Assembly: GCA_963663765.2 (NCBI GenBank)
Contig: CAXXUA010000013.1
Coordinates: 696,396-760,395, forward strand
Direction of reading: 5' to 3'
Length of the DNA stretch: 64,000 nucleotides
DNA from: Candidatus Poribacteria bacterium
GTDB taxonomy: Bacteria; Poribacteria; WGA-4E; WGA-3G
The notes beneath the pieces are model-generated. The model saw nothing but the letters and a program-made list of their open reading frames with translations, made no database searches and was not told the DNA's origin. Each line of letters starts with the position of its first letter. Position 1 is the first letter of the stretch. Both the position numbers and the translations under genes were made by a program. Below are positions 1-64,000 of this stretch, one piece after another.

Positions 1-52
1 GATGAGACGTTTAAGGTCGGTGAAGCAGATAAGGTGTTGAACAAGAAGTTTT

Positions 53-895
53 ATGGAGAATAAACAAACCCCAATATCATCATCTTCAATTCGACACTAC
101 TTTGTAGACGAAGGAGGCGATAGCACTCTCTTTTCTAAGACAGGAAAAGTATTGGTAGGTACAGAAGGATGTTCCCGGTTTTTCATACTTGGCTTATTGG
201 AAGTGCCAAATCCAACAGCATTAAAGGTTCGTTTTGATGGACTACGTGCACAGCTGATGGTCTATTCCTATTTCAATGCCGTGCCGTCTATGCAACCAAA
301 CGAGCGAAAAACTGCTGTTGCATTTCACGCCAAGGATGATTTACCTGAAGTTCGGAGGGATGTATTTAAATTTTTACGTGACATGGAAGGATTACGCTTT
401 TACGCAGTTGTTGCTGATAAATTGAGCGTTCTTGAATACGTCCGCCAACGCAACAAACGAGAAACCGCTTATCGTTACCAGCCCAATGAACTTTACGACT
501 ATTTGACAGGATATTTATTCAAAGAAAGATTAAGTCAGCATAATAGATACGATATTATTTTTTCCAAACGTGGTAAATCTGGCAGACTTGACGATTTGCG
601 TAAGCTGATTGAAACAGCATCCTCACTTATAACACAGCAGCAGAACATCAGTGCCGATTCTGTTCCAAACGTATCTGTCGCTACGCCGAAGGAACATGCC
701 GGTTTGCAAGCAGTCGACTATTTTGTTTGGGCATTACAGAGACTCTATGAGCGGGATGAGGAGCGATACCTGTTATATCTATGGGACGCTATTCGCATCG
801 TATACGATATTGATGATACGCGGAAAACCGATAACGGCATCCTTTATACACAAAAGAACCCTTTAACAACGGAGGTTTTACAGTGGCGGAAATAA
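53..895 (+). CDS. DUF3800 family protein (RNase H-like fold)
   Basis: N-terminal YFVDEGG, central FHAKDD, C-terminal GLQAVDYFVWAL motifs typical of DUF3800. Confidence 0.85.
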   Translation: MENKQTPISSSSIRHYFVDEGGDSTLFSKTGKVLVGTEGCSRFFILGLLEVPNPTALKVRFDGLRAQLMVYSYFNAVPSMQPNERKTAVAFHAKDDLPEVRRDVFKFLRDMEGLRFYAVVADKLSVLEYVRQRNKRETAYRYQPNELYDYLTGYLFKERLSQHNRYDIIFSKRGKSGRLDDLRKLIETASSLITQQQNISADSVPNVSVATPKEHAGLQAVDYFVWALQRLYERDEERYLLYLWDAIRIVYDIDDTRKTDNGILYTQKNPLTTEVLQWRK

Positions 896-968
896 AAAGT
901 CAGGGATATAGGATTGTGCAAACCGCAGCCCGACAATCACCAGGCATGGAGCCATTTTCGTCCCTGAC
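894..968 (-). ncRNA. Putative DUF3800-associated structured small RNA, convergent to the gene
   Basis: Closing stem GTCAGGGA 899-906 / TCCCTGAC 961-968; inner stems GATTGT 912-917 / ACAATC 933-938 and GGC 943-945 / GCC 951-953; U-tract after the stem on the minus strand; own promoter at 975-1004. Confidence 0.6.
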
Positions 969-974
969 AATTAC

Positions 975-1004
975 ATAATACAACATATTGTGATATTATG
1001 TCAA
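975..1004 (-). promoter_or_regulatory. sigma70-type promoter pointing at the structured RNA
   Basis: Minus strand TTGACA (1004-999), 18 nt, TATTAT (980-975); predicted start ~968 coincides with the first base of the closing stem. Confidence 0.6.
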
Positions 1005-1302
1005 GTAAATTTCACATATTCTGTCTATTACAATATGGTAGAAAGCAATGGTATCTAATGACAATAAAAGCTATGTCAACCCTCCAAATAGAGGACAAGA
1101 CGTTGAAATACCATTTCTAAATGATAACTTATCATTATCAAGAATCACGACAAAACCCCTACCTTTAGGTAGTGGGATGTAGTCGTGCTAAGTGCTTGTG
1201 TCAAGAAAAAACTTGATTTTTGGTTTAAAACATGAGATACTCATTATATCAGTTCAGTGTAGGTGCTACTAACACCTACACACCTTTAGTATGGGGAACT
1301 GA

Positions 1303-1390
1303 TACCAAATTAACGGAATATGTCTTTTTCCGACGGTAGGTGCGGTTTCCTAACCGCACACTTAACAAGATAAATCACATTAATTGGGTA
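1303..1390. mobile_element. 88-bp MITE (TACC-type TIR) nested in the IS leader
   Basis: Absent from copy 2; TIR TACCAAATTAA / TTAATTGGGTA; TGA duplicated at 1300-1302 and 1391-1393; internal REP GTAGGTGCGGTTTCCTAACCGCAC. Confidence 0.85.
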
Positions 1391-1419
1391 TGACATCTTC
1401 ATAGGACTGGAATATCATC

Positions 1420-2610
1420 CTGCTAAAAACACATAAGATTGCATTGAATCCAAATAACAATCAACGCAATTGGTTTGCACAACAGTGTGGCTATGCGAGA
1501 TTTGCATATAATCATGCATTAGCAGATTTCAAGTCTGCATTGGCAAATGATGAGTTCTTATCCGCTGCGAAGTTAAACAAGCGGTTTAATGTTGCTAAGA
1601 AAGAACATGCTTGGACAAAAGATATGGATCAGGTTGTAGCCAACAAAAGCATATTTGGCAACTTATCGGCTGCGCTTGCGAATTGGGTTGGTAAACGTGC
1701 AAAGTTTCCGAAGTTCAAGAAGCGTGGTAAAAAGGACGCATTCACCACAAATAATCAATCTGTGGAAGTTGAAGGCAAGCGTATCAAACTTCCTAAGATT
1801 GGTTGGATTAGCATGTTTGAATCATTGCGTTTTGTGGGTAAGATTATGAAAGTGACGATCTCAAGGACAGCACATCGTTGGTTTGTATCTATCACCGTAG
1901 AAACAGAGGACACCGAAGCAGTTGATAATTCAACGCACCCTGTGATTGGTGTAGATGTAGGCATTAACACACTTGCCACCTTGAGTAATGGCACGAAATA
2001 TGATAATCCCCGACCGCTAAAACGTTATGAGCGGAAGCTAAAGAGAGAACAACGCAAGTTGAGCCGGCGTGTTTTCAAGTCTAAAAACTGGTTCAAGCAG
2101 AAACACGAGCTACAACGTATCCACTATCGTATCGCTTGTATCCGAAACGACGCACATCACAAAGCAACTACAGAGATTGTCAACCATGCCGCTGCGATCG
2201 GTATTGAGACACTCAAGGTTACGAATATGCTGAAGAATAGAAAACTCGCAAAAGTATTGTCAGATTCAGCATTAGGCGGTTTCCTGCTAAAACTCAAGAC
2301 AAAAGCGGAAGTGCGCGGTATACCTGTCAAAGAAGCAGATCAGTTCTTTGCAAGTAGTAAAACCTGTTCCGGTTGTGGACACAAAAAGAAAGACCTTACA
2401 CTTTCAGAAAGAATGTATCACTGCAGTCAATGTGATATGTCTATAGATAGAGATGTCAACGCTGCCATAAACTTGAAACCAACTACGGTGGGGCACACCG
2501 AAAGTCACGCCTGTGGAGTGCAAATAAGACCCAACGCTGTTCAGGAAAGGGCACGAGACACGGAAGCAGGAAAAGTCGTTTGGAAACAACTCAAACCGTT
2601 TCCAATATAA
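1420..2610 (+). CDS. tnpB: RNA-guided endonuclease TnpB (start codon CTG here, ATG in copy 2)
   Basis: HTH N-terminus, RuvC-I GVDVG, RuvC-II IETL, zinc finger CSGC/CSQC, RuvC-III DRDVNAA. Confidence 0.9.
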   Translation: MLKTHKIALNPNNNQRNWFAQQCGYARFAYNHALADFKSALANDEFLSAAKLNKRFNVAKKEHAWTKDMDQVVANKSIFGNLSAALANWVGKRAKFPKFKKRGKKDAFTTNNQSVEVEGKRIKLPKIGWISMFESLRFVGKIMKVTISRTAHRWFVSITVETEDTEAVDNSTHPVIGVDVGINTLATLSNGTKYDNPRPLKRYERKLKREQRKLSRRVFKSKNWFKQKHELQRIHYRIACIRNDAHHKATTEIVNHAAAIGIETLKVTNMLKNRKLAKVLSDSALGGFLLKLKTKAEVRGIPVKEADQFFASSKTCSGCGHKKKDLTLSERMYHCSQCDMSIDRDVNAAINLKPTTVGHTESHACGVQIRPNAVQERARDTEAGKVVWKQLKPFPI

Positions 2611-2727
2611 GAACTAAGAACCCCCATGCTTTAGCTTGGGGAGTATGTCAGTAATACACGCGTTCGTAGTCGCGCAATTCATTGCGCCTCAGACATTCAA
2701 GTTCAAAAGGATTAATCATTATTAGAA

Positions 2728-2891
2728 CAGGACTTACGCAAAAACGGTAGGCGGGGAATGCTATATAGCATTCATACCGTTGATTTCTTGATTTGGTGCT
2801 TTGTAAGCGCGCCGGATACCTAAAAAGTGCTGAAAATTACATCGTTCTCGGCTTAATTCTTCATCAAATCAAGAAAACTGCGTAAGTCCTG
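2728..2891. mobile_element. MITE with CAGGACTTACGCA TIRs carrying a REP
   Basis: Perfect 13-bp TIR; same family as 3398-3554 in opposite orientation; no TSD visible. Confidence 0.8.
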
Positions 2892-2972
2892 ATAAGTAAA
2901 GACAATTCACATGGATTGAGTTTGAAATTGTTATCGCAAATATTATGAATTCATAGCAATTAAAGGAAATAA

Positions 2973-3369
2973 ATGAAACCGCATATCACTATTGTTACAC
3001 TGGGCGTTGAAGACCTTCAGCGCGCAATTGAATTTTACCACGGTGGATTAGGTTTTCCACTGATGGATGAGGGTGACACGGATAGTATTGCATTTTTTAA
3101 GTTGGAAGGTATAATCCTTGGACTTTATCCCATAGACAAACTGGCTGAAGATATAACGATTTCATCTGAAGGTTCAGGATTTCAGGGATTTACACTTGCT
3201 CACAACGTAGGTTCTCCTGAGGAAGTAGACAACACTTTAGCAGAAGCAGTTTCTGCGGGGGCGGAGGCTTGTAAAACCGGGCCAGAAAGTGTTTTGGGGA
3301 GGGTATTCTGGCTACTTCAAAGACCCTGATGGGTTCTATTGGGAAGTCGCTCATAATCCCTTTCTATAA
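2973..3369 (+). pseudogene. VOC/glyoxalase family protein, +1 frameshift near 3265
   Basis: ITIVTLGVEDL..FY start; conserved C-terminus LVKPGQKVFWGGYSGYFKDPDGFYWEVAHNPFL* lies in the next frame and ends at 3369; may be an assembly indel. Confidence 0.8.
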
Positions 3370-3397
3370 TGTTGTGTTGATTCAAAATAATAACGTA

Positions 3398-3554
3398 CAG
3401 GACTTACGCAGTTATCATGATTTAATCAAGAATTGTGATGAAAATGATGTAATTTTCTACATTATTTGTGTTCCAGCGCGCTTACAAAGCACCAAATCAA
3501 CGGTATGAATGCCGTTTAGGCATTCCCCGCCTACCGTTAGGTGCGTAAGTCCTG
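3398..3554. mobile_element. MITE with CAGGACTTACGCA TIRs, 6-bp TSD
   Basis: AACGTA duplicated at 3392-3397 and 3555-3560; internal REP interrupted by a micro-element. Confidence 0.9.
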
Positions 3555-3584
3555 AACGTAAATCTGAAATTGGAGAAATATTTT

Positions 3585-4604
3585 ATGGACAAAATTAGAA
3601 TTGCTTTTATTGGTTGTGGTGGGATGTCATCGATATTACAACAGTGCATTCCGATGATACCTGAGTTTGAATTTGTTGCTACATGTGATCTTGTTGAAAA
3701 CAAAGCGAAGTCAAACGCACGGAGATTTGGTGCACTTCGCCACTATACAGATTATAATGAGATGTTCAAAAATGAAGACCTTTATGCGGTAGCAGTTGTC
3801 GGCAGACCTGAGGATAAACTACATCGGGATATCGGTATTGCATGTCTTCAACAAGGTTATCATATCTATACTGAAAAACCGCCAGCAACTACATCGGAAG
3901 GCGCGAAAATGCTCGTAGATGCTTCTGTTGAAACCGGAAAGACAGGTATGGTTGGCACGATGTGGCGGCATGCACCCGCGCATCAAATCGCAAAACGTTT
4001 AATTGACGAAGATGATTTTGGAACTGCATGCCAATACCATACGCGATATCTTGCGCCAGGACCTCGGCTGAATCAAGCAGGTTCACCCTTTGCATGGCCC
4101 TTCATGCTTGACCAAGTCATTCATCCGACTGACTGTATGCGTTTCTTTATGGGACAGGTCAGTGAAGTTTATGCAAGCGGCACAGTTGATGCACCATCCA
4201 GTTGTGTGTCAATATCCGTAAACTTGCGTTATGAAAATGGTGGTATGGGTACGATGACACTCGGCACAGGTCCCGTTTTAGAAGCTATGGTTTTCATCAA
4301 AGGCACTAACAATCAGGCTATACAGGTATTTGAGACACGTAAGTTGCGTCGTTACCGTGTCCCAACTTGGCTTGGTCATGGTGGTGGTTATGCCGATACA
4401 CCAACTGAGGAGTGGGATCTAAATACAGCATATCACAGTATTAGCAGACCCGGTTATCTGGAAGAGATGCAGCATTGGGCACACTCCTTACAAGCAGGCA
4501 CACAACCGCATTCAAGCCTTGAAGATGCATATCAGAACATGCGTGTTTTAGAAGCAATTAGCCGTAGTGTTGAAACTGGTGAAGTTGTTAAAATAGCGGT
4601 ATAG
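3585..4604 (+). CDS. Gfo/Idh/MocA family oxidoreductase (paralog 1)
   Basis: IAFIGCG Rossmann start, EKP motif, DQVIH; ATG 3585 after GGAG. Confidence 0.9.
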   Translation: MDKIRIAFIGCGGMSSILQQCIPMIPEFEFVATCDLVENKAKSNARRFGALRHYTDYNEMFKNEDLYAVAVVGRPEDKLHRDIGIACLQQGYHIYTEKPPATTSEGAKMLVDASVETGKTGMVGTMWRHAPAHQIAKRLIDEDDFGTACQYHTRYLAPGPRLNQAGSPFAWPFMLDQVIHPTDCMRFFMGQVSEVYASGTVDAPSSCVSISVNLRYENGGMGTMTLGTGPVLEAMVFIKGTNNQAIQVFETRKLRRYRVPTWLGHGGGYADTPTEEWDLNTAYHSISRPGYLEEMQHWAHSLQAGTQPHSSLEDAYQNMRVLEAISRSVETGEVVKIAV

Positions 4605-4670
4605 TTTTTTTTACGAAAATTGACTGAGTGTGTAATGTTTTGGCATCGTGTTGTCGTAATTGGTAGGTTT

Positions 4671-4813
4671 GTCAGAATCGCGGTTTACGCAGATTCGCGG
4701 ATGGGACTTTGTAGGGTGTGTATTCCATTCAGAAAAGAAGGCACAACTCAGGAATTGGGAATAATGCACTAAACTCAATAATCAGCGCAATCTGAGTAAT
4801 TCTTGATTCTGAT
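4671..4813. repeat. GTCAGAATC-ended dispersed repeat/MITE with short internal tandem units
   Basis: GTCAGAATCGCGG...GATTCTGA ends; related copy at 5945-6214. Confidence 0.55.
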
Positions 4814-4861
4814 AGGAAAAATGTCCCTTGAAATTACTAAAAAATGATTGGAGTTTTATCT

Positions 4862-5878
4862 ATGAAAAAAATAAGAGTTGCTTTTATCGGTTGTGGTCGA
4901 ATGTCATCACGCTTGCAGCAGTGCATTCCGATGATACCTGAGTTTGAATTTGTTGCTACATGCGATCTTGTTGAAAACAAAGCGAGGTCAAACGCACGTA
5001 AGTTTGGTGCACTACGTCACTATACAGATTATAATGAGATGTTTAAGAATGAAGATTTAAATGCTGTTGCCGTGGTAGGTAGACCTGATCCCATGCATCG
5101 CGACATCGGTATTGAGTGTATGAAAAATGGCTATAACATCTATACCGAGAAACCACCCGCGTCAACCGTTGCAGGAGCAAAGATGCTGGTTGATACGTCT
5201 GTGGAAACTGGTAAAACAGGTATGGTAGGCACAATGTGGCGGCATGCCCCTGCGCATCAGATCGCAAAACGTTTGATTGACGAAGATGATTTTGGAGCTG
5301 CTTGTCAATACCATACACGGTATCTTGCGCCGGGACCTCGGCTTAAGCAAGCAGGTTCACCTTTTGCATGGCCCTTCATGCTGGATCAAGTCATACATCC
5401 AACTGATGGCATGCGATTCTTTATGGGACAGGTCAGTGAAGTCTATGCAGTTGGTACAATTGATGCACCAACCAGTAATGTGTCAATATCTGTAAACCTA
5501 AAATATGAAAATGGTGGAATTGGCACAATGACACTCGGCACCGGTCCCGTCTTAGAATCTATGGTGTTTATCAAAGGCACTAACAATCAAGCAATTCAAG
5601 TGTTTGAAACAATGAAGCTAAAACGGTATCGCGTCCCAACTTGGCTCGGAACTGGGGGTGGTTATATAGATACACCGACAGAAGAGTGGAGTATAAATTC
5701 CGCGTTCCACGGTATTAACAGACCCGGTTATCTGGAAGAGCTGCAGCATTGGGCACACTCCTTACAAGCAGGCACACAACCGCATTCAAGCCTTGAAGAT
5801 GCATATCAGAACATGCGTGTTTTAGAGGCGATAAGTCGTAGTGTTGAAACTGGTGAAGTTGTTAAAATAGCGGTATAG
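4862..5878 (+). CDS. Gfo/Idh/MocA family oxidoreductase (paralog 2, tandem duplicate)
   Basis: Collinear and highly similar to 3585-4604, including downstream non-coding DNA. Confidence 0.9.
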   Translation: MKKIRVAFIGCGRMSSRLQQCIPMIPEFEFVATCDLVENKARSNARKFGALRHYTDYNEMFKNEDLNAVAVVGRPDPMHRDIGIECMKNGYNIYTEKPPASTVAGAKMLVDTSVETGKTGMVGTMWRHAPAHQIAKRLIDEDDFGAACQYHTRYLAPGPRLKQAGSPFAWPFMLDQVIHPTDGMRFFMGQVSEVYAVGTIDAPTSNVSISVNLKYENGGIGTMTLGTGPVLESMVFIKGTNNQAIQVFETMKLKRYRVPTWLGTGGGYIDTPTEEWSINSAFHGINRPGYLEELQHWAHSLQAGTQPHSSLEDAYQNMRVLEAISRSVETGEVVKIAV

Positions 5879-5944
5879 TTTTTTTGTATGAGAATTGACT
5901 GAGTGTGTAATGTTTTCGGCATGGTGTTGTCAGACTTGCAGGGT

Positions 5945-6214
5945 TTGTCAGAATCGCGGATCACGCGAATTTCGCAGAATTCGCGAATTTTGCGGATGGG
6001 AGTTTTGTGCATTATTATCCAATCCTGAGTTGTAACTTCTTCTATGAATGGAACACAAACCAACAAACTCCGATCCGTGAAATCAGTGTATTCTGGGGAA
6101 TGTCAAAGGCATTCATACCCGGGGAATGCCTAAAGAAGCATGCGCGTGTGGCATGCTCCATGATTCATACCGTTGATTTCTTGATTTCTTGATTTGAAAA
6201 TTTTGGTTCAGACA
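5945..6214. repeat. Second GTCAGAATC-ended repeat with nested micro-elements
   Basis: TTGTCAGAATCG start, TGGTTCAGACAA end; ~9-10 bp units (CGCGAATTT-like); two GGGGAATG...ATTCATACC inserts. Confidence 0.5.
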
Positions 6215-6293
6215 AATGACAATTACATTACACTTTCCTCAACGTATGCAAAACTTTTTGCATACCCCTTCAACACAAGTATATTTAGTATTA

Positions 6294-6441
6294 TAGTGAA
6301 ATCTAAAAATATGTCCACGCTCCTTGGTAGGTTCGGTTTCTAACCAATACAGAATACCATACGCGTATTTTGCACGATTTACACTGGTTCGGTTAGGAAG
6401 TCGAACCTACCGTCGCGTCCAAATAATTATGGATTTTACTA
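6294..6441. mobile_element. TA-flanked MITE (IS630/Tc1-like ends) carrying a REP doublet
   Basis: TA|TAGTGAAATC...GATTTTACTA|TA; inner GTAGGTTCGGTTTCTAACC...GGTTAGGAAGTCGAACCTAC. Confidence 0.75.
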
Positions 6442-6622
6442 TAATCATTTTTCACATTTTTGTGAGAAAATCGCGACCAGGAAATCAGCGGTATGAATGC
6501 CTTTTGGCATTCCCCAGGGCGCTATTATTGCGGATCATCTACCTTCACCAAACTTTCCTTGCAATCTCACTATAAATATGGTATCCTATTCTTTAAAGTA
6601 ATATACATACGGGGAAAAAGCA

Positions 6623-7429
6623 ATGAAATTGGGTTTATGCAGTATCGCTTTTCAGGATAAACCGTTAGACGAAGTAATCAATATCGCTTCTGATTACGGA
6701 TTTGACGGTATTGAAATTTGGGGTAAATCTCCGCACATGCCAGAAGAATACGATGAAACTCATGTAAAGAGCATTAAGGAGTTGACACAACAAAAGGGTT
6801 TAGAAATTTCTGCTTATGGTTCCTATGTCAATCCACTGATGGAACTCCATCAAAAGCATTTTGAGGAAGCGTTTAAAATCGCCCAAGAACTTGGAACAAA
6901 GCTCGTAAGAATCTGGACCGGCGGCGGTCCTTCAAATTCTATTACTCCTTATGATAAACAGATGATACTATTCCGATTGGTCAGTTTGTCACAATGGGCA
7001 AATTTCAGAAGCCTAACAATGGGTATGGAGATGCACAACAATCAACTCACTGATACCGCTGATAGCATTTTAGATATAATTGAGAGGACCAATATATCTT
7101 CCCTGAAAACCTACTATCAACCACTTTCCCAACTCAGTGCTGAAGAAAACCAAACCGCTGCGCAAAAAATTGCACCTCACATTGTGAACGTCCATGCGCA
7201 GAACTTTGATGAACAGGGAAAGGCGTGTGCAATCTCCGATGGCGTTATTGATTATAGCAAAATCGTTGAGACCCTTAACGATGCTGATTATGATGGGTAC
7301 ATTCAGGTAGAATTTGTTCGTGGTGACAATAAACTGGAAGCACTACAGCGGGATAGAGACTACCTTGCAAGTTTGACTAATCCTTTAGTTGAAAGTTCGC
7401 TTAAAGATTTGGAAACCGAACCTGTATAA
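6623..7429 (+). CDS. Sugar phosphate isomerase/epimerase (xylose isomerase-like TIM barrel)
   Basis: GFDGIEIW, MEMHN, NVHAQN, IQVEF motifs. Confidence 0.85.
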   Translation: MKLGLCSIAFQDKPLDEVINIASDYGFDGIEIWGKSPHMPEEYDETHVKSIKELTQQKGLEISAYGSYVNPLMELHQKHFEEAFKIAQELGTKLVRIWTGGGPSNSITPYDKQMILFRLVSLSQWANFRSLTMGMEMHNNQLTDTADSILDIIERTNISSLKTYYQPLSQLSAEENQTAAQKIAPHIVNVHAQNFDEQGKACAISDGVIDYSKIVETLNDADYDGYIQVEFVRGDNKLEALQRDRDYLASLTNPLVESSLKDLETEPV

Positions 7430-7449
7430 ACAAACTCGGTTCTGTTTAG

Positions 7450-8052
7450 ATGCGATTAGAAGTCGGTATTATCGCGCTGGTCGAAGAGGTATTAGAAACA
7501 CCTGCAGAAAGACGCGCACAATTTGAATGGCTCTGCAACAAACCGTCACGTGAGGATTTCGGAAGTTCTTATGACTTGCTCATGCAACTCTATGATGAAC
7601 TCAATGGAGATTGGGAAGGAACAACAGCAAAATCTAATGGGTATTTAACACCAGATGCTTATTTCCCAGAACCGTATCACTTTATATTTGAATTTGATGA
7701 GCTGCAACACTTCACCCAATTTCGTGAATTAACATTTAGATATTACCCCAAGGATGTACATCTTTCCTACACAAAAGAAAAATACATACAGTTTTGTAAG
7801 AAATATCATACAGCAGCACTTGCGAAGGGACCTGACAGATTTAGACGACACACAGCAGATTTTCCCTATGTGAACGGACGGGCAGCACAACGCGCATTCT
7901 TTGACACATTCCGAGATTGGTTGCCAACAAAACACGGACTCAATCCTACGCTGAGAATTGCTGAATTTGAGGTCACACCTATTCTCACTGGTGAATTGAC
8001 TGGAGACGCTGCAAAAACCTACATGGCACGTTTGCTAAACGAAAAATTGTGA
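7450..8052 (+). CDS. Hypothetical protein, possible PD-(D/E)XK/Vsr-like nuclease
   Basis: PDAYF...IFEFDELQHF and QRAFFD.FRD resemble the restriction-endonuclease-like fold; family assignment uncertain. Confidence 0.55.
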   Translation: MRLEVGIIALVEEVLETPAERRAQFEWLCNKPSREDFGSSYDLLMQLYDELNGDWEGTTAKSNGYLTPDAYFPEPYHFIFEFDELQHFTQFRELTFRYYPKDVHLSYTKEKYIQFCKKYHTAALAKGPDRFRRHTADFPYVNGRAAQRAFFDTFRDWLPTKHGLNPTLRIAEFEVTPILTGELTGDAAKTYMARLLNEKL

Positions 8053-8100
8053 CTTCAATAAAGTAGACACATAAAGGAAAGGTAGGATATATAACATTCC

Positions 8101-9030
8101 ATGGGCAACCGAACCGATACTAAAGTGAACCTATCAGAGCATCCGCTACTGCAAATCATTGGAAACACCCCCCTTGCTAAAATTAATCTTTTTGCTAATG
8201 AATTACCAGACGTAGAGATCTATGCAAAAGTAGAGACCTTTAATCCAGGTGGTTCTATTAAAGACCGTCCCGTATTGCGCATGATTACTGAGGCAATCGC
8301 ATCAGGAGAACTCACACGCGAGAAGGTTATATTAGATTCCAGTTCAGGCAATGCAGGAATAGCTTATGCGATGATTGGTGCAATACTCGGTTATAAGGTT
8401 GAGCTTGTTATACCCGACAACGCCAGCGAAGAACGAAAGAAACGTATCCATTCACACGGTGCAAAGATTATCTACACTGACGCAATCCTTGGTTATGATG
8501 AGGCTTTGCGCGAGGTAGACCGTAGATATAAAACATATCCAGATAGATACTTTTTCAATTCCCAATACGACAACGAAAATAATTGGCGTGCACATTACGA
8601 TACAACAGGTGTAGAAATCCTAAAGCAGACACAAGGTAAACTGACACACTTTGTCGCTGGCGTTGGAACGGGCGGTACAATCACCGGTGTAGGAAGAAGA
8701 CTTAAGAATTATAACTCTGATATACAGATTTGTTCTATTGAACCCGATGAGTTCCCTGGTATAGAAGGCTTAAAACATCTTGGACATCCGGACGACATCG
8801 TGCCAGAAATCCTTGATCAATCTGTAATAGATCAACGCATATCTGTTACAATTGAAAATGCACACGAAATGTGTATTCGTCTTGCGCGGCAAGGATGGTT
8901 TGTTGGACAATCTTCTGGTGGATACCTTTACGGTGCTTACAAACTTGCACAACAGATACAGAAAGGTGTTATCGTTACAGTGTTTAATGACATCGGTGAA
9001 AGATACTTCAGTACGAAGTTGTGGGATTAA
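8101..9030 (+). CDS. PLP-dependent cysteine synthase family protein (CysK/CysM)
   Basis: IGNTPL, NPGGSIKDR, SSGNAG, GVGTGGT, IEG motifs. Confidence 0.92.
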   Translation: MGNRTDTKVNLSEHPLLQIIGNTPLAKINLFANELPDVEIYAKVETFNPGGSIKDRPVLRMITEAIASGELTREKVILDSSSGNAGIAYAMIGAILGYKVELVIPDNASEERKKRIHSHGAKIIYTDAILGYDEALREVDRRYKTYPDRYFFNSQYDNENNWRAHYDTTGVEILKQTQGKLTHFVAGVGTGGTITGVGRRLKNYNSDIQICSIEPDEFPGIEGLKHLGHPDDIVPEILDQSVIDQRISVTIENAHEMCIRLARQGWFVGQSSGGYLYGAYKLAQQIQKGVIVTVFNDIGERYFSTKLWD

Positions 9031-9073
9031 ATCATTTGGAGATTTATAGTTGTAATCACAAAAGAGGAGTTAT

Positions 9074-10336
9074 ATGGAGACAACAGTTATTCCATTTCGC
9101 GGTTTACGCTACAATACTGATAAAATCAACAATATAGCCGATGTAATTGCCCCTCCCTACGATGTTATCAAACCTGAAGAACGCATAGATTTAGAAGCAC
9201 GGCATAAAGCCAATATCATTCACCTTATATTGAACCAACCACAAGAGGATGACACTGAAAGGAACAATCAATATACCCGTGCTGCCACTCTCTTCAACCA
9301 ATGGATTTCTGATTCTACTCTCATTCAAGACCCGACTCCACACTACTATGTATATGACCAATCATTTCATGCACCAGATGGAAAAGACTATACCCGCCGC
9401 GCTTTGATTGCACTTATCAAGTTGGAACCATTTGAAAACAATGTTATCTTACCCCACGAAAAAACACACACTGGACCGAAGGTTGACCGCCTCAATCTTA
9501 TGCGCACATGTCATGCAAACCTTAGTCCGATTTTTCTTCTATATCAAGATCCAAATGGAGATATTGAGCAAATCATCCAAGGTTCTACCATTGTAAACCG
9601 CCCCTTGATAGATTGTCCAGAAACTTTTGGGAGCACACACCAATTGTGGTCTTTAGACGATGCAGAATCTAATCATGAAATTCAGAAACTTTTTTCATCA
9701 AAACCGCTTCTTATTGCTGATGGACATCATAGGTATGAAACTGCTTTGGCATTTAGAGATGAAATGTCTCGGCAAATAGGAATAGACACATTACCCGGTT
9801 ACGACTATATGATGGTAAACCTTGTGCGGATGGAATCACCCGGCTTAGCGGTCTTAGCAATTCATCGTTTACTAAGTAATCTCACTACGGATCAGATAGA
9901 ATCTGCAATAGCAGGATTACCTGAGCTATTTGAAGTACACGAAATCAACTCTCTGTCGAACCTTATGGAAAAATTGGGTGCGATGAAAGGGAATTCTCCT
10001 GCTGTTGGAATGTCCACGTCTGACAACAAATATCGTTTGTTGATTCCTCATACACAATCTGTTGGACAATTAGATGTTACGCTTGTTCAGGATACAATAA
10101 TCAATAAGTTATTTAAGGTTGAAACATTAGCAGACCATATCAGTTATACCGCTTATGCTGATGAGGCAGTCGCTCATGTGAATGCGGGTTCTGACCGTGT
10201 AGCATTGTTGATGAATCCAACACCTGTTGAGCAGGTTTTGGATGTTACAATGGCGGGTTCCGTAATGCCGCAGAAATCAACATATTTCTATCCAAAAATG
10301 GCAACGGGTTTTGTGATAAATTTGCTGAACAGATAG
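9074..10336 (+). CDS. DUF1015 family protein
   Basis: PFRGLRY, PPYDVI, PHEKT, IADGHHRYETA, MPQKSTYFYPK. Confidence 0.92.
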   Translation: METTVIPFRGLRYNTDKINNIADVIAPPYDVIKPEERIDLEARHKANIIHLILNQPQEDDTERNNQYTRAATLFNQWISDSTLIQDPTPHYYVYDQSFHAPDGKDYTRRALIALIKLEPFENNVILPHEKTHTGPKVDRLNLMRTCHANLSPIFLLYQDPNGDIEQIIQGSTIVNRPLIDCPETFGSTHQLWSLDDAESNHEIQKLFSSKPLLIADGHHRYETALAFRDEMSRQIGIDTLPGYDYMMVNLVRMESPGLAVLAIHRLLSNLTTDQIESAIAGLPELFEVHEINSLSNLMEKLGAMKGNSPAVGMSTSDNKYRLLIPHTQSVGQLDVTLVQDTIINKLFKVETLADHISYTAYADEAVAHVNAGSDRVALLMNPTPVEQVLDVTMAGSVMPQKSTYFYPKMATGFVINLLNR

Positions 10337-10429
10337 AATCTTGGTATAGTTCATTGTATAGACAACTATAAGTTAAATATGCTACAATATGGGAAATAGA
10401 TAAAATACGTTTTGTAAAAGGAGTATTAT

Positions 10430-11224
10430 GTGGCAATAGAACTGTTTTCAATCGGAACTGAGTTAGTTCTTGGACAAATACAGGACACAAACGCACACTG
10501 GATCGCACAACAGATACTCCAACTTGGTGGTGAATTACGAAGGGTGACTATGCTCCGTGATGATTTTGATGAGATGACTGAAGTTTTGGATTCAGCGATT
10601 CAACGCGAAACATCACTTATTCTCACAACAGGCGGCCTCGGACCGACTCCAGATGATATGACTGTCTCAGTAGTTGCGTCACTTATCGGTAGAAAACCTG
10701 TCGTGAGTGAAGAAACTCTCGCAGAATTTCGGAAACGGCGTGAGATGTCAGAAAACGACCCGCTTAACGATGCTTTGATTAAAATGGCAACAGTACCAGA
10801 TACGGCAGAAGTGCTTCAGAATCCTGCGGGGTGGGCACCTTGCATCAGTGTTCAACATAAACAGTCTACGATAATGATGATGCCCGGACCGCCCCGAGAA
10901 ATGAAGGCAATTTTTGAAGCACATATTCAACCACTTATCATAGAACGTTACCGTGCAGAAATTAGCACAGCACGCGTTTTTGTAAGTATGTTTGAAGCAG
11001 AAGTTTCACCGCTCATGCAAAAGGTCATGCAACGACATCCAGAAGTATATCTGAAAGCTTATGTATCATTACGTAGTGCCGAGAACAATACAATGCCCAT
11101 TGACTTAGTCTCTACAAGTAGTGAGAAAGTGGAATCTGAGAAGAATCTCCAACTCGCTACTAATTATTTTAAAGAACTTGTTCAGAATGCAGGTAAATCT
11201 TTCAGCTATGAAGATCAATCATAG
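10430..11224 (+). CDS. CinA-like molybdopterin-binding domain protein
   Basis: IGTELVLGQIQDTNA, TTGGLGPTPDD, MPGPPREM; lacks the C-terminal PncC domain. Confidence 0.85.
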   Translation: MAIELFSIGTELVLGQIQDTNAHWIAQQILQLGGELRRVTMLRDDFDEMTEVLDSAIQRETSLILTTGGLGPTPDDMTVSVVASLIGRKPVVSEETLAEFRKRREMSENDPLNDALIKMATVPDTAEVLQNPAGWAPCISVQHKQSTIMMMPGPPREMKAIFEAHIQPLIIERYRAEISTARVFVSMFEAEVSPLMQKVMQRHPEVYLKAYVSLRSAENNTMPIDLVSTSSEKVESEKNLQLATNYFKELVQNAGKSFSYEDQS

Positions 11225-11320
11225 TCTGTAGACGTATACTGTTGTCGTGCTTGGATAGTGCGACTTCATGTTGATGTTAACACATCAAGAAACTATTTTA
11301 TAGATAAGGAGAACAATATT

Positions 11321-11683
11321 TTGAATCGTAAACCTTCAGGAAATAGACGAAAATCTCAGCCAAGAACTTCAAATAAGCGAACGTCAAAACGCAACCGACA
11401 ACCAGTTATTCCTCAAGAGGAAGTTAACAGTGAAGAGGTAGATACAGACGGTATTGATAAGAAACCTTCCAAGAAAGATAAAATTGAAGTAGAAGGTGTT
11501 GTTGTTGAACCTTTGCCAAATGCGATGTTCCGTGTTGAGTTAGAAAACAAGCACAGAATTCTTGCACATATCTCTGGTAGGATGCGAAAATTCTTTATCA
11601 AAATTCTACCCGGTGATAAGGTAACCGTTGAATTGTCACCTTATGATCTGACGCGGGGTCGTATTACGTATCGGAAAAAATAA
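11321..11683 (+). CDS. infA: Translation initiation factor IF-1 with ~49-aa N-terminal extension
   Basis: [23 protein letters not shown]...[13 protein letters not shown] core; TTG 11321 follows AAGGAG. Confidence 0.9.
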
Positions 11684-11807
11684 ATTTGTCAATGTTGTTT
11701 TAGTCCTATAAACTTATTCAGCTTTATCAGTATACACAATAGCGTATGACTGATAAGAACAGATGTACATTCAACACATGAGGCTTCTGTATCTGTAGGA
11801 AAACGCC

Positions 11808-12632
11808 ATGAATCCTGCCACCTTAGTTTATATCAATAACCGTGATGAAAATGAGATCAACAGATTACGCAAGATAATTGAGGAAAAACGGGAACAGATT
11901 GAAGAACTTACGGTAACTGTAGATAACCTTAAGGCTGAAGTTGACCTGTTTCAACATCGGTATAATGCTCATGTAGGTCGTCATTATCTTGAACTTGAAA
12001 AGGTTGATCTTGAAACAAAGGAATATCGTCTTCGTCTACAATTAAAAAGAGAAAACCTAAGTGAAGAAGAAATAGAAGAACGCGTAGAATCCTGTTTCCG
12101 AGAAAGTCGCTCGCGAATCAATGCAGCTGAAGCAGGAGATGAGTCCGAACAAGAATCTGAATCAAATAAACTTCCTGACGAAGAAGCCAAATACTTCCAA
12201 ACGCTTTACAGAAGATTGGCAAAGCGGTTCCATCCGGATAAAGCTGAAAATTCAAAAGAGAAAAAAAGACGTAAGAAACTTATGCCACTGATCAACCGAG
12301 CATATGATGAACAGGATGTAAAAGTTCTGGAACGACTCAGCATTGGTGATTTTGAATTGACTTTGCAGTTTGAATCCTCTGCAGTAGAAAAACGAGAAAA
12401 GCTGCAATCTGAATTGCGTAATCTCTACCGTGTGTCAAGTGAATTACGTTCAGAGATAAACAGAATGAAGGCAGGACGTACCTACCAGTTAAAGCAAGAA
12501 GTAGAGAAGGCAGATAAGAACGGGCAAGACATGCTCTCCTCGCTTGCTACCGACTTGATACGTAGAGTCAAATCAGGTCGCTCACAATTAACACGTTTGG
12601 TCAATATGTGGCGTCAATCAAAGCGTACTTAG
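11808..12632 (+). CDS. Coiled-coil protein with internal J domain
   Basis: YRRLAKRFHPDK...INRAY J-domain motif between coiled coils. Confidence 0.8.
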   Translation: MNPATLVYINNRDENEINRLRKIIEEKREQIEELTVTVDNLKAEVDLFQHRYNAHVGRHYLELEKVDLETKEYRLRLQLKRENLSEEEIEERVESCFRESRSRINAAEAGDESEQESESNKLPDEEAKYFQTLYRRLAKRFHPDKAENSKEKKRRKKLMPLINRAYDEQDVKVLERLSIGDFELTLQFESSAVEKREKLQSELRNLYRVSSELRSEINRMKAGRTYQLKQEVEKADKNGQDMLSSLATDLIRRVKSGRSQLTRLVNMWRQSKRT

Positions 12633-12677
12633 AACATTTACCTATTACAATCAACATGAAATACGAAGGAATTAACC

Positions 12678-13412
12678 ATGCAACTGACTAACAAGGTAGC
12701 CATAGTCACAGGTGCTGGTCGTGGTATCGGTAGAGCGATTGCAATTGCGTATGCTGCAGAAGGTGCAAATGTTGTGATTACATCACGCAACCGTAATCAA
12801 CTTGATGAGGTGGCAGAAGTCATTACATCAAATGCTGGAAATGTTCTCAATGTACCTACTGATTTGCGAAACCGAAATGAAGTGGAAAGCCTTATCCAAA
12901 AGACTGTGGCAAACTACCGACAAATAGACATTCTTGTCAACAATGCTGGTATCAATCCAAGAGGATTGTTCTTAGACACAACTAACGAGGACTGGGATGA
13001 TGTATGGCAGATTAACGTCATGGCTGTTGTCCACTGTTGCCGTGCGGTGTTACCCATAATGCAGAAACAGGGATCGGGGAATATCATCAACATCGGTTCA
13101 GGATTAGGACAGGTTGGACATGCAAATCTTAGCGCATATAGTGCATCAAAGGCTGCATTGCACGGTTTAACACAAGCCATCGCTGAGGAGGTGTGGCAGG
13201 ACGGTATCATCGCCAATGTGCTCATACCAGGTCCTGTAAAAACACAACTCTCAAAACCCGCATGGGAGAGTAAGGATACCTTTAGAGGAGATAGCGATCC
13301 TTGGAAAGAACCGGAGCTGGTTGTTCCGTCTGCACTATTCCTTGCAACTCAACCCACCGACAGCGGCATGACAGGTCAAATCCTGAGTATCATGCGCAGG
13401 AATAGTCCTTAA
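12678..13412 (+). CDS. SDR family oxidoreductase
   Basis: TGAGRGIG, NNAG, YSASK. Confidence 0.92.
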   Translation: MQLTNKVAIVTGAGRGIGRAIAIAYAAEGANVVITSRNRNQLDEVAEVITSNAGNVLNVPTDLRNRNEVESLIQKTVANYRQIDILVNNAGINPRGLFLDTTNEDWDDVWQINVMAVVHCCRAVLPIMQKQGSGNIINIGSGLGQVGHANLSAYSASKAALHGLTQAIAEEVWQDGIIANVLIPGPVKTQLSKPAWESKDTFRGDSDPWKEPELVVPSALFLATQPTDSGMTGQILSIMRRNSP

Positions 13413-13427
13413 GTTATAGGATTGTCC

Positions 13428-14480
13428 CTATAGCGGAAACTCAACCCGTTTTCCTTCTTGTGCTGAGCGATACGCCCCTAACACCATCTCTACCGAAACT
13501 CTACCGTCTTCCACCGTCACATCTGATTCGGTATCATTCTTCAAACAATCAATAAACGGACGTGGAACAGCTGCTATACGTTCTCCGTGGTTGTTTGGAA
13601 TTGCTATCCCAAGGTCTTTCCATATCGGTTCATCACGCGTATATAGTCTCAACGCGACTGCGTCTTCTGGACGGGGCATGTTACACGAAGGACCATCTCC
13701 ATAGTTCTGAATGACCACGCCTTTATCGCCATATATTTCAGTGGTATTTTCACCTACAAGAGTCACAGAGTTATTTATCAGAATAGCCATCGTTCCACCC
13801 TCAAATCGATAGAGTGCTACACCGCTGTCATCTGGAGCAACGTCTGTGAGTACATTATCTATCTCTGCCATAACGGTGGTCGGTTTTCCGAGCATCCAAT
13901 GGATAAAATCGGTTGCATGGGAGGCATCGTCCATAAACATGCCCATGTTCTTTACTGGGTCAATATGCCACTTACTCGGTCCTGTGACAAATGCTTCGTT
14001 AAAGAGAACGTTGATGCAGTGCCTGCGGCGCAACAGTCCGATCTTGCCTAACTTTCCACTTTCAATAAGTTGCTTCATTGCGATATTCGCCGGATCACGT
14101 CGCATCTGATGTGCCATCATGAATTTTACACCTGATTTTTGTACTGCCTTCGCAATTATATCGCAATCTTCCAAGGTAAGTGCCATTGGTTTCTGGCAAA
14201 GAATATGTTTGCCCTCTGACGCTGCTGCCATTACCATCTCAGCGTGTCGATTTGTTTCACATGTGACAATCACACCGTCTATTTCTGGATGTTGAACGAC
14301 ATTCTCAAGATGTGGCGTGAATTTCATTCCGTATTGTGTAGCGGCGTTGTTCCCACGTTCAACGTTGTCATCCCAACAAGCTATGAGTCGGACATCGTCA
14401 AACGTTTTCATCATGTTGCAGTATGCGTTAGCATGGCCATGTGCAAAACTAATGATACCTATGCCAATTTTAGTATTCAT
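13428..14480 (-). CDS. Gfo/Idh/MocA family oxidoreductase
   Basis: IGIISFAHGH, HILCQKP, DDASH. Confidence 0.9.
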   Translation of the reverse strand: MNTKIGIGIISFAHGHANAYCNMMKTFDDVRLIACWDDNVERGNNAATQYGMKFTPHLENVVQHPEIDGVIVTCETNRHAEMVMAAASEGKHILCQKPMALTLEDCDIIAKAVQKSGVKFMMAHQMRRDPANIAMKQLIESGKLGKIGLLRRRHCINVLFNEAFVTGPSKWHIDPVKNMGMFMDDASHATDFIHWMLGKPTTVMAEIDNVLTDVAPDDSGVALYRFEGGTMAILINNSVTLVGENTTEIYGDKGVVIQNYGDGPSCNMPRPEDAVALRLYTRDEPIWKDLGIAIPNNHGERIAAVPRPFIDCLKNDTESDVTVEDGRVSVEMVLGAYRSAQEGKRVEFPL

Positions 14481-14608
14481 ACCGGGTTACCCGTAGAGAT
14501 GTAATTGATTGATCGTTATCAATCATTGATTGAGTCGTATAGGAGAGTTTTGTGTTGTAGGACATATATATTGAAGTTTCATATCCTACAACACTATTGA
14601 TGAATTAA

Positions 14609-16402
14609 CTACTTGCTTTTCTGTAAGCGGGATTCTAATGCGTCTAATTCTTCAGACAACGCTGCAGGAAGTCTTTCTTCAAAACGTTCATAATGTTCAC
14701 GTATTGACTGAATTTCGTTCAACCATTCATCAATGTCTACGTTCAGAAGTTCGTCCATTTGTTGTTCGGTTACATCAAGTCCGGTAGTATCAATTGCGTC
14801 TTTTGCAGGTAGGTAACCGATAGGTGATTCAACTGCTTCGCCATTTCCGTTTATTCGGTCAACAATCCACTTTAGCACACGACTGTTCTCACCAAATCCT
14901 GGCCACAACCATCCGCCATCTGCATCCTTCCGGAACCAGTTGACATAGAAAATACGAGGAAGTTTATCTGCATTAGATTTCTGTCCCATTTCTAACCAAT
15001 GTGCGAAGTAGTCGCCCATGTTATATCCGCAGAAGGGGAGCATCGCCATGGGGTCACGTCTGAGTTCACCGACGGTGCCTGCGGCAGCTGCTGTGCGTTC
15101 AGATGAAGCGATTGATCCGATGAATGTGCCGTGTTGCCAGTTAAATGCTTCAAAAACGAGTGGTACTGTAGAGGCACGACGTCCACCGAAAAGAATTGCT
15201 GAAATTGGTACACCGTTGGGGTTTTCCCAATTAGGATCAATTATGGGACACTGCGCTGCGGGGGTTGTATAACGTGAGTTGGGATGTGCTGCAGTCTTTT
15301 CATCGCCTGGGTGCCATTCTTCACCGAGCCAACTTATAGCAGTTGCTGGAGGTTCTTCAGTCATCTCCTCCCACCAGACATCGTTGTCAGGGGTGAGAGC
15401 TGCGTTGGTAAAGATAGAGTTGGATGCGAGTGTGTGCATCGCATTCGGGTTAGTGTCCATAGATGTTCCGGGACCAACGCCGAAAAATCCTGCTTCGGGG
15501 TTAATTGCGTAGAGTCGTCCGTCTTCACCGAACTTCATCCAAGCGATGTCATCGCCAATAGTCTCAGCTTTCCAACCTGGGATTGTCGGTGTGAGCATGG
15601 CAAGGTTCGTTTTACCACAAGCACTTGGAAATGCTGCTGCAATGTATGTTTTCTTACCCTCTGGATTTGTTAATCCCAGAATAAGCATGTGTTCTGCCAT
15701 CCATCCATCATTCTTCGCCATAATAGAGGCGATGCGGAGTGCATAGCATTTTTTACCGAGTAGTGCATTCCCGCCATATCCACTCCCATAAGACCAAATG
15801 GAACGTTCTTCAGGAAAGTGAACGATATATTTATTGTCAGGGTTACAGGGCCAGGGCACATCATCTTGTCCCGCTTCAATCGGCATTCCGACAGAGTGCA
15901 AACAGGGAACAAAATCGCCATCTTCACCTAAAACGTCTAACACCTCTTTACCCATGCGTGTCATAATCCGCATATTCACAACGACATAGGGTGAATCACT
16001 AATTTCTACACCGATATGAGAAATCGGTGAACCGAGGGGGCCCATACTGAAAGGTACGACATACATTGTGCGTCCTTTCATACATCCTTTAAAAAGACCT
16101 TTTAGGGTCTTTTTCATCTCATCGGGTTCATGCCAATTGTTTGTAGGTCCTGCTTCAGCTGGGGTTTTGGCGCAGATATAGGTTCTTCCTTCAACGCGAG
16201 CTACGTCTGCTGGATTGGAACGAGCAAGGTAGCTGCCGGGACGTTTGTCTGGGTTTAACCGAACAAATGTTCCATTTTGTACCAACTGTTCACACAATCT
16301 GTCGTTCTCTTCCTGCGACCCATCGCACCAATAAATATCGTCAGGTTGGCATAGTTCCGCTGCTTCCTTAACCCAACTGAGCAATTTACTATTGTTTGTC
16401 AT
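14609..16402 (-). CDS. pckG: Phosphoenolpyruvate carboxykinase (GTP)
   Basis: [39 protein letters not shown]. Confidence 0.97.
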
Positions 16403-16574
16403 CCAAGTCCTCCATTGTATTATGTCAATCTATATTATCATGAAATCGGGAATGTGGCAATCAATTAGAGATTTGGTCACGGATATTCGTTACTATTACA
16501 ATCTCATTATATTTCTAATTTACAAGACGTTTGAATATCAATAAAGTTGAAATATTAGTAGCGAATTATCAATA

Positions 16575-18443
16575 TCAGAAGGATGCGCCTAACTTTACAT
16601 GCACCTTACCGCGAAGTGCCGAATCTCCAGCCGCGAGTCCGTAATCCAGTTGAATAATCCCATTTTTTGATTCAAGTCTTGCACCGAACCCGTAACCGAT
16701 ACGCAGTTTGTCAAACACAGACGGTCTATCAATGAAGGTAACCGTGCCTAAATCAAGGAAGGTGAAAATCTGTGAGTTCTGACCTGTCAAGAATCTATAT
16801 TCAATATTTGAATGTACTCTGCGTGGTCCTGAGAACCAATCTTCGTCATATCCCCTTAAAGTAGTTGCCCCTCCCAAATAAAACAGTTCTGTCGGTGGTA
16901 TGTTGACACCCCATGCTGCTGCGGCATGCAATTCGACAGCAATAATCTGATTTTCCCATGTCTGGAAGTATTGTTGCATGTCAACCCATATTTTTCGTAG
17001 TCTAAAAACACTGCTTGAGAGTTCAACTGCGATACTATCGTGTCTGCCGCGTGTCGGATTAAGAAAATAATCTCGCGAATCACGTGTTAACCGAAAGGTG
17101 ATGCTATACTTTGAGCCTTCATCAAAGGATATAGGGGTCGTATTTGAGCTGGCATTTGTAGTAGGTGAGAAGGTGTCAATTGTGGAGGCGACAGGTAAAG
17201 GTGCAGTTGTGTTTGCATACCGAATCTGTTTATAGCCAAGTGTGATTTCGCTTTCATAGAAACTCCCAAATTTCGTGTTACCACTGAGACTTGCTGCGCG
17301 TTCTTCAGATTCTACATCGTTAAAGGGATTGCGTTGTTTGAGTTGACTATAGGTTATCCCCATATTGATGGGTTTCCCAAATATCCAAGGTTCTTTGTAT
17401 CCGACTTGAAGTGCAGTTAGCAACCCAGATTTCCAGTAGAAATTGACATCACGACCAGTACCTAATAGATTTGTTTCACGCATTTCGACCACACCTGTGA
17501 GTTGCGGCACGGAGTCTAATCCTTCTACAGGTGGAGCATATCCAAGGACTCCGACTAAACGTCCTGTCCGTGCTTCAGTTACTTTTGCATGAAAAATGAT
17601 TGTGTCTTCAGTTAAACCTTCCTCTAAGAGGTTTGGTTGAATGGAATGAAACAATCCTATATTACGCAATCGGTGATAGCTTTGATCAATCTTTCGCTGG
17701 TCAAATATCTCATAAGTCTTTATTGGTATTTCTCGTATCACAACATGGTTCTTTGTTTTCTTTAATCCGCTTACCTTGATATGACTCAGCCTGACCTTCA
17801 CACCTTCCTGAATCAGTAGACTGATATCCATATTTCCAGTCAAAGGTGATAGGTTTGAGATTGTGGGTCTGATTTCTACTCTGGGATGTCCATGTTCGCT
17901 GTATAGTTGTTGAATTCTTTCAATGCCTTGCTCAAGAGCGGTGAGTGCATAGAATCGTCCTTTTCGTAGACCGAGCTGCCTCCGTAATTCATCTTGAGAA
18001 AAAAGTCTATTGCCGATAAATGTGAAATTACCATTCCGCAGACGTCTTCCTTCTCTGACTTTGACAGATAACTGAATGCTTTGTGATGTCGTGGGGGTTG
18101 CGGTGGGAGTTATCTGTGCAAAGACAAATCCGTTTTGACGATATGTGTTGATGATACGGTCAAATCCCGCTACGATTTCGTTACGTGAATATGCTTTTTT
18201 TGTTTGCCATCGAAATAGATTTCTCAATTTTCGTTGGTTGAAATGTTTGTTTCCTTCAAAGTTGAGTTGCGGAATGTAGTAGAGGGGTAGTGTGTTGAGG
18301 TTCTCTGTTATGTTGTTTGGTGCTGTTTTTTCTGAAGTGGTATTTTGACCTACGTTTTTATTTTGGGCAAAGGTTACTTCTGTTGTCGTTATCAGGCAGA
18401 ACAGTATTATGTTGATAGACAATAAGAGGCGTGTTACATGCAT
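16575..18443 (-). CDS. Omp85/BamA-TamA family outer membrane protein with POTRA repeats
   Basis: Signal peptide, repeated FxGN POTRA starts, ETNLLGTG, LGGATTLRGY, C-terminal Phe. Confidence 0.88.
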   Translation of the reverse strand: MHVTRLLLSINIILFCLITTTEVTFAQNKNVGQNTTSEKTAPNNITENLNTLPLYYIPQLNFEGNKHFNQRKLRNLFRWQTKKAYSRNEIVAGFDRIINTYRQNGFVFAQITPTATPTTSQSIQLSVKVREGRRLRNGNFTFIGNRLFSQDELRRQLGLRKGRFYALTALEQGIERIQQLYSEHGHPRVEIRPTISNLSPLTGNMDISLLIQEGVKVRLSHIKVSGLKKTKNHVVIREIPIKTYEIFDQRKIDQSYHRLRNIGLFHSIQPNLLEEGLTEDTIIFHAKVTEARTGRLVGVLGYAPPVEGLDSVPQLTGVVEMRETNLLGTGRDVNFYWKSGLLTALQVGYKEPWIFGKPINMGITYSQLKQRNPFNDVESEERAASLSGNTKFGSFYESEITLGYKQIRYANTTAPLPVASTIDTFSPTTNASSNTTPISFDEGSKYSITFRLTRDSRDYFLNPTRGRHDSIAVELSSSVFRLRKIWVDMQQYFQTWENQIIAVELHAAAAWGVNIPPTELFYLGGATTLRGYDEDWFSGPRRVHSNIEYRFLTGQNSQIFTFLDLGTVTFIDRPSVFDKLRIGYGFGARLESKNGIIQLDYGLAAGDSALRGKVHVKLGASF

Positions 18444-18624
18444 GTGATGGAAACCTATGGGTTAAATGGTAGGAATATTTTACCATGTGCGTCGCGATAA
18501 ATGCAAATGCGTCTTGTGAACATCAGAGAATTTTTTATTTGGTTTTAATCATAAGTTTACAGTATAATGTGATATGCTGTTGAAATATTGAAGATAAGCA
18601 TTTCACACAATTAAAGATAATGCA

Positions 18625-19020
18625 ATGTGGAGTACAATGATATTGCCCATTCTTACATCCCTTATCGCAACAGGTTTGGGAATCTTCATGGTCTGGATCT
18701 TTATTCGCAAAAGACAATCTGACGAAAGAACTAATCAAATCGCCCATATTTTGAATGAAATTAGCGATATTAGAAATAAGGTAGTTATCTTTTCGGAACG
18801 GTTAGAACTTGATACTGCCAAAAATGAAAAATTCAGGGAAGACATCAATAACATAAACGGAAAAATTCAAAGCATAAATGGGGAGATGCAAAACATAAAT
18901 GGGCAGGTTACTGAAAATAGAAACATGATTTACAAAATGATCAGTGTTGTTGAAAATCTCCAAAGTATAGTAGGTGGCAGTCAAAACAAAATACGAGATG
19001 ATACTCAGATCAAATCGTAA
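18625..19020 (+). CDS. Hypothetical membrane-anchored coiled-coil protein
   Basis: N-terminal TM helix; three 21-bp heptad repeats at 18850-18912 (NINGKIQ/SINGEMQ/NINGQVT). Confidence 0.6.
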   Translation: MWSTMILPILTSLIATGLGIFMVWIFIRKRQSDERTNQIAHILNEISDIRNKVVIFSERLELDTAKNEKFREDINNINGKIQSINGEMQNINGQVTENRNMIYKMISVVENLQSIVGGSQNKIRDDTQIKS

Positions 19021-19045
19021 TGTAAATCTTTGATGTCTGGCGGAA

Positions 19046-19138
19046 TCAGAATAAGGTGGGAGACGATGTTGTCCCTGGCGAACTAACAATATTTTTAGCG
19101 TCTTCTGCCAAAAAATTGAAGTAATCTTCAATTTGCAT
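19046..19138 (-). pseudogene. DUF433 antitoxin 5' remnant
   Basis: GGAGG + MQIEDYFNFLAED then unrelated sequence; 36/40 bp match to 32841-32880. Confidence 0.7.
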
Positions 19139-19161
19139 GGTATACCTCCCTTCCTACTATA

Positions 19162-19718
19162 CAGATGCATTCAATTGTCGGCTTTTGCGGATTTGGGTGC
19201 GGCATCGCGAAAATCGCGGATTTCACGGAATACACGGAAAAGATACCCACAATAAAACGCATTGGTAAGGAAAATGGTTATTCTTAGCAACAAATCATGA
19301 TGTAGGTGCCTTTTCCGCGTCTTCTGTGTTTTCCGCGAATTTCGCGATGCCGCAAGAGTACATTTTGACAATTGAATGCCCCTGGTTGGCGGGGTTTCTA
19401 ACCCCAGTGGTTTGAGCCAAAACTTGCAAATCGGGGTTAGCCCCCCCAACAATAGAGAAATGGGATTGGGTAACCGCTAAATTGACGCATAGGGTGTGGG
19501 TTATATTATACCTAAATAGTGGTATGGGTTTGTTGTGTTTTCTGCTTTGAGAACAATAGAAATCATGTCCAATCTATTGGGATTCTATTGTTGAAATGTC
19601 TTCTAACAAAGTATCTTTGTTGGCGGGGATTCTAACCCCGATATTAGAGTGCCACGGCATAAAATCGGGGTTGGAAACCCATTCAACAATAGCGAAATTC
19701 GACAATTGAATACCTCTG
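19162..19718. mobile_element. Composite MITE with CAG..ATTCAATTGTC TIRs and 6-bp TSD
   Basis: ACTATA at 19156-19161 and 19719-19724; CAGATGCATTCAATTGTC / GACAATTGAATACCTCTG; internal extra TIR near 19367-19384, long inverted repeat 19200-19352 and GGGGTTTCTAACCCC hairpins. Confidence 0.75.
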
Positions 19719-19822
19719 ACTATAGTATTTTTAGCAGTTGCTTTTTTCTGACGGTTTCTGATACAATATCAGGTGTGTAGATCTGAAAACTCTGGCGTAA
19801 CTTGATTCTGGGGAGAAAATTC

Positions 19823-20146
19823 ATGGAACAAATGAAGACTGCAGATATTCATGACAAGGTCTTTGAGGAAACCTATACCGCCCACATCCAAAGAAACGGT
19901 GCGAACTGGCTTGGTCGGATACCAGACGTTCCAAAAGTCAAATGTGAAGCACCTACAGAAGCCATACTTCTGAAAACCCTTGAAAAAAAACTTCATGAGG
20001 CACTCATCGCCGAAGAAGAAGCGTGGGAGAAGCAATTTGAGGAAGACGTGAAAGCCGGACGGCTGGAACACCTTGCCGAGAAAGCTATTAAAAATTATAG
20101 AGAAGGCAAATACCGAAGCGTAGACGAACTACAGAAGTTATTGTAG
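19823..20146 (+). CDS. Putative antitoxin (HicB-like N-terminus plus WEKQFEEDVKAGRLE tail)
   Basis: YTAHI...WLGRIPDVP HicB-like segment; directly upstream of a RelE/ParE-like gene. Confidence 0.7.
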   Translation: MEQMKTADIHDKVFEETYTAHIQRNGANWLGRIPDVPKVKCEAPTEAILLKTLEKKLHEALIAEEEAWEKQFEEDVKAGRLEHLAEKAIKNYREGKYRSVDELQKLL

Positions 20147-20147
20147 T

Positions 20148-20399
20148 ATGGAACATATTCTTGATGACGATTTTTGGGATGCCTACGCAGAACTTCCGCT
20201 GAATGTCCAAAGACGCATCCCTCAGAAATTTCAACTCCTTCGGCAAAATCCCAGACATCCTTCTCTCCGTTTTAAAAAGGTTGGAGCCCTTTGGGCAATC
20301 CGGGTGAGTAGAGGCTACAGGGCCTTGGCCCGTGAAGAAGAAGGGAATTTCATCTGGTTTTGGGTTGGAACACATGCCGAATACGAGAGACGGATTTGA
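20148..20399 (+). CDS. RelE/ParE-like toxin
   Basis: FW..Y..LP, NPRHPSLRFKK, YRAL, WFWVGTHAEY. Confidence 0.85.
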   Translation: MEHILDDDFWDAYAELPLNVQRRIPQKFQLLRQNPRHPSLRFKKVGALWAIRVSRGYRALAREEEGNFIWFWVGTHAEYERRI

Positions 20400-20426
20400 T
20401 AACATGCATAATCCAAGAATGTCAAA

Positions 20427-20620
20427 CTAAGGTCTTGCTGCTTTCTGCTCGACTCCCCCAAATTTCTTTGCTCCAAGGAAAACACCGAATTCCAAAGGCA
20501 TATTGAAGCGCGGAACACCCGAATTCTCGTCTAATTCCGTTCTAGAGATGTCATGAATACCATAACGACAATCCGCAATGGTGGTGTAAATCTTATCAAT
20601 GTGGACCTGACTTGCATCTA
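20427..20620 (-). pseudogene. Internal fragment of a nucleoside 2-deoxyribosyltransferase/TIR-like protein
   Basis: IDKI...CRYGIHDISRTELD...PRFNMPLEFG.FLG motif with both ends missing. Confidence 0.55.
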
Positions 20621-20820
20621 CTGTATTCTTATTGAAGTGGGACATAAACGATTTGGTCAATATATTCGCCTTCAAACGATGCACCAGCAATGAGAATCAA
20701 CTGTTCAATAATTAATCCTATTGAGACATCAAGATTAATCGTGAAAATACCCGGCACATGGTGCCCTGCTGCAAGATGGTCAGCGAGGTGTTGCGGCATA
20801 CTTTTCCGATTGTTAGTTAT

Positions 20821-22242
20821 CAAGAATCACGACAAAACCCCTACCTTTAGGTAGTGGGATGTAGTCGTGCTAAGTGCTTGTGTCAAGAAAAAACTTGATT
20901 TTTGGTTTAAAACATGAGATACTCATTATACCAGTTCAGTGTAGGTGCTACTAACACCTACACACCTTTAGTAGAGGGAACTGACGTCTTCATAGGACTG
21001 GAATATCATCATGCTAAAAACACATAAGATTGCATTGAATCCAAATAACAATCAACGAAAATGGTTTGCACAACAGTGTGGCTATGCGAGATTTGCATAT
21101 AATCATGCATTAGCAGATTTCAAGTCTGCATTGGCAAATGATGAGTTCTTATCCGCTGCGAAGTTAAACACTCGATTTAATATTGCTAAGAAAGCACATG
21201 CTTGGACTAAAGATATGGATCAGGTTGTAGCCAATAAAAGCATATTTGGTAACTTGTCTGCTGCGCTTGCGAATTGGGTTGGTAAGCGTGCGAGATTTCC
21301 GAAGTTCAAGAAGCGTGGCAAAAAGGACGCATTCACCACAAATAATCAATCTGTAGAAGTTGAAGGCAAGCGTATCAAACTTCCTAAGATTGGTTGGATT
21401 AGCATGTTTGAATCATTGCGTTTTGTGGGTAAGATTATGAAAGTGACGATCTCAAGGACAGCACATCGTTGGTTTGTATCTATCACCATAGAAACAGAGG
21501 ACACCGAAGCAGTTGATAACTCAACGCACCCTGTGATTGGTATAGATGTAGGCATAAACACACTTGCCACATTGAGTGATGGCACGAAATATGATAATCC
21601 AAGACCCCTGAAACGATATGAAAAGAAGTTAGCAAGAGAACAACGTAGATTAAGTAGAAAAGTTTTCAAGTCTAACAACTGGTTCAAACAAAAACACAAG
21701 TTAGAACGTATCTACTATCGTATCGCTTGTATCCGAAACGATGCACATCATAAAGCAACTACAGAGATTGTCAACCTCGCATCTGCGATCGGTATTGAGA
21801 CACTCAAGGTTACTAATATGCTGAAGAACAGAAACCTCGCAAAAGCATTGTCAGATACAGCATTAGGCAGTTTCCTGCTAAAACTCAAGACAAAAGCAGA
21901 AGTGCACGGTATACCTGTCAAAGAAGCAGATCAGTTCTTTGCAAGTAGTAAAACCTGTTCCGGTTGTGGACACAAAAAGAAAGACCTAACACTTTCAGAA
22001 AGAATGTATCACTGCAGTCAATGTGATATGTCTATAGATAGAGATGTCAACGCTGCAATAAACTTGAAACCAACTACGGTGGGACACACCGAAAGTCACG
22101 CCTGTGGAGTGCAAATAAGACCCAACGCTGTTCAGGAAAGGGCACGAGACACGGAAGCAGGAAAAGTCGTTTGGAAACAACTCAAACTGTTTCCAATATA
22201 AGAACTAAGAACCCCCATGCTTTAGCTTGGGGAGTATGTCAG
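20821..22242 (+). mobile_element. IS200/IS605-family (tnpB-only) element, copy 2
   Basis: Follows TTAT 20817-20820; same ends as copy 1; precise removal restores the DUF5615 frame. Confidence 0.93.
21011..22201 (+). CDS. tnpB: RNA-guided endonuclease TnpB
   Basis: GIDVG, IETL, CSGC/CSQC, DRDVNAA; D-E-D triad intact. Confidence 0.93.
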   Translation: MLKTHKIALNPNNNQRKWFAQQCGYARFAYNHALADFKSALANDEFLSAAKLNTRFNIAKKAHAWTKDMDQVVANKSIFGNLSAALANWVGKRARFPKFKKRGKKDAFTTNNQSVEVEGKRIKLPKIGWISMFESLRFVGKIMKVTISRTAHRWFVSITIETEDTEAVDNSTHPVIGIDVGINTLATLSDGTKYDNPRPLKRYEKKLAREQRRLSRKVFKSNNWFKQKHKLERIYYRIACIRNDAHHKATTEIVNLASAIGIETLKVTNMLKNRNLAKALSDTALGSFLLKLKTKAEVHGIPVKEADQFFASSKTCSGCGHKKKDLTLSERMYHCSQCDMSIDRDVNAAINLKPTTVGHTESHACGVQIRPNAVQERARDTEAGKVVWKQLKLFPI

Positions 22243-22412
22243 TAAGCTGAAATCGTGCTGCTCACACCACTTTAAGATTTCGGGGTCTTTAGTGCTTCTT
22301 GCAGGAGCACCTTCGTTACCAATCTTCAAGACCGTTAATGATGGTTCATGGTAAAGTAATTGCGTCTGGTAGATTGGTGGAATATGTTCGTCTAATAGAT
22401 ACCGACGCATCT

Positions 22413-24014
22413 TTATTCCTGTTCATTTTTGGATGGGGATGGTTTTGTAATTGCTGAGATACTTTTTGGAATGTCCATCGGTGAGCTATCAGAAACATTC
22501 TTTTTTTCCGCAATAAGTTGACGTAGTCGAACAACACCGGGTGGCGGATTTTTCTCGTATTCCTCCCGAAAGATTTGGCTGTATTGGAGATTATTTGCTA
22601 AATAACTCCCTATTTTTATTGGATTTTGAAGATAATAAAGAATCGTTGCGTAAACCTCTTCCAATGTCAGCGTCTCATAGCGTGCAATAATCTCCTCCGG
22701 TGTTTGTGACAGATGAAGAGACTCGTACAGGACAGTGTCAATACCGATACGCGTGCCTTTTATCCGAATATCATCCTCTGATAAAAAATCAAAGTTTCTT
22801 TCAAAAGGATAGAGTTGTTCGTATACTTGGATTTGTCTGAGAATACGGTTTTCGACAGGGAAAAATAGTGTGCGCTTATTTTGAATTAGATATTCAAGTT
22901 GGCTCAGGACTTCGTGACTATCCCGTCCGGATGTAAGTCCAGCTAATAAACCTAACGTTACAAATTTTAGCTGGTTGTACGGAATCTGTTCTTCCCATAT
23001 TTTAAAGAGAAAATCAGTAGCCATGTTTAATGCCTTTTGCTGACTCATTCTCTGTTCTCCGAAGGCTTGAACTAAGCTATTGTAGGGTTCAGCGAGGTTC
23101 CAATTTGCTTGTTTTAAAGCTTCCATTAACGTGTCTGTCCCAAACTCTGTGTGATAGTAGTGAAAACAAACAAGCTGAATTGCCATTTTACTGTACTCAG
23201 TTTTATCAAGTACATTTTGATTTAGGCAATGTTCCAAAACAACTTGTGTCCACACACCGTCAATTTGGAAATTTGTTCCAGCGTCACTATTGAAGCTTGT
23301 TTCTGCATAAGTTCTGAGCCGCCCATCGTCCGAAAGGAGTAGGTATCCTGGCTGACTTGCGATAAGAAGGGTATCCAAAAATAACGGTTGAAGCATGTCA
23401 TCTAATTCCTTTTTGCGGAGTTGATTCATTTGTAGTGCAGTAGTGCATGGAATGACCTCACAGTTTTCCCTAATCCATTTGATAAGGTTTTTTAGAAGTT
23501 CTACGTTGCATTTTATATCTTTAGGATTGATCATGTGTCTTACATACTGGTTGCCTTGTTTCTCAATGCTCATCTCTTCTTTTTTTTGGACAATTTGTAG
23601 TAGTTCATCAATAGTTGATTGTGAAATGCAGAGTTTTCCAAATACCTTGACAACGGTATCGGCAGCTTCTAAACAGTGTAAGGTGGTGAGGGATATGAGA
23701 TCCGCAACAAGTTTGGGCTTTGGATCGTTAAGTAAAGCAAGTGCTTGAGCCCTTTCTTCTGCACTGCCGATACAACACCTAATTCCCAAGTCAGGTTTGT
23801 TTATGAGGAGACTCCACACGTCTAACACATTGCGCCCCGTCCAACCCATGAAGACACCGATTGGGGGTTGGTGTTCTTTATATTTATTTTCAATCTGGAG
23901 CGAGGTTTCATGTCGTTTATTGGCAGCGTCAAATAACGTTTGAAATTTTGTGCCTTCAGAATCGTCTCCCAGGATTGTATCTTGGATAGACCTATTTTGC
24001 TCGCTTACTCCCAT
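22413..24014 (-). CDS. PIN-domain protein fused to a C-terminal DUF433 domain
   Basis: LVADLISLTTL and LLLSDDGRLR PIN-like motifs; C-terminal DDIRIKGTRI...TPEEI..RY.TLTLEEVYATILYY is DUF433. Confidence 0.75.
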   Translation of the reverse strand: MGVSEQNRSIQDTILGDDSEGTKFQTLFDAANKRHETSLQIENKYKEHQPPIGVFMGWTGRNVLDVWSLLINKPDLGIRCCIGSAEERAQALALLNDPKPKLVADLISLTTLHCLEAADTVVKVFGKLCISQSTIDELLQIVQKKEEMSIEKQGNQYVRHMINPKDIKCNVELLKNLIKWIRENCEVIPCTTALQMNQLRKKELDDMLQPLFLDTLLIASQPGYLLLSDDGRLRTYAETSFNSDAGTNFQIDGVWTQVVLEHCLNQNVLDKTEYSKMAIQLVCFHYYHTEFGTDTLMEALKQANWNLAEPYNSLVQAFGEQRMSQQKALNMATDFLFKIWEEQIPYNQLKFVTLGLLAGLTSGRDSHEVLSQLEYLIQNKRTLFFPVENRILRQIQVYEQLYPFERNFDFLSEDDIRIKGTRIGIDTVLYESLHLSQTPEEIIARYETLTLEEVYATILYYLQNPIKIGSYLANNLQYSQIFREEYEKNPPPGVVRLRQLIAEKKNVSDSSPMDIPKSISAITKPSPSKNEQE

Positions 24015-24087
24015 CGATTTCTACCCCTATCAAAAATTTCTTTCACAGTGCTTTTATCAATTTTTCTATTGCTATTTTTATTTTGTC

Positions 24088-24116
24088 ATTATAGCATATT
24101 TCTGCTGCATAGTCAA
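24088..24116 (-). promoter_or_regulatory. sigma70 promoter of the PIN-DUF433/DUF5615 cassette
   Basis: TTGACT-17 nt-TATAAT with extended TG. Confidence 0.7.
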
Positions 24117-24169
24117 GATAAAAAAGGTTTGCGTTAGAATGATTATAGTAAGCGATTTTAACAACTAAC

Positions 24170-24286
24170 TTAACCACCATACCAACTCGGAAAAGCAATC
24201 CCCTTCCGCTTAAGCATCACCAACTCCGTATCAAGATCACATGTAGACTGTTTCCCGCCGTGGATACTCGGCTCAGCTCAGAGCAT
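24170..24286 (-). repeat. Displaced 3' end of the Type IIG RM gene, copy 3
   Basis: 91/100 bp match (hand count) to 29391-29490; encodes ML*AEPSIHGGKQSTCDLDTELVMLKRKGIAFPSWYGG*. Confidence 0.95.
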
Positions 24287-24337
24287 AATGGAAATCTCTA
24301 ATGCCTGAATCAGGATTTCATGAGGGTTATGAGTGAA

Positions 24338-25201
24338 TTAAATTGCAGGATTCCACGATACCTTTTCGCTATCAGGTATGATCTTTTTTTCCCAATGCAA
24401 TAGTTTGGCAATAGGTCCTATATCGTCATCAGGTATATCCTGGAGGTACAGCAATTGGAAAAGAGCAATTCCTATATTTTCAAGGAACATGCTATGAGAG
24501 TCAAGAGCCTCATATTGGGGTAGTCTGCCACTAAAAGTTACTGTAAGTCCGCCCTGAATATATCCGTTTGTAACAAGTTCAAAACAATCGTGTAACAATT
24601 TTGATAGTTCTAAGGAAAATTCTGGCTCAAAAGAAGTAAGAAATTCTTGACCTTTTTCTCTTCTACCAACCATGCTCAAAATACAAAGTTGTTGATATGT
24701 AAGTTGTTCTGCAGATTTTATAATTTTATGGCTTAAATCTGCACTGATTTCTTGTTCAAAAACAGTGTTTACATAAACGTTTGAAATATACCGGATTTTC
24801 TTCTCTTCTGGTTCTCTTTGACATTTTAATATAACATTTTCAAGAATTTCTTCGTCTTTAGACCTGTCAGAAAAATCTTTATCAAAAAAACCATCTTCAC
24901 GAGGTTTCTCACCTTTTTCTAAGCGTTGGCGAATCCCAGCTAGAGCAAAGGCAAAAGCGGCACCTGCTCTGATCTTCTCGCGTGGTCCAATCATTCGTTC
25001 CAAGATTTCATTGCCGATTTTCCTGAATCCAATCTGAATCAATTTACTACCGACACTAACTCCAATCGTTGTGACCGGATCTCCGCTCAGCAAACCTGCT
25101 GCCAAACCGCTAATAGCACTACCTGTTATCTCACTAGAGGTTTCAATAAGTTGAAGAACTCTATCATTTTTAGCAGAATTCTTTTCAAAGTTTTGAGTCA
25201 T
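24338..25201 (-). CDS. Hypothetical protein, possibly DUF4393/Abi-alpha-like (paralog B)
   Basis: Gly/Ala-rich hydrophobic N-terminus, EDGFF..DRSK, EEKKIRYI, LTYQQLCIL; homologous to upstream neighbour. Confidence 0.6.
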   Translation of the reverse strand: MTQNFEKNSAKNDRVLQLIETSSEITGSAISGLAAGLLSGDPVTTIGVSVGSKLIQIGFRKIGNEILERMIGPREKIRAGAAFAFALAGIRQRLEKGEKPREDGFFDKDFSDRSKDEEILENVILKCQREPEEKKIRYISNVYVNTVFEQEISADLSHKIIKSAEQLTYQQLCILSMVGRREKGQEFLTSFEPEFSLELSKLLHDCFELVTNGYIQGGLTVTFSGRLPQYEALDSHSMFLENIGIALFQLLYLQDIPDDDIGPIAKLLHWEKKIIPDSEKVSWNPAI

Positions 25202-26018
25202 TCCATAATTCCTCCAGTATTGAGTCTACATCTTCATTAGGAATATGATCCAATTTTGCAAATTTGAACATGTTTTCGCTAAGGATATTAGAAAACCCTA
25301 CCGAGTTGGCAAATCCGGGATATACAGGTGATTTATCACTATTAGTCCACAGACTTTCGGCAAAAGAACCTAAATACAATTCATGAATTTTTTCCATAAG
25401 TGGATTGCTGGGATTAATAAGTCCTCTATCTCGAACCTCAATACAATCTGTGAGGATGGATGATAAGTTTTGCGTAATATTTGGATTGCCTAAACTATCT
25501 AAATCAATTTGGTCTGCATTCATAAGTAATTTTAGAATACACAGTTGACGATAACTTAGTTCATCAAGATTTTTTAAAATACGACGATACGTATCTATAT
25601 CAAAATCTGAATCAAAATGAACGTTTTCTGTTAAATTTGCTATATATTTTATTTTCGGTTCTTCTGTTGTATCCATCACTTTTTTTAAAGTAGATTCTAC
25701 AACTTCGTCTATTTTGGACCGATCGGTAGGGGTTTTTTCAAAGAATCCATCATCCCGAAATTTTTCACCATTTTCTAATCTTTGAGATATATTTTCTGCT
25801 GCTTGTATTCCCCATTGAAATAATCTTACAGTTTGTCTTTTACTTATAAGTGGAGTGATAAATCTGTCTAAACCCCATCCACCAAACACACTAATAGCTC
25901 CAGTTGATATCCCAGTTGGGTCTCCAATAGAAGTGCCAACTGCTATCCCTGATCCTAATGCAATTAATTGAAAATAGGGAAATCCTTTCGCTTCTTTTTC
26001 GTCTTTAATTAGGTTCAT
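25185..26018 (-). CDS. Hypothetical protein, possibly DUF4393/Abi-alpha-like (paralog A)
   Basis: DDGFF..DRSK, EEPKIKYI, LSYRQLCIL; GGAGG SD; overlaps paralog B start. Confidence 0.6.
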   Translation of the reverse strand: MNLIKDEKEAKGFPYFQLIALGSGIAVGTSIGDPTGISTGAISVFGGWGLDRFITPLISKRQTVRLFQWGIQAAENISQRLENGEKFRDDGFFEKTPTDRSKIDEVVESTLKKVMDTTEEPKIKYIANLTENVHFDSDFDIDTYRRILKNLDELSYRQLCILKLLMNADQIDLDSLGNPNITQNLSSILTDCIEVRDRGLINPSNPLMEKIHELYLGSFAESLWTNSDKSPVYPGFANSVGFSNILSENMFKFAKLDHIPNEDVDSILEELWNDSKL

Positions 26019-26088
26019 TTCAATCCTCCTTTTTCATTGATTTACCTCTACAAAAAACCAATATCCAAATATCGAATCTCGTTTAATA

Positions 26089-26199
26089 TTATTCCTTATC
26101 ATACCAATTCGGAAAAGCAACCCCCTTCTTCTTAAACATCACCAATTCCCCATCAAGATCACATGTAGACTGCTTCCCACCGTGGATACTCGGTTCAGC
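26089..26199 (-). repeat. Displaced 3' end of the Type IIG RM gene, copy 2
   Basis: 88/100 bp match (hand count) to 29391-29490, 49 bp identical; encodes AEPSIHGGKQSTCDLDGELVMFKKKGVAFPNWYDKE*. Confidence 0.95.
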
Positions 26200-26238
26200 C
26201 CTTTCGTGTTTCAGAATAATACGATCTGTTAGTATTGT

Positions 26239-27816
26239 CTACTTTCGGTCAAATATACATTTACGAAGTTCCTCGTAGACCTTAGTTTCCTTCGTGATAC
26301 ATTTTGAGAGACTCTTTTTAAACATATCTGTACTGATGTTTGTTTTAATACCACAAAACTTTTTTATCCGTTCAATTTTATCTTTCACGTTCTGATTACA
26401 GATATCCGTTACAAAGTTATCATAGTCTTCCTCACTGAACATTAAACCTTCAGACTGACAGTATTTTACCAATATTTCTTTGTCAAAGAGATAATTTTCT
26501 AATTCCCAACGTCTGAGAATACGATGGTGAAATGGAGTATTAGCTAAGTGATTCTGGCGTTCGGATTCATTAATTGATTTCCCTGATCCTATATCACGAT
26601 CTTTGAGAACCCATATCTCTATTCCTTTGAGCACTTTCCCAAGAATATCTATTGCAATGTCACTGCGTTGGTCCGGTTCAGTATTTCCTCCGCTTGATAC
26701 AAACACCGTATCAGAAAAATCAGCAGAAAAGATATTTTCATAGATTTGTGCGTCGAACCCTTTTTCGATTCTGTTTGGTCCTGGTTTTGCCCTACCCTCA
26801 CAGTAGATAATACGATTTGGAGCAACTAAATCTGTCAAGTCGTCAAGTGCTGTCTTAAAAATTCTCATGTAGTTTTTACGAATTGGTTCTATCGGTCGTA
26901 TTGTTTGAGTTCCTGTAAAGTAGTCCTTCTCTGAGAAGTCTAAAATTTGAGAATCTTCTTTTAATTCGTTCTGTAGTGCCCGAATAAATCCTATACTGTG
27001 GGTCGCAACCCACAGTTGGCAATGATCAGATATTAATTTGTTAATCTCAACGAGGAGTTTGCGCTGAATAGTAGTGCTTAAATGCAACTCTGGTTCATCA
27101 ATACAACATAGCGTATTTGTAAACTCATCTGATTTGATTACAAGATCAATAATCATGTCAACAACTTCTTTTTCTCCTGCTGATAGGTTGGCAAAAGGAA
27201 AATCAATGGTGTTACCCTTTTTAAAATATATCTGTCCCTTTTCGTTCAAAGGTTCTCCTAAACTCGATATTTGGACATCAAGAATATTCATCAAGATACT
27301 GTTTACCTTCTCAATAAAATCACCGTGGATTTGGTCACCTGTTTTTTTTCCTCTATTGTATTCTGAGTATAAAACAGAATGTAATCTTTCGTAATTATTC
27401 AAAAGACGTTGATCTACTGCAATTGAACTAATAGGATTATTTTTATTGCTACGTGTCTCCTTGATAGATTTGATTCCTGTCCCCTCAATTTTTGGAGTAT
27501 AACGGTATGACGTTCTGAAGTAAAACCCCTGTGCATGCTGATTTTCTTCAGCGAAATTTACTTCTACACTTTGCCTTTTGTATTGCTCATTTTCAGGATC
27601 TGCATCATAAAATTGGGATTTTGAATAGAAATCTGCAGCCTCAGCTCCTCGCGAACTTCCAATCTGTATTTTTTGTTTAAAGCCATCATATACCGAGCTC
27701 TTTCCACAGCCATTGGGACCGACCATAGCAACTATTTTTTTCGGATTTGGACCAAGTTCAATAGTTAGATCATCAAATCGTTTGAAGCCAGTTAATCTTA
27801 CTGTTTGTACTCTCAT
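26239..27816 (-). CDS. ABC-type ATPase with C-terminal TOPRIM-like domain (OLD-like nuclease)
   Basis: GPNGCGKSS, LSAGEKE, IDEPELHL, ATHS; IIYCEG, KDRD, ELENYL. Confidence 0.82.
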   Translation of the reverse strand: MRVQTVRLTGFKRFDDLTIELGPNPKKIVAMVGPNGCGKSSVYDGFKQKIQIGSSRGAEAADFYSKSQFYDADPENEQYKRQSVEVNFAEENQHAQGFYFRTSYRYTPKIEGTGIKSIKETRSNKNNPISSIAVDQRLLNNYERLHSVLYSEYNRGKKTGDQIHGDFIEKVNSILMNILDVQISSLGEPLNEKGQIYFKKGNTIDFPFANLSAGEKEVVDMIIDLVIKSDEFTNTLCCIDEPELHLSTTIQRKLLVEINKLISDHCQLWVATHSIGFIRALQNELKEDSQILDFSEKDYFTGTQTIRPIEPIRKNYMRIFKTALDDLTDLVAPNRIIYCEGRAKPGPNRIEKGFDAQIYENIFSADFSDTVFVSSGGNTEPDQRSDIAIDILGKVLKGIEIWVLKDRDIGSGKSINESERQNHLANTPFHHRILRRWELENYLFDKEILVKYCQSEGLMFSEEDYDNFVTDICNQNVKDKIERIKKFCGIKTNISTDMFKKSLSKCITKETKVYEELRKCIFDRK

Positions 27817-27978
27817 TATTTATCTCCTTGCGAAATTAATTGAATTTCTCTGTTATTAACATTAACCTAATTCTTATACAATCAAAGAAGGCGGAACACC
27901 AATTTTTGTAAACTGGATTAGATACACTACAACAATTACTTTCCATTATTAAAGTATTGACTAAACTATACATTTATA

Positions 27979-28007
27979 ATTATATCATTAGACTAATAAA
28001 ATGTCAA
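27979..28007 (-). promoter_or_regulatory. Full-consensus sigma70 promoter of the OLD-like gene
   Basis: TTGACA (28007-28002), 17 nt, TATAAT (27984-27979), extended TG. Confidence 0.8.
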
Positions 28008-28124
28008 GGGAAAATTCAGAAATTCCGAAAATATTTTATATTTTTTTAACCTTTACTTAGAAATTGTTTTGTAGTATACTATATCGGTGTATGTTATGAA
28101 CCCGATAATAAAAGGAGAAAAGCT

Positions 28125-28526
28125 GTGGAACTAGGTGAACGTCTTCGTTCCATTCGTAAAGAAAAGAACTTAACTTTAAAAGATCTGAGCGAACTTGCAG
28201 AATTGTCGGTTCCATATCTTTCAGATATGGAACGCGGAGAAGTAAATCCATCCATAGAATCTTTAAAAAAGGTTGCGAATGCTTTCAAAATGACAGTCAG
28301 AGATCTTTTTACTGGTGTAGAGAAATTAGGAGAATCAAGACCAGAGCCTTATCCTAAAGGATTTAAAGAGTTTTTAGATGATCCTGAGTTTTCTGAAGAA
28401 ATTGATGATGAATGGAAAGGATTTCTAATTGAGATGAATTTTCGAGGTGAACAACCTACCACAAAAAGAGAATGGATCGAGTTGCATCTCAATCTTCGAC
28501 GCACATTTTCACAGGAGAACAAATGA
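28125..28526 (+). CDS. XRE-family HTH transcriptional regulator
   Basis: LGERLRSIR...LSVPYLSDMERGEVNPS. Confidence 0.9.
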   Translation: MELGERLRSIRKEKNLTLKDLSELAELSVPYLSDMERGEVNPSIESLKKVANAFKMTVRDLFTGVEKLGESRPEPYPKGFKEFLDDPEFSEEIDDEWKGFLIEMNFRGEQPTTKREWIELHLNLRRTFSQENK

Positions 28527-29371
28527 ATAGTCTTAATGAACATGTAATCAAAATGGTTCAAAATACTGTTAGCGAATATAGTTCAACGGAGAACGCGAAT
28601 TTTGAGGAAATATGTTCCGGTTTAGGCATAGATGTGAAGGAAGCATCTCTATCACTAGAAATTGATGGAATGCATAAAGGAAGTACCATATTTATCAACA
28701 CACGGGTCCAAAATGAAGAACGAAAAAGGTTTACCCAATTCCATGAGATCACACATTACTTGCTTGAGAAGGATGGATATTTAATTTCTGAACTTCACGA
28801 TCTCACCTTCAGTCAAGAGGGGGAGTACGATAAGCAATTAGAAAAATTATGTAATTTTGGGGCTGCTGAATTTTTGATGCCAAGTAAAGAATTTATAAAC
28901 CTTTATGTAGAAACGGGTTTTAATGTTGAGTTGATTCTTAGTGCTGCCGAATATTTTAAATCTTCAACAATTGCTGCGACAATCCAACTTGCTCAAGTTG
29001 CGCCAAATCAATGTATTACGGCTATTTGCGAATTTATGCAGGATAAAAGAACACCTTTGCAATCACAGATTTTAAATCAAAATGAAAAATCCCCCAAGCG
29101 ACAATTGCGTGTATCCTATGCTGCTTCGTCACCAAATGTAAGATATATGTTGGCAAAAAATACTGTCATTCCTTATGACCATCTGATTTATGATGCTATT
29201 GGACAAGACAATCCTGTTGAAGGGGATAGTAATGTTCCTTTTCGAAGTGGTAAAAAGATGCCATGTCGTTGTGAAGCATTAGCAGAGAGGAATCGGGTGT
29301 ATGTAATATTTCATTTGAGTCCTCCGACATCTACAAATGAAATGCAAATCAATTTATTTGACTCGTCGTAA
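28523..29371 (+). CDS. ImmA/IrrE-family metallopeptidase
   Basis: RFTQFHEITH (HEXXH), EKLCNFGAAEFLMP, C-terminal GAF-like region; ATGA overlap with XRE stop. Confidence 0.9.
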   Translation: MNSLNEHVIKMVQNTVSEYSSTENANFEEICSGLGIDVKEASLSLEIDGMHKGSTIFINTRVQNEERKRFTQFHEITHYLLEKDGYLISELHDLTFSQEGEYDKQLEKLCNFGAAEFLMPSKEFINLYVETGFNVELILSAAEYFKSSTIAATIQLAQVAPNQCITAICEFMQDKRTPLQSQILNQNEKSPKRQLRVSYAASSPNVRYMLAKNTVIPYDHLIYDAIGQDNPVEGDSNVPFRSGKKMPCRCEALAERNRVYVIFHLSPPTSTNEMQINLFDSS

Positions 29372-29382
29372 CCTACAAGTCT

Positions 29383-32373
29383 TTACTTATCATACCAACT
29401 CGGAATAGCAATCCCCTTTCGCTTAAGCCCCGCCAACTCCGCATCAAGATCACATGTAGACTGCTTCCCACCGTGGATACTCGGTTCAGCGCAGAGCATC
29501 TCACGCAGAGTCTGCATTGACTCAAGCACGTTATCACTTGTGATGCCCAACACCTCAGTCAGCAGACAACAATCTAATTCCTCGCGCACAGGGTCATGCG
29601 CGCACTCGTTGACAGGCAGCATCCGTTTGGACTTCAAACGTTCAAAAATTGACTCTGCGTTTGCTAAAGCCGCATCGGTGAGTTCGCGAACATCCAACGT
29701 GGGCAAATTTCTCAATGTTGTAAGCCTTATTTTACCACGTCCAGAAACCTGTTTCCCACTATGCAACCAATGACAAAACAGTCCCAATGTTGAGTTACAC
29801 CAGAGTGTCCACGGAATCTCATATCTCGGATTTGCAAAAGCTACATTCGTTATCAAGGCTGGACCGATAGCAGGTTTTTCAGTGAAAAGGACTACCACTG
29901 AATTAGAAGTAAATCTTAGCATCATGTTGTAATGCGTCCTGCTGTTTCGATTTACTCGATTTTGCACTTTAGTTTCTGCATTCGGAACGGGAATTGCGTG
30001 TGAATCCGGGAGTACAAGCATTGATCTTTGAACTTCGCTCTTTGCATTCCACAAGCAAGCGTACCCATATTCGTTGGGTTGAAATCCTTCAACTTTACGA
30101 AACACACCTCTAACCTCAGCCAATCCCAAAGTCGCAATATCTCCAACTTGGCAAATTGGAATCTCAATAGCCTTTTCTTGTAGTTCCTGTAGCGGTAGTT
30201 CTAATTTGCCTTCTTTTAGTCGTCTTGCAGATTGAAGTAATGCCATTGATTTCACACGCACAGCAACCCACCCTTCACCACGAGGTAGTGGACAATCAAG
30301 CATATATCCGAGAGTTTCCTCTCCGACCTTTATTGCATCGCCGCCACTTGGTGTATCTTCTAATCGGTACATTCCGTTAATTCGGATGATTCTGTTTGTA
30401 ATCTCAAACGCCTCAAGTAAACTTTTTGGACGTTGATTTAGACAGACAAACTTTCCACGTCCCGTATTATCACCTTTTCCTTTTGTTGCTACGATGATGC
30501 ACTCTGCCATATCCGTATCAGCAGAGAAAGCACAGTCAAACCCTTTAGCCTCAGCAATAGTTATCACAACCACATCATGATATGCAGTTGACCACATATC
30601 ACGTAGTTTCTGAGTAGTTGGTGAAGCAAGCACTGTTGCTGGAAGGATAAACCCCATTGTACCTTTGGACTTAAGCATTCTATGTGCCAATTCTATAAAG
30701 TAGGCACTTAGGCCCGCTTGTCCATCTGCGACAAGTGTGTCCTTTTTCTTGAGAACAGTTTGCATTATTTTTGTATATTCTTGAGGTCGGTCACTGCCTT
30801 GGAACGGGGATTTAGCACCATCTATGCCTGCGGGGTCTGCCCCCGGTTTCGTAAAAGGTGGATTCTGAATAACGACATCAAACTTTTTGTAAGGAAATTC
30901 CTTTTGAAGATCAACAACCCTATTTTCTTCACCACCAACTTGTTCACTTTCCGTTTCAAATAGCTTCATATCATCAAGCAATTCAAGTGAACCTACTGCG
31001 TAATCACCATTGTCTAATTTACCGTAAGGAGCAGTAAGGATACGCGTACCACCAAGTTTCATATCAGCATATCTACTTGCAAGTGCAGCAGCAGTAAGGT
31101 GTGTAGCATTCGGCATAATATCTACACCGCCAATGTTTTCCTCTAACATTTTCTGATGGATATCCCTACCATTTCTACCCGCTTGTTCATACAGAGACAA
31201 AACGCGTTGATAGACACCGTTAAGCAGCGCACCTGTGCCGCAAGCGAAATCTGCAACTTTCGGAAGTTTCCCTTTCGGCAGTTCGGGCATCACAAGCGTA
31301 GACAGCAGCACCGCACTTTCCGGGAGCGTATAGTTCGCCTTTACGTATTTCCTATCGGTAATTAACTTTTGAAACACGATACCCGCGAGTTCATGAATCT
31401 GCGCGATACCGGTATCAACAAGGTCTTTGGCAGCCTCACACAGAAGCCTTAAGGTATGTTTGACAAGTCTGTCATCGGTAGCGAGTGCCTCAACGAGATT
31501 CCGAGCATCTTCAAAAATGGGACGGTAGTTAACCTTGAGGATTGTGTTCCAGTCATCAATAACATCGGCATAATCAATTGTCGGTAGGAGTTGGCGGAGT
31601 GAGCGGACAGATTCCATCTCTGCTTTACCAGCAAGGGAACTTTGGAAGACAAAAGCATCAGTGATAATTAGTGCTGCCATACGGAGCGTTTGGATGTTCG
31701 GTTTTTCTTCCGAGTTATCTTCCTCTTTAGAGAAAACCTCTTGGTGCAGAATTGTCTCAACCTTCTTGGCAATAACAGGATGGTCTACGATAGCATCTTC
31801 AAGTAGGTATGCTGCCTTGTTGACGCTTTTCTCCATCTCTTCAGCTGCCGCTTCAAGGTGAGAGTTCGGCATTGCACCGACGCGGAGCGCGTTTGCGATG
31901 TCGCCTACGGTGCCTTTTGCCCATCCGTTTTCTGGAAAATGTCCTACGGTATCACCGACTGTATTGACAAGTTTGTATTGTAGGTCATCTGCAGTGCGTA
32001 GTTGTGGATTGATATCCTTTCCCGGTATCATCTTAAAACGGTCAGGATAAAGGATTGCCATGACGTTGTTGAGCGTTTTTCCAACGACGTGGTATTCTGT
32101 TTCAAGCTCAAGTACAAGTCTCGTTTCCGCTTGTTCTATAAGATTTTTTGCGTTAGTGGTAGTAGCAAACTTTGCTTCAATACCGACAGGTTCTCTACCG
32201 TGTTCAATTACGATTGCATCAAGTTCGTTATTGCCTTTGAGGAAAGCATTGACTTCGGTTTCGAGTTCCCATCCGTGACGCATGTGACGTAAGATATTCA
32301 CTAGTTCATTTGTGATTGTTGTTTCGCGTCTTTTTGGCATAGCGTTTATAATTTCATTTGCGGTTTTTTTCAT
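29383..32373 (-). CDS. Type IIG restriction-modification enzyme (nuclease + N6-adenine MTase + TRD)
   Basis: N-terminal ELDAIV...IEAK PD-(D/E)XK, motif I VADFACGTGALL, motif IV NPPF. Confidence 0.85.
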   Translation of the reverse strand: MKKTANEIINAMPKRRETTITNELVNILRHMRHGWELETEVNAFLKGNNELDAIVIEHGREPVGIEAKFATTTNAKNLIEQAETRLVLELETEYHVVGKTLNNVMAILYPDRFKMIPGKDINPQLRTADDLQYKLVNTVGDTVGHFPENGWAKGTVGDIANALRVGAMPNSHLEAAAEEMEKSVNKAAYLLEDAIVDHPVIAKKVETILHQEVFSKEEDNSEEKPNIQTLRMAALIITDAFVFQSSLAGKAEMESVRSLRQLLPTIDYADVIDDWNTILKVNYRPIFEDARNLVEALATDDRLVKHTLRLLCEAAKDLVDTGIAQIHELAGIVFQKLITDRKYVKANYTLPESAVLLSTLVMPELPKGKLPKVADFACGTGALLNGVYQRVLSLYEQAGRNGRDIHQKMLEENIGGVDIMPNATHLTAAALASRYADMKLGGTRILTAPYGKLDNGDYAVGSLELLDDMKLFETESEQVGGEENRVVDLQKEFPYKKFDVVIQNPPFTKPGADPAGIDGAKSPFQGSDRPQEYTKIMQTVLKKKDTLVADGQAGLSAYFIELAHRMLKSKGTMGFILPATVLASPTTQKLRDMWSTAYHDVVVITIAEAKGFDCAFSADTDMAECIIVATKGKGDNTGRGKFVCLNQRPKSLLEAFEITNRIIRINGMYRLEDTPSGGDAIKVGEETLGYMLDCPLPRGEGWVAVRVKSMALLQSARRLKEGKLELPLQELQEKAIEIPICQVGDIATLGLAEVRGVFRKVEGFQPNEYGYACLWNAKSEVQRSMLVLPDSHAIPVPNAETKVQNRVNRNSRTHYNMMLRFTSNSVVVLFTEKPAIGPALITNVAFANPRYEIPWTLWCNSTLGLFCHWLHSGKQVSGRGKIRLTTLRNLPTLDVRELTDAALANAESIFERLKSKRMLPVNECAHDPVREELDCCLLTEVLGITSDNVLESMQTLREMLCAEPSIHGGKQSTCDLDAELAGLKRKGIAIPSWYDK

Positions 32374-32406
32374 GTGACAGTTCAGAGCAATTATTTTGTA
32401 AATATT

Positions 32407-32435
32407 ATTTTAACATATATAATTTTCTTTGTCAA
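32407..32435 (-). promoter_or_regulatory. sigma70 promoter of the RM gene
   Basis: TTGACA-17 nt-TAAAAT with extended TG. Confidence 0.7.
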
Positions 32436-32527
32436 GAAAAACTATATTTCGTTATATCATTGTATTCTTATTTAAACTTGTCCGCTCTTGAATTCTTGAA
32501 CCGCAGTAAAATTCACTTTTGGTGTTC

Positions 32528-32878
32528 TCAACGACATGTTGTCTGGACTAAGAAATTCAGGTTTTGTCTTTTGTCCTTTATGAGTTGACGTAGTCAAAGA
32601 ACAGCGGGTGACGGATTTTTCGCCTGTTCTTCTCGTGCCTTTCGGCAGTATCCCAAATAATCCTCCAAATATGCACCAACTTTTTCTTTATTTTGCAGAT
32701 AATATAGGATTGTGGCATAAACCTGTTCTAGGGAAACCGTATAGTTGCGATCATCAATCTATTCTGGAGTTTTTCCATTGTAAATATAATCGTTCAGGAC
32801 AGTTTCAATACCTATACGTGTTCCCTTGATACGAATATCGTCTTCTGCTAAAAAGTTGAAGTATACTTCAATTTGCAT
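32528..32878 (-). pseudogene. DUF433 antitoxin pseudogene
   Basis: MQIEVYFNFLAEDDIRIKGTRIGIETVL..TPE* then frameshift to VSLEQVYATILYYLQN, second stop at 32594-32596. Confidence 0.85.
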
Positions 32879-33199
32879 GGGGCAACTCCGTAGTTTTAAT
32901 AAAGTCAATAATATTTGTTATTATAATTATATCTTTAACCCGTTAGAATATCAAAGTATTTATCTCCTCAGGATGTGTAACGTTTCTTGCCAGTGTGTTG
33001 CCTGAATTGCGTGGTATGTCAGAACCACTAAATCAGCGGATTGAATGTCTTATGGCATTTCGCGTAAGACATTTACTGGGTTTTCAACACCGATTATATG
33101 AACATTCCCTCTTAAATCGGGGTTAAAAACCCCTCCCACAAGAGAAACACCAACACTTTTTTCTAAAAATTAACACCTATGGTGTGTTGTGATTCTTGT

Positions 33200-33328
33200 C
33201 CCAACCGTGGAATATTTTAGTTGTTTTTTCGTGTTTTTTTGCATTTTTTTCATAATCGTTATAGATCCTGCCGTGGTATAGATTAATGTCAGTTTTCATT
33301 TTTTGAGAAATATTGAAAAAAACAACTA
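33200..33328 (+). repeat. Dispersed repeat with TTAGTTGTTTTTT / AAAAAAACAACTA inverted ends
   Basis: Homologous to 56519-56680 (same strand) and ~41725-41865 (opposite strand). Confidence 0.7.
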
Positions 33329-33516
33329 TGATGAAATTTGAAAATAAGTTTACATTCTACAATTGACCATATTGGTTGTCATGTAAGAATCGTATTCTTT
33401 TCTTTGGTAGGAGCGACCTCCCGGTCGCGACTGTTTTGATACATGGTCCCTATACGGTCGCGACCAGGAGGTCGCTCCTACCAACGCGAATGTGTAATTA
33501 ATTCCATGATCTACCA
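33329..33516. mobile_element. TA-flanked MITE carrying a GTAGGAGCGACC REP doublet
   Basis: TA at 33327-28 and 33517-18; removal restores AAAAAAACAACTAAAT as in the other copies of the host repeat. Confidence 0.75.
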
Positions 33517-33948
33517 TAAATATATTATTGGTATATATCATAAGTGGTTTTGGATGTGATTTGTAGTTTTTTGGTGATTGTTTAATGGGATCTCCAACAG
33601 ATATCCAATAGGTTTGTGAGAATAGGTTATCGCCTTTTAGCTGTCGTTTATCAATCAGATGACTGATTGCGATAATATCAGAATCGCAGAAGATGCTGAA
33701 GGTGTGTTTGGGTATCTAAATTTCTTTCATAGTTTAAGAATTCTTGCGATGCAATTGAATGTAGTTCATTAAGATGCTCTTCAGCGACTCAGACAAAACA
33801 CAGAAAAGATCTTCCAGACAACACACATCTTCCAGACAACACACCTTAACACCCAAATATTTTCGAAAAATATTATACGTAGAAAACTATTGACAAAATA
33901 TGCAAATTTTGATATGTTGATATAACATTTAATAAAGGAGGAATTACC

Positions 33949-34733
33949 ATGAAAAAGTTAATGTTAGCCTTATTCATCATCTTGATAAGTAGCACTTTTG
34001 CCGCTGCAGACCTATTAGATGGCTTGGTGTTTTCTATGTCATTTGATGAAGGAACTGGTACAGAAGCAATGGATGGGTCTGCAAACGGTTTTACAGGAAC
34101 AGTCAATGGAAATGCGCAGTGGGTTGAAGGCAAATTTGGTATGGCTCTTGAATTCAATGCATCCGCTGATCATGTAGCCATTGCGGACAATGATGCGTTT
34201 CATATAGAAGATGAGATCACGCAAGCTGCGTGGGTCAAACTCAATCGTTTGCCGGGTGCACATGCGGTCATCTTTGGTACGCGCGCAGGTGGTGGTGCAA
34301 GGCACATCGGTTTCGGTTATGGCATGAACCCCCCTCAAATGGCATCAAGGTTTGGACCAACGGTGCTAACGGTGGGTTCAAAGATATCAACGATACTGTT
34401 ACCCAACTTGAAGTCGATAAATGGTACTATGTATCATATACCCACACCACGGAAAACAGCGGCAAAGTGAAAATTTATGTTGATGGTGTAGTGTCATCTG
34501 AACATGATTCCGGCAATCCCGTTGCTCCCGCAGGGGTTACGAGTCAAATTCAGATTGGAACTTGGTCAAGTGAAGCGTTGCCTGGTTTTGTAGATGAGGT
34601 GCGTCTTTGGAATCGTGCTCTTTCTGATGCTGAAATGGCAGAGAGCATGAATGCTGTGGGTGATAATCTCTTAGATGTCAGTCCAAATGACAAACTCGCT
34701 ACATCTTGGGGGTTAATTAAGAAGACACGTTAA
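33949..34733 (+). pseudogene. Secreted LamG/concanavalin A-like protein, frameshifted at a C6 run (34329-34334)
   Basis: Signal peptide, FDEGTG, GKFGMALEF; continues in another frame to VDEVRLWNRAL...KLATSWGLIK; one extra C restores the frame. Confidence 0.85.
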
Positions 34734-34752
34734 TAGTCTATGAAAAATGAAT

Positions 34753-34780
34753 AGGCGGCATTATTGCCGCCTTTTTCTTT
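34753..34780 (+). terminator. Intrinsic terminator
   Basis: AGGCGGCA-TTAT-TGCCGCCT followed by T-run. Confidence 0.85.
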
Positions 34781-34791
34781 GTGATGGTAAA

Positions 34792-35497
34792 ATGGTAAAA
34801 TACGAACTTATACCATTTTCATGTGATAATGTCTCATTAGCAGCGGAAATCTGGTAGGAGCGACCTCACGGTCGCGACCGGGAGGTCGCTCCTACCGAAG
34901 AGAGTAACCCCCTGCCAGTAAACAGTTGAATTCCTTAATGAGACAAGATTTATTTGAATTGGTATTATATTGAAACGTCTTGAAAAAACTGCAAAACAAT
35001 ATACCAATATTGCGCCTGAAAACGGGCAATTTCTATCCATTCTCGTCCGTTCAATTCAAGCACAACATGTTCTTGAAGTCGGCACTAGCAACGGATATTC
35101 TTCGATTTGGATTGCTTCGGCATTGAAACAGACAGGTGGACATCTGATTACATTAGAGTATGATCGTAAACGTGCAGCAGAAGCACAAGCACATCTCAAT
35201 GAAACAAGTTTTTCTGACATTGTAGAGATACGAGTTGGAAATGCAATTGGCGAAATCCCAAAGTGTGAAACTACTTTTGATCTGGTGTTTCTTGATGCAG
35301 AGAAGAGCGAATATTTGCGTGATCTTGAGTTGGTGTTACCGAAGATCCGCTCAGGGGGTTTGGTTGTAGCAGATGACACCGTGACGATGCGTGATGAAAT
35401 GCTGGATTATGTGGACTTTGTTTTCAACACGCCACTGCTAAATTCTGTTGACATTCCGTTGGATGATGGTATAATTCTAAGTTATAAAACTGATTAG
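34792..35497 (+). CDS. O-methyltransferase (class I SAM) interrupted at codon 7 by a MITE; possible restart at TTG 34970
   Basis: VLEVGTSNGYS, FDLVFLDAEK, GGLVVADD; MVKYEL+ILKRLEK is in frame after removing 34811-34967. Confidence 0.8.
34811..34964. mobile_element. 154-bp MITE (TACC-type TIR), TTA TSD
   Basis: TTA|TACCATTTTCA...TGAATTGGTA|TTA; internal REP GTAGGAGCGACC...GGTCGCTCCTAC. Confidence 0.85.
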
Positions 35498-35538
35498 AAA
35501 ATTTGCTAATTTCACATAAATGCAATTAGAGGACATTT

Positions 35539-36735
35539 ATTATTTCACTTCAATCCAAAATCTCAAATAAGTCCACCCGTTTCACCGAATCTGTTATACG
35601 CGGTATGACGCAAATGTGTTTGCGTTACAATGCGATAAACCTGTCACAAGGAACACCAGCATACCAACCCCCAGATGAGGTAAAAGCAGCAGCGATCAAA
35701 GCGATTCAAGAGGGATACAATCAGTATAGCATAACGTGGGGTGCACCCGAGTTTCGTGAAGCAATCGCTGACAAAATGAACACTTTTAACGGAATTTCTA
35801 CTGATGCTGTCAAGAACGTCACGGTGACTTGTGGTTCAACGGAAGGCATGTTATCCGCACTGCTTGCGATAATCAATCCAGGGGACGAGGTTATCATCTT
35901 TGAACCCTTTTATGAAAACTACGGACCGGATACAATTATCTCAGGAGCAAAACCTGTATACGTAGCACTTCAAGAGACACCAACTGATGATGGTAACATG
36001 AGGTTTACTTATGACCGGAATGAGTTAAAGGATGCGTTTTCTTCTAATACGAAAGCGATTATCTTGAACACACCCAATAATCCACTTGGGAAGGTTTTTA
36101 CGCAAGACGAACTTCATGAGATTTCCGAGCTTTGCATTGCGTATGACTGCATCGCTGTTACAGATGAGATATATGAACACATGATTTATGACGGTATACC
36201 GCATATTAGTATTGGGTCTCTGGAGCAAATGCGTGATAGAACAATTACGGTGTCAGGACTGAGCAAGACTTATTCCATGACTGGATGGCGTTTAGGATAT
36301 GTCGTTGCACCAAAGGTTTTGACAGATGCCATCCGCAAAATGCATGATTTCCTAACGGTAGGAGCACCGCATCCGCTGCAACGAGCAGGGGTTGCTGCCC
36401 TCAACCTTCCACAACAATACTATACAGACTTGATTGAAAAATATGACACTAATCGGCAAAAACTTGTCCAGATACTTACAAATGCGGGATTCCGATGCCA
36501 TCCACCTGAAGGTGCATACTATATTATGACCGACATCTCAGATTTCGGGTTTGAAGATGACACTGCATTTGGTCACTGGTTAGTCAAGGAAATTGGTGTC
36601 GGTGGGGTACCCGGGTCCAGTTTCTACAGTCGTTCGGAACTTGGTCGAACTAAGTTCCGTTTTATGTTCAGCATGGCTGATGATGTCTTAGATGAAGCCG
36701 GTGAACGGTTGATGAAAATAAGATCGAAAATATAA
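35539..36735 (+). CDS. Class I/II PLP-dependent aminotransferase (probable ATT start; first ATG 35605)
   Basis: FTESVIRGM, AINLSQG, NTPNNPLG, DEIYE, SKTYSMTGWRLG. Confidence 0.88.
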   Translation: MISLQSKISNKSTRFTESVIRGMTQMCLRYNAINLSQGTPAYQPPDEVKAAAIKAIQEGYNQYSITWGAPEFREAIADKMNTFNGISTDAVKNVTVTCGSTEGMLSALLAIINPGDEVIIFEPFYENYGPDTIISGAKPVYVALQETPTDDGNMRFTYDRNELKDAFSSNTKAIILNTPNNPLGKVFTQDELHEISELCIAYDCIAVTDEIYEHMIYDGIPHISIGSLEQMRDRTITVSGLSKTYSMTGWRLGYVVAPKVLTDAIRKMHDFLTVGAPHPLQRAGVAALNLPQQYYTDLIEKYDTNRQKLVQILTNAGFRCHPPEGAYYIMTDISDFGFEDDTAFGHWLVKEIGVGGVPGSSFYSRSELGRTKFRFMFSMADDVLDEAGERLMKIRSKI

Positions 36736-36778
36736 GCAAAAGTAAAAAAACTTAATCAAAACTATTGATGAGGAATCT

Positions 36779-36985
36779 ATGGACACTATCCTTGAAAATG
36801 AAACCCGTGAAATCTATAAAGCAGAAATCATGACACTAATTCAGCAGGATGAAAAGTATATCACCCTTGGTCCTGAAGAACTTGATGCAATTGTCAACGC
36901 ATTTGATTTTACTTTGGCAAACGGACGCGAGAAGGTAAGAGCGCAAATGCTATACGATCTCATTCAAGAGAAAAGCGATGAATAG
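36779..36985 (+). CDS. Small acidic hypothetical protein
   Basis: GAGG SD, operonic between aminotransferase and Rad50-like gene. Confidence 0.6.
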   Translation: MDTILENETREIYKAEIMTLIQQDEKYITLGPEELDAIVNAFDFTLANGREKVRAQMLYDLIQEKSDE

Positions 36986-36987
36986 TT

Positions 36988-38868
36988 ATGCGATTAGAAC
37001 GGATTCGCCTAAAGACATTCGGTTGTTTCAAACAGCAAGATTTTGAGCTGACTGACGGCATCAATCTCATTTTTGGCCCCAATTTCAGCGGAAAAAGTAC
37101 ACTTGTCAACGCTATTTTTTTCACATTAACAGGAAAACCGATAGTGCCGCGGGTGGATGCTGCATCAATTAAAAGCACAAGGTCAAATAGTGGTACAGCT
37201 GGACTCCAGTTCATCGTAGATGATGAACGATACATGCTGTTTCGTGGGACACGTAAACAGTTCCAACTCCGTCAAGAAAAAGAGGGACAGTGGCACATCG
37301 TTTTTGATGATACCCGTATCACAGTCGTTGAGAAAACTTTGAAAGAACGATTCGGACTATCACATGATCGCTTAGCATTGACAACGTTTCTTCGCGAAGG
37401 AGAGATATTTGAGTTCCTTGCACGTCAACCGGCAACACGTCGCGATATCCTCTATGCACTACTCGGTATTGATAGATTGATTGATGTTAGGGAACGATTC
37501 ATAGATGCGCGCCGACTCGCAAAACGTGAAAGGAATCGGATTCAGTCACATCAAAATAGCCTACGTTTCGGTGCACAGAATACAAACAATACAGATATTG
37601 AAAAAATAGAGGCAAAGATAAAGGAATTAGAGACGATTTATAGTGCTGAAACTGGTGACGCAGAATTGATTTCTGAATGGATGCGAAACTACAAACAAGC
37701 ACAGACACAGTTGGAAACACTTACCAAAGAACAGAAAGAAACGTTGAGCGGATTTAACGACATTACACATCTACGTGAAATGTTCTCTACCATTGAAAAG
37801 GCAGTTCAGGAAGCTACAGGATTGGAAGCAGAACGGGATGAACTTGTCAGTAAAGTTGGAAGTCTCAATACGCAAGTTAGCGCATTAACGAATGTCAGCA
37901 AAGCACTTGAGACGTTAATTGAGAGTGAAGATAGACACTGCCCCACATGTCATCAGGAAGTTGAACGTGAAGTTGTTGAGAAGATCATTGAAGATAAGGA
38001 TGCCGAAAAAGAAGAACTCACAACTGAATTAAAGAACCAGAAAAAAGCACTCAAGGAAATTACCGATAGTCTAAAAAGTAGAAAAGAATTGGAGCAACGA
38101 CTACAGATTTTGCAGTCAAATCTGGCTCGATTTGAACAACTTGATGGAGAAATCAAAAAAACCAACGAAGAGATAATATCACTGACTCAACGCTTAAGTG
38201 AGAAAGGCGTACTGGTTGATCCAGAAACGGCAGACGCTACTTCACAATCTGTGGAATCTGTTACTGCGAATTTGGATAAGAGTCAAGTGAAAGCACAAAT
38301 TGAAAGTGAACGAAAAAAACTTGACAGCCTTAAGCAAAAAGAGGCAGTAAAGTTGGATAGACTCAATCAACTTCAGAAGGTTAATACGGAAGCGGAACAG
38401 GTGGAAAAAACAACACTCTGTTTAGAACTCGCTTGTGCAGGTGTTGAAAAGACTATTGATGCGCTGCAACGACAAATCCTTAAACCCGCAGAAAATGAAC
38501 TCCAACGATGGCTTGAAAAAATGAACCTTTTTGCACATACAAGTATTGATTTACAAAGACAACATCTACTTCCATCCCTTAAGATTGACGGAGAAGATCG
38601 GAGTTTGCTATTGCTTAGTGGTAGCGAAAAAATGTTCCTCTATTTGTGTTTTAAGGTTACACTTGCGAAGTTATTAGGCAACACGGGTTTCTTTGTTTTT
38701 GATGATCCTACACTGCATTTAGATGATGAACGGAAGGCAATAATGGTGGATTTTATTAAGCAGTTGTCAACGGAACATCAGGTTATTGTGACGACTTATG
38801 ATGAGGATGTCCGTGCTGGATTGAAAGGTGCGAACTTGATTGAAATGAAGCGGGATGTGCAGGAATAG
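36988..38868 (+). CDS. SbcC/Rad50-like SMC ATPase
   Basis: GPNFSGKST, coiled coils with central CPTC zinc hook, LSGSEK, FVFDDPT. Confidence 0.85.
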   Translation: MRLERIRLKTFGCFKQQDFELTDGINLIFGPNFSGKSTLVNAIFFTLTGKPIVPRVDAASIKSTRSNSGTAGLQFIVDDERYMLFRGTRKQFQLRQEKEGQWHIVFDDTRITVVEKTLKERFGLSHDRLALTTFLREGEIFEFLARQPATRRDILYALLGIDRLIDVRERFIDARRLAKRERNRIQSHQNSLRFGAQNTNNTDIEKIEAKIKELETIYSAETGDAELISEWMRNYKQAQTQLETLTKEQKETLSGFNDITHLREMFSTIEKAVQEATGLEAERDELVSKVGSLNTQVSALTNVSKALETLIESEDRHCPTCHQEVEREVVEKIIEDKDAEKEELTTELKNQKKALKEITDSLKSRKELEQRLQILQSNLARFEQLDGEIKKTNEEIISLTQRLSEKGVLVDPETADATSQSVESVTANLDKSQVKAQIESERKKLDSLKQKEAVKLDRLNQLQKVNTEAEQVEKTTLCLELACAGVEKTIDALQRQILKPAENELQRWLEKMNLFAHTSIDLQRQHLLPSLKIDGEDRSLLLLSGSEKMFLYLCFKVTLAKLLGNTGFFVFDDPTLHLDDERKAIMVDFIKQLSTEHQVIVTTYDEDVRAGLKGANLIEMKRDVQE

Positions 38869-39000
38869 CACTTTGATGTGCTTGTTACTCTTGTAGTTCT
38901 ATTTTATGTGCGCAATACACTAAACTTACAATACAAAAATCTATTTGTGAACAATATTATAACAGAACAGATGCTACATATCAAATCCTCTTTTCGCAAC

Positions 39001-40416
39001 CTATGGTTGCAAACCGAGTTTTTGATATGATTCAGCAGTAGGGAAAATCTTACCTGGATTACAGAGACCTGTTGGATTGAAAATGTCCTTGACACTTGCC
39101 ATCACCTGCAAATCTACGGGACTAAAGATAAGTGGCATGTAATCCATCTTTTCTATACCGATTCCGTGTTCACCCGTGATGGTACCCCCGACTTCAGCAC
39201 ACACCGTCAGAATTTCTTTGTTGACATGTTCCACACGTTCACTCTGGTCAGCATCGCGTTCGTCAAAAAGGACAATCGGATGGATGTTTCCATCACCAGC
39301 ATGGAACACATTTGCTATCGCAATCTGATAATGTTCTGAGATTTCTGCAATACGTCTCAGCACTTTTGGTAAGGTCGTGCGCGGCACAACGCCATCCTGC
39401 GTGATATAATTCGGTGCAAGCCTTCCAAATGAACCAAAAGCACTTTTGCGAGCTTTCCAAAGTTCTTGACGTTCAGCATCATCTTTAGCGTAATTGACTT
39501 CCCGAGCGTTGTGTTGCTTGAATATCTCCAAAATCTTGTCAGTCTGATTTTGCATACCTGCTTCAATGCCATCAAGTTCCACGATAAGAATCGCTTCCGC
39601 ATCCAGCGGAAAACCGAACTGAAAAGCATCTTCCAATGCCTTAATAACAAGCGTATCCATCATTTCAAGTGCAGCAGGAATGATCCCCTCACTAATAATG
39701 GTTGAGACTGCATTAGACGCATCGTTCATTTTATCAAAAACAGCAAGTGCGGTTTGATATGCCTGTGGATTCCGGGTGAGACGCACCGTTGCTTTGGTCA
39801 CAATTCCAAATGTGCCTTCAGAACCGATCATCACACCGCGTAAGTCATAGCCAGGAACTTCTTCGACCTCACCGCCAAACTCCAGAATCTCTCCATCCGG
39901 CATAACGACCTCCATACCAAGCACATGGTCAGAGGTCACACCGTATTTTAGTGTGTGAGGACCGCCAGAGTTCTCAGCAATATTTCCACCGATAGTACAC
40001 GCTTTTTGACTTGATGGGTCTGGTGCGTAGTGATAGCCTTGACTTTGAACTGCTTGGGACAAAAGTAGATTGATAACACCAGGTTCTACTACAGCGCGTT
40101 CGTTCTTAAGATCTATTTCAAGAATGCGGTCCATACGATTGAGCGCAATGATGATCCCGCCTTGCACAGAGAGCATACCACCACTCAAACCTGTTCCGCC
40201 TCCACGTGCAATAAATGGTGCATTATATCTGTTCGCAATCTTGACTATATCCGATACCTGCTTTGATGTATCTGCAAAGACAACTACATCAGGCATTGCC
40301 TTAAATGAGGGTGCTGCATCACATTCATAAACGGATAAGGCAGTCTCATCTGTTAGCACATTCTTTAATCCGAGCAGTTCGGATAGTTCTGCAATGAGAA
40401 GTTCTTTTTTATCCAT
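39001..40416 (-). CDS. glcD: FAD-linked oxidase, glycolate oxidase subunit GlcD-like
   Basis: RGGGTGLSGG, PDPSSQ, GSEGTFG, HAGDGNIHP, GEHGIG. Confidence 0.88.
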   Translation of the reverse strand: MDKKELLIAELSELLGLKNVLTDETALSVYECDAAPSFKAMPDVVVFADTSKQVSDIVKIANRYNAPFIARGGGTGLSGGMLSVQGGIIIALNRMDRILEIDLKNERAVVEPGVINLLLSQAVQSQGYHYAPDPSSQKACTIGGNIAENSGGPHTLKYGVTSDHVLGMEVVMPDGEILEFGGEVEEVPGYDLRGVMIGSEGTFGIVTKATVRLTRNPQAYQTALAVFDKMNDASNAVSTIISEGIIPAALEMMDTLVIKALEDAFQFGFPLDAEAILIVELDGIEAGMQNQTDKILEIFKQHNAREVNYAKDDAERQELWKARKSAFGSFGRLAPNYITQDGVVPRTTLPKVLRRIAEISEHYQIAIANVFHAGDGNIHPIVLFDERDADQSERVEHVNKEILTVCAEVGGTITGEHGIGIEKMDYMPLIFSPVDLQVMASVKDIFNPTGLCNPGKIFPTAESYQKLGLQP

Positions 40417-40622
40417 GGTGTCACCATTTCCTTTATTGAAACTGTCATTTTAGATTACCATGTTTTCTTACGTATGTCCAATAAGAATTGAAATGTAACA
40501 TATTTTTTTGGTATATCAGAAAAAATATGCTATAATTAAAAACGGTTGTCTTTGTAGATACAAACAAATTATTAAATATCCATTTAATACGCACCAGTAA
40601 GTGTATAAAGGAAGGAGAAAAG

Positions 40623-41405
40623 ATGCGAAAATTAATTTTCATTTTTGGGATTATCTGTTGTGTCGGATGGTTACTGCCACAATTTACCGTTGCTAAAATT
40701 GACCCAGAAACAGCAGTCGGTGTTTGGTTATTTGATGACGGTGCCGGGAATAGTGCCGAAGATTCGTCTGGAAAAGGCCATGAAGGAACAATTAATGGAG
40801 CAAGTTGGACAGATGGTAAATTCGGGGAAGCACTTGAATTCGATGGTGGTGATTGGGTTTCAATTGAATCAACATCAGACTTACAAATTGGAGAGGCATA
40901 CACGTTGATGGCATGGTTCTACGCCACCGATATAGGTAATTTTAGAGCAATTATTTCTAAACATTTGGAATATCTTATGCGAATTAATGGTCCTGGCGAA
41001 TCAAACGTCATTGCAACTTTTGTTCGTATAAATGACTCGTGGGAACCGAGAGCTACTGCGGGTGTGCCTGATACAGAAACATGGATACATTACGCGGTAA
41101 CTTTTGATAGTAATGAAAATACGAATAACTTACTCATATATGTAGACGGTGAACAAGCTGGAATGAGCTCACGTACAGGTGCGTCTGCTCCAACACAAAA
41201 TCCAGTTGCAATCGGAAGATGGGACACTGGTTCATACTTCGTTGGCATCATTGATGAAGTCGCAATCTTCAATACCGCACTCAGCGGAGAGGATATAAAC
41301 ACAATCAAAGATCACGGTTTAGATGCTGCGCTTGGTGGTGTATCTCCAGTGGAACCTGCTAATAAGTTGGCTACAACCTGGGGTAATCTAAAATCTGATC
41401 AATAG
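40623..41405 (+). CDS. Secreted LamG/concanavalin A-like protein
   Basis: Signal peptide, WLFDDG, GKFGEALEFDG, IDEVAIFN, C-terminal VEPANKLATTWGNLK. Confidence 0.9.
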   Translation: MRKLIFIFGIICCVGWLLPQFTVAKIDPETAVGVWLFDDGAGNSAEDSSGKGHEGTINGASWTDGKFGEALEFDGGDWVSIESTSDLQIGEAYTLMAWFYATDIGNFRAIISKHLEYLMRINGPGESNVIATFVRINDSWEPRATAGVPDTETWIHYAVTFDSNENTNNLLIYVDGEQAGMSSRTGASAPTQNPVAIGRWDTGSYFVGIIDEVAIFNTALSGEDINTIKDHGLDAALGGVSPVEPANKLATTWGNLKSDQ

Positions 41406-41425
41406 TCTGTGGTTTTACTCTGCAA

Positions 41426-41464
41426 AATGGGCGGAAATCAACACTTTCGCCCATTAACTTTTTT
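41426..41464 (+). terminator. Intrinsic terminator
   Basis: AATGGGCGGAA...TTTCGCCCATT stem then T-rich tail. Confidence 0.7.
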
Positions 41465-41639
41465 ATTTTTCAGTTACCAATAATTCTATACCTTCCGACA
41501 CTTTTCCATACACATTCTTATACCCAATTAACGTGATCTGATTTGCAAATTTGCGGTTAGGAAACCGCTAAACTTGCAAATCTTGATATAGACAAGTAAC
41601 CAAAATTTTACACATCCTTCTGAAGTTGGGATTGATACA

Positions 41640-41870
41640 TCTACTAAGAGAGTACATTTCAACATTAGAATCACAATAGATTATACATGATATTTATTGT
41701 TCTCAAAACAAAATTACACAACAAAAAAACGATAAAAAATCCATTTAGTTGTTTTTTTCAAAATTTCGCAAATTCAAGAAACGGACATAAACCCATGCTA
41801 CGACAGCTTCGATAGCACTAATGAAAAAATGGCAAAAAACCCAAAAAAAACAACTAAAATATTCCCTATC
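41640..41870 (-). repeat. Reverse copy of the dispersed repeat at 56519-56910
   Basis: Shares GGAATATTTTAGTTGTTTTTT, AAAAAAACAACTAAATGGATTTTTTATCG and GAGAACAATA...TGTTGAAATGTAC blocks. Confidence 0.7.
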
Positions 41871-41951
41871 AACAGAAGATGGGAAAATCGGAGTTGAAAA
41901 TTCCTACTACAAGAGTACATTTTGACAATTGAAATCCTCTGATTAATTATT

Positions 41952-42311
41952 CAGGGTTATTTAGTTCTAGGTATTTTTGATGATATTTTGCTATGCCGTT
42001 AATTTTATGTGTTGCCATCTTGTCCGTGTCTCTAGTCCCGTAGGGACGATATGTTTATAGAAAAATGTTATCAAACTCTCTTGAGTTCCGTAGGAACGGC
42101 ATAGAAGAATAAACATATCGTCCCTACGGGACTAAAGAGCTGGGGAGGGTATTCGTTATCTATAAACATATCGTCCCTACGGGACTAAAGAGCGATATTC
42201 AGTTTTCAATAAATTAAAATTGATGCGTAAAATTCGGTTAGGAAACCGAACCTGGGTATTAACTTCCAGTAAATCTCAAGAACAGAAAACTCTTAAAACT
42301 GAATAACCCTG
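41952..42311. mobile_element. 360-bp MITE, CAGGGTTATT TIR, 9-bp TSD
   Basis: TTAATTATT at 41943-41951 and 42312-42320; internal AGTCCCGTAGGGACGATATGTTTAT units in both orientations. Confidence 0.9.
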
Positions 42312-42453
42312 TTAATTATTTGTATCTTAAGCAACTATCTGCTATACTATTTATAGTTGTTATTATGACAATAAGACATCTTCGTTTATGTTTGCCCCTG
42401 ATGTCAGACGCAAATTCTATCTTGAATAACTGAAATAAGAAAGGACACAGATT

Positions 42454-43200
42454 ATGTCAGGACACTCTAAATGGTCTACAATTAAACACAAAAAAGCAGC
42501 TAATGATTCTAAACGTGGCAAACTCTTTTCAAAGTTAGTAAAGGAAATCTCTGCTGCTGCCCGACTCGGTGGAGGAGATGTAGACATGAATCCACGTCTA
42601 CGCACAGCAATTGCTACCGCGAAATCAAGCAACGTGCCAAGTGATAACATTGAAAAGGCAATTCTTCGGGGGACAGGTGAACTTGAAGGCGTATCTTTAG
42701 AGGAAGTTGTGTATGAAGGATATGGTCCAGGTGGTGTTGCGTTGATGATAGAGGTAATCACAGATAACAAAAATCGCGCTGTTGCGGAAATACGCCACGT
42801 ACTCGGTAAGTTTGATGGTAGAATCGGAGAACGCGGTTGTGTCGCTTGGGGATTCGATAAGTGTGGACTTATCGTTGTGGATGCAGATAGTATTGATGAA
42901 GAAGAATTGTTCCTCATCGCTGCGGATGCAGGTGCAGATGATTTGACTCCACTGGATACTGCTATTGAAATCATCACGCCTTTTGAGCAATTTGATAAAG
43001 TCGTTACCGCAATACAATCCACTGAAGCAAATATCCAGTTAGCGGAAATCAGCATGATACCACAAAATACTGTCAAACTTGAAGGGAAAGAGGCAGAAAA
43101 AATGTTACGACTCATGGAAAATCTTGACGAACTGGATGATGTACAAAAGGTATATGCAAACTTTGACATTCCTGACGACATATTGGAAGCTGCAGCGTAG
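42454..43200 (+). CDS. yebC: YebC/PmpR family protein
   Basis: MSGHSKWSTIKHKK, YEGYGPGG, DDVQKVYAN. Confidence 0.95.
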   Translation: MSGHSKWSTIKHKKAANDSKRGKLFSKLVKEISAAARLGGGDVDMNPRLRTAIATAKSSNVPSDNIEKAILRGTGELEGVSLEEVVYEGYGPGGVALMIEVITDNKNRAVAEIRHVLGKFDGRIGERGCVAWGFDKCGLIVVDADSIDEEELFLIAADAGADDLTPLDTAIEIITPFEQFDKVVTAIQSTEANIQLAEISMIPQNTVKLEGKEAEKMLRLMENLDELDDVQKVYANFDIPDDILEAAA

Positions 43201-43215
43201 ATTTTAGGTTGTTTT

Positions 43216-43716
43216 ATGATAATTCTTGGCATTGACCCAGGCATCGCAAACACTGGTTATGGAATCGTCGAATCAAACGCAAACCAATTTAAATCACTGC
43301 ATTACGGAAATATCAATACCAGTCCAAAAACTGATTCTGAGTTACGCCTGAAAAAAATATATGACACCGTGAGTGATCTAATCTCGCAGTTTGATGTTGA
43401 ATCGGTTGTGATTGAAGACATTTTCTTCAGTAAAAATGTCAGTAGTGCGTTTGTTGTAGGAGAAGTAAAAGGAATAATCAAGTTAGCAGCAGCAAACACA
43501 GACTCACCAGTTTCAACATACACGCCATTACAGGTGAAACAAGCTGTTGCAGGGTATGGAAAAGCATCAAAAACTCAGGTTCAAAAAATGGTGCAATTGC
43601 TACTAAAACTCAAAGAATTACCACAACCAGACCACGCAGCTGACGCACTTGCCTTGACGATATGCCACGCACGATTACACAAACTCAAAAAAATTCAAGA
43701 AAGATATAAGACATAA
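43216..43716 (+). CDS. ruvC: Holliday junction resolvase RuvC
   Basis: ILGIDPG, IEDIFF, DHAADALA. Confidence 0.95.
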   Translation: MIILGIDPGIANTGYGIVESNANQFKSLHYGNINTSPKTDSELRLKKIYDTVSDLISQFDVESVVIEDIFFSKNVSSAFVVGEVKGIIKLAAANTDSPVSTYTPLQVKQAVAGYGKASKTQVQKMVQLLLKLKELPQPDHAADALALTICHARLHKLKKIQERYKT

Positions 43717-43753
43717 TGCTACAGAACTATCCATACAAAGGAACTGCACTCAC

Positions 43754-44350
43754 ATGATCGCTCAACTCATAGGCACACTTTCCCAAAAAAATGTTAAAGA
43801 TGTTGTCATAGATGTAAACGGTGTTGGATATTTAGTTGAAGTTGCTGAAAAAACACTAAACGAATTGCCTTCTATCGGAGAACCCATTACTCTCTATACT
43901 TATTATAGCCATAGCAGAGATAACATCATAAAACTATACGGTTTCACTTCTCGAGACGCACTCAAAATGTTCGAATTAGCGATTACCGTGAAAGGTGTCG
44001 GTCCAGCACTTGCACAAAATATCGTTTCAAGATTATCACCTGCACAATTCCAACAAGCAGTGCTAAAAGAGAACATGGCAGTTTTAATGAGAGTTCCAAG
44101 GTTAGGCAAAGAACTAGCTCAACTTATCGTCATCAAACTAAAAAAGAATATCGCTAAAATCAAATTAGAAGAAAAAGTAGAAATCGGCGGTGTAGGATCA
44201 GTAGAACAAGCGGTTATCAACGTGTTGGTAAATCTTGGTGCATCAGAGATTGAAGCAGAACAAGCATTAGAAATTGCACAAAAGAAACTCAGTAAAGATG
44301 CGGATAGAGATGCGTTGGTCAAAGAAGCTCTTCGTAATATCCGAAATTAA
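43754..44350 (+). CDS. ruvA: Holliday junction branch migration protein RuvA
   Basis: MIAQLIG, DVNGVGY, LYGF, VKGVGP. Confidence 0.93.
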   Translation: MIAQLIGTLSQKNVKDVVIDVNGVGYLVEVAEKTLNELPSIGEPITLYTYYSHSRDNIIKLYGFTSRDALKMFELAITVKGVGPALAQNIVSRLSPAQFQQAVLKENMAVLMRVPRLGKELAQLIVIKLKKNIAKIKLEEKVEIGGVGSVEQAVINVLVNLGASEIEAEQALEIAQKKLSKDADRDALVKEALRNIRN

Positions 44351-44382
44351 CTCGATACTTAAAATTAAATACAAAACCACCG

Positions 44383-45465
44383 TTGAAGCAGAAAATATTA
44401 AGACCCGAATGTCAGGACAACGAAATGGAAAAATACGATATTCACGATAATGTTGAAGACGATTTTGGATATAGTCTACGTCCAGAAACTTTAGATGAAT
44501 TTATCGGTCAAAAAAAGCCAAAAGAACAACTACGTATCCACATTGAAGCCGTAAAAAATAGGCGCGCTGCAAAAACTAAGAAAAATGTCAAAAGTAAGGA
44601 TTATGTCTTAGAACATGTTCTCCTTGTTAGTCCACCCGGTCTCGGAAAAACAACACTTGCAAAAATTATAGCGAATGAATTCGGTACTAACTTCAAACAG
44701 GTCATCGGACCAGCGATGGAACGTCTTGACCTTTCCATGACTTTAACAAACCTTGAGGAAGGGGATATACTTTTTATAGACGAAATCCACAGAATGAAAA
44801 GGCCTATCCAAGAGTCACTGTATCCTGTCCTTGAAGATTTCGTGCTGGATCTGCCTATTGGACAAGGTCCAGGTTCAGATGTCGTCCAAGTACCCATTGA
44901 ACCATTTACATTGGTTGGCGCAACTACACGAGAAGGTCTACTTGAAGGTCCTTTCCGAACGAGAATCGGTATCTATATTCATCTTGATTACTATACACCC
45001 GAAGACATACAACAGGCAATACGAATCAACAGCGCAAAACTCAAAATTGAAATTGAAGAAGATGCGGAATACGCTTTAGCACTACGGGCGCGCGGTACCA
45101 TGCGTATCGCAAACAAACTCCTTTACAACGTCAGGGATTATGCACAGGTTAAAAGTGGCGGTGTCTTAACACTGGATGTTGTCACTGAAGCATTAGAATT
45201 TTTCGGAATTGATGAGAAAGGTTTTGCCACACAGGATTATGCTTATTTCAAAACGCTCATTGATACTTTCAAAGGACGCGCCGGACTTAAAGCACTCGCA
45301 ATCGCCCTCAGTGAAGATGAACGCACCATCTCTGACGTTTACGAGCCGCATTATATAAAAGAAGGTTTCATTATGCTCACGCCAAGTGGACGTGTCGCAA
45401 CTGAAGCAGCACATGAATATTTCGGATACCCAATTACCAAACAACCATCGCTCTTTGACCTATGA
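44383..45465 (+). CDS. ruvB: Holliday junction branch migration helicase RuvB
   Basis: LRPETLDEFIGQ, PPGLGKTT, FIDEIHR, FTLVGATT. Confidence 0.95.
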   Translation: MKQKILRPECQDNEMEKYDIHDNVEDDFGYSLRPETLDEFIGQKKPKEQLRIHIEAVKNRRAAKTKKNVKSKDYVLEHVLLVSPPGLGKTTLAKIIANEFGTNFKQVIGPAMERLDLSMTLTNLEEGDILFIDEIHRMKRPIQESLYPVLEDFVLDLPIGQGPGSDVVQVPIEPFTLVGATTREGLLEGPFRTRIGIYIHLDYYTPEDIQQAIRINSAKLKIEIEEDAEYALALRARGTMRIANKLLYNVRDYAQVKSGGVLTLDVVTEALEFFGIDEKGFATQDYAYFKTLIDTFKGRAGLKALAIALSEDERTISDVYEPHYIKEGFIMLTPSGRVATEAAHEYFGYPITKQPSLFDL

Positions 45466-45495
45466 TCTACTTGAGAATTCGCATTCGGAAATGAT

Positions 45496-46524
45496 ATGAA
45501 CTTGACAGACTTTGATTACGATTTACCATCGGACCGCATTGCACAAGAACCATTACCACATCGAGATGCATCAAAACTCATGTTCATTGACCGCAGCACA
45601 GGTGAATTTCAACATACTTTATTTTCCAAAATAGGAGATTACTTCAAAGAACCTACGCTGTTCGTATTCAACAACACAAAAGTTATACCCGCAAGACTGA
45701 TTGGTAAAAAGAAGAACTCTGGAGGAAGAATTGAACTTCTACTCATTTCTGAAAAAGAAAAAGACACATGGGAAGTATTAGCGAAACCGAAACGAAGTCT
45801 AAAAATCGGCACACTGATTGAATTCGGAAATAAAATGCTGTCAGGAGAAGTTGTAGAAAAACCGGAAGATGGCAATTGCTTGATTCACTTCACTTATGAA
45901 GGTTTATTTTCTCAAGTCCTTGCAGAAGTAGGTATCATGCCTTTACCACCCTACATTCGTCGCAACCCAAATGAAGATGACAAGATACGCTATCAATCTG
46001 TGTATGCTTCACAGGAAGGCGCTATTGCTGCACCAACTGCAGGATTACACTTCACCACAGAATTACTGGAGAAACTCAAGAATCAAGGAATAGACTTTGC
46101 ATGGATAACGCTACATGTGGGAATCGGGACTTTTCAACCTGTGAAAGTACACAATATACAGTCACATAAAATGCATGCAGAATTTATTGACATATCAGAA
46201 ACAGAGGCAGACAGAATTCGAAAAGCAAAGGAAAAAGGAACAAGAATCGTTGCTGTGGGAACCACAGTTGTCAGATCACTTGAAACCGCAGCAACAGATA
46301 GAACTATCAAACCTTACACCGGGCATAGTGAACTCTTTATCTATCCCGGATATAAATTTAAAATCGTTGATGCATTGATTACAAACTTTCACCTACCAAA
46401 ATCGACACTGCTCATGCTTGTCAGTGCATTCGCCGACACCCAACTAATTAAAAAGGCATACACTGAAGCATTGACACGCGAATACCGATTTTATAGTTAT
46501 GGTGACGCAATGCTAATACACTAA
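45496..46524 (+). CDS. queA: S-adenosylmethionine:tRNA ribosyltransferase-isomerase
   Basis: DFDYDLP, AAPTAGLHFT, TNFHLPKS, YRFYSYGDAM. Confidence 0.97.
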   Translation: MNLTDFDYDLPSDRIAQEPLPHRDASKLMFIDRSTGEFQHTLFSKIGDYFKEPTLFVFNNTKVIPARLIGKKKNSGGRIELLLISEKEKDTWEVLAKPKRSLKIGTLIEFGNKMLSGEVVEKPEDGNCLIHFTYEGLFSQVLAEVGIMPLPPYIRRNPNEDDKIRYQSVYASQEGAIAAPTAGLHFTTELLEKLKNQGIDFAWITLHVGIGTFQPVKVHNIQSHKMHAEFIDISETEADRIRKAKEKGTRIVAVGTTVVRSLETAATDRTIKPYTGHSELFIYPGYKFKIVDALITNFHLPKSTLLMLVSAFADTQLIKKAYTEALTREYRFYSYGDAMLIH

Positions 46525-46542
46525 CAAACAAGGAGTTTGAAT

Positions 46543-46845
46543 ATGGACCAATATGTAGGTATGCTTATCCCATTTATATTAATTGGTGCGATATTTTACT
46601 TTCTTTTACTACGACCCGAACAACAAAAAAGAAAAAAACACCAAACTATGCTTGAAAACCTAACAAAAGGCGACGATATCGTTACCAACGGCGGATTACA
46701 CGGAAAAATACTGGGGGTTAGTAACGACAAGAAAATCGTTCTACTTTCAGTTGGAGAGATGAATAATCAGGAAATAAAAGTAAATATTTCGCTGAGTGCA
46801 ATAGCATTTTTGAAAAAGGGTGGAGAACTTATTGAAGGTGAGTAA
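46543..46845 (+). CDS. yajC: Preprotein translocase subunit YajC
   Basis: FYFLLLRP, GDDIVTNGGLHG. Confidence 0.92.
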   Translation: MDQYVGMLIPFILIGAIFYFLLLRPEQQKRKKHQTMLENLTKGDDIVTNGGLHGKILGVSNDKKIVLLSVGEMNNQEIKVNISLSAIAFLKKGGELIEGE

Positions 46846-47473
46846 ATAAGCCTATGGACAATTGATAACACACACCTTCAAAAGACATTATTTGTGCCTG
46901 AGTCCTTTCTGGTAAGACCAGTAACTCATTGTTTCTCAAAAGGATATGTGTAATATTCTCTTCAGTATCAACAAATTTCAATTTTACTGATCCGTTCTCA
47001 TTCTGGAAACGATAAAGACAGACTGCTTCACCAATGAATTTAGCAGAATAGTTGTTTTCACTAATATGAAGAAAATAATCTGTTTTTGTAACATATTCAC
47101 CAGAATCTAATATCATGGCAGCGGTTTCAGTTTCTGAAGGTGTTTTACATATTGCTATTTCTATACTTTCCGACGTAGTGATAACTTCATACGTGGTATG
47201 ATGTGGAATATACGCAACACAAGCATGACCATCAAAGACGTTAGCACGTTCACCTAAAATTCCATTTGCTTTATTTCCATTATGGCCAACCAACAATGTG
47301 CATTGACCCCCTAAAGCAATCAGAGCGACTTCACAGTCATCTGTATGGTCAAAAAATGTCGATTCTGGAAGAAGATTCAGGATGCCAAATTGCAGATTGT
47401 TTAAACCAAATTCTATAGGATTTAATAGTGGAGTGAATCCCTTAGAAGTTTGATACTGTCTACGACTAAACAT
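46829..47473 (-). CDS. IolB-like (5-deoxy-glucuronate isomerase-like) cupin, divergent C-terminus
   Basis: EVALIALGG, GERANVFDG, VAYIP match the IolB N-half; PPHKH-type motif absent. Confidence 0.65.
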   Translation of the reverse strand: MFSRRQYQTSKGFTPLLNPIEFGLNNLQFGILNLLPESTFFDHTDDCEVALIALGGQCTLLVGHNGNKANGILGERANVFDGHACVAYIPHHTTYEVITTSESIEIAICKTPSETETAAMILDSGEYVTKTDYFLHISENNYSAKFIGEAVCLYRFQNENGSVKLKFVDTEENITHILLRNNELLVLPERTQAQIMSFEGVCYQLSIGLFTHLQ

Positions 47474-48056
47474 CAGCACTGAATTCCATGAGTTTTTCAA
47501 CAAAACTGGCTAACGGTAGTCCAACAACATTGAAGTAACAACCTTCAATTCTATTGACAAAAGCAGCACCACGTCCTTGTATACCGTAGGCTCCAGCCTT
47601 GTCTGCTGGCTCGCCGCTATTGATATAACCTACAATCTCTGTTGAGGAGAGATCGCGAAAGAATACTATTGTCTTTTCTGACCAAGTCAATTCTCTGTTG
47701 TCAGCAACATTGTACAAACAAACTCCGGTAACGACATAATGGCTTCTATTGCTAAGACGTGTTAACATCTTCTGCGCATGCTCATTGTTCTGTGGTTTAC
47801 CAAGAAGTACGTCATCAATGGATACTAAAGTGTCCGCACCAATAATAACCCCCTCGGTAAATCGCTTAGCAACATCTTTTGCCTTTAATGAAGCAAGGTG
47901 TTGCGTTGTTTCCTCGGGGGACAAGTGTTGTTGTAGAATTGGTTCTTCAATTCCGCTTGGGAATATCTCAAATGTCAGACCTATTTGTGAAAGCAAGTCT
48001 GAACGACGCGGGGAAGCAGATGCCAGTATTAACCGAGGGAATTTTATTTCTGGCAT
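47466..48056 (-). CDS. maf: Maf family nucleotide pyrophosphatase
   Basis: LILASASPRR, IGADT, LGKP, DKAGAYGIQG, NVVGLP. Confidence 0.95.
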   Translation of the reverse strand: MPEIKFPRLILASASPRRSDLLSQIGLTFEIFPSGIEEPILQQHLSPEETTQHLASLKAKDVAKRFTEGVIIGADTLVSIDDVLLGKPQNNEHAQKMLTRLSNRSHYVVTGVCLYNVADNRELTWSEKTIVFFRDLSSTEIVGYINSGEPADKAGAYGIQGRGAAFVNRIEGCYFNVVGLPLASFVEKLMEFSADV

Positions 48057-48063
48057 AGCAATA

Positions 48064-48354
48064 TTATTGTAGGCAATACCATTGATCGCGATTTCTATCT
48101 TGAATCTTCAACAAATTAGCATCTAATAACTCAGAGATACCAGTGTTAACATCAGTTTCTGTGAGTCCAACCTTACCTAAAAGTTCATCTCTATTCGGAG
48201 TACGGAACCATTCAGGTTTGTCCTGAGATTCCGTTTTACCACGAAAGACTTCAAGCGCACTATAGAGACGTAGCGTCTTTGATGATAAGCCTACTAACGG
48301 ATTTATATTTGAAAAGAAGTCAAAGGATTGTTTCTGCACTTTCTTATTCCTCAA
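48064..48354 (-). CDS. Hypothetical protein, possible winged helix
   Basis: Operonic with maf; helix-turn-helix-like C-half. Confidence 0.55.
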   Translation of the reverse strand: MRNKKVQKQSFDFFSNINPLVGLSSKTLRLYSALEVFRGKTESQDKPEWFRTPNRDELLGKVGLTETDVNTGISELLDANLLKIQDRNRDQWYCLQ

Positions 48355-48480
48355 TGTATAGTTTTCCTTCTACAAGATAAGAACGCAAAAACCGCAAAAG
48401 TGGTTACAAAATGTTTACTATGGCGAGTTTTCAATGGTATTTTCACGGATATGTATTACATTAGACATTATAACGGTTTA

Positions 48481-48715
48481 TAGTGAAATATACAAATAAG
48501 TTAACTTCTCTTCTGTAGGAGCGACCTTCGGTCGCGACCGTGAGGTCACTCCTACAAGATCTCCGCAGTTAATGATACATAATATATAAAAATGGTATTA
48601 CATCTTGTGGGAGGGGTTTGTAACCCCGATTATACAGGTTTCAAATTGCTAATTCGGGGTTGAAAACCCGACAAATTCCATACGCGCATTTGGCGTTGAT
48701 TCACTCCCACAAGAA
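48481..48715. repeat. MITE/REP mosaic
   Basis: TAGTGAAATATACAA left end as at 56160; GTAGGAGCGACC REP; GTGGGAGGGGTTT doublet with a small insert. Confidence 0.65.
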
Positions 48716-48718
48716 TTG

Positions 48719-50110
48719 CTAATCACCCTCTTTAAAGTCTTGACTCTGTAGCCCATAGCTTTGCATTCTGTGTTGTAGTTGGCGGCGAGTTATACCTAAT
48801 AATTCTGCTGCTTTAGTTTGTGTACCATTCGTTTTTGTTAATGCTGCACATACATATTCCTTGATTATCTCATCCAAAGAAACTCCTTCTTCTGGGATAC
48901 CAATATCCAATTCTGTTGTTGGCAATGACGCATCCAAAATATCGGGCGGTAGATCGTCTAAGTCAATTGATGTGTTTTCTGATAAGACATAGATACGATG
49001 TAAGTGGTTTTCTAATTGACGCACATTACCGGGCCATCCATAACGACAGAGTGCTGACATTGCACGGGATGTAACCTGTTTGGGAACAGCATCCACATAT
49101 TCTTCACTGAATTTTCTTATCAAGAAATTAACGAGGGGTGGAATATGATCAACGCGTTCCCTTAATGGTGGAATATGCAACGGTATGACATTCAAACGAA
49201 AATAGAGGTCTGACCGAAAAGTACCATCTTTAACCGCTTCAACCAGATTTTTGTTCGTTGCAGCAAGAACACAGACATCAATCTTTATATTTTGCGTGCC
49301 ACCAACCCTACGAATTTCATGTTTTTCCAAGACATGCAAAAGAGTACTTTGCATTTGGATAGAAATGTCTCCGATTTCATCAAGAAATAACGTGCCTGTA
49401 TTAGCAATTTCAAAGATGCCTTTTTTCTGTTGTGCTGCATCTGTGAATGCACCCTTTTCATGGCCGAATAGCTCGCTTTCAATCAAAGTTTCAGCAATTG
49501 CTCCACAATTGATTGACACAAACGGACGGTCTTTACGGCTTCCAAATTCATGTAGTGCTTTCGCAACAAGACTCTTTCCGCTGCCTGTTTCGCCTGTGAT
49601 CAAGACTTGTCTGACCCCACGGTGAATGATTCGCGACATATTCTTGAAGAGTTGCTGCATCTTTTCACTTTCACCGACTATATTATCAAACTGCACATCA
49701 GGGGACATATTGTTTGGATCCGGTTCACCTTCATTCAATAGACCGCGAACTTGCAATGCACGATTTACCTCACGTTTTAAGACATCTATCTGAATTGGTT
49801 TTTCAAGATAGTAGAACGCACCTTCATGTGCAACAAGGTCCACAGCATCATTGATTTCAGCGAAAGCAGTAATAATCAAAACCGGTAATTCAGGATCAAT
49901 CTTTTTGATTTCTCTTAGAAGATCACGTCCGGCAAACCGTGAGGACATCCACATATCACTGATAACGACATCAAACATCTGTTGTTTTACCATTTCAAGT
50001 GCAGCGGAACTATCTTCAACCGACGTAACGTCGTATCCTTCTCGTTGTAAGATACGTTGTAAAATGGTCAGTTGTGCTTGGTCATCGTCGACTATCAAAA
50101 TTGCTGGCAT
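48719..50110 (-). CDS. Sigma-54-dependent response regulator (NtrC/AtoC family)
   Basis: REC domain, GETGSGKS, GAFTDA, WPGNVRQL, Fis-type HTH. Confidence 0.95.
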   Translation of the reverse strand: MPAILIVDDDQAQLTILQRILQREGYDVTSVEDSSAALEMVKQQMFDVVISDMWMSSRFAGRDLLREIKKIDPELPVLIITAFAEINDAVDLVAHEGAFYYLEKPIQIDVLKREVNRALQVRGLLNEGEPDPNNMSPDVQFDNIVGESEKMQQLFKNMSRIIHRGVRQVLITGETGSGKSLVAKALHEFGSRKDRPFVSINCGAIAETLIESELFGHEKGAFTDAAQQKKGIFEIANTGTLFLDEIGDISIQMQSTLLHVLEKHEIRRVGGTQNIKIDVCVLAATNKNLVEAVKDGTFRSDLYFRLNVIPLHIPPLRERVDHIPPLVNFLIRKFSEEYVDAVPKQVTSRAMSALCRYGWPGNVRQLENHLHRIYVLSENTSIDLDDLPPDILDASLPTTELDIGIPEEGVSLDEIIKEYVCAALTKTNGTQTKAAELLGITRRQLQHRMQSYGLQSQDFKEGD

Positions 50111-50133
50111 CTATTTTTCCTCTCAAGCTATTT

Positions 50134-51945
50134 TTACACAACACTTCTTTCAGGAAAAGTGATCTTAAATGCTGTGCCCATTCCTATTTTGCTCCTGACT
50201 TCCACTCTGCCTTGATGTGCTGTGATGATCTGGTGTGAAACTGCAAGTCCAAGACCAACACCACCTTCATCCTCTTTTGTTGTAAAATATGCATCGTAGA
50301 TCCGTTCTTGGTTTTCTTCTGGAATACCGATGCCCGTATCCCGAATTTCTAATTCAACATTCGTATCAGTATTTGTCTCCTCAATGGATGTCGTTAGATA
50401 AATACTGCCACCTTTCGGTAACGCTTGAATACTGTTTTGAACAAAGTTAAAGATCGTCTGACGCATTAACATCTCGTCTAACTGTAACACTGGTAACTTT
50501 GCTTCGTAGTTTTTTATGATATCAATACTGGCTTCGTCAGCAATCAAGATAAACTCGGAGAGTACGGAATCTATAAGGTCATTGAGATTCACCGGTACTA
50601 AGTCAAGCTTTCGTGGTCTATTTAGAGTCAGAAACTGTTCAGATGTCTGTTTTAAGTCCACGATTTTTTCATCAACGATGTCTAATAACTCTATTGCTTC
50701 TTTAATGTCATCCTGTGTAATATCGGGATGTGAGAAAATCGATTTCAGGTGCTGTGCAGTCATCCCGATTGAATTCAGCGGATTTCGTATTTCATGAGCA
50801 ACGCCAGCTGCAAATTGTCCTAAAGCAGCAATCTTTCTTGAGTGTGAAGACTCCAATTGAATAAACATTCGCAACAGATTTCGTGTGGCTTTGCTGATTT
50901 CATCTGTGCCAAAAGATTGTTGCAAATAAGTTGATAGATTTTTTGTTTCCGCGTTTTGAATGATGTCAGTCATCCTTGAAAGCGGCTTCATAATCAACTT
51001 GTTCGTTGTCAAATCAATTAGTATAACTAACAAGACACCAACAATGACTATGAGAATCGCATGCATTAATAGTGAGGAATGGATTGTTTTTTGAATAAAG
51101 GGAACATCAAACAACACTTGAATATACCCACTATTAGTATCTGCCATGTGAATCCAGAAATCCTCGTCCCCCTGCCATAAAACATAATTGTGACCGTTCA
51201 CTGAATCCGTAATTCGCCATTTGTTTTCGTCTTCATCTATACTCACTGTTGCATCTGGAGATAGATATATTTTGTTAGCAATAAACATCCGCCATAGCTC
51301 AAAAGGAAACTTACCTTGGTTAAGTCCTGTTTGGAATCTGTTTTCAGGTGTAATACCCTCAATTTTCACAGAAGCATTCCTTGGAATATCAATACCCTTT
51401 GCCATCAACATACGCCAGAAATCACTTGGTATATCTTCTACAGTTGAGGTATCTTGTGATTGGAGTTCAGGAGCTATTAATCGTTTCGGTGGAATTGAGT
51501 ATTCTATAGTAAGGGTTGTGGTATCTTCACCTTCCAATATTTCTATTTTTGCACCTTTAGTTCTAATGTCAAACTTATCAGTATCAGTCAGGTGAATATT
51601 GTTGTGTGTTTCCATTGAGATCAAACTTGAACGAACACGTTTGTCACCGTAAGAAATCTGGACATCTACTACATTTTCCATATCCGGCTGTATCTGTTTT
51701 AGATTAGAAATTATTTGGTTGATTCGATCAGGATTAAATGCTTGTCTTGTAGTGAGTTCTGAAACAACTTCTTTTTGAATAGAGTTTTCAACGATGACCT
51801 TTAATGTAGCGCCTTGCTCGGAACTTAGGGCATGCAGGGTACTAATCTCTCTGCGCATTCGGACACTGTCAAAAAAATAGAATGCGACAAGTACAGCAAT
51901 CACCATTAGGTTGATTATTAAAGCGTATTTCCACTGCAGACGCAT
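50134..51945 (-). CDS. Membrane sensor histidine kinase
   Basis: Two TM helices, HAMP, AHEIRNPL, DTGIGI, GVGLGL. Confidence 0.93.
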   Translation of the reverse strand: MRLQWKYALIINLMVIAVLVAFYFFDSVRMRREISTLHALSSEQGATLKVIVENSIQKEVVSELTTRQAFNPDRINQIISNLKQIQPDMENVVDVQISYGDKRVRSSLISMETHNNIHLTDTDKFDIRTKGAKIEILEGEDTTTLTIEYSIPPKRLIAPELQSQDTSTVEDIPSDFWRMLMAKGIDIPRNASVKIEGITPENRFQTGLNQGKFPFELWRMFIANKIYLSPDATVSIDEDENKWRITDSVNGHNYVLWQGDEDFWIHMADTNSGYIQVLFDVPFIQKTIHSSLLMHAILIVIVGVLLVILIDLTTNKLIMKPLSRMTDIIQNAETKNLSTYLQQSFGTDEISKATRNLLRMFIQLESSHSRKIAALGQFAAGVAHEIRNPLNSIGMTAQHLKSIFSHPDITQDDIKEAIELLDIVDEKIVDLKQTSEQFLTLNRPRKLDLVPVNLNDLIDSVLSEFILIADEASIDIIKNYEAKLPVLQLDEMLMRQTIFNFVQNSIQALPKGGSIYLTTSIEETNTDTNVELEIRDTGIGIPEENQERIYDAYFTTKEDEGGVGLGLAVSHQIITAHQGRVEVRSKIGMGTAFKITFPERSVV

Positions 51946-51965
51946 AACTATTCTCCGTATGCAGA

Positions 51966-53447
51966 TCAGGTTAACTTATTTATTATGTCCTGCCATTTTT
52001 CCAATTTTGCGTTGCGAAGTTGCGTATCCATCTGCGGTGAAAAGACTGAATCAATTTCTCTTATTTTTTTGATTTCATCCACATTCTGCCAGATGCCAGT
52101 TGCAATTCCAGCGAGAAATGCTGCACCGAGTCCTGTTGTCTCAACCTGAGTCGGACGTTCCACCTCAATTCCTAATATATCTGCTTGAAATTGCATTAGG
52201 AAATTGTTTGAGGCTGCACCGCCATCAACCCTCAATCGTCTAATAGGTATGCCAGAATCGTCCATCATGACTTTTACCACATCTGCTGACTGATAAGCAA
52301 TTGATTCCAATGTAGCCCGAACAATATGCTCTTTGGTTGTTCCTCGGGTTAATCCAAAGATTACGCCTTTTGCTTCAGGTTTCCAATATGGTGCGCCGAG
52401 ACCCGTAAATGCGGGGACAACGATGACTCCATCTGCATCATTCACACTGGTTGCAATGTTCTCAGTTTCTGCTGCTGATTCTATAATTTGTAATCCATCT
52501 CTTAGCCATTGAACCGCAGCACCTGCAATAAATACGCTTCCTTCCAACGCATATTGTGGTTCTTCGTCTTGACTACAAGCAAGTGTTGTCAACAAACCTG
52601 ATTGAGATTCTACCCTTTCCAAACCTGTATTCAGCATCAGAAAACACCCAGTACCATAGGTATTCTTCACCATCCCTTTCTGCCAACATAACTGCCCAAA
52701 AAGTGCTGATTGTTGATCACCTACCACTCCAGTAATTGGTATACCATCTAAATCTGGTAAGTTTGTTTTTCCATAAACAGAAGCGGATGGTAAGACTTCA
52801 GGTAGAATTGACTTCGGGACATTAAAGATGTCTAATAGTTCATCATCCCAAGAAAGTGTGTCAATGTTAAATAATAAAGTCCTTGAAGCATTTGTGTAAT
52901 CCGTTTGATGTAGAGAACCTTTTGTCAATTTCCATAGAAGCCAACTGTCAATAGTTCCAAAAGCAAGTTCACCGCGGTTTGCTTTATCCCTTGCTCCATC
53001 AACAGTGTCCAGAATCCAAGCAATCTTTGTTGCAGAAAAATACGGATCTATCACGAGTCCTGTTTTACGCTTTACCTGAGTTGCGATAGATTCTTGTGAT
53101 TTAAGCTTGTTACACACATCAGCTGTTCTTCTACATTGCCACACGATTGCTGGATAGATTGGTGTTCCGGTCTTACGTTCCCATACGACTGTCGTTTCAC
53201 GTTGGTTAGTTATCCCAATTGAGGCAATACTATTTTTGCTATCAATACTTGGCAGAATCTCCAATATAGCATTGTATGTAGCTATCCATATCTTATCAGG
53301 GTCATGTTCTACCCATCCTGGTTGTGGGTAATACTGTTTGAATTCTTGGTATGCCTTTCGTACAATGTGTCCTTGTGAATCAACAAGTAGTATCGTCGTC
53401 CGGGTTGTGCCTTGATCTATTGAGAGAATGTAGGTGGAACTTGGCAT
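51966..53447 (-). CDS. glpK: Glycerol kinase
   Basis: DQGTT, GITNQRET, TDYTNASRT, GDQQSALFGQ, KNTYGTG. Confidence 0.96.
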   Translation of the reverse strand: MPSSTYILSIDQGTTRTTILLVDSQGHIVRKAYQEFKQYYPQPGWVEHDPDKIWIATYNAILEILPSIDSKNSIASIGITNQRETTVVWERKTGTPIYPAIVWQCRRTADVCNKLKSQESIATQVKRKTGLVIDPYFSATKIAWILDTVDGARDKANRGELAFGTIDSWLLWKLTKGSLHQTDYTNASRTLLFNIDTLSWDDELLDIFNVPKSILPEVLPSASVYGKTNLPDLDGIPITGVVGDQQSALFGQLCWQKGMVKNTYGTGCFLMLNTGLERVESQSGLLTTLACSQDEEPQYALEGSVFIAGAAVQWLRDGLQIIESAAETENIATSVNDADGVIVVPAFTGLGAPYWKPEAKGVIFGLTRGTTKEHIVRATLESIAYQSADVVKVMMDDSGIPIRRLRVDGGAASNNFLMQFQADILGIEVERPTQVETTGLGAAFLAGIATGIWQNVDEIKKIREIDSVFSPQMDTQLRNAKLEKWQDIINKLT

Positions 53448-53460
53448 AATATTTCAGATG

Positions 53461-55650
53461 TTAATTGAAAATTCCACGAAGGAAAGATGCGACTGGATTG
53501 CCTTTTATGTCAAAGTGTACATATACTCTGTTTCCAAGTTCGTCAATAACATGTAATTCAATCATATTGTCAACATGGTTAGGACGATCGAATGCAACTG
53601 TTGCCTTTTTCTCACCATTTAATGTCAAGACATCATGTATACCGTAAGAGCTTCCACTAAATCCATTTTTGTATTCTGTTTTGTTATTTGAGGTGTCTTT
53701 TTGCTTGATATTTTCTGGTGAATATTTTGGGGTAGGACGTACTAATAAACGAACCTGAGAAATCCCGTCAGCATCTTCCACTTGAAATCTAACTTTGCCC
53801 ATGGATGGTGAGAGTTTCTCTATTTTGGTCATATCATCAAAAAAGGTTTCTTCAGAATTAAAATACAGACATTTATTTAACCATTCAGCACTGTTCTTTG
53901 ATAAACGTTGAGACTTTTTTTCATAAGACATTAAATAAGATGGGTGTCTGTAATCAAGGGTTAAACCGAATAACTTTGCGAATTTTAAAACAACGGTATC
54001 TATTGAATATTCGTTGAGTGGTTTTCTCAATACTATCTCACTACCTTGTTCTCGGAAAACAATATTTCGTGCTTCCATTCTAAGACGTTTAAGATGTGCT
54101 TCTAAATTTTCGAAATCTTGTACTATTTTATGTATTTCTTTATCTTGTACTAACTTATGTCTCGTTTTCTTAACCTCATCAGTAGTAAGTGTTTTTTCAT
54201 TTCCTATGTCTACGACGATAAGAAATATATTGTTTTTTGTCCCAAAATGTTGTTCAATTTCTTTCATTACTCTTGAATCGGTGGTTTTACGATAATACAC
54301 ATCATCTGATATGCCTTCTAATAGAAATACCTTTGCTGTACCGTCTTCATTTTTTTCGTATTCAAATGATTTTCTACCGAAGCCGTTTCGTTCCATTTCA
54401 TCAGCAAAATAAGTTTGAACTTCTCTCAATATATTATCTATTTTCTCTGTTATTACTGTCTGAGGCATTCGGTTAGTGGGTAAGAAATAAATCGGTACAA
54501 CGACATTTTGGGTATGACTTTGTATTGTAGGTAAATAGTTTTTTATATCCCACAAACGGATAATACCTTCATTGTCGCCACCCGCAACATATCTTGAATC
54601 TGTAGAAATATCAACACAATTAGTCCAACGTGAAAAACCTTCTATTGAGGCGTAACGGCTACCTTTTTTCACAGACCAAAATTCGATCTCGTTAGTACCA
54701 CCGCTGATAATTGTGTTACCATCCCTTGTTAATACAAAATCATTGACATATCCAACAGAAATCGTAGTATCGTTTTCCCAATTTGGTGGATGATATAGTT
54801 TGATACCGTAATCATTATCTGCGATTGCAAGTATAGGATTCTTAAGATTGGGAAGAAACTGCATTACCTCTATCCGTCCTACTTTTTTATGTATTGCATC
54901 AAAACTACTTTTCTTGTGGGCTTGATTGTCAGAAATCTCCCAAATGTTAACTATATCATCTATTGATTCTATCGTTGCCAATAGTGAGCCATCAACAGAA
55001 AATGTATGGTCATATTGTATGTCTTTACTCTCCAGCTTGAACGCTTGTATAGGTATAGCTGGGTTACTAACATCCCAAAATTCCAAACCATTCGTCTCAA
55101 CCGATAAGTGTTTACCGTTTGGTGAGAAGGTTACATTAAAACCTAAAGCACGGATAGAACTAACAAACTTTTTCTCTACAATACTCCATAGCCTCACAGG
55201 TTCTTCAAAACTATTCATGTCAGAGATGGCAAGCATTTTTCCATCTGGTGAAATTGATACGGAGTCACCATGGAATTCTGTAATTGGATTAGCAGAATTG
55301 TTGATATCCCACAGTTTGATGTTTTTTTCAGTCTTTGAATAACTATTCAAACTAACAATTAAATTTGGATTTGTAGGAGAAAATGCAACTTTGTTAAGGT
55401 AATCACCATGGGAAAATTCTGCAATTAGTTCAGGTTTTGCTGGAACAGATGCAAAATTCTGCCGGATTTCAATTGGTATCTCATCAGTACGGGGAATTCG
55501 TTGTGGCGGCTGATCTCTTTTGGAAAAGTACTCGTCAATCGCTTGCTGTGAATCGTTAGCTCGTTCTTTTATGTAGTGCGTCAAAAGTACTATAAAGAAA
55601 AGTATTCCAATTCCTATCAATAATAGTAATAAAAAAACTCTAAATTTCAT
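53461..55650 (-). CDS. Membrane-anchored WD40-repeat protein with degenerate metallopeptidase-like C-terminal domain
   Basis: Repeated FSP.G / IKLWD / IRLWD blades; YFLPTNR...VQTYFADEMERNGFG and FGL..D....YLMSY without HEXXH. Confidence 0.75.
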   Translation of the reverse strand: MKFRVFLLLLLIGIGILFFIVLLTHYIKERANDSQQAIDEYFSKRDQPPQRIPRTDEIPIEIRQNFASVPAKPELIAEFSHGDYLNKVAFSPTNPNLIVSLNSYSKTEKNIKLWDINNSANPITEFHGDSVSISPDGKMLAISDMNSFEEPVRLWSIVEKKFVSSIRALGFNVTFSPNGKHLSVETNGLEFWDVSNPAIPIQAFKLESKDIQYDHTFSVDGSLLATIESIDDIVNIWEISDNQAHKKSSFDAIHKKVGRIEVMQFLPNLKNPILAIADNDYGIKLYHPPNWENDTTISVGYVNDFVLTRDGNTIISGGTNEIEFWSVKKGSRYASIEGFSRWTNCVDISTDSRYVAGGDNEGIIRLWDIKNYLPTIQSHTQNVVVPIYFLPTNRMPQTVITEKIDNILREVQTYFADEMERNGFGRKSFEYEKNEDGTAKVFLLEGISDDVYYRKTTDSRVMKEIEQHFGTKNNIFLIVVDIGNEKTLTTDEVKKTRHKLVQDKEIHKIVQDFENLEAHLKRLRMEARNIVFREQGSEIVLRKPLNEYSIDTVVLKFAKLFGLTLDYRHPSYLMSYEKKSQRLSKNSAEWLNKCLYFNSEETFFDDMTKIEKLSPSMGKVRFQVEDADGISQVRLLVRPTPKYSPENIKQKDTSNNKTEYKNGFSGSSYGIHDVLTLNGEKKATVAFDRPNHVDNMIELHVIDELGNRVYVHFDIKGNPVASFLRGIFN

Positions 55651-55817
55651 ATTTTTGTCCTATGATCAAGTTTTAACTCAAATGATGAGATAGTGGTGCC
55701 TCATACCCAAGTAATTTAATCTTGTAGGATCTTCTTAGAGAATAACATATTTATTAACAGAACTTGCGCACCATTATATTCTAAATTGCTTTTAATTGCA
55801 ATACTATTGGCTTATTG

Positions 55818-56000
55818 GAGTGTGTAAAGTATTGGTTACTGTGCCGTAGGGGCGGGGTCTCCCCGCCCGTATAGAGGTTAATGCGGGCGAGGTAACCTCG
55901 CCCCTACGATGTCCAAAGTTCCCTAACGTCAAGTAAGCTTTAATAGAAACTGGACGTACTTCTTTTAAAATCTGGGTTTCTACAAAAACTTTACACACCC
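55818..56000. mobile_element. 183-bp MITE, G(A/G)GTGTGTAAAGT TIR, 9-bp TSD (tandem unit 1)
   Basis: GGCTTATTG at 55809-55817 and 56001-56009; REP doublet GTAGGGGCGGGG...CGCCCCTAC. Confidence 0.88.
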
Positions 56001-56009
56001 GGCTTATTG

Positions 56010-56361
56010 GAGTGTGTAAAGTGTTGGTTACTGTGCGTAGGGGCGGGGTCTCCCCGCCCGAACAGAGGCTTTATGCAGTCGAGGAAACCCCGCCCATACG
56101 ATGTCCACAGTCCCCTAACGTCAAGCAAGCTTTGATAGAAACTTTAGATACTTCTTTTATAGTGAAATATACAATTAAGTTTACACTTCTTCTGTAGGTG
56201 GGGAATGCCAATAGGCATTCATACCGTTGATTGCGATCTCCGAATCGCGACTGAACGCTTTGATAGTCGGGAATCGGAGTTCCCTCCTACACCTGAAAGT
56301 GTAAAAAATAATTCTAAAATCTACTATAATATCAGGGTTTCTACAAAAACTTTACACACCC
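56010..56361. mobile_element. Tandem unit 2 of the same MITE with a nested insertion
   Basis: Followed by GGCTTAATG 56362-56370; 183 bp after removing the nested element and one TA. Confidence 0.88.
56160..56326. mobile_element. 167-bp TA-flanked MITE nested in unit 2
   Basis: TA|TAGTGAAAT...AATCTACTA|TA; empty site matches unit 1. Confidence 0.88.
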
Positions 56362-56372
56362 GGCTTAATGGA

Positions 56373-56503
56373 CAGGGTTATTCAATTGTCACTATACATC
56401 TTTGTGGAGGGGGTTGTAACCCGAATTTGTTATGATGGTTCTTTGAAATCGGGGTTACAAACCCCTCCCAAAAGAGTCCATATCGGACAATTGAATACCT
56501 CTG
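56373..56503. mobile_element. MITE with CAG..TATTCAATTGTC TIRs and GTGG-type REP doublet
   Basis: CAGGGTTATTCAATTGTC / GACAATTGAATACCTCTG; no TSD seen. Confidence 0.7.
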
Positions 56504-56518
56504 GCTGTGAACTCTGTT

Positions 56519-56910
56519 CCAATCGTGGAATATTTTAGTTGTTTTTTACGTGTTTTTTGTGTTTTTTGTGTTTTTTTCAGAAGTGTTTTCGATCCTGTTG
56601 TGGCGTGGGTTTATGAAGATTTTACGTATTTACGCAATTTAGAAAAAAACAACTAAATGGATTTTTTATCGTTTTTTTATAGTGTATTTTTGTATCTGTT
56701 TTGGGCTTGCAAGCAGCATTTTTGTTCTTTGATTTGTCTGGCTGTGATTTTGGCGCGCCTTGTTTGTATTAGACTAAAAGTTTGGATTTCATTTATGTGT
56801 ATGGGTTATAGTATACCTTATGGTGGTGTGGGTATGTTGTGTTTTTATTTTGAGAACAATAGATATCTTGTATAATCTATTGGGATTCTATTGTTGAAAT
56901 GTACTTCCTG
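56519..56910 (+). repeat. Longest copy of the T-rich dispersed repeat
   Basis: Blocks shared with 33200-33328, 41640-41870 and 19550-19603. Confidence 0.7.
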
Positions 56911-57063
56911 AAGAATATTGACGTTCAAGTTGGGTATTTGTAGGGGTGTGACCGTCATGCCCAATCTACGAGAATTCACAAACTAAACGGGTTGGGAAAT
57001 GATGAATAATTTATTAATTCGGTAATAAATATTTCTCACATGGCAATACCTTCGCCAATAATA

Positions 57064-57422
57064 CAAGGTTATTTAGTTTTAAGAGTTTTCTGTTATTGAG
57101 ATTTACTGAAAGTTAATACCCAGGTTCGGTTTCCTATTCGAATTTTCTGCATAAGTTTTAGATTATTGAAACATGAACATCGCTCTTTAGTCCCGTAGGG
57201 ACGATATGTTTATAGAAAACGAATACCCTCCACAACTCTTTAGTCCCGTAGGGACGATATGTTTATTCTTCTATGTCGTTCCTACGGAACTCAAGAGGGG
57301 TGGAAAACATTTTCTATAAACATATCGTCCCTACGGGACTAAAGAACTGGACAAGATGGTACCCCATAAATTTAACGACATAGCAAAATAATATCAAAAA
57401 TATTGAAAACTAAATAACCCTG
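57064..57422. mobile_element. 359-bp MITE, inverted copy of 41952-42311, 10-bp TSD
   Basis: GCCAATAATA at 57054-57063 and 57423-57432. Confidence 0.9.
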
Positions 57423-57617
57423 GCCAATAATAGACATTCTGCCAGATTGTGCGGACAGTTGTAGCACATTCTGACAGATTGCGCATATAAATTATTCTGA
57501 CAGATTGCTGATATAGTCATTTCTATTGTCAAATTAGACGCTATGATAAATAAAAATACTTCAACGAAAACCTGAAGTTATTTTTATTTATGTAATCCTA
57601 ACAATATCACAGAGCAA

Positions 57618-57955
57618 TGGTAGATCATCACTATATACTCATTCAATTGAAACACTCAAAAATGGCGAAGGTATTGACATGGTAGACGTGCTTTGTAAGC
57701 GCGCTGTTAGGATTTGATGTGCCAACGCGCTTACAAAGCACGTCTACAAGGATGGGTTTGAATTACCTAATTTAATTATTAATCTTCATAATGGCATACA
57801 TACCGTTGATTTGGTGCTTTGTAAGCGCGCTGGAAACCTATAAGAATGTTGATAATTACTTCATTTTCAGCAGTTTTCTTGACTAAATCAAGAAAACTGC
57901 GTAAGTCCTGAACAGTATGAATGCCTTTTAGTATTCCCCGAGTCGTTCCTACCTT
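57618..57955. repeat. MITE/REP mosaic
   Basis: REP doublet GTAGACGTGCTTTGTAAGCGCG...CGCGCTTACAAAGCACGTCTAC; right half of the CAGGACTTACGCA MITE ending 57910; micro-element copies. Confidence 0.7.
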
Positions 57956-58024
57956 AACAAAATCCTATGATAGAATGTAGGCTTAATCAACAATTGAATT
58001 CCTTTGAGAAAAAAAGATTTTATG

Positions 58025-58054
58025 TTGACGTATTTATGACTTATATGATATTAT
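58025..58054 (+). promoter_or_regulatory. Probable sigma70 promoter of the S55 operon
   Basis: TTGACG-18 nt-TATTAT with extended TG. Confidence 0.55.
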
Positions 58055-58214
58055 ATAACTATTAAAAATATGGGTTCTATGTGTTAAATGAAACTTGTGG
58101 GTTGAGAAATTGATATCTATATGCTGATTTTAGGCAAAACATACTAATAAGCATAGAATCTTCATTTTGTTATGCATTCTAATTCGACTTTAATAAGAAA
58201 AAAGGAGTATAATT

Positions 58215-60098
58215 GTGAAAAAAGTTTTGCTTTGTGTCCTTGTTTTATTTTGTGTGAGTATATTCCATGCAAATGCACAAATAAAATGGGACGCAGAAAA
58301 ATTTATGCCGTTGAACCAAGTGAAAACTGGCATGAAAGGAAAAGGCTACACCGTCTTCTTTGGTACAACGGTTGAAGAATTTGAGTTTGAAGTGGTAAGT
58401 ATTGAGTACAACTTTTCTCCTGGTTGGGATGTTGTCTGGTGTAAAGGTACGAGCGATAACTTCATGCGTACAGGTGTAGCTGGCGGCATGAGTGGTAGTC
58501 CAATATACATTGATGGAAGACTTATGGGAGCACTTTCTCTTGGTTCTTTCAATCAACGTTTACATGCAAATCTCTTTGGTGTAACACCAATACAACAAAT
58601 GGTGAAAGTCGCAGAACGCGGTATGAAACCCAATCTAACTTATGCCGGAGCTAAGTTTTTCGACTATGGTTCGGAATTTGTTGCGGAAGGTCTTAACATC
58701 AAGCCTTTACAATATCCTAATGGATACAATGTAACACAAGAAAAGCAAAATAATAGTCAACCCCAGTCACATGTTTCAGCACAGAAACTGTATCAAAATT
58801 CTATGCGGTTGTCGATTCCCATTGCATTATCAAGACTTGATGGTTATTCAATGCAACTACTTAAACCCTTTTTAGATAAATATAATATGGTTCCTGTTCA
58901 GGCAGCTGGTGGTGGTGGACCTGTTAAAAAATCACCAGTTGAAATGGGACAGATTATTGGTACACAGTTTGTCCGTGGAGATTATGTGGCGTTTGGATAT
59001 GGAACTATTACACACATTGACAAAAACGAGTTATTAGCTTATGGACATTCATCGTCTGGCGAAGGTAATATCAACATGCCGCTCTCTGGTGGTTATGTAC
59101 ATTTTATTCTTCCCAGTACATCCAGATCGTCTAAAATTGCTTCTCCAACGCAATTGATTGGAACATTAGTTCAGGATAGAGATCCTGCTATTGCTGGTTT
59201 GATAAAGAAACTACCAAGCACGCACCACTATCTTCCTGTCAAAGCAACACTCCAAACTTCCAACAAGGAAATTCACGACATCAACTATGAAGTGGTTCGA
59301 GAACAATTCTATACACCTTTATATACTGGACTTTCAATATCAAATATTATTGCTGGGAGAGAATTTTTCTTCAATGATCATACTGTCAATACAAAAGCAA
59401 CTATTACGTTGGCAAAGAATCCTAAATTAGACAGCCATGAAATTGTCATTGAAAACATTTTTTCTTCAAGTGGTTCTCCTGGTTCAAATGTCTCTGGGAC
59501 TGTTATTAGTCCAATACGTCAACTGATAACAAATCCATTTGAAAAAGTCCGAATTGAATCAGTGAACTTTGACATAAAAGTTGATGATAAAAGAAAAACA
59601 GCAGGGATTCTTAAGGCACACCTTGATAAGAATGTCTATCGTCCTGGTGAAGAGATAGAATTAACATTAATTATACGTCCATATCTTGAGCAACCAGAAA
59701 CTCTTATCGGAAAGATTAAGATTCCTAAGGATACTCCTGATGGAGTGGTCATGCTCGCTGCTTTAAGTGGTGGTTCATACCCATCATGGTCACGTTCTCG
59801 TTCTCCAGGTAGTTTTCGAGCACAAAATATCAATCAGTTAATCGATTTACTGCAATATCAGGAACCCAATACTAACCTCATTCTTGAACTTTCTGCGCCA
59901 CGACCAGGATTAACTGTCCAAGGTGAGGAATTCCCAAATTTACCGATTTCAATTCAATCTGTGATGAATACTGCGTTGCGACGTGGGGAAACCGGATATA
60001 CAGCTGGAACAGTTATTCATACTGCGAAGGTGGCAACTGACTATGTAATGGTCGGAAGTACGACAATACCAGTAGCAGTTAATAGAAATGCACAATAG
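58215..60098 (+). CDS. Secreted SpoIVB-like peptidase S55 domain protein
   Basis: GMKGKGYTVF, GGMSGSPIYIDGRLMGA, AYGH. Confidence 0.88.
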   Translation: MKKVLLCVLVLFCVSIFHANAQIKWDAEKFMPLNQVKTGMKGKGYTVFFGTTVEEFEFEVVSIEYNFSPGWDVVWCKGTSDNFMRTGVAGGMSGSPIYIDGRLMGALSLGSFNQRLHANLFGVTPIQQMVKVAERGMKPNLTYAGAKFFDYGSEFVAEGLNIKPLQYPNGYNVTQEKQNNSQPQSHVSAQKLYQNSMRLSIPIALSRLDGYSMQLLKPFLDKYNMVPVQAAGGGGPVKKSPVEMGQIIGTQFVRGDYVAFGYGTITHIDKNELLAYGHSSSGEGNINMPLSGGYVHFILPSTSRSSKIASPTQLIGTLVQDRDPAIAGLIKKLPSTHHYLPVKATLQTSNKEIHDINYEVVREQFYTPLYTGLSISNIIAGREFFFNDHTVNTKATITLAKNPKLDSHEIVIENIFSSSGSPGSNVSGTVISPIRQLITNPFEKVRIESVNFDIKVDDKRKTAGILKAHLDKNVYRPGEEIELTLIIRPYLEQPETLIGKIKIPKDTPDGVVMLAALSGGSYPSWSRSRSPGSFRAQNINQLIDLLQYQEPNTNLILELSAPRPGLTVQGEEFPNLPISIQSVMNTALRRGETGYTAGTVIHTAKVATDYVMVGSTTIPVAVNRNAQ

Positions 60099-60152
60099 CA
60101 ATAGAATTAAAAAATAGAAATGATGGAACATTCTAACAGGAGGATATATTTT

Positions 60153-62252
60153 ATGTATCGTTTCTTTCGCTTTTGGAATCTTATGGCTGTTGCCTTGGTG
60201 ATTGCCTTAATTTACTCTGGATTTGCTTCTGCCGTGAATACTTCGTTATGGGAACAACGAAGTAGATCGGATTTTGAAGCAGGAGACATAAAAAACATTT
60301 CAGTATCAAGTAAAGGGGACGCCAGTTTATCTTTAAAAATTGACGATTTCTCAAAAATTGATGAAGCACGCGTCTGGGCACTTGCAGAAGATTCTGAAGG
60401 GAATATCTATGCTGGAACAGGCAATGAAGGCAAAATCTATAAAATTAGTGCAGATGGTAAAAACTTTTCACTCTATTATGATTCACCTGAAATAGAAATT
60501 TATAGTCTCGCTATTGGTCCTGACGATGTGCTTTATGCTGGTACGGGTCCAGATGGTCAGATTTACAAAATAACCGATGACAAAACACCACCACAAACAC
60601 TACTCAGCAAAGGCGATAAATATGTGTGGTCTATGCATCTTGACGATGCTGGTAATCTGATTGCAGTGACTGGTTTAGAAGGTAAAATCTACAAAATCAA
60701 TCCTGAAGGTGAGGTTAAGGTATTATTTGACGCTGAAGAAAAAAATATCGTTTCTTTGGTTGCTTATGATGGTGGGTATTACGCTGGAAGTAGTGGTAAT
60801 GGCATCATCTATAAAATTAGTGAAGATGGTACTGCAAATGTAATCTATCAAGCAAGTCAAAAGGATGTCAGACACCTTGTAATGGATAGCAAAGGCAACC
60901 TATATGCATCGTTAATCACATCTGTGCCAATGGACAGGGGTGGTAATCGTGGAAATAGGGGACCATCTGTGCCACAACCACAAACACCTGGAAGTGGTCC
61001 ACCGCAAGAAAACAAATCCTATATCTATAGGATTCATCCTGACGGAACTGTCGCTCCAGTCTGGAGTTCTCCCGAACCGCTTATCTCCGCTATCGTACTG
61101 GAAGCTGATGACCAAATTTTAGTCGGAACTGGAAAAAAAGGGCAGTTATACCGTGTTAATCCTATTACAGGGGATTATGCGTCTGTAGGCAAATGTAAAG
61201 CAGAAGACGTTGTTGCAATCCACAAAACAAAGAATTCAGACAGTATGAAGATTATCCTTGCTGCAGCCAACCCTGGTAAACTTTTTACACTTACATCATC
61301 CTATGTTGAACAAGGTACTTTGGAATCATCTGTCCACAATGCGAATAGTCTGTCAAAGTGGGGCAAACTCTCATGGGAAGCTGATGTTGAAGACGGAACT
61401 TCCATAACTTTTGCTACTCGGTCAGGAAATACACGTAAACCCGATGAGACGTGGAACAAGTGGTCAGAAGAACTCAACACTCCTGAAGGTTCACAGATAC
61501 CCAATGCTGATGCACAATATGTTCAGTGGCGTGCAAAGTTTACTACAACAGACCCGATGAAATCTGCTGTTTTGAAAAAGGTAACGCTTGCATCCGCTCA
61601 GACAAATGTTGAGCCCAGGTTCGCTGGTGTTAGCATCCGTGCGGGTAGTAGTGCAGCGCGTCCATCTGGAGGTCCACCATCACAAGGTAGTGCCAATAGA
61701 GCAAGTTCACCGAAAAACTGGAAAATAGAGTGGAAAGTTGATGATGTAAACAAGGACACTTTACAGTATACAGTATACTTTAAAGGTGTTGATGAAGGTA
61801 ATTGGCAACTCTTGAAAAAAGAAGTCATGAGTTCCAGTTATGATTGGGATATTACCTCTATCGCAGATGGAAGATATGAAGTCAAAGTGGTTGCTACAGA
61901 TAAATTGAGCAATCCCGTAGGTTGGGAAAAAACTGCTGAAAAGGTCAGTTCACCTTTTGACATTGATAATTCCGATCCGAGTGTCGGTGAAATCAATGTC
62001 GAAGAAAACGGTGATGGCACCTATAAGATTTCATGTGATGTCTCGGATAAGATGAACACCGTTCACAGAGCAGTCTACAAGATTGACAACGATGAACAGT
62101 GGAAAGTTATCTTTCCTGATGATGGTATCTTTGACTCCAAAGCGGAGCAGCTTCTATTACATACAGGTAAACTTTCAGATGGTTCACATAGCATTACAAT
62201 TCGTGTGATGGATAAAGCACAGAATGTTGCTACGGGACGAAAAAGTTTCTAA
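60153..62252 (+). CDS. Secreted beta-propeller protein with C-terminal FnIII/Ig-like domains
   Basis: Repeated YAGTG..GKIYKI blades; TRSGNT..PD.TW..WS; DGRYEVKVVATD. Confidence 0.8.
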   Translation: MYRFFRFWNLMAVALVIALIYSGFASAVNTSLWEQRSRSDFEAGDIKNISVSSKGDASLSLKIDDFSKIDEARVWALAEDSEGNIYAGTGNEGKIYKISADGKNFSLYYDSPEIEIYSLAIGPDDVLYAGTGPDGQIYKITDDKTPPQTLLSKGDKYVWSMHLDDAGNLIAVTGLEGKIYKINPEGEVKVLFDAEEKNIVSLVAYDGGYYAGSSGNGIIYKISEDGTANVIYQASQKDVRHLVMDSKGNLYASLITSVPMDRGGNRGNRGPSVPQPQTPGSGPPQENKSYIYRIHPDGTVAPVWSSPEPLISAIVLEADDQILVGTGKKGQLYRVNPITGDYASVGKCKAEDVVAIHKTKNSDSMKIILAAANPGKLFTLTSSYVEQGTLESSVHNANSLSKWGKLSWEADVEDGTSITFATRSGNTRKPDETWNKWSEELNTPEGSQIPNADAQYVQWRAKFTTTDPMKSAVLKKVTLASAQTNVEPRFAGVSIRAGSSAARPSGGPPSQGSANRASSPKNWKIEWKVDDVNKDTLQYTVYFKGVDEGNWQLLKKEVMSSSYDWDITSIADGRYEVKVVATDKLSNPVGWEKTAEKVSSPFDIDNSDPSVGEINVEENGDGTYKISCDVSDKMNTVHRAVYKIDNDEQWKVIFPDDGIFDSKAEQLLLHTGKLSDGSHSITIRVMDKAQNVATGRKSF

Positions 62253-62277
62253 CACTTGAATGCTTATGATGTTATTT

Positions 62278-62305
62278 AGGGTGGGTTTATACTCACCCTT
62301 TTTTA
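62278..62305 (+). terminator. Intrinsic terminator overlapping the bioA stop
   Basis: AGGGTGGGT-TTAT-ACTCACCCT then T-run. Confidence 0.65.
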
Positions 62306-63639
62306 TTTGTCACATCAGAAATAGCTCGGTAGGTAGTATCAATAAGCATATCTAATTCTGAGATTGAGATTTGCAAAGGTGGCATGAGAACGATCGTGTT
62401 GACAAGAGGTCGAAGTATGACCCCTTGCTTTAGGGCAGCTTTACAGACCTTTATTCCAATCTTGTCTTCAAATGGATAAAGTGTTTTGGTGTCTGTGTTC
62501 TCCATTAATTCTATACCCGCAGCCATACCACAGACCCTGACATCACCAACATGCCGTAGTTGATAGAATTCCTGAAGTCGTTGTTTGAAATGTGTAATTG
62601 TTGTTTGTAGACGGTTAATTAGGTTTTCTCGTTCAAAAATAGTTATGTTTTCTAAAGCAACAGCACAAGCTAATGGGTTACCCGTGAAAGTGTGTCCGTG
62701 AAAAAAGGTTTTCAGTTCGCTATAATCCCCAAGAAAAGCATTATATATTTCATCCGTGGTTAAGGTTGCTGCGAGTGGTAGGTATCCAGCTGCCAGTCCT
62801 TTCGCAGTACACAAGAGATCGGGTGATACGTCATCATGTTCACATGCCCACATTTTCCCTGTCCGTCCGAATCCGGTCATCACTTCATCAACAATTAGCA
62901 GGATTTCCATACTTTTTGCCAGTGTTTTAAGTTGCTTGAAAAATCCATTTGGTGCAATTATCATCCCACCTGCACCTTGTATAAGTGGTTCAACAATTAT
63001 TCCAGCAATCTGATTGGGAAGTTCAAGTACAACGTTTTCTACAACATCAATCCATTGTGATGAGTTATCGGTTACGTCAGGTTTTGGTAGGGACAGACTA
63101 ACACTCTTAAACAGTAAGGAATTGTATGTTGCATGAAAGGTATCAATACCACCGACGCTCATTGCGCCGACAGTATCTCCGTGGTAGGAATTATCAAAGT
63201 GGATAAATAGTTTTCGTTGCGGTTGACCTTTATGTTGCCAATACTGATACGCCATTTTCAGGGCAACTTCAACCGCGGTAGAACCGTTATCGGAATAAAA
63301 AACTTTGGTGAGACCTTTGGGTGAAATTTCAACCAGTTTTTTAGCAAGTTTTATGGCGGGAATGTTGCTGTAACCAAGGAGTGTGGAATGCGCAATTTGC
63401 TGAAGTTGTGACTTTAGAGCGGCATTCAAATCAGGATGATTGTGTCCATGCACATTTGTCCACATGGATGCAATCCCATCAAGATATCGGTTGCCTTCAA
63501 TATCAATCAGGTAAAGACCTTCACCTCGTTCAATAATTACAGGTTCTTCTGCTAACCAGTCCTGCATCTGTGTGAAAGGATGCCAAAGGTAATCTTTATC
63601 CCAAGTTGTTAGGGTTTCTTTATCCCTTGAGTTTTGCAT
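62293..63639 (-). CDS. bioA: Adenosylmethionine-8-amino-7-oxononanoate transaminase
   Basis: LWHPFTQ, GSTAVEVALKMA, YHGDT, DEVMTGFGRTG, AKGLAAGYLP, HGHTFTGNP. Confidence 0.95.
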   Translation of the reverse strand: MQNSRDKETLTTWDKDYLWHPFTQMQDWLAEEPVIIERGEGLYLIDIEGNRYLDGIASMWTNVHGHNHPDLNAALKSQLQQIAHSTLLGYSNIPAIKLAKKLVEISPKGLTKVFYSDNGSTAVEVALKMAYQYWQHKGQPQRKLFIHFDNSYHGDTVGAMSVGGIDTFHATYNSLLFKSVSLSLPKPDVTDNSSQWIDVVENVVLELPNQIAGIIVEPLIQGAGGMIIAPNGFFKQLKTLAKSMEILLIVDEVMTGFGRTGKMWACEHDDVSPDLLCTAKGLAAGYLPLAATLTTDEIYNAFLGDYSELKTFFHGHTFTGNPLACAVALENITIFERENLINRLQTTITHFKQRLQEFYQLRHVGDVRVCGMAAGIELMENTDTKTLYPFEDKIGIKVCKAALKQGVILRPLVNTIVLMPPLQISISELDMLIDTTYRAISDVTNKKG

Positions 63640-64000
63640 AATGCACAGGTTGTTCTAACCCAAGTTCATCATAAGTACCTGCTTTGGGGACGACGATTTC
63701 AAGCAACCTATTCTGATATTTTGTGTAAAAGTCTTCAGGTTGCCCGGGGATAGCGAAGGTGTTTCTGAAACCGTCAGGAAAAGAACTTGTGCGTCCAACG
63801 ACCTTCTCAAACCTTGGATCAGCGAATTCCTGGGGTTTCTTAGGATCACGCGGAAGTTGTGGTTTGAACTGTTAGTTGACTTGTTGGAGAATCGGAGGAC
63901 TCTGGCGCATAAGGTGAACTCAAAGAGATTTCGTAATCATAGTGTGGCATTCTATCAGGTAGGTCATACGAGGCTTTAGCAGAAGAATTTGGTACCCAAC
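63620..64000 (-). CDS. Probable 3' end of an unidentified gene entering from the right, with apparent frameshift near 63872
   Basis: Frame open from the edge (WVPNSSAK...SPTSQL) continues +1 as QFKPQLPRDPKK...AKLKG* overlapping the bioA start. Confidence 0.4.

Follow-up and report, generated by a model that had tools for sequence, protein, structure and literature searches.

Repeated 3' ends of a restriction-modification gene in Candidatus Poribacteria and the probable growth of a gene stack by recombination

The T6SS effector-immunity clusters of Vibrio cholerae carry orphan immunity arrays that are attributed to sequential displacement, and the part of that study dealing with T6SS/Rhs orphan arrays proposes homology-facilitated illegitimate recombination as the route (PMC5361080); the 'C-terminal displacement' of the Rhs/CDI systems is cited in the same source. 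As far as these arrays are treated there, they resemble the locus described here: a polymorphic gene has a conserved anchor, units of gene plus partner displace the resident, the displaced partners form a growing downstream array, which sometimes retains a 3' piece of the old gene, intact pairs corresponding to the orphans occur in other genomes, and no integrase figures in the account. Tandem integrative elements at the 3' end of a gene have been described as cis-mobilizable elements beside ICEs/IMEs and as the ssrA islands of Dehalococcoides (PMC5704250, PMC3146451). In such arrays, as at our locus, direct repeats of the gene 3' end lie between the stacked units, the gene remains intact and some units are without integrase. 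The integron shares with our locus a one-sided array of small gene units and an apparent growth at the anchor end. The RM-linked rearrangements of Furuta et al., in the cases set out in that work, have in common with it long direct repeats (>30 bp) that flank inserts without mobile-element genes and a Type IIG gene with allelic diversity in its recognition domain.

The stack and its three RM 3' ends

The window, that is, the whole 64,000-nt stretch of DNA analysed, contains a stack of modules behind an RM gene. The host of the stack, Candidatus Poribacteria, is a sponge symbiont. The features are the following.

32588..32964, minus strand: DUF433-like pseudogene directly upstream of the RM gene and oriented like it (nucleotide match to L043 and L030)
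29383..32373, minus strand: intact RM gene heading the stack, Type IIG-like, 996 aa, Eco57I-type methyltransferase core (Pfam PF07669)
29383-29499, minus strand: tail T1, the last ~110 nt of the RM gene (repeat family)
26239..29371, mixed strands: module A, IrrE/M78 peptidase, XRE regulator and AAA_21 ATPase, the ATPase transcribed divergently (Pfam, PADLOC)
28472-29371, plus strand: IrrE/Peptidase_M78 of module A (Pfam; PADLOC capP 4.5e-23)
28125-28526, plus strand: XRE HTH of module A (Pfam; PADLOC capH 3.1e-12)
26239-27816, minus strand: AAA_21 ATPase of module A (Pfam; PADLOC AriAB 2.3e-21, PtuA 3.9e-19)
26092..26208, minus strand: tail T2, orphan RM 3' end (repeat search, blastn)
24338..26018, minus strand: module B, paralogues B1 (25185-26018) and B2 (24338-25201), paired by mutual similarity, family not assigned
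24170..24295, minus strand: tail T3, orphan RM 3' end (repeat search, blastn)
22222..24014, minus strand: module C, comprising the next two features (Pfam)
22413-24014, minus strand: PIN-TPR-GreABC+DUF433 fusion protein (Pfam)
22222-22410, minus strand: 5' fragment of a DUF5615 gene (Pfam)
20820..22242, plus strand: TnpB-only IS200/IS605-type element inside the DUF5615 gene, TnpB ORF 21011-22201 (Pfam OrfB_IS605, Cas12f1-like_TNB)
19700..20819, unstranded: old downstream block common to the same-locus relatives (92.6% nucleotide identity to L043 and L030)
20427-20690: 'MRSVHYTD' protein gene fragment of the old block
19802-20399: ParE-like toxin-antitoxin pair of the old block (ParE_like Pfam match)

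The PF07669 match covers residues 412-604 of the RM protein (E 4e-13). More than 1700 homologues of this protein were found, and all full-length ones among the matches listed share the AEPSIHGGK...FPSWY end. The three direct copies of the RM 3' end on which the original prediction was built were confirmed both by the repeat search, which gave one family of three direct 109-nt copies (24178-24286, 26100-26208 and 29391-29499), and by blastn, in which the RM tail was 90.8% identical to the T3 region 24178-24286 over 109 nt (E 8e-40) and 88.0% identical to the T2 region 26092-26199 over 108 nt (E 6e-35). Neither blastn nor tblastn with the peptide of the tail detected a fourth copy in the 64-kb window. 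As predicted, all three copies are still in frame and end in a stop codon of their own behind different C-terminal peptides (..PSWYDK, ..PNWYDKE and ..PSWYGG), and the orphan tails begin within 9 bp of one point. The homology of T2 to the RM gene starts at the GCTGAA of 'AEPS', 30 nt past the ATPase stop codon, while that of T3 starts 9 nt upstream of the motif, where the Cys codon is TGA; in T3 the gap from the preceding gene to the tail is 42 nt. Each orphan tail has a unique 5' junction sequence, and at 220 and 323 nt the intergenic regions holding T2 and T3 are not unusual in length.

Pairwise, the three tails differ at 9-12 of 99 nt. T1 and T2 share an identical 48-nt stretch, and all 12 of their differences over 99 positions are found at position 50 or later, a distribution that an even spread would give at about 3e-4 for a split chosen post hoc. 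In T2 and T3 alike, 32 of the 33 residues are present among 106 functional tails; tail residue 17, Ala in 98 of the 106, is changed in T2, T3 and the orphans L020b and L056. The residues in common with functional tails and the position of the T1-T2 differences indicate that the orphans came from other functional alleles and not from in-place decay of a T1 copy.

The IrrE and XRE proteins of module A were scored by PADLOC as capP/capH-like and its ATPase as AriA/PtuA-like. Since no TOPRIM domain was found by Pfam in this ATPase, its 'OLD-like' label is approximate only. The labels IrrE, XRE, PIN-DUF433 and DUF5615 were borne out by Pfam, but the 'Abi-alpha' label of module B was not: B1 and B2 (31% identical, E 4e-33) had no match in Pfam, NCBIfam or PADLOC, none of 10 B family members matched PF14337 at E<=1, and the Atlas lead for the label was weak (0.85). 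The DUF5615 gene is split by the TnpB element (residues 1-58 at 22410-22237, residues 37-119 at 20877-20632), which does not belong to the tail system and is missing in L030, where window positions 22243 and 20819 adjoin. The modules have predicted promoter-like sites of their own; the best one for module C is downstream of T3, so the tail would not be needed for that purpose. The translation of the DUF433-like pseudogene shows in-frame stops, its nucleotide sequence is 75-77% identical to the gene behind the RM tail in L043 and L030, and no tail-like sequence was seen upstream of it.

In agreement with the prediction that no integrase is in view, none of the 63 ORFs scanned in the window, among them all non-nested ORFs of at least 150 aa, had an integrase, resolvase or recombinase domain. 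A search of 81 representative ORFs from the 2-kb flanks of 80 related loci, and of 14 ORFs lying upstream of interrupted RM genes, gave no tyrosine/serine recombinase. The tails formed no attC-like hairpin (z -0.16 to +1.37), and there was no match to plasmids or phages.

Related loci and truncated RM genes

The set of relatives comprised at least 102 loci with 103 motif matches, with one genome per species and 2 kb of flank per locus. Each tail plus module unit of the window exists in other Poribacteria genomes as an intact RM gene with tail and module. Module A type genes stand directly behind intact RM genes in L064 (70% nucleotide identity over 1.7 kb), L007 and L022, and the ATPase also in L008. 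Relatives of B occupy the same position in L040 (75.7% over 996 nt), L001, L098, L089 and six loci of another RM subfamily, and in L060 an intact RM tail is followed by the module C fusion gene (92.7% nucleotide and 90.9% amino acid identity). The relatives with the recognition-domain type of the window, L040, L001, L060 and L022, carry B, B, C and A, respectively. The B-family proteins form three clades which match the RM subfamily or type; thus B acts as a partner that has stayed with the RM gene over the long term. These results speak against the idea that the modules are free cassettes.

At the same Omp85-flanked locus, the flanks of which are ~93% (92.6%) identical to the window, L043 and L030 have neither module A nor B nor the TnpB element and lack the N-terminal part of C, in line with the expectation that the content behind the RM gene varies among relatives. 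The recognition-domain (variable) region of the RM gene is only 50-63% identical to theirs. The enzyme at the head is intact, as had been claimed, but it was not simply kept; the difference could also stem from a separate domain swap. Among the matches listed, T3 had its best match in the RM tail of the same-locus L043 (94 of 99 nt, against 89 each for T1 and T2), which fits the predicted order, oldest unit farthest and newest nearest to the gene; this apparent affinity comes down to 5 mismatches as opposed to 10 in 99 nt.

The upstream frame was interrupted at 20 of the 103 motif matches (among the matches listed, 102 loci), namely in 4 frameshifted full-length genes, 3 internal deletions and 13 5'-truncated remnants. 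Counted in nt relative to the shared GCTGAA motif ('AEPS'), minus meaning upstream, these 13 remnants of the RM superfamily, which are additional to T2 and T3, start at 0, -9, -17, -29, -53, -83, -86, -167, -179 and -218, and one partial tail starts at +48. In the RM gene, a variable block separates a conserved 5'/middle block from a conserved 3' block that begins near -320, and the boundaries from 0 to -218 all fall inside this 3' block. Within the RM subfamily of the window the boundaries are 0, 0, -9, -9, -17, -17, -53 and -86; three junctions lie at exactly -9, with unrelated upstream DNA. This is tighter than an unguided illegitimate join predicts.

Non-RM genes are located upstream of eight of the nine remnants with at least 1.7 kb of upstream DNA (ABC-3 permeases, tricorn protease, sulfatase, NHL-repeat protein, PhyH, a lipoprotein-like gene, another Type II RM pair and a glycosyl-hydrolase-like/dockerin gene), which indicates that remnants form on loss or replacement of the RM body and not only behind an intact gene. 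L020b and L056 have upstream sequence and boundary in common and differ in downstream context, a pattern equally expected of a mobile unit with a defined end, and L056 and L072 have tail and module F in common and differ in 5' boundary (-17 and -53). Stacks were rare among the matches listed (102 loci). A second full tail within 2 kb was present only in L020, where the ParE pair stands between the intact RM tail and the orphan tail; the other multi-tail locus, L027, has a full and a partial tail. Orphan tails occurred in the independent assemblies L020, L027, L053, L056 and L072.

How the stack may have grown

The two leftover tails, each heading its own defence genes, indicate that the island is probably the product of recurrent recombination within the RM gene and not of an integron-like cassette system. 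With a probability of about 0.5, we consider that the stack arose by sequential displacement at a polymorphic RM locus of a Candidatus Poribacteria defence island; any defence role of the modules is putative. Each RM gene of the family usually has its own partner module directly downstream. An incoming RM gene with tail and partner module would pair with the resident RM gene via conserved or same-type coding sequence, and its non-homologous far end would be joined illegitimately within the last ~100-330 nt of the resident gene. The resident RM body would be lost, and its 3' remnant and partner genes, shifted one step downstream, could persist as independently transcribed genes. The order RM-T1-A / T2-B / T3-C may have come from two rounds or from a single import of an existing stack, the newest unit adjoining the gene. 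No dedicated recombinase would be required, and later tail-to-tail homologous recombination could delete or spread units. In this scheme the route (homology-anchored pairing plus illegitimate joining) and the number and order of the events are inferred.

It is unlikely that the units are cassettes moving without a recombinase, in which circles of tail plus module would be released by RecA-dependent tail-to-tail recombination in a donor stack and re-enter any genome with an RM gene of the family by single crossover in the ~110-nt tail, the tails being portable homology and not leftovers of displaced genes. The 88-91% identity of the 109-nt direct repeats, with the identical stretch of T1 and T2, the tails on both sides of the L020 ParE pair and the L020b/L056 junction would suit such cassettes, as would the absence of recombinases from the window and flanks. 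However, the solitary remnants beside non-RM genes, the recognition domain of the head gene compared with the same-locus relatives and the two boundaries of the same tail and module F in L056 and L072 are not accounted for, and the origin of the first duplication is left unexplained. The route can work alongside sequential displacement. Doubtful to a slightly greater degree is the originally proposed route, an attachment site in the RM 3' end served by a recombinase encoded elsewhere, where integrase-less elements with a replacement tail would enter in turn, like cis-mobilizable elements or tandem islands. The direct repeats, the intact gene with the newest unit nearest to it, the compact spacers before the tails, the three -9 junctions and subfamily boundaries within 17 nt in 6 of 8 tails all agree with this, but not the superfamily boundaries (+48 to -218), the mostly solitary remnants, the tails without hairpin, the modules that are ordinary downstream partners of intact RM genes, or the negative results for recombinases in the window and within 2 kb of the tails in 80 loci and for plasmids and phages.

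Erosion of three full RM-led units once in tandem, the second and third RM genes being deleted and slowly worn away except next to still useful downstream genes, is improbable. The remnant lengths are continuous (about 60 to 330 nt), the T2 and T3 intergenic regions are of ordinary size and the change of residue 17 points to relaxed constraint in some orphans; yet among the matches listed (102 loci) there were no two full-length RM genes within 10 kb and no remnant of about 350-2000 nt, the decay would need to halt 30-42 nt past the preceding gene each time, and the position of the module C promoter-like site makes the tail dispensable there. That the assembly fused alleles of the locus from different strains in series at their common tail is very improbable: the genome was probably assembled from a metagenome, and what follows the RM gene varies among related strains, but the tails are mutually different with unique 5' junctions on the orphans, alternative alleles would rejoin at shared downstream DNA and not at the tail start, and independent assemblies have orphan tails as well.

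The original interpretation is partly supported. The observation itself is real, and the view that these copies stem from the displaced 3' ends of RM genes of this family gained support. A fixed entry site in the RM gene does not agree with the variable boundaries of the remnants, the very result that had been named as speaking against it, and an integron-like array is at odds with the lack of integrase and hairpin in the searches above, with the promoter-like sites of the modules and with the rarity of stacks among the matches listed.

Comparison with described systems

The T6SS/Rhs arrays differ from this locus in that here the anchor is an RM enzyme, the retained partners are defence or toxin-antitoxin-type modules and not immunity genes, and the remnant is the conserved extreme 3' end and not the variable toxin end; a selective reason for keeping the old partners, comparable to immunity, is not evident. 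The tandem 3'-end elements have short repeats that stand at a constant position, and a cognate integrase is encoded by at least one of their units or by relatives, whereas our locus has variable boundaries and no recombinase in the window or in the 80 flanks. Unlike in an integron, there is no IntI and no hairpin-forming attC, the genes of module A are divergently oriented, each unit brings promoter-like sites, and what is repeated is a coding stretch of the anchor gene. In the cases of Furuta et al. covered by that description, the inserted DNA is the RM genes themselves, flanked by near-exact repeats of a single-copy target. Here, in contrast, the repeats are the 3' end of the RM gene itself, 88-91% alike and with the T1-T2 differences in one half, and the inserts are other defence genes.

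The RM gene, its tail copies and the stacked modules

The stack is headed by an intact RM gene and has the following order in the sense of that gene.

29383-32373, minus strand: RM gene, 996 aa, ending in T1 (its own last ~110 nt)
behind T1: module A, IrrE/M78 and XRE genes with a divergently transcribed AAA_21 ATPase (Pfam, PADLOC)
26092-26208, same orientation as T1: orphan tail T2
24338-26018, behind T2: module B, two paralogues (B1 and B2), 31% identical
24170-24295, same orientation as T1: orphan tail T3
behind T3: module C, a PIN-TPR-GreABC+DUF433 fusion and a DUF5615 fragment
20820-22242: TnpB-only IS200/IS605-type element (TnpB ORF 21011-22201), splitting the DUF5615 gene
beyond the TnpB element: a gene fragment, a ParE-like pair, three small ORFs, Omp85 and PEPCK

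The RM gene carries an Eco57I-type methyltransferase core (PF07669, E 4e-13, Pfam), and this methyltransferase of the Eco57I/gamma class lies within a single long polypeptide, as in Type IIG enzymes. Its variable block, located ~360-1400 nt before the tail motif, corresponds to the variable domain of that type and would be the target-recognition domain. In the PDB the protein matched only PglX/BrxX, over their methyltransferase part (E 5e-7). The family searches did not match any nuclease family, such as a Type IIG endonuclease domain would represent, and a D...EAK motif near the N-terminus was spotted in the translation by eye only; nuclease activity of the RM protein and the defence roles of the modules are putative. 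Sliding identity was 85-92% in the 5' and middle block, 50-65% between types in the variable block and 80-92% in the last ~300 nt. The gene is an anchor with conserved regions beside a variable one, as sequential-displacement arrays require.

The repeat search returned one three-member direct family of 109 nt, all in the same orientation (T1, T2 and T3), and by blastn T2 and T3 were 88.0% (E 6e-35) and 90.8% (E 8e-40) identical to T1, respectively. The reading frame is kept and an own stop codon is present in all three tails. The sequence 5' of T2 and T3 is unrelated to the RM gene, with which T2 becomes homologous at the GCTGAA of 'AEPS' (position 0) and T3 9 nt earlier (-9). Thus the original prediction was borne out as regards three direct copies of the RM 3' end, each with its own stop, and orphan starts within 9 nt of one another in the gene. 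A fourth copy was found in the 64-kb window neither by blastn nor by tblastn, and no decayed one was seen at 32965-33300, upstream of a DUF433-like pseudogene. This pseudogene (32588-32964) closely precedes the RM gene and is oriented alike, has no tail before it, is related to the gene behind the RM tail in two relatives at the same Omp85-flanked locus (L043 and L030), and may be the trace of a further, older unit.

Since AEPSIHGGK...FPSWY terminates all full-length homologues among the 120 listed, and the conserved block MQTLREMLC-AEPSIHGGK spans the 5' edge of the repeat uninterrupted, the tail is a genuine part of the RM protein. T1 and T2 are identical in their first 49 nt and differ at 12 of 99 positions, all of them within 50-99; the probability of such clustering under even decay is ~3e-4 (on a post-hoc split). 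In both T2 and T3, 32 of the 33 residues are present among 106 functional tails, the exception being residue 17 in each case. The orphan tails derive from other functional alleles, unlike the evenly decaying copy expected of an in-place duplication.

PADLOC scored the IrrE/M78 and XRE pair of module A as capP/capH-like and its ATPase as AriA/PtuA-like. The module B family had no assignment in Pfam, NCBIfam or PADLOC; its proteins are ~270 aa long, with weak glycine-zipper Pfam matches in 3 of 10 aligned members (best E 0.083). The AlphaFold model (10 sequences) is all-helical with a mean pLDDT of 63, and it had no PDB fold match at E<=0.001. Among the module identities proposed earlier, IrrE, XRE, PIN-DUF433 and DUF5615 stood, but the Abi-alpha label of module B was not confirmed, the Atlas search giving unnamed clusters and a weak Abi_alpha lead only. 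The G+C content is ~35% at 24-29 kb and 40-42% in the surroundings.

Promoter-like sites, which are pattern matches only, were found before the ATPase of module A (27974-28007, with the consensus site at 28007-27979) and, as a strong one, before gene C (24116-24088). The former and another at 32921-32954, which precedes the DUF433 pseudogene, are alike (TTGAYA...17 nt...TATAAT, then TATAA). No promoter that could explain retention of the tails lies within T1 or T2; the closest gene-strand sites are just upstream of T2 (26241-26213, weak, 9/12) and downstream of T3, and a weak 9/12 match on the opposite strand (24261-24289) overlaps T3. The halves of the DUF5615 gene lie at 22410-22237 and 20877-20632. 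TnpB was rejected as the agent of the stack, because its element is an insertion of its own into DUF5615 that L030 lacks. Another TnpB gene is located at 1444-2610.

Outside the stack, defence-type genes are represented by an SMC-like ATPase scoring as LmuB (PADLOC, 8.5e-39) and a DUF3800 protein (36988-38868 and 53-895). Two ORFs that overlap at the outer edge of the island (33949-34470 and 34230-34733) both match Laminin_G_3, which suggests a frameshifted gene. Within an ORF-poor 2.5-kb stretch (55650-58215) there are 1.8 copies of a 192-nt repeat unit, together with G+C-rich palindromes; a 31-nt unit, present at 57183-57213 and again at 57236-57266, recurs reverse-complemented downstream of a B2 homologue (in L015), and positions 33404-33484 hold a 31-nt inverted repeat. 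These repeats and palindromes may be REP- or MITE-like elements.

Partner genes and orphan tails in related loci

Relatives were collected using a degenerate pattern for AEPSIHGGK over species-representative genomes, one genome per species. At least 102 loci were obtained; 80 came with flanks of up to 2 kb on either side, the other 22 with 300 nt, and the window's own record is absent from them. The hosts among the 102 loci listed are nearly all Candidatus Poribacteria MAGs, with a few Chloroflexota and two Alphaproteobacteria; the best DNA matches to the window (92-93%) were Poribacteria. The motif is common to several RM subfamilies with differing extreme ends. RM genes with ..LCAEPSIHGGK.. 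occur in several copies per genome (e.g. four loci on OY282383.1), and are present in Dehalococcoidia, Anaerolineae and Phototrophicaceae of the Chloroflexota besides the two alphaproteobacterial MAGs, a distribution which hints at exchange between phyla.

Each module was found behind RM tails elsewhere. In L064 an intact RM tail is followed by IrrE-XRE-ATPase genes with 70% nucleotide identity to module A over 1.7 kb, and IrrE/XRE genes lie likewise directly behind the tail in L007 and L022. A B1 gene follows the tail in L040 (75.7% over 996 nt) as well as in L001, L098 and L089, a B2-type gene in L015, and a third B clade is found in six loci of another RM subfamily. The B-family loci (L040, L001, L015, L028, L041, L044, L050, L062, L079, L098 and L089) carry these genes directly behind intact RM genes, which belong to two subfamilies. 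Since the B clades track RM subfamily or type, B seems to behave as a long-term partner of these RM genes. Gene C follows the tail in L060 with 92.7% nucleotide identity. The relatives with the variable-domain type of the window, L040, L001, L060 and L022, carry B, B, C and A, respectively. In other genomes each stacked unit is found as a usual combination of RM gene and partner, so that the orphans have their matches, as in displacement arrays.

The Omp85 side of the island is reached by L043 (JAPPCZ010000034.1), which L030 (JAPPES010000101.1) continues alike, and by L056. The order in L043/L030 is RM-tail-DUF433(-DUF5615)-fragment-ParE pair, with 92.6% identity to window positions 19700-20819, and A, T2, B, T3, the N-terminal part of C and the TnpB element are lacking. 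Identity of their RM gene to that of the window is 85-92% over the conserved blocks and falls to 50-63% over the variable block, against 92.6% in the flanks. The tail nearest to that of the L043 RM gene is T3 (94/99 nt; 89/99 for both T1 and T2, a small margin). Because of the divergence of the variable block and the affinity of T3 to L043, the head gene does not look like simply the old resident, and the farthest tail, T3, seems to be what remains of the resident, though the domain may have been swapped independently. Of the original view that the enzyme was simply kept intact, the intactness holds but the recognition domain differs from that at the same locus in L043/L030. The predicted variation in unit content behind the RM gene was seen in these two relatives, which lack A and B, but the units are ordinary RM partners elsewhere.

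The upstream frame was interrupted in 20 of 103 motif matches (102 loci listed): 4 are frameshifted full-length genes, 3 internal deletions and 13 5'-truncated remnants. The remnants start at 0 (L053), -9 (L027), -17 (L020b, L056), -29, -53, -83, -86, -167, -179 and -218; L020b and L056 share upstream sequence, and the -218 start is common to three loci from a single subfamily. None of these starts falls outside the conserved 3' block, which opens ~320 nt before the motif, and no remnants of 350-2000 nt were present among the 102 loci listed. Most remnants are solitary. Upstream DNA of at least 1.7 kb was available for 9 of them, among which L020b alone is preceded by an intact RM gene; the other eight adjoin transporter, protease, sulfatase, NHL-repeat, PhyH, lipoprotein-like or glycosyl-hydrolase-like genes or another Type II RM pair. 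The three-tail stack is unusual, because two matches less than 10 kb apart on one contig occur, among the 102 loci listed, only in L020 (JAJEJA010000024.1). In L027 (CAZURU010000083.1) the full orphan tail is followed ~320 nt on by a partial tail starting at +48 and heading a 524-aa ORF, the family of which also lies behind an intact RM gene in L047. As this +48 start shows, some remnants are too short to contain the search motif and escaped the survey.

Weighing of the explanations

The stack fits best with sequential displacement at a polymorphic RM locus, to which we assign a probability of about 0.5. An incoming RM-led unit would pair through conserved or same-type RM sequence, its far end would join illegitimately within the last 100-330 nt of the resident gene, and the resident tail with its partner genes would be shifted one step downstream; the recombination route is the conjectural part. 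At the B2-T3 junction, which was compared with L015 for microhomology, the homology stops near the B2 stop codon, and the next 42 nt are unique. Such stacks are very likely also subject to homologous recombination between tails.

The integron-like array of the original prediction was supported in part only. That no integrase is in view was corroborated, none of the 63 window ORFs having an integrase (IntI included), resolvase or recombinase domain. On either strand, the three tails showed no folding advantage over shuffled sequences (z -0.16 to +1.37), which does not indicate attC-like hairpins, and the units are not promoterless co-oriented cassettes, module A being divergent and modules having promoter-like sites (pattern matches) of their own. 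An integrative island or cis-mobilizable element shares with this locus the direct repeats of the target 3' end flanking the units (here three 109-nt copies), but it keeps a fixed position in independent insertions, whereas the boundaries lie at 0/-9 in the window and from +48 to -218 in 13 other remnants and the L027 partial tail. This range makes the proposed fixed entry site improbable, although boundaries cluster within the window's own subfamily. No tyrosine or serine recombinase was found in 81 representative ORFs from the flanks (up to 2 kb) of 80 loci, drawn from 189 ORFs of at least 70 aa as cluster representatives and singletons of at least 95 aa, and no cognate integrase in 14 ORFs upstream of interrupted RM genes; a recombinase gene beyond the 64-kb window and these flanks is conceivable. 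The region 24170-29520 matched neither the plasmid nor the phage collection in distant mode. The window has no tRNA or tmRNA gene as a possible attachment site and no RNA family match at gathering score; two sub-threshold matches to microRNA models fall in 17000-35000. A diversity-generating retroelement was rejected: reverse-transcriptase domains are missing from the window ORFs, the mismatches involve all bases rather than adenine in particular, and the tail is conserved in homologues.

It is also conceivable, but improbable, that the conserved last ~110 nt of the RM family are a dedicated docking site across sponge symbionts. The [tail + defence module] units would then be mobile cassettes in the true sense, able to enter and leave the place beside the RM gene by means of either a trans-acting recombinase or a guided break where the tail begins. 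Boundaries are tight in the window's own subfamily, where three junctions with unrelated upstream DNA fall at exactly -9, a position which keeps the in-frame ATG of '..REMLC'; this is in favour of some guidance, and such junctions would mark the recombination point. L056 and L072 carry the same tail and module F with different starts (-17 and -53), which is not expected of a cassette with fixed ends. In T3 (24287-24295) the third codon from the -9 boundary is TGA, and T2 has no ATG; L027, L053 and L056 could encode a short ATG-started RM-tail peptide. If the docking-site explanation were true, the locus would be a recombinase-in-trans 'defence integron' built on coding sequence.

Comparison with known systems

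The known routes by which defence islands are gathered are mostly integrases, satellites or transposons. Sequential displacement would be a recombinase-free route, in which the landing pad is a polymorphic RM gene whose ends are conserved; each RM replacement would leave the earlier partners behind, so that the island gains a unit every time and preserves a chronological record, the oldest farthest from the gene. If this is general, short RM 3' remnants could help to flag orphaned defence modules and to order acquisitions in uncultivated symbionts. No description of sequential displacement for RM genes was found in the literature searched, which covered few of the subscription journals.

Furuta et al. 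(PMC2853133) describe RM insertions that are flanked by long repeats, as well as a Type IIG gene in which the recognition domain has been substituted. The repeats in those rearrangements are near-identical copies of one resident target, whereas T1 and T2 differ at 12/99 positions with states of other functional alleles. The closest parallel is with the orphan immunity arrays behind T6SS effectors and Rhs loci: in PMC5361080, the same logic is proposed for them, homology-facilitated illegitimate recombination is suggested, and their likeness to integrons, without an integrase, is remarked. If the present case is general, the logic of sequential displacement would extend from such polymorphic toxin loci to immune loci.
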